Of a stretch of 35,694 nucleotides of DNA, positions 1 through 35,694 are shown piece by piece. Under the pieces are notes generated by a model. That model ran no database searches. It had not been told where the DNA came from and saw only the letters and a program-made list of their open reading frames with translations. This DNA is from Macrostomum lignano. Its lineage: Eukaryota. The stretch is taken from NCBI GenBank assembly GCA_002269645.1, contig NIVC01004761.1:1-35694 (forward strand). Direction: 5' to 3'. Positions within the stretch are counted from its first letter, which is position 1; each line of letters starts with the position of its first letter. Made by a program: the position numbers and the translations under genes.

Positions 1-700
1 TTCTGATAGTGAAAGGGAGCAATACTTTTTTTAACTATTTGCACACTAACTTAAGCATCACATTAGATTTCTATTTGTACACTAACAGGAGCATCATGAA
101 GCTAATAACCCAGGCTTCGTACAGTGTTGCGATGATAAATATTTTCAAACACAAGACAAACTAACTGTCACCCAAAAACACGATTACATGTACTTTCACT
201 CCGCGATATTTGAGCACTAATACATGACGAAACTACTAAATCAATTAGTCACTCACCTGTCCAATCCAGTCTGTTGCAGTTGATTAATGCTAGTGTAATC
301 AATTACTGGATCTCGAGCAACCGGCACTTCGTTGCTTCTATAGATGAAGCCCTTGGAATCCACGGAAACGGTCATCTCAAGTGGATTGTCCGTACACTTG
401 TACTCTGGCTTGGCAGTCTTCACCATCCCGCCGGATATGCGAACGGCTTCAGCAATCGTTGCATACTTCCCAGATAGCTTGCAAATCCTTACCGAAGACG
501 CTGACTCGCATCTCAGATGAGTCGTCCACCAAGATGAACGAAAACACTTGGCCCTGACCTTTGTTGTTATTATACGTGTGAACGTCTTTCAGGTTCGTCA
601 CAAGGCCAGTGACAGGCGTAGGCATTTGCCCAACTGTCAGACCGGCAATCCCATCCTTCTTCGACTTCTTTTTCAAAGGTGACTCTGAATAAGAGGCCAT
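1..700 (-). pseudogene. RPA70-like OB-fold gene, copy A (exon 1 700-257, intron 256-3, exon 2 runs off the window); +1 frameshift near 454
   Basis: MASYSESPLKK...GQVFSFILVDDSSEMRVSVFGK resembles RPA70 DBD-A. Donor ag|gtgagt at 257/256 and acceptor atcag at 3. It has agcaatcg where copy B has agcatcg. Confidence 0.75.
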
Positions 701-1877
701 TTTGCAGAAAATATTATTCAACAATTGAAAAAAGAACTGATAAAAAGTATCAATCAAACTTTTTCTAAGGCAATGATAAGCTTTAACTGTAAGACAACAA
801 AATTGGCTCAACAAATCACAAGCTATATATATGTAGAAATAAAAGTAGCCACGAAAAAAACACCACCTCCCCTCCAGCCCAGTACATTGTACTCAATTTT
901 GCATTCATTTTTACTTTATTACACAATCTAATTGGCTGGACACACAACCCAACCCATCACTCCAGTGCCAGCATTAAAGCACACACTGCACCCTCTGATG
1001 TACGCTAAGGTCTCCTCACTTTTCTCACCTAATCCTTTTTGTTTGTTTGCTATCTCGTTTTTATGGTGACACAATTCTCACCGACTGACTCAGCAAGTGT
1101 AGGCAATACTTTAAGAGTTCGCGGCCGCGTGTACTTCACTGCACAAACAAAACTTGTATGGCCGCGGCTGACTGGTTGAGCCATTTTCGCACGCTTCTAA
1201 GCCGGGAAAGAAAATAGGCGACCCTCCTCAAGTCAGGCTGCATGGCCACCAGTACGCTAGACAATTTTTTAGGCAATCGCCGCTCTAAGCCCGACTGCAC
1301 AACCGACCAATAGGAAGCCTCAGACTTGTACAGAAAACCACCGTAAGGCTCAGCGAAGCGACGACGCACAACCCATAACCCCTAATTTTATTCGCCCCTA
1401 CACCTCAGTTCAGTGCCTATATAGTCTGATATAGTCTGATTCATATATTTAGAGTCATATATTTCTATATTAGAGTCTCAACAAATCATATTTTCTCAAT
1501 CAAATCATCAACAAATCAACAATGCATATTACACAAATATTTGGTGGCGGCGGCGGCGGTAGGCGAGGCGGCGGTCAGCGCGGCGGCTGGCAGCGCGGCA
1601 GGGGCGGCCACGCGGAAAGAGCAGTGAGTACCTTCCTAAGACACTGTAAATCTTGTGCTTTGAGTACATTCGAGTATAGTCTTAAATTTTATCTAATTGT
1701 AGCCTGTTACTGACTTTCATGCTACTCGTATTATTACTGATAAATTTTGCAAAAATTTCCTTCTTTTAATTGCCAGTCGTTTGTTTCTTCTGTGGAGGCC
1801 GCCACCGCGTTGCCAGCTGCAACGCGATGAAGGCCGCCGCCCGCCTTCTGCAGCAGCAACAGCAGCAGCAACAGCAG

Positions 1878-3825
1878 CTCGGTGGATTCGCTGGATCCGC
1901 GGCTTCCTGTCGGACCGTCACAACGCAGTCCGCTGGGTTAACGCCTACGAGCCGCAACAGAGTCTTCCGCGAAGTCTGCCACAGGGCAGTGTGCTAGCGC
2001 CCACGCTGTGGAATATCTATGTCAACGATTTAGCCCAAGCAGTCGCCGAGGCGAACCCTTTGGTTAGCCTCAGTCTCTACGCCGATGACTCGGCCTTACT
2101 GGCGACCGCTCGCACACTCGACATCTGTGCCAGAGAACTCCAACCAGCCCTGATGCAGTGGCCGACTGGTGCCGAGATTGGAAAGTCTCCATTAGTACTG
2201 GGAAATGCTGCTACTCCACCTTCACTCTAGCGGCAAATGAAAACAACGGCAAACGGAGAGTGAACCTCCAGATCAACGGCGACAAGCTTGCCTTTCGATC
2301 CAACACCGACCTTCCTGGGACTCACTCTTGACGACAGCCTAAGTTTTTCAGCCACCATGCATCAAAGATCCGTAAAAGATGGCCGCGCCCGCAGAAGACC
2401 TCTCACTGCCCTCGCTACCAGATCGGCCGGTGCGGACAGTCAGATCCTCCGCATGGCTTACATCGCCACCGTTCGCTCTGTTGCCGACTACGCGTGCGGG
2501 GTCTGGGGGTCTTTCACTGCAGCCAGCTCTAAGCTGCTGATCGACCGCACAACAGCACAGCTGTGCGCGGATCATCACTGGGTGCTCCAACTTACTCACA
2601 TCCGGGACCTGCTTGCGGTGGCGAACCTGTCGCCCTTCAGCCATCTGGTGCTACAACGTAGTGCGACGCTCAGAGAAAGAATCCTACGTCTCCCGCAGGA
2701 CACTCCAGCACTTCAGGTCGCCAAAATGGACACCCGACCACGACTGAAGAATCGAGCCTTTGAGAGCCACCAGAGAACACCGAGAGACCCAAAGGACATC
2801 GTCACCGTCCTCCACGACTACCAGCGAGAACACCGTGGTTGCTGGCGCCGCGTTAGCCAGAGCTCGACAGACAGGGGCTGCTCAACGGCCCCACCAGGGA
2901 GCCCGCTCCGCAGCTCCAGCCGCCGTGGACGGCCCACGAAGCGATCACTTTCGACCTCAGTTTGGCTACGCAGTGCAGCCGCAGCCAGCCCCAGAGCCTC
3001 CGCAGCGATACTGCACTGAGGTACCTCGAGGAGCGCGGCTCCCACCCGGTCAGCGTTTGGACTGACGGCTCGGCCGCCGGCGGCACATCGGACGGCACCA
3101 GCGCAGCGGTGATCATCACCCCATGCTGGGTCGGGTCGTCACCAGCGCTGCAGGGAACATCTGCAGCAGCACCCAGGCGGAACTCCAAGCCATACTGCTT
3201 GCCATCCAGAATACCAGAGAGCATCAATGTATCGACATCTTCACTGACTCCCAGGCGGCCATTTACAACATCATGGCGGGCCAGCGCAGCAACAGCAGAA
3301 TCGTCTCCGAAATTTGGAACCAGAGTAGCGATCACTCCATCCGCATCACCTGGATACCGGCTCACTGCGGCATCCCCATGAACGAACGCGCAGATAGGGC
3401 GGCAAGACTGGCGACCGCAGATCAGAGCGACCATGGTGTCCCCATCATGGCAGCCAGCGTTACCTCTGCCGGGAAAGACGTGATCTAGACCTCGAGCTTT
3501 GGGGCCGTAAGGCGCCATGGCCAAGACTCCCAACCTTGCCGAGGAAATTTGAGGTCCTGGTCAACCAGCTCCGCGCCGGCTGCAGCAACCTTGCCGCCGC
3601 CACTAGACTCCGACTCGGCCTGTCCGACTCCGACGTGTGCCCGGACTGCGGAGCTCGCGACACGAGCAGCACATTCTTTTCGACTGCCCACGAGGGTTCG
3701 CGGCCCGCCCCGGCGAACAAGACGCACTCCTGGTTGACGCGAGCCTCACCATCAACCTTCTTCACAGGCTGGGGCGCATCTAGCGCCCCCGTCTCTTGCA
3801 GCTCAGCTGACATCGAGACGTGCGG

Positions 3826-3856
<31 letters not shown>
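1878..3856 (+). mobile_element. 5'-truncated non-LTR retrotransposon A (RT C-half, RNase H, C-terminal Cys motif; I-group-like), frameshifted, with (AG)14 tail
   Basis: Motifs WIRGFLSDR, LPQGSVLAPTLWNIYVNDL, YADD, FLGLTLDDSLSF, RNase H WTDGS / QAELQAI / FTDSQAA / WIPAHCGIPMNERAD, and CPDCG. (AG)14 at 3829-3856. Both flanks read caacagcag, a possible TSD that is ambiguous in low-complexity DNA. Confidence 0.85.
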
Positions 3857-3979
3857 CAACAGCAGCAGCAGCAGCCGCAGCAGCAGCCGCAGCAGCCGCA
3901 GCAACAGCAGCAGCCGCAGCAACAGCAGCAGCATCAGCAGCCGCAGCAACAGCAGCCGCAGCAACAGCAGCCGCAGCCA
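3857..3979 (+). repeat. CAG/CAA/CCG trinucleotide tract (polyQ/P), copy A
   Basis: Read directly. It is in frame with the 9 Gln codons at 1851-1877 if the LINE is removed. Confidence 0.9.
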
Positions 3980-4012
3980 ATGAATGAATTGTAAATTCCA
4001 AAATATACTATG

Positions 4013-4920
4013 ACTTTTTTGACTTTTGATTAAAATCCGCGATAGACTTATTTATTTTTTTGGACTTTTGAAACAATGGCGCACCAGTACAAAGTTTTGT
4101 GAACAGAATATTCTAATGCCATGAAATATTCAAAGTATAATTCATTCTCACCATAGCATGTCATGACAAAGAATGACCGTACATACACACTTACCATTTC
4201 ATACTGGCTTACTTTGAAAGTAGAACAATACGAATCTGCATGAATAATTTCGCCGAACTATTAAACATTTCTAAGTTTTACGATTATTATACACAGTACA
4301 AAAAACTGTTTTATCCATTTTTAACTGCTATAACTAACAAAGAAGCAAACGGCGAATTAAATTTTAAACTATTAACAACCACAAATTGAAGTTTAAAAAT
4401 TGAAACAAAAGTTAAACAAACACTTGTATTTATTCAAACGATATATGATCTGCTTCTGACTACTAACGCTGAGCAAGTTTAATATTTCGTACAGATATTG
4501 AAAAATGTAATAATTTATTACAAAAGGATAGACTGTCGCTTCAGCAGATGGTGCCATCGACAAGCAGCCAGTATAGCTTTAGCAGTACAAAAATGTACAT
4601 GTATATGCCATCCTGACTACCTGCCGACTCGCGTCACTGCTCAATTGCATGCATTGGGTGTAAGCAAAGGTAGAGACACTCATTCTCAAACCAAACATTA
4701 AGTCGCTCCGCTCTGCTTAAGGCTGCTACAGAGCTTGACTGCAAATGCTCCTTTTAGAGTCTGGAACCACAGGGTATATAGAGCAGCTCCTATATCCCAT
4801 TTAAAAACTCTTTTAGCCCAGTTAAGATGCAGTCAACCTACTCTCAATGAGGGCTGCTTCATAAATTCCAATTATACATACAGGTTTGACCTGCTTATAC
4901 CTGTACTATATCTGTTTACT
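4013..4920. repeat. Conserved non-coding module M, copy 1
   Basis: High similarity to 28655-29566 (full) and 22364-23070 (partial); each copy is followed by satellite S1. Confidence 0.85.
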
Positions 4921-6240
4921 GACTGTATTTTATGGTCTGTTCAGCGACTGTATTAGTGACTGCATTATTGTCTGTTTAGAGGCTGTATTGTCTGTTAAAC
5001 GACTGTATTGTCTGTTTAGAGGCTGTATTGTCTGTTAAACGACTGTATTGTCTGTTTAGAGGCTGTATTGTCTGTTAAACGACTGTATTGTCTGTTTAGA
5101 GGCTGTATTGTCTGTTAAACGACTGTATTGTCTGTTTAGAGGCTGTATTGTCTGTTAAACGACTGTATTGTCTGTTTAGAGGCTGTATTGTCTGTTAAAC
5201 GACTGTATTGTCTGTTTAGAGGCTGTATTGTCTGTTAAACGACTGTATTGTCTGTTAAACGACTGTATTGTCTGTTTAGAGACTGCATTGTCTGTTTAGA
5301 GACTGTATTGTCTGTTTAGAGACTGTATTGTCTGTTTAGAGACTGTATTGTCTGTTTAGAGGCTGTATTGCCTGTTTAGAGGCTGTATTGTCTGTTTAGA
5401 GACTGTATTGCCTGTTTAGAGACTGCATTGTCTGTTTAGAGGCTGTATTGCCTGTTTAGAGACTGTATTGTCTGTTTAGAGGCTGTATTGCCTGTTTAGA
5501 GACTGTATTGTCTGCTTAGAGGCCGTATTGTCTGTTTAGAGACTGTATTGTCTGTTTAGATACCGTATTGTCTGTCTAGTGACTGTATTGTCTGTTTAGA
5601 GACTGTATTGTCTGTTTAGAGACTGTATTGTCTGTTTAGATACCGTATTGTCTGTCTAGTGACTGTATTGTCTGTTTAGGGACTGTATTGTCCGTTTAGA
5701 GACCGTATTGTCTGTAGAGACTGTATTGCCTGTTTAGAGGCTGTATTGCCTGCTTAGAGACTGTATTGTCTGTTTAGAGGCCGTATTGTCTGTTTAGAGA
5801 CTGTATTGCCTGTTTAAAGGCTGTATTGTCTGTTTAGAGGCTGTATTGTCTGTTAAGAGGCTCTATTGTCTGTTTAGAGGCTGTATTGTCTGTTTAGAGG
5901 CTGTATTGCCTGTTTAGAGGCTGTATTGTCTGTTTAGAGGCTGTATTGTCTGTTTAGAGGCTGTATTGTCTGTTAAGAGGCTCTATTGTCTGTTTAGAGG
6001 CTGTATTGTCTGTTTAGAGGCTGTATTGTCTGTTTAGAGGCTGTATTGCCTGTTTAGAGGCTGTATTGTCTGTTTAGAGGCTGTATTGTCTGTTTAGAGG
6101 CTGTATTGTCTGTTAAGAGGCTCTATTGTCTGTTTAGAGGCTGTATTGTCTGTTTAGAGGCTGTATTATTGTCTGTTTAGAGACTGTCTGCATAGTGACT
6201 GTATTATTGTCTGTTTATACCTGTACTACTATCTGTTTAG
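4921..6240. repeat. Satellite S1 array A, 20-bp unit ctgtattgtctgtttagag(g/a), about 60 units
   Basis: Visible tandem repeat with a 40-bp dimeric higher-order pattern at about 4970-5260. Confidence 0.95.
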
Positions 6241-6313
6241 TGACTGTATGATCAGTGGCTGTAGTTTTGTCTGTTAAATGACTGTATATCATGTTCGTGT
6301 AAAACTGTTATAG

Positions 6314-6437
6314 ATGAGTATAAGAAAGAACTTATGAAACATCCCTCGTAAATAGGATTTACTCAATGTACTCTCTCAGGGCTATCAGTTCATTGAGACT
6401 TCACGCGACTTTGATTTCATTCTCTACAGTCAGACGC
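6314..6437. repeat. Module U (3' flank of RepHel), duplicated at 23888-24011
   Basis: atgagtataag...ggatttactcaatgtactctctcagggctatcagttcattgagact...gcgactttgatttca is shared by both sites. Confidence 0.85.
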
Positions 6438-6495
6438 CAGACACTTCTCAAACACATCTCTTGGACTTGAACTCACGAATAGCGTCCGAAATTGC

Positions 6496-8150
6496 TTAGT
6501 CTCCAGTCAGCACCTCTGGGTACACCACGTTCCTCGTCTTAGTTCCAGAAGTACGGACACGGACATTAGCAGCGTTCCTCGCTCGCGACAGAGCCGTATA
6601 CAGCTGGCCATGAGTGAAGCAACCGACAGCGAGGTCCACGCCAACTGTGTCCAGAGACTGTCCCTGCGACTTGTGGATCGTCAGGCAGAAGCTCGGCTTC
6701 ACAGGGAACTGCAGCCGCTTGAAACTGACGGGGAGGTCCGCATTGCTAGGAATAAGCGGGATTCGCGGCAGAAGAATCTCGTCTCCCGTGAACTGGCCCG
6801 CAGCAATCTTGCATCTAAGCACGTTCTCGCCCATCGCGAGTATGATGAGCCGCGTACCATTGCACAACCGTGGCGGGTTGATGTTCCTCAAAAGCACTAC
6901 TGGCATACCTACTTTCAGCTTCAACAAGTGAATCGGAAAGTTCGGGGCATCCAGCTGGTTGAGCAACTCAGGCGGGAAGTGCGTAGCGGCATCCTCATCG
7001 GCCACACTGTCTATTGAGCGGTACTCCCGCAGGCTGCCGGGGAACATGCCCAGACACGTCTCATTGATGGCATCCACTGAGTCATTGTAAGGCGCCAGGA
7101 TCACTCGGCTTGCAAAGTAGCTGTCTCTCTCCACTGGTTCTTCAAACGATGGGAACACAAAATTGATTAGATCAGTGAGAGGCCCTTCCGCAGAAATCAC
7201 GATCTCGGCTGGCAGAGACACTTTCTCCTCCGCATCCTGCTTCATTGTTCCGGATCCGATGTGTGGATTGTTAAAATGTCGAATATTTCATAACCTATAC
7301 ACACTTTTAAGCATAGACATTCCTAAATGACGCAAACTTAAAAAAATTGAGCTCAAAAACAAATCCGCGTCTAGTGTATCATTGTCAATCATTTAATAAA
7401 CTGATGAAATCAGACTTACCTGCTTGAGTAGCTCGGTGTACATCTGATACGCTACAGAATCGGAACTGCTCAGCATCCGGATGTTTCTCGTCAGGCGATG
7501 CCGTTGGAAGTATTTCCACAGTGAGGATCGGCTAACACACGCCATGACACTGTTAGCACGAGTCCCATGCACCACAACGGGTAGGAGCTGCCGGAAGTCA
7601 CCAGCGCACACAAACACCAGTCCGCCAAATGGCGAGTCCTGCTTCCGCACATCTCGCAAGCACCGGTCGACCGCCTCCAAATCCTTCCGGTTTGTCATAG
7701 AAATCTCGTCCCACACAATTAGACGCGCTGTGCGAAATACAGCAGCTTGTTTGGACTGCACTCCAACAGCGCACACGTCCTTGTTTGAGCGTAATACCCG
7801 AATTGGTATCTTGAACCTGACATGGAAAAATTTGGGTATCATACAGCAGAGGAAGTATTCACATATTTACTTGTTTAATTATTCGTAAGTTACTAATAAT
7901 TTACAAATTAAATATAAACAACTCACGTGGAATGCGCAGTTTGTCCACCTGGCAACAGAGTCGCTGCGATTCCTGAAGCCGCAACGGCGAGAGCGACTTC
8001 ACCCCGGCTGCGCACGAAGGCCAGCAAAACCTCCAGCAGGAAAGTCTTGCCAGTACCAGCGGGCGCGTCCAGGAAGTGCAAGCCGCCGTTGCCGCTCACA
8101 AGATCCTGAGTCACTGACTCGTACACGTCTTTCTGCTCGTCTGTCAGCAT
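6496..8150 (-). other. Pif1-family (SF1B) helicase domain of RepHel
   Basis: Walker A APAGTGKT, Walker B DEISM, and QFPVKPSFCLTIHKSQGQSL. Confidence 0.95.
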
Positions 8151-11100
8151 TGGTAAGCGTGCCTCAGTAATCTGCGCTTGCTCAATCGTATCGAACTGCA
8201 TCGGTCCATCTTGAGGCATCACGGAGGCCGCAGGCAAGCCGTACTCTGGCAGGCTTCTCCCACCCATGGAGGTCAGCATGCTCTGCAGCTCGCGGAGCGC
8301 TAGGTCAGTAATCTCCTCGGCACTTAAATCTCGATGGTGGAACCGCAGGTCCTCGCACATATCTTCGGCAAAAGAGCACCAAAGGTCGTTGCCATCCTCA
8401 GGCTCGCCCAATATGAGAATGACAGCCAGAATGTGTCTCAGGGCTCTTGGCATTCTTGACTGAACGGCCTCAGCTAGGCACCGCCGCCAGTGGTCATCTC
8501 GCTGCAGCAGACCAAGTGCCATGCAAGCAGCCTTGGCGCTCGGATGCACAACGCCGTCCACGGTCTGCAGCGCCTCGAAGCTGGTTGGTCCCTTGACTCG
8601 CAAAAGAAGCATGCGAACATAAAATAAATCACCAGTTCTTGGGCTCACCGTGTACATGCGTGCAACGTTTGTGTTCCGCACTACACCCGGGTGGCCATCG
8701 ACTTTCGCGCCTCGCTTGGCCCGCCGCCACACTCTTTCACTGGCATGCCACACGAAGTAGGACGGCACCTCCGTGTAGAGCAAGGACCGAGCAAACTCGT
8801 CAGTACGGCACAGCTTGAAAAATGCTGTCAACGTAGAGTCCCTCGGCGTCCTGGCTCTAGCACTTGCGGTCTGCTCGTTGAAATACACGAGCTGCTCCTC
8901 CGACTTGTGAACGCAGAGCCGGATGACCGCCGGAAATCTGTCATGCACCTGATCAGAAGCTGGGAGAGAAATAATCGCTTTTAAGTTTTTTCTGAATACA
9001 AAAAGCCACAGTTTTGCAATATTTACTCTTAAAATTTAAAATATTTATTACTTCAAAGCCCAAAATTGTATTCACAGCTTCCATTGGGCCAATGTAGCGC
9101 GCAGACAGATACTCCTTGATTTCATCACGCGGCCTCTCTCCATCGTTTGCCGCTACCGTTTGCGTCGGCTGCTGACTACCCGCACTCTGTTCTGTCGCTT
9201 CAGCAGAATTCTGATTGGCATTGACTTTGAACGTTGCCATGTCGCCGCCCTTCAGCAAGTACTTGATCACGTACTTGACCGACTTTACAGTGGCGCAAAC
9301 TTCAACGTTCATGTGGCACGCAAACTGGAGCAACAGTTCAGGGCTATAAGGCACAACCCACCTGTGGTTTAAGGAAAAAAACATTGTCAAACGTTTCCAA
9401 CATAAAATACAAGAGGCACCTAATACTCATGACTCGCCTGTTGTCCATGCGAATGCTGCGGCCTTTGAACAGTTTGTCCACTGTAAATCCACCCATCTCA
9501 GGCGACAGTCTGCGGTACAGTGGGTAGCCAGTATCGCTGGTCAGCGTCACCTGCTGGAACTCCTTCGGAAAGCCCTTGCTGCATTCGCCATTCTCCATGC
9601 ACGGGCACGCTGGATTGTCCTTGCCACAAGGGCCATGGATCATGTGCGTTTTCACCAGCTCATACAGCACAGGCTGCTGCTGTGGGTCCGGAATCTCGGC
9701 AGACACGATGTCATCGTATCGGTCCGGAGTCACCCGCTGGCCACTCGCTAGCCACAGCAGAAAGTGCACATGGGGGAGACCTAAATTATCAAGAAAAGTA
9801 TCAAGACATCTTTCAGTCCAATTATCCGATCTGTATCGAATTTGCATCACACAAACCCACCTGTATTTAGTATCTTTATAACGATATAACTATATAAATT
9901 TCATAAAACATAATACTGAGACTTGTACTCACCACGCTTTTGGTACTCTAGCGAGCAGACGTGCGCAGCCTCTTTCCCATAGCGCTTCGTTAGCTGGGCC
10001 AGCAGAGCTTTCTTCTTCATTTCAAAGACTCGGCTAACAATGTCCGGTCGGTGTTCAGCCCGCTGTCCAGGCAGCAGCTGGGCGCTGATCTCCGGCCAAT
10101 TCGGATTGCATGTTGCCGTGACAAACAGGTCCGGCTTACCAAACTTGTGAACATAGGTCATAGCGTCCTGCAGCCTCTCCATCAGGTACCTTGGCCCGCC
10201 AACGAAGCTTGAGGACAGAAGCACATGTGCGGGCTTGCCTATGTCACTCGGATCTCTGTCCGTAGATCTGCCATCAGCTGCAAACAGAGCGTCCCGCAGA
10301 CCGCTGTACGTCTCGCTGCGCAGGTCCTGCTGATGTGTCCGCAAATACAGCAGCCTCTCTGCCTCAATCTTTGCACACATGTCCACCAGGTACTGCTGAA
10401 ACAACCTTCGGCCATAGTGCAGCACACTGAACTGGCCCGCTCGCACCATGATTTCGCTTGCATAGTATTTCATGGGGGTCAGTTTCTTGTCATTACTCAT
10501 CCGCAACTCCGGGTGCCAGCCATCTTCGCCATTCGGGAACAGCAGCACATACTCCAGCGGGTCATATGAGCGGTGCGTCTCACTGATTCGCTGAGAACTG
10601 CCCCCACGCAGTTGAATCACGACGTCCCGACTGGCCGGTGCGTCCTCATTGTCCTCAACGATCAGGATACCGACCTCATTTGCCGTAGGCAAGTTGTAGC
10701 GCCTGATTTTAAACGGAGTTTGTGGGACACAAATTCTGTACAAATTGAATCACGTACTTATTACGCATTTTTGCGAGTTCGAGTTACAATCAAAATTCAT
10801 AATCTCATTTTGATTTCGCTTTCGTTTACATTTTTAAATTTCGTTATAACAAACACGCTAACTTACCGAATGTGTTCCCCAGATGGTCGACGGTCAGGGT
10901 GAATCACAATTCGCGCATCTCCCAGCTCTGGGTCTTGGCTAATTCGCTCAGCAGCAGCCTTCAGGCTGCGGACATAGCCGTTGCACTCGTGAAGCAGCGT
11001 CTGCAGCAGCTCCAGTAGCTCCGGCTTTACCTTCTGGCTGAGACTCTGGCGGCTTTCGAGTTCGCGATCATTGAAATACACCTGCCATCCCTGAGCTTCA

Positions 11101-13369
11101 GCAGAATCCTCTGCAAACAGCGGCGCCGTGCGGTGATGCATCTGGCCGCTGATGATGAAGCTAGGACACCAGCCTGGCACCAACCGCAGTTTGGCACCCA
11201 GCGAGGTCAGGTGCAGCGCCGAGTTGTAGCTCCTGATGTTGGCCAGGAACGTGGCACTCAATCTGTGCCGCCCCATGTACAGATCCGCCAGCACTTGAGG
11301 CACGGTGCGGCTGGGCAGCTTTACCTTGCCTTTGGCGCAGCAGAAATTCCTGGTCTCTGCGCGCCAGAGTAGAGCACCGCATTCCTGGCATGCCCTGTCC
11401 ATTGGGCCGCACTCATGGGCCGTGGCCTCTGGCCTCGGCATTCTGTCAGGCCTGCGATCGAGTTATATGCATGCACAAATAGTTACTATAATATAGACTG
11501 CCGATATTTATGAAATGTAAAGTGTATTATGTAGTGCAATATAAAAAATTACTGTGACCAGTAGCACAAAAAAGCCTACCTATTTTGAGCAGATCCTGCA
11601 TCAGAATGACCTGCACCAAAATGACCTGACCCAGAAAGATCTGCCCCCTGCTCCGTTAAACTCGGCGCCTCTGTATCTGCAACGGGCTCGGAAACTGGCA
11701 GTGGATCAGTCACGCGCAACGACTCATAGTGCTCATGACGTAAAAGGATGCGCACAATTGCAGTGGGTGGCTGCACAGTGGACATGCAGTACTGCAATAC
11801 ACTGCCATTTGCCTGATAAATAACCAGGTCAACATTGAAAAAACGGCTTAAAAGTGGCACGACTTCATCAGGAACATAGGTGCCCTCAGAAAAAGAGTCG
11901 TTAATAATGGAATCAGCATTTTCCGGTAAAATAAAACCTTCGTCAATCAGTTCTGGCATTACCTGCACTGCACGGCATGTCAGTTCATGCCTTAAAGACG
12001 CTGCATTGGTCTCAAGCGGAGTGCCCTGCAACTGGTCACATACTGCATGAAAAAAGCAATTTCCATCACCCGGGATCCGAACAACAGTTAGCGTATTGAA
12101 TGGGACCACAGCTCGTGTGGCCAACTCACCGCTGCCAAACCTGAAAGATTGAAATTATACTTCTGACTCTGAAAAACTCATTAACAGTTAAGACATAAAA
12201 ACTTTGACTCATTCTTAAAAATACATATTCTTAGAAACTCATTATCTTCAGTACAAATTCTTAAAATATGATTCACAAATACTGTTTCTTAGAAACTAAT
12301 TCTCGAAAATACAGATTCTTAGACAGTCATTCTTACAAATTAAGATTCTTAGAAAAGTTTGTTGCAAATGTAGATTCTTATAAACATTCCTAAAAATACG
12401 GGTACTTAGAAACTTAATAGTCACAACTACAGATTCCTAGAAATAGAGTACAGAATTCTTAGAAACAGAAACCCTTTCTTACAAATACAGACTGTTAGAA
12501 ACATTCCTAGAGTAACAGATTCTTAAAAACGTTTCTTAAAAATACACATTCCTACAAATACAGATTCTTAGAAAACACTTTCTTAAAAATACAGATTCTT
12601 AGAAATGTTTTTTTAAATGCAGATTCCTAGAAACTCTTTTTATCCAATTCTGATTCCTAGAAACGTTTCTTAAAAATACACCCTCTTTTAAAAACTCATA
12701 TCTCTATAATAATTCAATAATTTTTCAAATTAAATTAAAATGGTCCTCTCACCTGTCAACCGACACTCCTCGACGGCGAATTTGGTCGGCTTCCATTCGA
12801 GCTCTTCGCTGAGCCTCAGTTTCTGTGGCCCTGCGCTCAATTGTGCGCCGCCGATCTGCAGCCAGGCGCTCTTCGCGCAGAGCGTCGGTCTCCCTGGCCC
12901 TACGCTCAGTCTCCTGCTGCCGGAGTGCAGCCAGGCGCTCTTCGCGCTGAGTGTCGGTCTCCCTGGCCCTACGCTCAGTCTCCTGCTGCCGGAGTGCAGC
13001 CAGGCGCTCTTCGCGCAGAGCGTCGGTCTCCCTGGCCCTACGCTCAGTCTCCTGCTGCCGGAGTGCAGCCAGGCGCTCTTCGCGCTGAGTGTCGGTCTCC
13101 CTGGCCCTACGCTCAGTCTCCTGCTGCCGGAGTGCAGCCAGGCGCTCTTCGCGCTGAGTGTCGGTCTCCCTGGCCCTACGCTCAGTCTCCTGCTGCCGGA
13201 GTGCAGCCAGGCGCTCTTCGCGCTGAGTGTCGGTCTCCCTGGCCCTACGCTCAGTCTCCTGCTGCCGGAGTGCAGCCAGGCGCTCTTCTCGTTGAACAGC
13301 GGTCTCTTGCTGACGCTTCTTCTTGGCGTCTCTGCTCTTTTTTAAAGCGCTGGTGCCACGTCGAGCCAT
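6496..13369 (-). CDS. Helitron RepHel transposase, 9 exons, about 1789 aa: 13369-12753, 12140-11580, 11451-10867, 10702-9933, 9780-9438, 9361-9052, 8948-7927, 7816-7420, 7260-6496
   Basis: Exon lengths sum to 5370 nt with all splice phases compatible. Junctions rebuild conserved motifs: HIR|RYNLPT, QKRG|LPHVH, DNR|WVVPY, AHST|FKIP. Rep motifs PDLFVTATCNPNW, PHVHFL and YVIKY; Pif1 motifs DAPAGTGKT, DEISM, GDFRQLLPV and TIHKSQGQS...HGQLYTALSR; ends RNVVYPEVL. Intron 5 has a GC donor and intron 8 ends in AC. Confidence 0.9.
9052..11451 (-). other. Zn-finger plus HUH Rep domain of RepHel
   Basis: CQECGALLW...CCAKGKV, FQQYLVDMCAKIE, VGGPRYL, EYQKRGLPHVH, HGPCG, YPLYRR and YVIKY. Confidence 0.92.
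11580..12140 (-). other. OTU-family cysteine protease domain (RepHel exon 2)
   Basis: IPGDGNCFFHAV (Asp/Cys) and LRHEHYESL (His); 561-nt exon with phase 2 at both ends. Confidence 0.88.
12170..12700. repeat. Degenerate ~20-22-bp tandem repeat (tacagattcttagaaa-like) filling RepHel intron 1
   Basis: gattcttagaaa / gattcctagaaa recur throughout the intron. Confidence 0.7.
12770..13310 (-). repeat. 69-bp coding repeat giving 7 plus 1 degenerate 23-aa units (ETDTQREERLAALRQQETERRAR), STPR-like
   Basis: Exact 23-residue period with an ET..QR..RL signature, as in the STPR DNA-binding repeats of Bombyx FMBP-1. The family assignment is recalled, not searched. Confidence 0.8.
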
Positions 13370-14004
13370 TTTAGAGTTTCGATTTGAAATAGGAATTAAA
13401 TTGAAGTTAGGAGTCAGAATGAAAATTAAGGAATAAAATAGGAAAGAGTTGAAAAATAATATAGGAATGGGAAAGAAAAGTAAAGATAGCGCGAGAGGTT
13501 GTGTGAATATAGACAAAGATAAGAAGACTACCAATACCTTTTAACTCAGCGCACCACCCACCCCAAAAGCTGTACATTGTTCAGTGTTCATATATATATG
13601 TACACTAAGCCTAAGATCTCCCTCCAGCACCCGCTGCTAATTGGCCAAGCCCATTAAAGCTAAAGTTATTTCTACAAAACTGCTAATAAATTGGTCAAAG
13701 TCAAGAATCGTTTAACCAATGCGATGTACAAGCATTGAAAAGTCGCCACTCTATGCGCCAGTGACTATTCTGAAATGAAAGTTAGGAGAAAACTGAGAGG
13801 TATCTTTAATCCGTCCAACCCTCAAACACCACTCCCCCCACTTCATTCTACCCAAGTCTGCCGCGTGGCGTATGCTGTTGCGTCACTCGCAAAATTGAGA
13901 AACCTTACCTGCACTCTCAAAAGTGGCGATCACAGACGGAAATTTCAGCTCTAGGCTAGCTCTCATCGAAGTTATAATGAATTTCTAGCACTTATATAAT
14001 TGTT

Positions 14005-15118
14005 TACATGACGCTTCTATGATTTTTTACATGACGCTTCTATGATTGTTTACATGACGCTTCTATGATTGTTTACATGACGCTTCTATGATTCTTTACG
14101 TGACGCTTCTATGATTTTCACATGACGCTTCTATGATTGTTTACATGACGCTTCCATGATTTTTTAAATGACGCATCTATGATTTTTATATGACGCTTCT
14201 ATGATTTTTTTAAATGACGCTTCTATGATTGTTTACATGATGCTTCTATGATTTTTTAAATGACGCATCTATGATTTTTATATGATGCTTCTATGATTGT
14301 TTACATGACGCTCCTATGATTTTTTACATGATTCTTTTATGATCGTTTACATGACGCTTCTATGATTTTTAAATGATGCTTCTATGATTTTTAAATGACG
14401 CTTCTACGATTTTTTACATGACGCTTCTATGATTGTTTACATGACGCTCCTATGATTTTTTACATGACGCTTCTATGATTGTTTACATGACGCTTCTATG
14501 ATTGTTTACATGACGCTTCTATGATTCTTTACGTGACGCTTCTATGATTTTCACATGACGCTTCCCTATGATTGTCTACATGACGCTTCCATGATTTTTT
14601 AAATGACGCATCTATGATTTTTATATGACGCTTCTATGATTTTTTTAAATGACGCTTCTATGATTGTTTACATGATGCTTCTATGATTTTTTAAATGACG
14701 CATCTATGATTTTTATATGATGCTTCTATGATTGTTTACATGACGCTCCTATGATTTTTTACATGATTCTTTTATGATCGTTTACATGACGCTTCTATGA
14801 TTTTTAAATGATGCTTCTATGATTTTTAAATGACGCTTCTACGATTTTTTACATGACGCTTCTATAATTGTTTACATGACGCTCCTATGATTTTTTACAT
14901 GACGCTTCTATGATTGTTTACATGACGCTTCTATGATTGTTTACATGACGCTTCTATGATTCTTTACGTGACGCTTCTATGATTTTCACATGACGCTTCC
15001 CTATGATTGTCTACATGACGCTTCCATGATTTTTTAAATGACGCATCTATGATTTTTATATGACGCTTCTATGATTTTTTTAAATGACGCTTCTATGATT
15101 CATTACATGACGCTTCTT
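14005..15118. repeat. Satellite S2 array A, ~19-21-bp unit catgacgcttctatgatt(g)tttta, with a ~434-bp higher-order repeat
   Basis: The marker variant attctttacgtgacgc recurs at 14091, 14524 and 14959. Confidence 0.95.
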
Positions 15119-15180
15119 TTTAAAAAGTCTTTTAGTTTTCCTGACGTTGAAAAGCTTTAATTAAAAAAATTATACTCTAT

Positions 15181-15247
15181 GAAAATTCGAACCATCCTCG
15201 CTGCATTTAGCAGTTCAGTCTGTTCACCTCTAGGCTAGCTCTCATCG
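15181..15247 (-). promoter_or_regulatory. tRNA-like A-box/B-box (Pol III internal promoter-like) motif T
   Basis: Minus strand reads gagcTAGCCTAGAGGtgaacagactgaactgctaa...gatGGTTCGAAtttt. Related copies at 30531 and 33871, and a half copy at ~13945-13972. Confidence 0.5.
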
Positions 15248-15389
15248 TTTTGATAACATCAAATTTTGCACTTATATAATTCAACAGTTTAAAATCCAAG
15301 CATAGAGTAAATCACACGAAGCAGTTATGACATAATCAGTTTCTCAGTCAGTCAGTATCAGTTAACAATATGCATGGTTACGCAATTTA

Positions 15390-15696
15390 AATCAAGTCTG
15401 GTGCTACGCTTCCACACTGCATTTTCAATTCAAGTCGGAGTTACAATTCAGTTATGATGCAATCTATTTCAGAATCAGAATTCAACCAGTCAGTTTTTTC
15501 TCTAGCATTCTTACAATGCATCTCAAGTCGAAAAGTTTGCTTGACCTTTGCAAAAAGCATGTTTTTCGAATATTTAATGCCTTTAGCATCGAGCAATTTC
15601 TTAGCCACGATGCATGTACAGTCACAGGAAAATTTCTGATCGAACAGTGCAAGTTTGAACAAAATCGGTCCAGCCATTTTTTATCTAATCGATCAC

Positions 15697-15733
<37 letters not shown>

Positions 15734-15762
15734 CACAGACAGACCATTTTTAGTATATTGGA
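15390..15762 (-). repeat. Helitron 5'-terminal conserved core with (ATAG)9 microsatellite at 15697-15732
   Basis: aaaatcggtccagcc core and tttttagtatattgga end; closely matches ~30720-31102. Confidence 0.8.
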
Positions 15763-16264
15763 CTAGCCATTTAGCCCCCCGCTGGGGAGCCTTGAAAATG
15801 ACACCAATTGGTTTTTATTTTGGCACAAGAGCAACCTTACTATAATAATTTTTCAAAATGTTGATTTCCATTAATCAAAAGTTACCTTTTCTCGTTTTGG
15901 CAAAAATAAATTGCCATGAATCCGAACTTTCATCAGCCCAAAACCCTTTCTCAATCAGCAAATAGTGCTTTTCCTTTCAAGCACAAACTCTGTGAATATC
16001 GTCACTGGCCGGGGCATATTCTGATTCGCAGCAGGAGCTCAATATGCAAATCTCTGACGGCATTCGACCCTCTCTCTTTATTAGCCTAAATCAAAGAATC
16101 AAACCTTTAATAAATGCGCTGCTGGTATTTCCTATTAGCAGAAATCAGCATCACTTGTGTGTACTACTTCATTATCTGAACTACATGAGCTACTTTAGCC
16201 GTACTACCTGACTATCTGACAATCGCCCAACAACCTAACACACCCAAACAATTCAGCCATCGTC

Positions 16265-16830
16265 CATGAGCCTTGACATCTCAGCAATTCCCCCAGTAAG
16301 CCTTGACACCTCAGCATTCCCCAAGTAAGCATTGAGATCTCAGAAGTTCCCCCAGTAAGCCTTGAGATCTCCGAAGTTCCCCCAGTAAGCCTTGGGATTT
16401 CAGTAATCCCCCAGTTAGCCTTAACATCTTAGCATTCCCCCAGTAAGCTCAGCCTTACATCTCAGCAATTCCCCCAGCAAGCCTTGACATCTCAGTAATT
16501 CTCCCAGTAAGCCTTGACATCTCAGTAATTCTCCCAGTAAGCCTTGACATCACAGCATTCCCCCAGTAAGCCTTAACATCCCAGCATTCCCCCAGTAAGC
16601 CTTGATCTCAGCAATAACCATAGTAAGCCTTCACATCTTTGCAATGCTCCCAATAAGCTATGAAATCTCAGCATTCTCCCAGCGCAGTAAGCTTTGACAT
16701 CCCAACAACCCAACTGCCCTCTCCCAAGAATTCAGCAGTCCTCTTATGAGCCTTGATAACTCAGCAATTTCTTTGTGAGCCTTGTCAACTCAGCAATTCC
16801 CCCATGAGCTTTGATATCTTAGCAAGTCTT
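16265..16830. repeat. Satellite S3, ~29-31-bp unit gccttgacatctcagcaattcccccagtaa, decaying towards ~17200
   Basis: Visible tandem repeat; the same family occurs at 32070, 32955 and 35445. Confidence 0.85.
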
Positions 16831-17420
16831 TAATTGATGGTTGACAGCGGTTAATCTTTGATTGAACCGAAACTCACCTAAGCCCCTAACCCTAAACCAT
16901 AAGTGAGTCTTGGCATGTTAGCAACTTCGACCATGAGCCTTGAGCCTCAGCATTACGCGCTCGTAAAGTAACTTCCTCATAAGCTTTGTAGTTAAGTAGT
17001 TTAAGTAGCTCAAGTAGCTTAAGTAGTTATCTCTACGAGCGTATAGGCCTTGACAGCAAAGCATTTTTAATGAGCCTTGATACCCCAGCAATTTCACAAA
17101 TGAACTTTGAAATCAAAGCAATTCTCCCCAGAATGACATAATTATAGCAATTCCCCTTGAGTCTTGAGATCTTATAAATTCTCCCATGAGTCTTGATATC
17201 ACAGCAATTTCCTATACCAGCATTGTGCTCGTAGCAATAGTCTTAGCAGTCTTAACAGTCTTCATAATTCCCAATGAGATTTTTACATTCGACAGAGCGC
17301 TTCTTTTATGATTGACATGATGATTCTTGTTTGCTTTTTCTTGCGTTGCGTTTTATTCTCTTTAGAAGAAGTTTTATTAAAATATTACAATATTTCTCCA
17401 TAGCTTTCTGCAGTTTAGCA

Positions 17421-17618
17421 TATAGCACTATGTGTTTTAATATAACACTACAACACTACAACACTAAGTATGCTTCTATTGTCTATGGCAGTTGTTAATA
17501 ATCAAATACAGTTCGACAGCGCGAAGCTAAGAAGCCAGGGCGGCATTTCCTATCGCTAGCTTCACACTTTTGTTCCACTGCAATTATCTGCTTTTTCATA
17601 GTTGTAGCACCCGCTACA
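17421..17618 (+). repeat. 5' LTR
   Basis: tatagc...gctaca; direct repeat of 19166-19363. Confidence 0.95.
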
Positions 17619-17641
17619 AAGTGGTAGCAGAGCGTGGTTAC

Positions 17642-19037
17642 AGACAGCAGCGCCAGATGTCAGCAATCTCAGAGATTGTCACAGATGTGGTTCACATCGC
17701 CGGTAAAGACAACGTCGTTGCTGATGCGCTGTCCCGTCCCTCGAAAGACGCTGTCAACATCGCAACATCAGAAGTTCTGGTCGCGGCCGCTCATGAGATA
17801 GCCCCAACGGACGAAGAGACTCAAATGTTGCCCAGTTTTGACCTGCCCGCAATTGCACGCGCTCAACAGCTGGATTCAACGTTGCCATCGCAATCCAGCA
17901 CTTTCAAGTTGTTCGACATCGGACTGACTGACTGTAAACTGCTCTGCGAAACGTCATACCCCAATCCGCGACCAGTCGTTCCACCAGACTTGCGAAAACA
18001 CATCTTCACATCGATTCATTCATTGGCCCATCCTGGTGTCAAGGCGAGCTGTCGATTGATACTTCTGGCCGGAGATCTCTCGCGATGTGCGCCGTTGGAC
18101 GGAGGAATGCCTACAATGCCAAGCCAACAAAGTAACTCAGCATGTACACCGACCATTACACCAGTTACCGACTCCCTCTCAGCGATTCGCGACGGTACAC
18201 ATGGATATTGTCGGACCACTAACACCACCAGAGGCTAACGGTCAACTACAGCCACGTTATCTACTGACAGTCATCGACGCCTACACCCGATGGTTGGAGG
18301 CCATTCCGCTGATAGACATCTCTGCCGCATCTGTAGCTCAAGGATTCCTCAGCGCCTGGGTGTCACGCTTTGGCCCACCCCTGACGCTCATTACGGACCA
18401 GGGTGCCCAATTCCGTGCAGAGCTCATGGAAGAGTTTACTAAGCTGTTCGGCATCCATCACATAAGAACCTCAGCGTATAACCCCCGAGCCAATGGTCTA
18501 GTGGAGCGAGCACATCGCTCTCTGAAGGCTGCTCTTCGTGCGCGAGGTCGCTGTTGGTTACAACAACTGCCGATTGTCCTACTCGGCCTACGAATTCAAC
18601 CTGATGATGCCGGCCACTGCCCATTCTCCGGTGTAACAGGCGAGCAACCGATCGTACCACCGGTAGTCACAGAGGATGCCAGCCTGAGCCAACTATCCAA
18701 TCGTCTTCACAATCTGTTCTACCCCTACCGTCTGCCACGCACGCGCGCAACACCGGTGCACCTTCCGGACAACCTACAGAGCTGCAGCCACGTCTGGCTC
18801 CGGCTCGACCGTGTCCGTAAGCCGTTGGAAGCACCTTACCAAGGTCCATTTCCTGTTCTGCACCGTTCACCGCTCACCTTTACACTCGACATCCGCGGGA
18901 CACCTACGAGCGTTGCAATCGACCGCGTTAAACCAGCACGGTTGCCCACTCCCCAGCGCGATGAGCCTACCAAGACCTCCGATACGGATGAGCCCATCCG
19001 AGCAAGGTTGAGACCCCGCCGTGTCACTTTTGCGTGA
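17642..19037 (+). pseudogene. Gypsy pol remnant: RNase H C-terminal stub plus integrase (HHCC, DDE), frameshift near 18060
   Basis: HIAGKDNVVADALSR, HSLAHPGVK...CLQC, HMDIVGPL, ITDQGAQF, NGLVERAHRSLK and LEAPYQGPF. Confidence 0.9.
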
Positions 19038-19165
19038 ACTTTGTGTGGTTTGTGCCCCTATGGACACTAAGAACATGTTCTTGTTTGTGCATGATGCTGT
19101 TTTCATGATGTTACTGTACCGAACCGATGCACATATAGTTATCTTCCTTTTGGGAGGGGGGTACT

Positions 19166-19363
19166 TATAGCACTATGTGTTTTAATATAACACTACAACA
19201 CTACAACACTAAGTATGCTTCTATTGTCTATGGCAGTTGTTAATAATCAAATACAGTTCGACAGCACGAAGCTAAGAAGCCAGGGCGGCATTTCCTATCG
19301 CTAGCTTCACACTTTTGTTCCACTGCAATTATCTGCTTTTTCATAGTTGTAGCACCCGCTACA
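19166..19363 (+). repeat. 3' LTR
   Basis: Follows the PPT and precedes the AGCA TSD. Confidence 0.95.
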
Positions 19364-19366
19364 AGC

Positions 19367-19625
19367 AACGGTTCACCAGCATTTCAGGAATGGTTCACCA
19401 GCATTTTAGCAATGGTTCACCAGCATTTCAGGAATGGTTCACCAGCATTTCAGGAATGGTTTACCAGTATTTCAGGAATGGTTCACCAGCATTTCAGCAA
19501 TGGTTCACCAGCATTTCAGGAATGGTTCACCAGTATTTCAGGAATGGTTCACCAGCATTTCAGCAATGGTTCACCAGCATTTCAGCAATGGTTCACCAGC
19601 ATTTCAGCAATGGTTCACCAGCAGT
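19367..19625. repeat. Satellite S5, 22-bp unit caggaatggttcaccagcattt, about 12 copies; a shorter array at ~19862-19925
   Basis: Visible tandem repeat inside a local duplication (17346-19779 vs 19786-20074). Confidence 0.9.
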
Positions 19626-20550
19626 TTAGCAATGACTCACCAACTTGAAGTTTGAAGTTAACCCCCCCCACCCAGAAATCGGTAGTTATCTCCACAACAA
19701 CCTGAAATTAGCTATCCCTTCTAATCCCGCAAACAGACTGCAGACATATTCTTAGCAGCCTGCAGTCTTCCAGTTTGCCTTCCAGTTGCGTTTTATTCTC
19801 TTTAAAAGAAGTTTTTATTAAAATATTACAATATTTCACCATAGCTTTCTGCAGTTTAGCAACGGTTCACCAGCATTTCAGGAATGGTTTACCAGTATTT
19901 CAGGAATGGGTTCACCAGCAGTTTAGTAATGGCTCACCAACTTGAAGTTTGAAGTTAACCCCCCCCCCAGAAATCGGCAGTTATCTCCACAACAACCTGA
20001 AATTAGCTATCCCTTCTAATCCCGCAAACAGACTGCAGTCATATTCTTAGCAGCCTGCAGTCTTCCAGTTTGCCGTCTACAACTTTCATTAGCATCAGCA
20101 AAACTACAATAATTAACTCAGCAATCCGCAGTTATCCCCTCAACAACTTGCACTTAATTCTTCACAGTTATTATTCACTTAAAACTCTGTAGATAGTTAT
20201 CTCCTTGGCAGTTTGCAGCTATACACTCATAAGTGTGGAGGAACTACCTCAGCAATTTTTTTCAATTTTTCCCTTTGCACTCTGCATGAATGATCCCTTC
20301 GACAATCTGCAGTTCCCCTCAGCATCTGCAGTTCTCCTCTCCAATATCTTCCAATAATCTAAAAATGTGCTCAGCATTTTACGGCTCACTAATCAATTTT
20401 CAATTTGATAAGTGGCTTGGGCCAAGTAGCAAAAATTATTTGCTAAATAATAAATAATTTTGCAATTAAAATTAATAAAAAATATGTTATATTTAGTCGA
20501 GTCACAAGCTACAAATGAATGAATCTATTTATTTTAATTATTCACCGGGG

Positions 20551-20624
20551 AGGCGGACTCGAACCTTGGACCTTACGCCTAGCCTAAACCTAGTCCTAGT
20601 GCCTACACTGCGGCTATTCCGCCT
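20551..20624 (-). promoter_or_regulatory. Second tRNA-like A/B-box remnant
   Basis: Minus strand reads ggcggaaTAGCCGCAGTG...ccaaGGTTCGAGTCCgcct; it does not fold into a full cloverleaf. Confidence 0.35.
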
Positions 20625-21499
20625 ACTGATGGAAGGGTGCAAAAATCAGACATATATGCTTCGGCACTGCAGTCAAATACATACCAGTGATAGCCTGCAT
20701 GCTCAGTGTGCACAGTTTTGGTGCTGGCAGAGCCATTGCACAGTTAAGTAAATCTCTCAATTTCAATACTTTTTAAATGCACTGGCTGATTTCTCTCTCC
20801 TTCCAGAGTGCCTGCGCAATCCTTTGCACACTGCCTCCTGCTGAAAAGCTCAGAGTCAGTTTATAGCGAGACTATGCAGTACGCAGTTGTGGCGCAATCA
20901 TTTAGAATTGAAATTCAGCCAGTCAATAATTCAACGTTGCTTGGCCTTCCATTAAAAAACATTTAGAAAAACTTGTTTTTCGAATATTTAATACCTTTAG
21001 CATTGAAGCAGATTAAAGAAAATTTAACTGTCTTCTTTCCAGATTACAAATCTTTTGGCGAAAACGCGATCAAATTTGGTCAAGAATTGCAGTCTGTAAA
21101 GCGTTTTACACGGACATAAATTAGAGATTTAGAATATGCCCAGTATTCAGAGCAATTTTTTTACCCCTGGTATGGTTGCGCAATTTAAATAGAGTAATTA
21201 TCTGGGCAGTGGGGCCCAGTGAGTTTTCTTATCAGTTGGCTCTGGCGCAATCATTAAAATTGGCTGCGAAGTTTCTCGCTGATAAAATTTTGCATTGAAA
21301 AAGGCCATTTAAAACAGTTTTTCGAATATTTAATCCCTTTAGCATTGAAGCAGAGTAAAGAAATTTTAACTGTCTTCTTTCCAGACAATTTTAAATCTTT
21401 TGGCGAAAACACGATGAAAATCGGTGAAGAATTGCAATCTCTAGAGCGTTATGGACATTCAAGCATACAAACAAACCTTAGAGATTTAGTATATTTAGA

Positions 21500-21855
21500 C
21501 TAGCTAATTAGAGCTGGCTGCCAGCAGCCAGAATAAATTTTTATTGCCCCCCTTTAAGTGAGGCCCAGTGAGTTTTCTTATCAGTTGGCTCTGGCGCAAT
21601 CAATTAAAATTGGCAGTGAAGTTTCTCGCTGATAAAATTTGCATTGAAAAAGGCCATTTAAAACAGTTTTTCGAATATTTAATCCCTTTAGCATTGAAGC
21701 AGATTAAAGAAATTTTAACCGTCTTCTTTCCAGACAATTTTGCATCTTTTGGCGAAAACGCGATGAAAATCGGTGAAGAATTGCAATCTCTAGAGCGTTA
21801 TGGACAAGCAAGCAAGCATACAAATATTAGAGATTTAGTATATTTAAGATTTAGA
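21500..21855 (-). mobile_element. Mini-Helitron unit 3 (356 bp)
   Basis: 5' TC at 21855; perfect hairpin ctggctgccagcagccag at 21514-21531, 10 nt from CTAG at 21503-21500. Confidence 0.75.
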
Positions 21856-22205
21856 CTAGCTAATTAGAGCTGGCTGCCAGCAGCCAGAATAATTTTTTTA
21901 TTGCCCCCCTTTAAGCGGAGCGGAGTGAGTTTTCTTATCAGTTGGCTCTGGCGCAATCAATTAAAATTGGCAGTGAAGTTTCTGGCTGATAAAATTTGCA
22001 TTGAAAAAGGCCATTTAAAACAGTTTTTCGAATATTTAATCCCTTTAGCATTGAAGCAGATACAATAAATTTTAACTGTCTTCTTTCCAGACAATTTTGC
22101 ATCTTTTGGCGAAAACGCGATCAAAATCGGTGAAGAATTGCAATCTGTAGAGCGTTATGGACATTCAAGCATACAAACCTTAGAGATTTAGTATATTTAG
22201 ATAGA
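21856..22205 (-). mobile_element. Mini-Helitron unit 4 (350 bp)
   Basis: Near copy of unit 3; hairpin at 21870-21887, CTAG at 21859-21856, 5' TC at 22205. Confidence 0.75.
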
Positions 22206-22307
22206 CTAGCAATCTACGCCCCCCGTTGGGGAGCCAAAACAATGCAATATACATTTTTAATAAGCTACTTGTAGCCTTGAAATCTTAAAAGATCTCCTGT
22301 CTAACTT

Positions 22308-22358
22308 CTAACCCTAACCCTAAACCTAACCCTAATCCCAACCCTAACCCCAACCCTA
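22308..22358 (-). repeat. Degenerate (TTAGGG)~8 telomere-like tract
   Basis: Minus strand: TAGGG TTGGGG TTAGGG TTGGGA TTAGGG TTAGGT TTAGGG TTAGGG TTAG. Confidence 0.7.
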
Positions 22359-22363
22359 GGATG

Positions 22364-23070
22364 ATACGAAACTGCGTGCATAAATTCGCCGAAGTATTAA
22401 ACATTTCTGTTCGTATTAAACATATACACAGTACATGTACAAAATACCAATACTGTTCAACTGTACTGTTACGAGCTACAACAAACAAAGGAACAACAAA
22501 CCGGTACGTGCTTTTAATTCAATTTTAAACAACCGAAAATTGACGTTCAGAAGTTTAAAAAAACGATACCTTAACAAACACACGTATTTATTCAAATGAT
22601 ATGATATGATCTTCTGCTGCTAATACGAGCGTAGCAGATGAAAATTTGCAATAATGTAATAATTTATTAACAAAAGGATCGACTGTCGCTTCAGCAGATG
22701 ATGCCATCGACAAGCAGCCAGTATAGCTTTAGCGGTACAAAAATTTACATGTATATGCCATCCTGACTACCTGCCGACTCGCGTCACTGCTCAATTGCAT
22801 GCATTCGGTGTAAGCAAATGTAGAGACACTCATTCTCAAACCAAACATTAAGTCGCTCAGCTCTGCTTAAGGCTGCTACAGAGCTTGACTGCAAATGCTC
22901 CTTTTAGAGTTTGGAACCACAGGGTATATAGAGCAGCTCCTATACACCATTCACAAACTCTTTTAGCCCAGTTAAGATGCAGTCAACCTACTCTCAATGA
23001 GGGCTGCTTCATAAATTCCAATTATACATACAGGTTTGACCTGCTTATACCTGTACTATATCTGTTTACT
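22364..23070. repeat. Module M, truncated copy
   Basis: Similar to ~4229-4920; similarity ends at the telomere-like tract. Confidence 0.8.
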
Positions 23071-23820
23071 GACTGTATTTTATGGTCTGTTTAGAGGCTG
23101 TATTGTCTGTTTAGAGGCTGTATTTTATGGTCTGTTTAGAGGCTGTATTGTCTGTTTACTGACTGTACTTTATGGTCTGTTTAGAGGCTGTATTGTCTGT
23201 TAAGAGGCTGTATTTTATGGTCTGTTTAGAGGCTGTATTGCCTATTTAGAGACTGTATTGCCTGTTTAGAGACTGTATTGTCTATTTAGAGACTGTATTG
23301 CCTGTTTAGAGACTGTATTGTCTGTTTAGAGACTGAATTGTCTGTTTAAAGGCTGTATTGTCTGTTTAGAGGCTGTATTGCCTGTTTAGAGACTGTATTG
23401 TCTGTTTAGAGACTGTATTGCCTATTTAGAGACTGTATTGCCTGTTTAGAGACTGTATTGTCTATTTAGAGACTGTATTGCCTGTTTAGAGACTGTATTG
23501 TCTGTTTAGAGACTGAATTGTCTGTTTAAAGGCTGTATTGTCTGTTTAAAGGCTGTATTGTCTGTTTAGAGGCCGTATTGTCTATTTAGAGGCTGCATTG
23601 TCTATTTAGAGGCTGCATTCTCTGTTTAGAGGCTGCATTGTCTATTTAGAGGCTGAATTCTCTGTTTAGAGGCTGTATTGTCTGTTTAGAGGCTGTATTG
23701 TCTGTTTAGAGGCTGTATTGTCTATTTAGAGGCTGCATTGTCTGCTTAGAGGCTTTATTGTCTGTTTAGAGACTGCATTTTCTGTTTAGAGGCTGTATTT
23801 TCCTGTTTAGGGACTGCATC
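23071..23820. repeat. Satellite S1 array B
   Basis: 20-bp ctgtattgtctgtttagag units. Confidence 0.95.
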
Positions 23821-23887
23821 ATTTTCTGTTAGACGACTGTATTTATTGTGTAATGTCTACTTTAAGTACTGTTATATTTATGTCCCT

Positions 23888-24011
23888 ATGAGTATAAGGA
23901 GGAACTTATGAAACATTCCTCGTAAATAGGATTTACTCAATGTACTCTCTCAGGGCTATCAGTTCATTGAGACTCTACGCGACTTTGATTTCACTCTCAG
24001 CCATCAGACGC
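23888..24011. repeat. Module U, copy 3' of the RPA-like gene
   Basis: Matches 6314-6437. Confidence 0.85.
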
Positions 24012-25431
24012 TCGGGTCAAAAAAGTGGCACGCGCCAACTGTGGCAACTCACTGATACGAAGTGCTGTTCTGTACGCTGTGATCATCGAACGGCATTCTG
24101 CTCGACTCATCCTGACCGTCGACACCTCCACTGCGGTGAAACTGACTCCGGTCATCACCCGTCGACACTCGTCTGTATCGAATCTGCGAGAACGAAAAAT
24201 GTATAAAGATATAAAATATGTGTAATAAGAAAGCCATATTAAGCAACTAAATTTGTAGAAAATCACTCACCTTTTTGCCATTTCCAAAGTCCCTCACAAT
24301 TTCCTTCGAGTGCAGGCTCTCGAATGGTGGTCACACTTTCGTCTCCAATCTTATCAGCACCAAGTCCTGGAGTAGGCACTGGAGCGGGCACAGGTTCAAA
24401 TCGGGTATCGCCTTCCTTTGCATTCCTATACCAGTCAGCCAAGACTCTGGCTTCACCATCGTCACTGTTGCATTTTACGTCAGAGTTCGAGCATCCCAAC
24501 GTGACGGAGCCCGAATACTCCTGCACCTTTGCTCTTCTTATGGACAAAACATCGCCGATGTTCCACCTGTCCACTTGAGCTGACGACGAACCCCAAAACG
24601 TGCAGCTTACAGAGCCGAAGGTTCGGTCAACCAAAGTCACTTTGGCTACGTTAACCTTCTTCCCAGCACGCGTTCGGACTTCTTCAGGCGGTTGCCTGGC
24701 GTCGATCACTCCCAGCACATCGACGATTCTGATAGTGAAAGGGAGCAGTACTTTTTTTAACTATTTACACACTAACTTAAGCATCACATTAGATTTCTAA
24801 AGTATTTGTACACTAACAGGAGCATCATGAAACTAATAACCCAGGCTTCGTACAGTGTTGCGATGATAAATATTTTCAAACACAAGACAAACTAACTGTC
24901 ACCCAAAAACACGATTACATGTACTTTCACTCCGCGATATTTGAGCACTAATACATGACGAAAACTACTAAATCAATTAGTCACTCACCTGTCCAATCCA
25001 GTCTGTTGCAGTTGATTAATGCTAGTGTAATTAATTACTGGATCTCGAGCAACCGGCACTTCGTTGCTTCTTTAGATGAAGCCCTTGGAATCCACGGAAA
25101 CGGTCATCTCAAGTGGATTGTCCGTACACTTGTACTCTGGCTTGGCAGTCTTCACCATCCCGCCGGATATGCGAACGGCTTCAGCATCGTTGCATACTTC
25201 CCAGACAGCTTGCAGGTCCTTACCGAAGACGCTGACTCGCATCTCAGATGAGTCGTCCACCAAGATGAACGAAAACACTTGGCCCTGACCTTTGTTGTTA
25301 TTATACGTGTGAACGTCTTTCAGGTTCGTCACAAGGCCAGTGACAGGCGTAGGCATTTGACCAGCTGTCAGACCTGCAATCCCATCCTTCTTCGACTTCT
25401 TTTTCAAAGGTGACTGTGAATAAGAGGCCAT
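23997..25431 (-). pseudogene. RPA70-like gene, copy B (exons 25431-24989, 24728-24271, and a last exon from 24183 with uncertain frame); in-frame TAA at 25074-25072
   Basis: DBD-A-like VFSFILVDDSSEMRVSVFG...YKCTDNPLEMT and DBD-B-like IVDVLGVI...VTLVDRTFGSVSCTFWG...AKVQEYSGSVTL...EARVLADWY. Canonical GT-AG sites. TAA stands where copy A has TAT. Confidence 0.8.
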
Positions 25432-26501
25432 TTTGCACAAAAAATTATCCAACAGTCGAAAAAGGAACTGATAAAAAGTATCAATCAAACTTTTTCTAAG
25501 CAATGATAAGCTTTAACTTTAAGACAACAAAATAGGCTTAACAAATCACAAAGTATATATGTTGAAATAAAAGTAGCCACGAAAAACACCACCTCCCCTC
25601 CAGCCCAGTACATTGTACTCAATTTTGCATTCATTTTTATTTTTATTACACAATCTAATTGGCTGGACACACAACCCACCCCAATCACTCCCGTGCCCAG
25701 CATTAAAGCACACACTGCACCCTCTGCTGTACGTTAAGGTCTCCTCACTTTTCTCACCTAATCCTTTTGTTTGTTTGCTATCACGTTTTATGGTGACACA
25801 ATTCTCACCGACTGACTCAGCAAGTGTAGGCAATACTTTAAGAGTTCGCGGTCGCATGTACTTCACTGCACAAACAAAACTTGTATGGCGCGGCTGACTG
25901 GTTCAGCCATTTTCGCACCTTCTAAGCCGGGAAAGAAAAACAGGCGACCCTCAAGTCAGGCTGCATGGCCACCAGTACGCTAGACAATTTGTAGACCAAT
26001 CGCCGCTCTAAAGCCCCGACCTGCACACCCTCGCCTGTACAACCGACCAATAGGAAGCCTCAGACTTGTACAGAAAACCACCCTAAGGCTCAGCGAAGCG
26101 ACGACGCACAACCCATAACCCCTATTTTATTCGCCCCTACACCTCAGTTTCAGTGCCTTTATAGTCTGATTCGTTTTTAGAGTCATAATAATAAAAAGAT
26201 AAGATGCATATTACACAAATATTCGGCGGCGGTAGAAGGCGAGGCGGCAGCGGTAGGCGAGGCGGCTGGCAGCGCGGCAGCGGCCCACGCGGAAAGAGTA
26301 GTGAGTACCTTCCTAAGACACTGTAAATCTTCAGCTTTGAGTACATTCGAGTATAGTCCTAAATTTTATCTAATTGTAGCCTGTTACCGACTTTCATGCT
26401 ACTCGTATTATTACTGATAAATTTTGCAAAAATTTCCCTTCTTTTAATTGCCAGTCGTTTGTTTCTTCTGCGGAGGCCGCCACCGCGTAGCCAGCTGCAA
26501 C

Positions 26502-28296
26502 CTGCTGGAAATGATTGGCAATTTGGAAGGAGTTGAAGTGAGCGGGTTTGCTGACGACCTGGCGGCCTGGACGTGTGACAAGGATAGCGAAAGAGCGGCG
26601 GAGAGAATTAAGGGGGTGATGGAACTCGTTGATGAATGGAGCAAAAAATGGCTGCTGCCGGTGGCGCCCAGCAAATGCACCTTGACGCTGTTCAGCATCA
26701 GTGGGAGAAAGAAAGTTCCTAGGGAGGTGATGGTTTGCCTAAGAGGTATGCAGCTGCGATGGGAAGCGAACCCCAAATTCTTGGGCATTACCTACGACAG
26801 TAGACTGAGCTTCACCAAGCACGTGCAGGAGATATGCAAGGCCGGCAAGGGACGCATTCAGATGATCAGAAAGCTGGCGGGCAGCGACTGGGGCTGGCAT
26901 AGCAAACTCCTAAGGCAGACGTACACGGCGATGATTGAGGGAAAAATCCTGTACGGATCTACGGCCTGGATGCCGTGGCTCAGCGATAGGAGCTGGGCGA
27001 AGCTGGAAGTGCTGCAGAGGAGAGCGACGAGAGTTATTGGAGGGCTGCTAGCGACGACGCCGATCGAAGGGGTGAGAGAGGAGAGCGGAACCGAGGAACT
27101 GCGCGGTAAGGCCAGTGGGAGGGCGGTGCAGAGGCTGGACAAGCTGCTCAGATGTAAAGAGGGATCGATCAGGAGGAGGCTTGCGGAAGAAAAGGGAGCT
27201 GGCAGGCTCAACAGGAGGAGTTGGAACAGATGGGCGTGGAAGATGCTGAAGGAATGGCATCTGGAGGTGGCAAGGTTTGAGGAAGAGGACCCGGAGAGGC
27301 CAGGTGTGGAATGGAGAGGCGTTTCGATCATTGCGGAAGGCAGACGAACGGACGTTGAGGAGGAATGTAAAGCGATGGGTATGGAACGCATCAAGGAAGC
27401 TAGCGAAGGGGCGGATGCAGTTATCTTCACGGATGGATCGGTTAACAGCAAGGGAGCCGGAGGCGGCGGTATGGTGGTGCTGAGTGGCGACTTGGAGCAG
27501 ACGTTAGCATCCAAAAAGATCGCAGGAGGAAGAGTCGCGTCGTCGACACAAGCGGAGCTGTATGCAATCTGGGAAGCGACTAGATGGCTTGCTGCTGAGC
27601 AAGACAACTGGAGTAAAGCGGTGGTGTGCACAGACAGTAAGAGCGGCCTCCAAACCATCAACAGGCAGGGAAAGAATCCGCTGGCCAGGCTTATTAGGTC
27701 GGAGCTCGGTAAGCTGGACCAGAATGAAAAGCGGGTGACTTTGCTCTGGATCCCCAGCCACTGCGGGATCAGAGGGAATGAGGAGGCAGATAAGGTGGCG
27801 GGAGAGGCGGTTAACGAGTTGAGGCAAGACGAAGTGAAGGTGCTAGGCAGCACGGTCGCGAAGAGGGCGAGGCGGATCGGGAGACAGATTTGTGAGTGGA
27901 GGCATGAGAGAATGAGGAGGGTGTATGCAAGCACGAAAGGCAGGAAGAGAGACCCGGGGTTCAACTGCAGAGAGGATGAGGTGAGCTACAGAAGAATGCG
28001 CACGGGACACTCGATTGAGCTGGCTGCCTACAGGAGAAGAATTGGACTGCAAGAGGAAGGACGGTGCAGGGGTTGCGGCATGGAAGATGAGACGATGGAG
28101 CACATCTGGGACTGCCCGGCGACGGATGGCAGAAGGAGGATGTGGTGCTGTGAAGGCATGCAGGCGGTTTGCGAGCAACCGGAGGAAGCCCGGAGTTACT
28201 GGGAATGGTGGAGAAGCCTCCCGCAGTGGGGAGCCAGTGTTGAGGACGAAAACTGACAGGACGGAGTAGCAGAGTAGTTGGCATCAACAACAACAA

Positions 28297-28305
<9 letters not shown>
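26502..28305 (+). mobile_element. 5'-truncated non-LTR retrotransposon B (RT C-half, RNase H, CCHC; I-group-like), ORF uninterrupted, (CAA)7 tail
   Basis: GFADDL, PKFLGITYDSRLSF, IFTDGS, STQAELYAI, CTDSKS, WIPSHCGIRGNEEAD and RMRTGH...CRGCG...EHIWDCP. Stop at 28256. The sequence is clearly different from LINE A and more purine-rich. Confidence 0.9.
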
Positions 28306-28328
<23 letters not shown>

Positions 28329-28590
28329 GCAGCAGCAGCAGCCGCAGCAGCCGCAGCAACAGCAGCAGCATCAGCAGCCGCAGCAACAGCAGCAGCAGCA
28401 GCCGCAGCAGCAGCAACAGCAGCCGCAGCAACAGCAGCAGCAGCAGCCGCAGCAGCAGCAACAGCAGCCGCAGCAGCAGCAGCAACAGCAGCCGCAGCAA
28501 CAGCAGCAGCAGCAGCCGCAGCAGCAGCAACAGCAGCAGCAGCAGCCGCAGCAGCAGCAACAGCAGCCGCAGCAACAGCAGCCGCAGCCA
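28285..28590 (+). repeat. CAA/CAG/CCG tract (102 codons Q/P), copy B
   Basis: Read directly. Confidence 0.95.
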
Positions 28591-28654
28591 ATGAATTTCC
28601 AATGAATATTTATTTTAATATATATAAATAAACTATATCTTAGTAAACTATATT

Positions 28655-29566
28655 ACTTTTTTGACTTTTGATTAAAATCCGCGATAGACTTATTTATTTT
28701 TTTGGACTTTTGAAACAATGGCGCACCAGTACAAAGTTTTGTGAACAGAATATTCTAATGCCATGAAATATTCAAAGTATAATTCATTCTCACCATAGCA
28801 TGTCATGACAAAGAATGACCGTACATACACACTTACCATTTCATACTGGCTTACTTTGAAAGTAGAACAATACGAAACTGCATGAATGAATTCGCCGAAC
28901 TATTAAACATTTATAAGTTTTACGATTATTATACACAGTACAAAAAACTGTTTTATCCATTTTTAACTGCTATAACTAACAAAGAAGCAAACGGCAAATT
29001 AAATTTTAAACTATTAACAACCACAAATTGAAGTTTAAAAATTGAAACAAAAGTTAAACAAACACTTGTATTTATTCCAACGATATATGTATGATCTGCT
29101 TCTGACTACTAACGCTGAGCAAGTTTAATATTTCGTACAGATATTGAAAAATGTAATAATTTATTACAAAAGGATCGACTGTCGCTTCAGCAGATGATGC
29201 CATCGACAAGCAGCCAGTATAGCTTTAGCGGTACAAAAATGCACATGTATATGCCATCCTGACTACCTGCCGACTCGCGTCATTGCTCAATTGCATGCAT
29301 TCGGTGTAAGCAAATGTAGAGACATTCATTCTCAAACCAAACATTAAGTCGCTCCGCTCTGCTTAAGGCTGCTACAGAGCTTGACTGCAAATGCTCCTTT
29401 TAGAGTTTGGAACCACAGGGTATATAGAGCAGCTCCTATACACCATTCACAAACTCTTTTAGCCCAGTTAAAATGCAGTCAACCTACTCTCAATGAGGGC
29501 TGCTTCATAAATTCCAATTATACATACAGGTTTGACCTGCTTATACCTGTACTATATCTGTTTACT
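28655..29566. repeat. Module M, full copy
   Basis: Colinear with 4013-4920. Confidence 0.88.
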
Positions 29567-29910
29567 GACTGTATTTTATGGTCTGTTTAGAGGCTGTATT
29601 GTCTGTTTAGAGGCTGTATTGTCTGTTTAGAGACTTTATTGTCTGTTTACTGACTGTATTTTATGGTCTGTTTAGAGGCTGTATTGTCTGTTTAACTGAC
29701 TGTATTTTATGGTCTGTTTAGAGACTGTATTGTCTGTTTACTGACTGTATTTTATGGTCTGTTTAGAGGCTGTATTGTCTGTTTACTGACTGTATTTTAT
29801 GGTCTGTTTAGAGGCTGTATTGTCTGTTTACTGACTGTATTTTATGGTCTGTTTAAAGGCTGTATTGTCTGTTTACTGACTGTATTTTATGGTCTGTTTA
29901 GAGGCTGTAT
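29567..29910. repeat. Satellite S1 array C with a ~46-bp higher-order unit
   Basis: ttactgactgtattttatggtctgtttagaggctgtattgtctgt is repeated. Confidence 0.92.
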
Positions 29911-29992
29911 CTAGCTGCCAATGGGGTACACAGAGCTCTGAAATCACAAACACAAAAAAATCACAATGACAAAAATTATTGATTGAAAATTG

Positions 29993-30421
29993 ATTTTTAC
30001 ATGACGCTTCTATGATTTTTACCTGACGCTTCTATGATTGTTTACATGACGCTTCTATGATTTTTTACATGACGCTTCTATGATTTTTTACATGACGCTT
30101 CTATGATTTTTACATGACGCTTCTATGATTTTTACATGATGCTTCTGATTTTTACATGACGCTTCTACGATTTTTTACATGACGCTTCTATGATTGTTTA
30201 CATGACACTTTTACGATTGTTTACATGACGCTTCTATGATTTTTCATGACGCTTTTATGATTTTTACATGACACTTCTATGATTGTTTACATGACGCTTC
30301 TATGATTGTTTACATGACGCTTCTATGATTTTTTACATGACGCTTTTACGATTGTTTACATGACGCTTCTATGATTTTTCATGACGCTTCTATGATTTTT
30401 ACATGACGCTTCTATGATTGT
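29993..30421. repeat. Satellite S2 array B
   Basis: catgacgcttctatgatttttta units. Confidence 0.95.
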
Positions 30422-30530
30422 TTATACCTGTACTATACTATACTCTATACTATACTCTATACTATGACACCTTTAGTCCTTTAATTAGTCCTTTAATAAA
30501 AGCTTTCAATAAAAAAACATTTCTCTACTA

Positions 30531-30594
30531 AGATTCGAACCCAGGTCGCGACATTGGCAGTCCAGTCTGTTCACATCTAGGCTAGCTCTTATCG
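30531..30594 (-). promoter_or_regulatory. tRNA-like A/B-box motif T, unit 5 copy
   Basis: Minus strand: gcTAGCCTAGATG...ctgGGTTCGAATcttag; a T-arm-like stem can form. Confidence 0.5.
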
Positions 30595-31169
30595 AATTTA
30601 TAAATGAAATTGTAGCACCTATATAATTCAACACTCACTCACGAAGCAGTTATGACATAATCAATTTCCCAGGCAAGTCAGTATCAGTCTCAATTAAATT
30701 AAAGTTGACTAATCAAGTCTGGTGCTACGCAATCTAAATCAAGTCCGGTGCTACGCTTCCACACTGCATTTTAAATACTGTGACGCAATTCAAGTCGGAG
30801 ATACAATTCAGTAATGATGCAATCTATTTCAGAATCAGAATTCAACCAGTCAATTTTTTTCTCTTAGCATTCTTATGCATTTCAAGTCGAAAATTTTGCT
30901 TGACCTTTGCAAAAAAGCATGTTTTTCGAATATTTAATGCCTTCAGCATCGAGCAATTTCTTAGCCAAGACACATGTACCGTCACGGGAAAATTTTTGAT
31001 TGAACAGTGCAAGTTCGAACGAAATCGGTCCAGCCATTTTTTCTCTAATCGATTGCGTACACACAAACAAACAAGCAAGATTTTTATTTTTAGTATATTG
31101 GACTAGCCAATTCCAACCCCCGTTGGGGCTTTCCGTCCAAACTCCAATCACAGTTTTCCCACGCAATAA

Positions 31170-32060
31170 AATTTCACCCCACTGAATCCCACATCCAAAG
31201 AATCCCTCATCCAAAAAATCCCCCATCTATGAAATCTCTGATGCAAAGAATCTCACATGCAAAGAATTCACTATCCAAAGAATCCGCCATCTAAAGAACC
31301 TCCATCGATAGAATCCACTCAATTCCCAACTCCACACAATCCACCAATTCCCCACTAAAGGAATCCTTCTATCTGAAGAATTCCCCATCCAATGAATCGC
31401 CCATCCATAGAATCTCACATGCAAAGAATCCTATATCCAAAGAATCCTCCATTCAAAGAACCCCCCATTGATAGAATCCTGATTCGAAGAATCCCCATCC
31501 AATGAATTTCCTATCCAAGGAATCCGCCATACACAGAATCCCCATCCAAAGAATCTCAAATCCATCCCTATCCAAAGAATCCCCATCTAAATAATCGACA
31601 TCCAAATAATCCCCATCCACAAAATCCCCATCTAAATAATCCAAAGATTCTGAAATCTAAATCATCCCTTATCTAAAAAATCATTGACAAAATAATCCCC
31701 TCATCTAAAGAACCCCCGTCCAAATAATCCCAATCCAAAGAATCCAAAGAATCCCCCTCCAGAAAACCCCCCTCTAAAGAATCCACATCCAAATAATCCC
31801 CATTAACATAAACCCCATCCAAAGAATCCAAAGAACCCCCTATCCAAAGAATCCAAAGAATCTCCCATCCAAATAGAATCCTTGGCCAAAGAATCCCCTC
31901 ATCTACAGAACACCCATCGAAATAACCCCATCTAAAGAATCCCCTCATGCAAATAATCTCCGTCCAAACAATCCAAATCCAATCCAATCCAAAAGATCCC
32001 TTTATCGGAAGAACCCTACATCGAAAGAATCCCCCATCGAAAGAAGTTCCCAATGAATCA
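31170..32060. repeat. Degenerate satellite S4 (~15-17-bp aagaatcccc(c)atcca); a second block at ~32480-32950
   Basis: aaagaatcccc / atccaaagaa motifs recur throughout. Confidence 0.8.
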
Positions 32061-32069
32061 TTCTTACCA

Positions 32070-33575
32070 AGCCTTGAAATCTCAGTAATTCCCCTCCCCA
32101 AGACTTGACATCTCAAAAATTACCCTTAAGCCTTGACATCTCAGTAATTACCCCCCCCCCCCTAAGACTTGACATCTTAGCAATTTCTCCCCGTCTCAAG
32201 TCTTGACATCTCAGAAATTCCCCCCACGCCTTGACATCTCAGAAATTCCCCAGTAAGCCTTTATATCTCAGTAATTTCCGAAGTAAGTCTTGCCATCTCA
32301 GCAATTCCCCTCTGTAAGACTTGACATCTAAGGAATTTCCCATTAAGCAATGACATCTCAGTAATTCACCCAGTAAGTCTTTATATCTCAGTAATTCCCC
32401 CTAGTAAATCTTGACATCTTAGCAATTTCTCCTAGTCAAAAGCGTTGACATCTCAGCAATTCCCCCCCCCCCTAAGACTTGACCTCCACAGAATCTCCGT
32501 TCAAAGAATCCCTCATCCAAAGAACCCCCCATCCATCCCTATCCAAAGAACCCCAGATCCATCCCTATCCAAAGAACCCCCATCCATCCCTATCCAAAGA
32601 ATCCCCCATCCACCCCTATCCAAAGAATCCCCCTCTTAAGAATCTCCCATTCAAATAATCCCCCATCAAAAGAATCATTGGCCAAAGAATCCCCTCATCT
32701 AAAGAACCACCGTCGAAATACTCCCCATCCAAAGAATCCCCTCATAAAGAATCCCCCCCCCAAATAATCTCATATCCAAAGGATCACTCTATAGAAAGAA
32801 GCCTTCAGCTAAAGAATCCCCCATTCAAAGAACCCTTCATCGATTTAGTAATCCCCCAACGAAGGAATTCCCCAATGAATCACTATCCAAAGATATATAT
32901 TAGAAGCACCCTCCCTCATTCAAAGAATCCCCAATCCATAGAATTCCCCCCAAAGACATGACATCTCAGCAATTCGCCCTCAGGACTTGAAATCTCTGCA
33001 ATTCCCTTCCCTAAGATTTTGACATCTCAGAAATTCCCCCAAGCCTTCACATCTCAGCAATTCCCCCCTTAGACTTGATATCTCACAGATTTCCCCTTCT
33101 AAGACTTGACATCTCAGGAATTTCCCCACCAAGCATTGACATCTCGGAAATTCCCCCAAGCCTTCACATCTCAGCAATTCGCCCTCAAGCCTTGGCATCT
33201 CAGTAATTCCCCCCCCCAAGCCTTGAAATCTCAGCAATTCCGTCTTACGTCTTGACATCTCGGCAAGTCCCTCTAAGCATTTGACATCTCAGCAATTCCC
33301 CCCCCTTAAGACTTGACATCTCAGGAATTTCCCCACCAAGCCTTGGTATCTCAGCAAGTCCCTGTTAAGCCTTGCCATCTCAGCAATTCCCTCCCCCCTC
33401 TAAGCCTTGAAATCTCAGCAATTCCCTCCCCCCTCTAAGCCTTGACATCTCAGCAATTCCCTCCCCCTCTAAGCCTTGACATCTTAGCAATTCCCTCCCC
33501 CCTCTAAGACTTGACATCTCAGGAATTTCCCCACTAAGCCTTGACATCTCAGTGATTCCCCCAGTTAGCAATCTC
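32070..33575. repeat. Satellite S3 blocks (32070-32480 and 32955-33575) interleaved with S4
   Basis: ccttgacatctcagcaattcccc units of about 30 bp. Confidence 0.85.
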
Positions 33576-33870
33576 CCCCGAGCAAGCATTCCCAAAAGCA
33601 AGCGTCCTTCCGATAGCAAGCATCCCTGATAGAAAGTACCCCCAGCAAGATTGTGAAACAATTTCGTCAGCTATTACAATAATTAATGTCTTATCTATTG
33701 GAATAGTCCTTTTTAAACTTTTCAAAATTTAAAGTTGAATAAAATTTTTGATTATACTATATGAACGCTCGTAGCTTCTTCTCTTTTACCTGATTTACTT
33801 GACATTTTTAAGATTCCTTTAGCTTTCTTGAAATTAATTTTTTTAATAAAAAACTTCAACACTCTAAAAA

Positions 33871-33931
33871 TTCGAACCCACGTCGCTGCATTAGCAGTTC
33901 AGTCTGTTTACCTCTAGGCTAGCTCTCATCG
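33871..33931 (-). promoter_or_regulatory. tRNA-like A/B-box motif T, unit 6 copy
   Basis: Closely matches 15181-15247, and the similarity extends to about 34100. Confidence 0.5.
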
Positions 33932-34864
33932 TTTTGATAACATGAATTGTAGCACTTATATATTTCAACACTTTGAAAACTCCCAGCATAGAGTAGAAAT
34001 CACTCCAAGCAGTTACGACGTAATCAATTTCTCAGGCAGTCAATATCAGTTTCAATTAATAAAGTCAACAATTAAAGTCAACAATATGGTTACGCAATCT
34101 AAATTTAGATCTAATGGCGCTGGCTTGAATTGTGGAGTTGCGATAAATAGGGGTTTGCGATATGAGAGAGCGTACAATGAGAATACATGTATAGAGTAAA
34201 AAGTATAGAAATTTCTTTTTTATGCTGTGCTTTTAATTTTTCAAATCTCAGCAAACAGATTATATTCTCGAACTCAGCGTTTCTAGCTCTTTCCAGCAAT
34301 ACAAGGCTCTCTTCTGAAAGTGAAAAACTCGAAGCACAAACAACGGTTTGATATTCCTGCTTTAAAGCAGTCAAATTCATAAAGGTGTACATTCAGCGCC
34401 AGCTACAGTGAGAGGCCTGCAGTTGATGCATTGAAATTCACAACCAAGCAATGCCCGGGACTCATTGAATGGCAATACCCGCCCCTCAATTCAATAACTA
34501 AAAGGTGTTGCGCAACCTTTCAACGCTTATAGCTCTCTACGCCAGTGTAGAGAACCAATGCTATAGTTGGCACTGAGTTATGATGCAATACAATTCCATC
34601 GGCAGTCAGAATGCTTCTCAATTGGAAAGAACTGTTTGAACTTAAAAATGCGGGGCAAAAATCGAGTTTTTTCGAATATTTAAGCCCGAAAAAATGAAGC
34701 AATTTCTTAGCAAAATTTTGTGTACCAGCGCGCCATCAATACGCATCGAATGCAAAACCCCACGAAATTCCGACCATGTAGAGCCAAGTTACACGAAGGT
34801 TCCTATATATAGGTAGGTAGGTACATAGTTTTGATTTTTAGTATATTGGAATGGATGGATAGGA

Positions 34865-35694
34865 CTAGCATACCAATTCCCCCTTTGGGGGAAGAATACC
34901 AACGCTTCTAATATCTTAGGAAATAAAAAACTAATAAACGAATGACACTATGTTCTAATATCACTATTATCACGCTGTTTTCATCTATATATCCCCCTAG
35001 CTATATTATTCCCTATACTACACCTTAAATAACTCTTAATCTTGCTATCCCCTTATCACGCTATGCTTTCACCTATATATGCCTTATCCTTATTCTTTAT
35101 ACCATGTCTTAAAAAACTCTTGCTATCCCTTTGATATCTCTAGCTATCTCTTGAAATTCCCTGCTATCAATTGACATCTCTAGCCATCCTATCGATATAT
35201 CTAGCTATCTCTTGCGATTTTCCATTTATATTACCTACTCTCCCCACAAAATGTCCTGCTATTCTCTCAACACCTCTTGGAAAATCCAATCACATGCAAT
35301 CTGCTGGAACTCACGATATACCAGAATATCAATATGTCATGCTACTCTCTTAAAATTCTTCCTACCTGCTAGATAATTTTTGCTATCCTCTCGATAAACC
35401 ATGTCGTCACCTCGAAAATTCATGCAAATCCTTCAATAATCATGATCTCCCTTGACATTTCTGCCATTCCCCCAAGCCTATACATCTCAGGAATTCCCTC
35501 TTAAGCTTTGACATTTCTGCCATTCCCCCAAGCCTATACATCTCAGGAATTCCCTCTTAAGCTTTGACATTTCTGCCATTCCCCCAAGCCTATACATCTC
35601 AGTAATCCCCCTAATACTTGACATCTCAGTGAACTTCCCAAGCCGACACATCTTTAGCATTTAGCAACCCCCCCCCCAAGACCTGACATTTCAG
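34865..35694 (-). mobile_element. Helitron unit 7, 3' part only (continues right of the window)
   Basis: Perfect hairpin ttccccc-ttt-gggggaa at 34877-34893 and CTAG at 34868-34865; S3 repeats at ~35445-35694. Confidence 0.6.

What the first reader, a model, noticed from the sequence alone, without database searches (positions are those of the whole stretch)
1878..3856. Two different LINE families inserted at almost the same spot in paralogous copies
Seen: copy A has LINE A (YADD, (AG)14 tail) inside the CAG/CAA tract after 1877. Copy B has the dissimilar LINE B (FADD, (CAA)7 tail) at 26502-28305. Both are in the same orientation, both 3' ends abut the start of the Q tract, and both are truncated inside RT at about 1.8-2.0 kb. 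In B the ~27 bp coding AMKAAARLL is missing at the 5' junction. Inference: two independent hits at one site in a >10-kb element point to targeting or priming at CAG/CAA tracts, or to selection for knocking out this gene.
Basis: partly seen in the sequence, partly recalled or inferred. Interest (0 to 1): 0.74.

Follow-up and report, generated by a model that had tools for sequence, protein, structure and literature searches.

The report
Two LINEs in one polyQ tract
Two unrelated, 5'-truncated LINE retrotransposons with simple-repeat tails landed independently, 16-18 bp apart and in the same orientation, at the head of the CAG/CAA tract of two paralogous copies of a Helitron-associated gene. This is a real coincidence, best explained by ordinary tail-to-target priming, and two events cannot prove a site preference.

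Summary
Copy A (1-6249) and copy B (24727-29910) are paralogs of a repeat unit tied to a Helitron. Each carries a different 5'-truncated non-LTR retrotransposon in the + orientation at the head of the gene's CAG/CAA tract.

LINE A (1878-3856) has an RT part with YADD, RNase H, a CCHC motif and an (AG)14 tail. It has at least 8 frameshifts and a 9-12-bp target-site duplication. LINE B (26502-28305) has FADD, RNase H, CCHC and a (CAA)7 tail. It has one open frame of 584 codons and a 27-bp target deletion.

Each copy serves as the empty site for the other's insert, so these are two independent events. The flank indel rate suggests they happened at different times. The two LINEs share 24.8% amino-acid identity and group with different relatives.

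(CAA)n tails are shared by LINE B's closest relatives. Relatives of LINE A carry other simple-repeat tails.

The best explanation is target-primed reverse transcription. The nicked CTG/TTG strand of the tract offers primer ends that pair with both tails, and the shared orientation fits this. However, the relatives sit in ordinary DNA, so neither lineage is strictly microsatellite-specific.

With only two events and no access to the source genome (probably a Macrostomum-like flatworm), preference versus coincidence stays open. Selection to knock out the gene has no support.

The parts
1..6249 (.). Paralogous repeat unit, copy A. Contains an RPA-like OB exon (minus strand), the CCHC-like/polyQ gene (plus strand), a spacer and a 20-bp satellite. 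It continues to the right into Helitron RepHel/OTU.
   Evidence: Self-BLASTN 90-94% to 24727-29910. Pfam OB-fold hit on the copy-B counterpart ORF 25072-25434; the copy-A ORF 449-814 is its paralog. TRF satellite at 4966-6187.
1522..1623 (+). Copy A gene, exon 1 (Gly/Arg-rich), followed by a GTGAGT donor at 1624. It carries a 2-nt length difference from B, which puts it out of frame with exon 2 when the canonical splice sites are used.
   Evidence: Sequence; A/B alignment.
1777..1877 (+). Copy A gene, exon 2 up to the LINE A junction. Contains the Cys/His motif CX2CX3HX4C, AMKAAARLL (1824-1850) and the first 27 nt of the CAG/CAA tract (1851-1877).
   Evidence: No Pfam zinc-knuckle hit at E<=0.01.
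1869..1877 (+). Target-site duplication of LINE A, upstream copy: CAACAGCAG. It may be 9-12 bp, because the adjacent AG and C are ambiguous.
   Evidence: B's tract has this sequence only once.
1878..3828 (+). LINE A body. 5'-truncated within RT (YADD), with RNase H and a C-terminal Cys/His motif. Degenerate, with at least 8 frameshifts plus stop codons.
   Evidence: Three-frame translation; Pfam RVT_1 3.2e-14 and RNase_H 2.7e-18; homologs P0020-P0044.
3829..3856 (+). LINE A 3' tail, (AG)14.
   Evidence: TRF. Absent from B's empty site.
3857..3865 (+). Target-site duplication of LINE A, downstream copy: CAACAGCAG.
3866..3994 (+). Remainder of copy A's CAG/CAA/CCG tract and the end of the gene (stop codon 3992-3994).
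6496..12124 (-). Helitron genes next to copy A: PIF1-type helicase, Helitron_like_N Rep and an OTU-like protease, split into several ORFs.
   Evidence: Pfam: Helitron_like_N 8.9e-46, PIF1 3e-20, Pif1_2B 1.3e-16, OTU 1.4e-3. 77-82% nucleotide identity to Logan Helitron contigs L005-L009.
24263..25434 (-). RPA-like gene of copy B, with two OB-fold exons (25072-25434 and 24263-24718).
   Evidence: Pfam REPA_OB_2 2.2e-10 and OB-fold 2.3e-4. Homologous ORFs follow RepHel in L005.
24727..29910 (.). Paralogous repeat unit, copy B. It lacks RepHel/OTU: its 20-bp satellite is followed directly by the 23-bp satellite that in A lies beyond OTU.
26204..26300 (+). Copy B gene, exon 1. It is in frame with exon 2 through the GTGAGT donor (26301) and the CAG acceptor (26454).
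26455..26501 (+). Copy B gene, exon 2 up to the LINE B junction. The 27 bp that follow in copy A are deleted here.
26502..28284 (+). LINE B body. 5'-truncated within RT (FADD), with RNase H (about 27417-27812) and CX2C...H...C (about 28065-28115). One open frame of 584 codons runs to the stop at 28254-28256 and is in frame with exon 2. The 3' UTR is 28 nt.
   Evidence: Homologs P0001-P0019.
28285..28305 (+). LINE B 3' tail, (CAA)7.
   Evidence: (CAA)n tails also occur in relatives L001, L002, L010, L018, L059 and L092.
28306..28588 (+). Copy B CAG/CAA/CCG tract, complete from its first codon. Its first 45 nt equal A's reconstructed empty site. It is expanded relative to A.
22528..24011 (.). 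Third, partial copy of the unit (fragment C: spacer plus 20-bp satellite, equivalent to A 4374-6437). It lacks the gene, so it is not informative for the insertion site.

Best explanation
Two different APE-type, RNase H-bearing (I-group-like) non-LTR retrotransposons inserted independently, and probably at different times, by target-primed reverse transcription. Both entered the same short stretch of a CAG/CAA tract in two paralogous copies of a Helitron-associated repeat.

In each case the bottom (CTG/TTG)n strand was nicked and its 3' end primed cDNA synthesis on the LINE RNA's simple-repeat tail. For LINE B, a primer ending ...TTGCTGCTG-3' pairs with (CAA)n at 2 of 3 positions in every triplet and perfectly at TTG. 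For LINE A, a primer ending ...CT-3' pairs with the terminal AG of (AG)n.

Reverse transcription stopped inside RT, which gave the 5' truncation. The second-strand break fell 9-12 bp downstream in A, producing a target-site duplication. It fell 27 bp upstream in B, producing a target deletion.

The tract is favoured because every 3-bp period offers a primer end that fits both tails, but only in this orientation.

Shown: the identity of the inserts, their independence, the duplication and the deletion, the orientation, and that simple-repeat tails run in both lineages. The relative ages rest on flank indel rates and are an estimate.

Inferred: the endonuclease type, the annealing step, and that annealing rather than chance set the location.
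For: - Domains and tails.
- Reciprocal empty sites, with 45 nt identical.
- LINE A is decayed, with at least 8 frameshifts in 2 kb, which is similar to the flanks' indel rate of 31 gap openings per 2.7 kb for the two lineages. LINE B has none in 1.75 kb, so the events were separate in time.
- The two LINEs share 24.8% identity and sit in separate clades.
- LINE B's NJ group (P0001, P0002, P0028), the closest metagenome locus L010 (37%) and two more distant loci, L018 and L059, all end in (CAA)n-type tails. LINE A's relatives end in (AAG)6 and (CCAA)4.
- A barnacle relative of LINE A has Exo_endo_phos_2 + RT + RNase H.
- Both of the window's LINE fragments lie in its only two CAG/CAA arrays.
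- Orientation is as the pairing model predicts for both LINEs (chance 1 in 4).
- Literature: microsatellite-specific LINE lineages exist (PMC4640811). I elements end in TAA repeats, and UnaL2's TGTAA repeats are linked to template slippage (PMC3747384). The first TSD nucleotide correlates with the 3' microsatellite of LINEs and SINEs (PMC6007223).
Against: - There are only two events, found post hoc.
- LINE A's tail shares only 2 nt with the site, a match available at about 1 in 16 positions anywhere.
- Relatives of both LINEs are followed by ordinary sequence, not by CAG/CAA or by tail-matching microsatellites. Any preference is therefore weak or family-specific.
- No full-length copy of either family was available, so the endonuclease is not seen directly.
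- Junction boundaries inside a repeat are ambiguous by 1-3 nt.
Confidence: 0.5

Rival explanations
1. Coincidence in an insertion-tolerant repeat. Both LINEs insert more or less at random. The unit is a neutral, multi-copy Helitron-associated sequence where insertions persist, and the closeness of the two sites is chance noticed afterwards.
For: - There are only two events.
- Relatives show no microsatellite flanks.
- LINE A's microhomology is only 2 nt.
- The region is full of transposon and satellite DNA.
- A scan over many windows will turn up some coincidences at the 0.1-1% level.
Against: - Both LINE fragments fall in the 1.3% of the window that is CAG/CAA tract (P about 2e-4 by my arithmetic).
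- The nick sites are 16-18 bp apart.
- The orientation matches the pairing model for both.
- The (CAA)n tail matches the tract's CAA/CAG unit.
Confidence: 0.3
2. Break-prone tract. CAG/CTG repeats form hairpins and break, and LINE cDNAs are captured at pre-existing nicks or breaks (endonuclease-independent or lesion-primed insertion). Any active LINE therefore tends to land there, whatever its tail.
For: - LINE B has no target-site duplication and a 27-bp deletion.
- Two unrelated families use the same tract.
- B's tract is length-unstable: 283 bp against about 140 bp in A.
- Endonuclease-independent L1 insertion is documented (PMC1920257, abstract only).
Against: - LINE A has a clean 9-12-bp duplication and a full tail, which is the signature of endonuclease-dependent insertion.
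- LINE B also keeps its complete tail, whereas 3' truncation is, as I recall (not checked in a paper here), typical of endonuclease-independent events.
- Tract instability in this genome was not measured.
Confidence: 0.12
3. Selection for inactivating the gene. Insertions that disrupt the CCHC-like/polyQ gene were favoured.
For: Both insertions interrupt the coding sequence at the start of the polyQ tail.
Against: - The gene lies in a multi-copy, transposon-associated unit.
- Copy A is also frame-shifted in exon 1.
- Selection for a knock-out would not require the same 18-bp interval or the same orientation.
- No homolog or function is known for the gene (no Pfam hit).
Confidence: 0.03
4. One family, or one ancestral insertion later remodelled. 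For example, LINE B replaced a pre-existing LINE A through a large target deletion.
For: Same position, same orientation, similar length and the same domain order.
Against: - There is no nucleotide similarity, amino-acid identity is 24.8%, and the clades and tails differ.
- B's tract is complete from its first codon and carries the CAACAGCAG site once, so LINE A was never there.
- A carries the 27 bp that are missing in B.
Confidence: 0.01

Closest known systems
I-group non-LTR retrotransposons (clades I, Nimb, Ingi, Loa, Tad1, R1 and others), e.g. the Drosophila I factor
   Same: RT followed by an RNase H domain and a C-terminal Cys/His motif. The 3' end is a short simple repeat rather than poly(A): the I element ends in TAA repeats (PMC3747384). 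RNase H is reported for the I group (PMC4640811). A relative of LINE A has an APE-type endonuclease.
   Different: Only 22-40% identical to any protein in the searched collections. The clade was not assigned, because no reference RT set was available. The tails are (AG)n and (CAA)n. Both copies are 5'-truncated, so ORF1 and the endonuclease are not seen.
Microsatellite-specific LINEs, e.g. (TG)n-specific Togen and some HERO families (PMC4640811). The R1-clade families Waldo, Mino, Kibi and Koshi, and Dong, are named from my own recall of Kojima and Fujiwara 2004 and Xiong and Eickbush 1993, which PMC4640811 cites.
   Same: LINE insertions inside a simple-repeat array in a fixed orientation. 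LINE B's tail unit (CAA) is one of the units of the target array.
   Different: In those families nearly all copies sit in the target repeat, and specificity comes from the endonuclease. Here, relatives sit in ordinary DNA, LINE A's tail does not match the tract, and there is only one copy per family.
Tail-dependent priming and template slippage in LINEs with repeat tails (UnaL2/ZfL2 with TGTAA repeats; RTE-related LINEs and SINEs)
   Same: A short repeat at the RNA 3' end is thought to pair with the nicked target. The first nucleotide of the duplication correlates with the tail repeat (PMC6007223), and slippage on tail repeats has been proposed (PMC3747384). The junctions here show 2-4 nt of shared sequence (CA/CAG/CAGC for B, AG for A).
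   Different: These belong to different clades (L2, RTE, without RNase H). That work reports a nucleotide-level bias, not a preference for a coding trinucleotide tract.
Helitrons carrying RPA-like and OTU genes (the host element)
   Same: Helitron_like_N Rep, PIF1 helicase, OTU-like protease and RPA-like OB-fold genes on one strand. The closest named relative is from Macrostomum lignano (60%).
   Different: The window's version has about 5.8 kb between RepHel and RPA: a satellite, a spacer and the antisense CCHC-like/polyQ gene. The related Logan Helitron L005 lacks this segment. The termini were not defined.

Membership tests
I-group-like non-LTR retrotransposon (APE-RT-RNase H) | Reverse transcriptase domain with the Y/FxDD motif | tested here: met
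   Pfam RVT_1: LINE A 3.2e-14. LINE B scored 2.3e-4 on the truncated remnant, below the gathering score. YADD and FADD are seen in translation. The homologs are RVT_1 + RNase_H proteins.
I-group-like non-LTR retrotransposon (APE-RT-RNase H) | RNase H domain downstream of RT | tested here: met
   Pfam RNase_H: 2.7e-18 (A) and 1.2e-12 (B). The D-E-D-H-D positions are readable in both. PMC4640811 lists RNase H for the I group.
I-group-like non-LTR retrotransposon (APE-RT-RNase H) | N-terminal apurinic/apyrimidinic-type endonuclease | tested here: inconclusive
   Both copies are truncated inside RT. The barnacle relative P0026 of LINE A has Exo_endo_phos_2 (9.3e-16). No relative of LINE B that reaches the N-terminus was recovered.
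I-group-like non-LTR retrotransposon (APE-RT-RNase H) | Placement inside a named clade in an RT phylogeny with reference elements | not testable with these tools
   No Repbase or other reference RT set was available. The NJ tree of session homologs only shows that A and B fall in different sub-lineages.
I-group-like non-LTR retrotransposon (APE-RT-RNase H) | Hallmarks of target-primed reverse transcription: 5' truncation, a 3' tail, and a target-site duplication or deletion | tested here: met
   A has a 9-12-bp duplication and an (AG)14 tail. B has a 27-bp deletion and a (CAA)7 tail. Both are 5'-truncated.
Microsatellite-specific (target-specific) LINE | Most copies are flanked by the same simple repeat | tested here: inconclusive
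   There is only one copy of each family. Relatives at 24-37% identity with readable tails are followed by non-repeat sequence. This argues against specificity at the lineage level, but the two families themselves could not be surveyed.
Microsatellite-specific (target-specific) LINE | Fixed orientation and position relative to the repeat unit | tested here: inconclusive
   Both inserts have their sense strand on the CAG strand, and both inferred nicks follow a G of CTG/TTG if the duplication is 9 bp. With n = 2 this is not decisive.
Endonuclease-independent LINE insertion | No target-site duplication, a 3'-truncated or tail-less insert, and a target deletion | tested here: not met
   LINE A has a duplication and a full tail. 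LINE B has a deletion but a full tail.
Helitron (host element of the paralogous unit) | Rep (HUH) domain fused or adjacent to a PIF1-type helicase | tested here: met
   Helitron_like_N 8.9e-46, PIF1 3e-20 and Pif1_2B 1.3e-16 on the minus strand, 6496-10743.
Helitron (host element of the paralogous unit) | 5'-TC ... CTRR-3' termini with a 3' hairpin, inserted between A and T | not tested
   The ends were not located. A/B homology runs past 15790/31130 on the right and off the window on the left.

The most novel reading that the evidence does not exclude
In this (probably macrostomid flatworm) genome, CAG/CAA tracts, including coding polyQ tracts, may act as landing pads for several unrelated simple-repeat-tailed, RNase H-bearing LINE families. 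The choice of site would be set mainly by pairing between the RNA tail and the nicked CTG/TTG strand, not by a sequence-specific endonuclease. A side possibility is that the in-frame fusion of gene exon 2 with LINE B's open RT-remnant/RNase H frame (26448-28256) is expressed as a chimeric protein.
Probability: 0.25. Interest if true: 0.45.

Novelty: new member of a known kind. Interest (0 to 1): 0.3.

Why it matters
If the preference is real, it would be a natural example of relaxed, RNA-tail-guided target choice shared by unrelated LINE families. It would also mean that trinucleotide (polyQ-coding) tracts are unusually exposed to retrotransposon disruption in this lineage. That is of some interest for how LINE target specificity evolves and for annotating repeat-rich flatworm genomes. 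If it is coincidence, the locus is simply a clear textbook pair: a target-site duplication in one copy, a target deletion in the other, and reciprocal empty sites. In either case the elements and the mechanism belong to known kinds.

Tried and rejected
1. Looking for the source genome or further copies of either LINE. Protein searches gave nothing above 31% identity for LINE B or 40% for LINE A. The genome-wide flank test and the count of filled versus empty copies were therefore impossible.

2. Helitron Rep search. It found 85%-identical Logan contigs (L005-L009) and a 60% hit in Macrostomum lignano. Those contigs are a different Helitron family (77-82% nucleotide identity) without the gene or the satellite, so they supply no extra insertion sites.

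3. P0022 on a 624-kb contig (L004). Its 3' end is not readable as a tail.

4. The barnacle locus L091. The annotated gene is spliced over 9 kb, so no tail could be read.

5. Testing whether the sequence after the (CAA)n tails of L001 and L002 is homologous, which would make the repeat internal rather than terminal. The local alignment score was 22, against 16.3 +/- 2.3 for shuffles, and 13 of 500 shuffles reached it. This is not convincing, so I treated the repeats as terminal tails. Both are followed by CAGC, as in LINE B, and this remains unexplained.

6. One family or one ancestral insertion: rejected.

7. A Pfam zinc-knuckle assignment for the gene: no hit. The motif is CX2CX3HX4C, not the canonical CX2CX4HX4C.

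8. tRNA scans of L010 and of the window found none.

9. The Helitron termini were not resolved.
Full report
**Setting**

The window is eukaryotic, repeat-rich DNA. A minus-strand Helitron gene set occupies 6496-12124: Helitron_like_N 8.9e-46, PIF1 3e-20, Pif1_2B 1.3e-16 and an OTU-like protease. RPA-like OB-fold exons lie on the same strand at 449-700 and at 24263-25434.

The Rep ORF is 85% identical to proteins on Logan contigs from runs SRR316284xx. Its best named hit is Macrostomum lignano at 60%. The source is therefore probably a macrostomid-like flatworm whose genome is not in the searchable collections. An interstitial (CCCTAA)8.5 array at 22308-22358 is the TTAGGG-type telomere repeat, which, as I recall, flatworms use.

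**The paralogs**

Self-BLASTN aligns 1-1430 with 24727-26170 (94.4%), 1522-1823 with 26204-26501 (91.8%) and 3855-5228 with 28481-29910 (90.6%). Homology resumes at 14642-15693 with 29994-31053. Copy B therefore equals copy A without the RepHel/OTU block (about 6250-13990).

A third partial copy (22528-24011, matching A 4374-6437) lacks the gene.

Each unit holds, on the + strand, a small two-exon gene. It has a Gly/Arg-rich exon 1, then an intron with a GTGAGT donor and a CAG acceptor. Exon 2 codes VCFFCGGRHRVASCN-AMKAAARLL and then a CAG/CAA/CCG tract.

The Cys/His motif is CX2CX3HX4C, not the canonical knuckle, and has no Pfam hit. With the canonical splice sites only copy B is in frame, because copy A has a 2-nt length difference in exon 1.

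In the related Helitron L005, RPA follows RepHel by about 400 bp with no such gene in between. The gene and satellite segment is therefore an addition in this Helitron lineage.

**The inserts**

LINE A (1878-3856) translates, across at least 8 frameshifts and several stops, into three features:
- the C-terminal half of an RT (QGSVLAPTLW...YADD; RVT_1 3.2e-14);
- an RNase H (2.7e-18);
- a CX2C...H...C motif.

It ends in (AG)14 at 3829-3856.

LINE B (26502-28305) is one open frame of 584 codons with FADD, RNase H (1.2e-12) and CRGC...H...C. After the stop at 28254-28256 come 28 nt of 3' UTR and (CAA)7 at 28285-28305.

LINE B's frame happens to be continuous with exon 2, so the ORF 26448-28256 is 602 codons long. 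This has a 1-in-3 chance of occurring by accident.

Against the 904-aa homolog P0004, LINE A starts at about residue 247 and LINE B at about residue 291. No other LINE fragment is in the window.

**Different families**

There is no nucleotide similarity between the two, and the best local protein segments are 31-35% identical. Identity is 24.8% over 599 aligned columns.

In a neighbour-joining tree, LINE A groups with P0020 and barnacle elements, and LINE B groups with P0001, P0002 and P0028. Nearest database relatives are only 30-31% identical for B and 35-40% for A. P0026, a barnacle relative of A, has Exo_endo_phos_2 + RT + RNase H.

RNase H placed after RT is reported for the I group of non-LTR elements (PMC4640811).

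**Junctions**

In copy A the upstream flank ends ...CTG CAG CAG CAA CAG CAG CAG CAA CAG CAG. After the (AG)14 tail the sequence resumes CAA CAG CAG CAG CAG CAG CCG...

In copy B the (CAA)7 tail is followed by CAG CAG CAA CAG CAG CAG CAA CAG CAG CAG CAG CAG CCG CAG CAG... This is identical for 45 nt to A's tract once LINE A and one CAACAGCAG are removed.

Three conclusions follow:
- B is the empty site for LINE A, whose target-site duplication is 9-12 bp.
- A is the empty site for LINE B, which removed GCGATGAAGGCCGCCGCCCGCCTTCTG (27 bp) and left no duplication.
- LINE A lies 27 nt into the tract, LINE B's tail abuts its first codon, and the inferred bottom-strand nicks are 16-18 bp apart.

**Timing**

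The flanks differ by 76 mismatches and 31 gap openings in about 2.7 kb. LINE A's density of frame-breaking indels is similar to that, so it is old or was already defective when it inserted. LINE B has none in 1.75 kb, so it is much younger than the duplication. These were two separate events.

**Are the tails real?**

Neither repeat is present in the other copy's empty site. I fetched contigs of relatives to check the tails. L092 is the contig of P0028.

| Contig or locus | Relative of | Tail and what follows |
|---|---|---|
| L001 (P0001) | LINE B | (CAA)10, then CAGCCT... |
| L002 (P0002) | LINE B | (CA)9 (CAA)3, then CAGCAAAG... |
| L010 (37%, closest) | LINE B | (CAA)5 |
| L018 | LINE B | (CAA)3-4 |
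| L059 | LINE B | (CAA)4 |
| L092 (P0028) | LINE B's NJ group | (CAA)6-7 |
| L003 (P0020) | LINE A | (AAG)6 |
| L090 (P0025) | LINE A | (CCAA)4 |

More distant loci from the metagenome scan carry (AGAT)8, (AAG)n, (GA)6, (ACTC)n or poly(A).

Short 3' UTRs with simple-repeat tails are therefore a trait of this group, and (CAA)n is a trait of LINE B's sub-lineage. In every one of these relatives the sequence after the tail is ordinary DNA, not a CAG/CAA tract. Six of seven CAA tails end with an extra CA before the flank. LINE B, L001 and L002 all continue CAGC, but the L001 and L002 flanks are not convincingly homologous (13 of 500 shuffles reach the score).

**Mechanism**

The features are those of target-primed reverse transcription. 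For a +-oriented insert the primer is the bottom strand, here (CTG/TTG)n.

- A primer ending ...TTGCTGCTG-3' pairs with (CAA)n at C:G and A:T in each triplet and fully at TTG.
- A primer ending ...CT-3' pairs with the last AG of (AG)n.
- In the opposite orientation the primer would be (CAG/CAA)n, which contains neither TG nor CT.

The shared orientation is therefore what the pairing model predicts, with a 1-in-4 chance of arising by accident. The second-strand break lay downstream in A, giving the duplication, and 27 bp upstream in B, giving the deletion.

Known precedents:
- Microsatellite-specific LINE lineages (PMC4640811).
- I elements ending in TAA repeats, and UnaL2's TGTAA repeats tied to slippage (PMC3747384).
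- A correlation between the first duplication nucleotide and the 3' microsatellite in RTE-related retroposons (PMC6007223).

**How strong is the case for preference?**

The two tracts are the only CAG/CAA arrays in the window. Before insertion they made up about 423 of 31911 bases (1.3%), yet they hold both LINE fragments. That gives P of about 2e-4 under uniform insertion, by my own arithmetic. The chance of two hits within 18 bp and in the same orientation in 3-6 kb of alignable paralog is about 0.3-0.6%.

These figures are post hoc and rest on two events. LINE A's 2-nt match is weak, and relatives are not microsatellite-bound. I therefore put tail-assisted preference at about 0.5, coincidence at about 0.3 and a break-prone tract at about 0.1.

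Selection for knock-out is very unlikely, because the gene is in a multi-copy transposon-associated unit and copy A is independently frame-shifted.

**Verdict**

The elements are new, uncharacterised members of a known kind (I-group-like LINEs with simple-repeat tails), nested in a Helitron-associated repeat. The phenomenon fits known LINE biology, so interest is modest unless a genome-wide survey shows a real CAG/CAA preference.

Noticed in passing
window 22308-22358: Interstitial telomere-type repeat, (CTAACC)8.5, which is (CCCTAA)n. It lies just left of the truncated third copy of the repeat unit (22528-24011).
   Followed up: no
window 1522-1623 vs 26204-26300: Exon 1 of the CCHC-like/polyQ gene differs by a 2-nt indel between the copies. 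With the GTGAGT donor and CAG acceptor only copy B is in frame, so copy A is broken independently of LINE A.
   Followed up: partly
window 26448-28256: LINE B's open frame is continuous with exon 2 of the host gene, giving 602 open codons. A spliced transcript would encode a fusion of the Gly/Arg-rich region, the CCHC-like motif, the RT remnant and RNase H. This could be chance (1 in 3).
   Followed up: no
window 12749-13534 (minus strand), repeat 12857-13295: A 69-bp tandem repeat (6.4 copies, 97% matches) lies inside a 261-aa ORF whose product matches Pfam STPRs (4.8e-12). It sits just beyond the Helitron OTU gene.
   Followed up: partly
window 17570-19037: LTR-retrotransposon integrase fragment (Pfam rve, 9.4e-15). 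It is flanked by short repeats at 17345-17619, 19166-19364 and 19785-19861 and by a 22-bp satellite at 19364-19642.
   Followed up: partly
window 4966-6187, 23081-23810, 29577-29886; 13991-15117, 29991-30424; 16269-16708, 32069-33562: Three satellite families (20-bp, 23-bp and about 30-bp units) recur in the same order in both paralogous regions. Copy B looks like copy A with the RepHel/OTU block (about 6250-13990) missing.
   Followed up: partly
L005 5344-6835 (Logan SRR31628435): In a related Helitron (77-82% nucleotide identity in RepHel), the RPA-like gene follows RepHel by about 400 bp. The satellite, spacer and CCHC-like gene seen in the window are absent, so that segment was gained in the window's Helitron lineage.
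   Followed up: partly
L001 2586-2625, L002 2126-2165, window 28285-28312: In LINE B and its two NJ-grouped relatives P0001 and P0002, the (CAA)n tail is followed by CAGC. In six of seven CAA-tailed relatives the tail ends with an extra CA. This could reflect a nick-site preference or the true RNA 3' end.
   Followed up: partly
L010 3255-3330: The closest LINE B relative (37%) is followed right after its tail by a tRNA-like sequence (GGTGGTGTAGTGGTAG...GGTTCGAATCC). ARAGORN calls no tRNA there, so it may be a SINE head or a decayed tRNA gene.
   Followed up: partly
window 28306-28588 vs 3857-3978: The CAG/CAA/CCG tract is about twice as long in copy B (283 bp) as in copy A (about 140 bp before insertion), with 45-bp internal periodicity. 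The tract has expanded by unequal exchange or slippage since the duplication.
   Followed up: no
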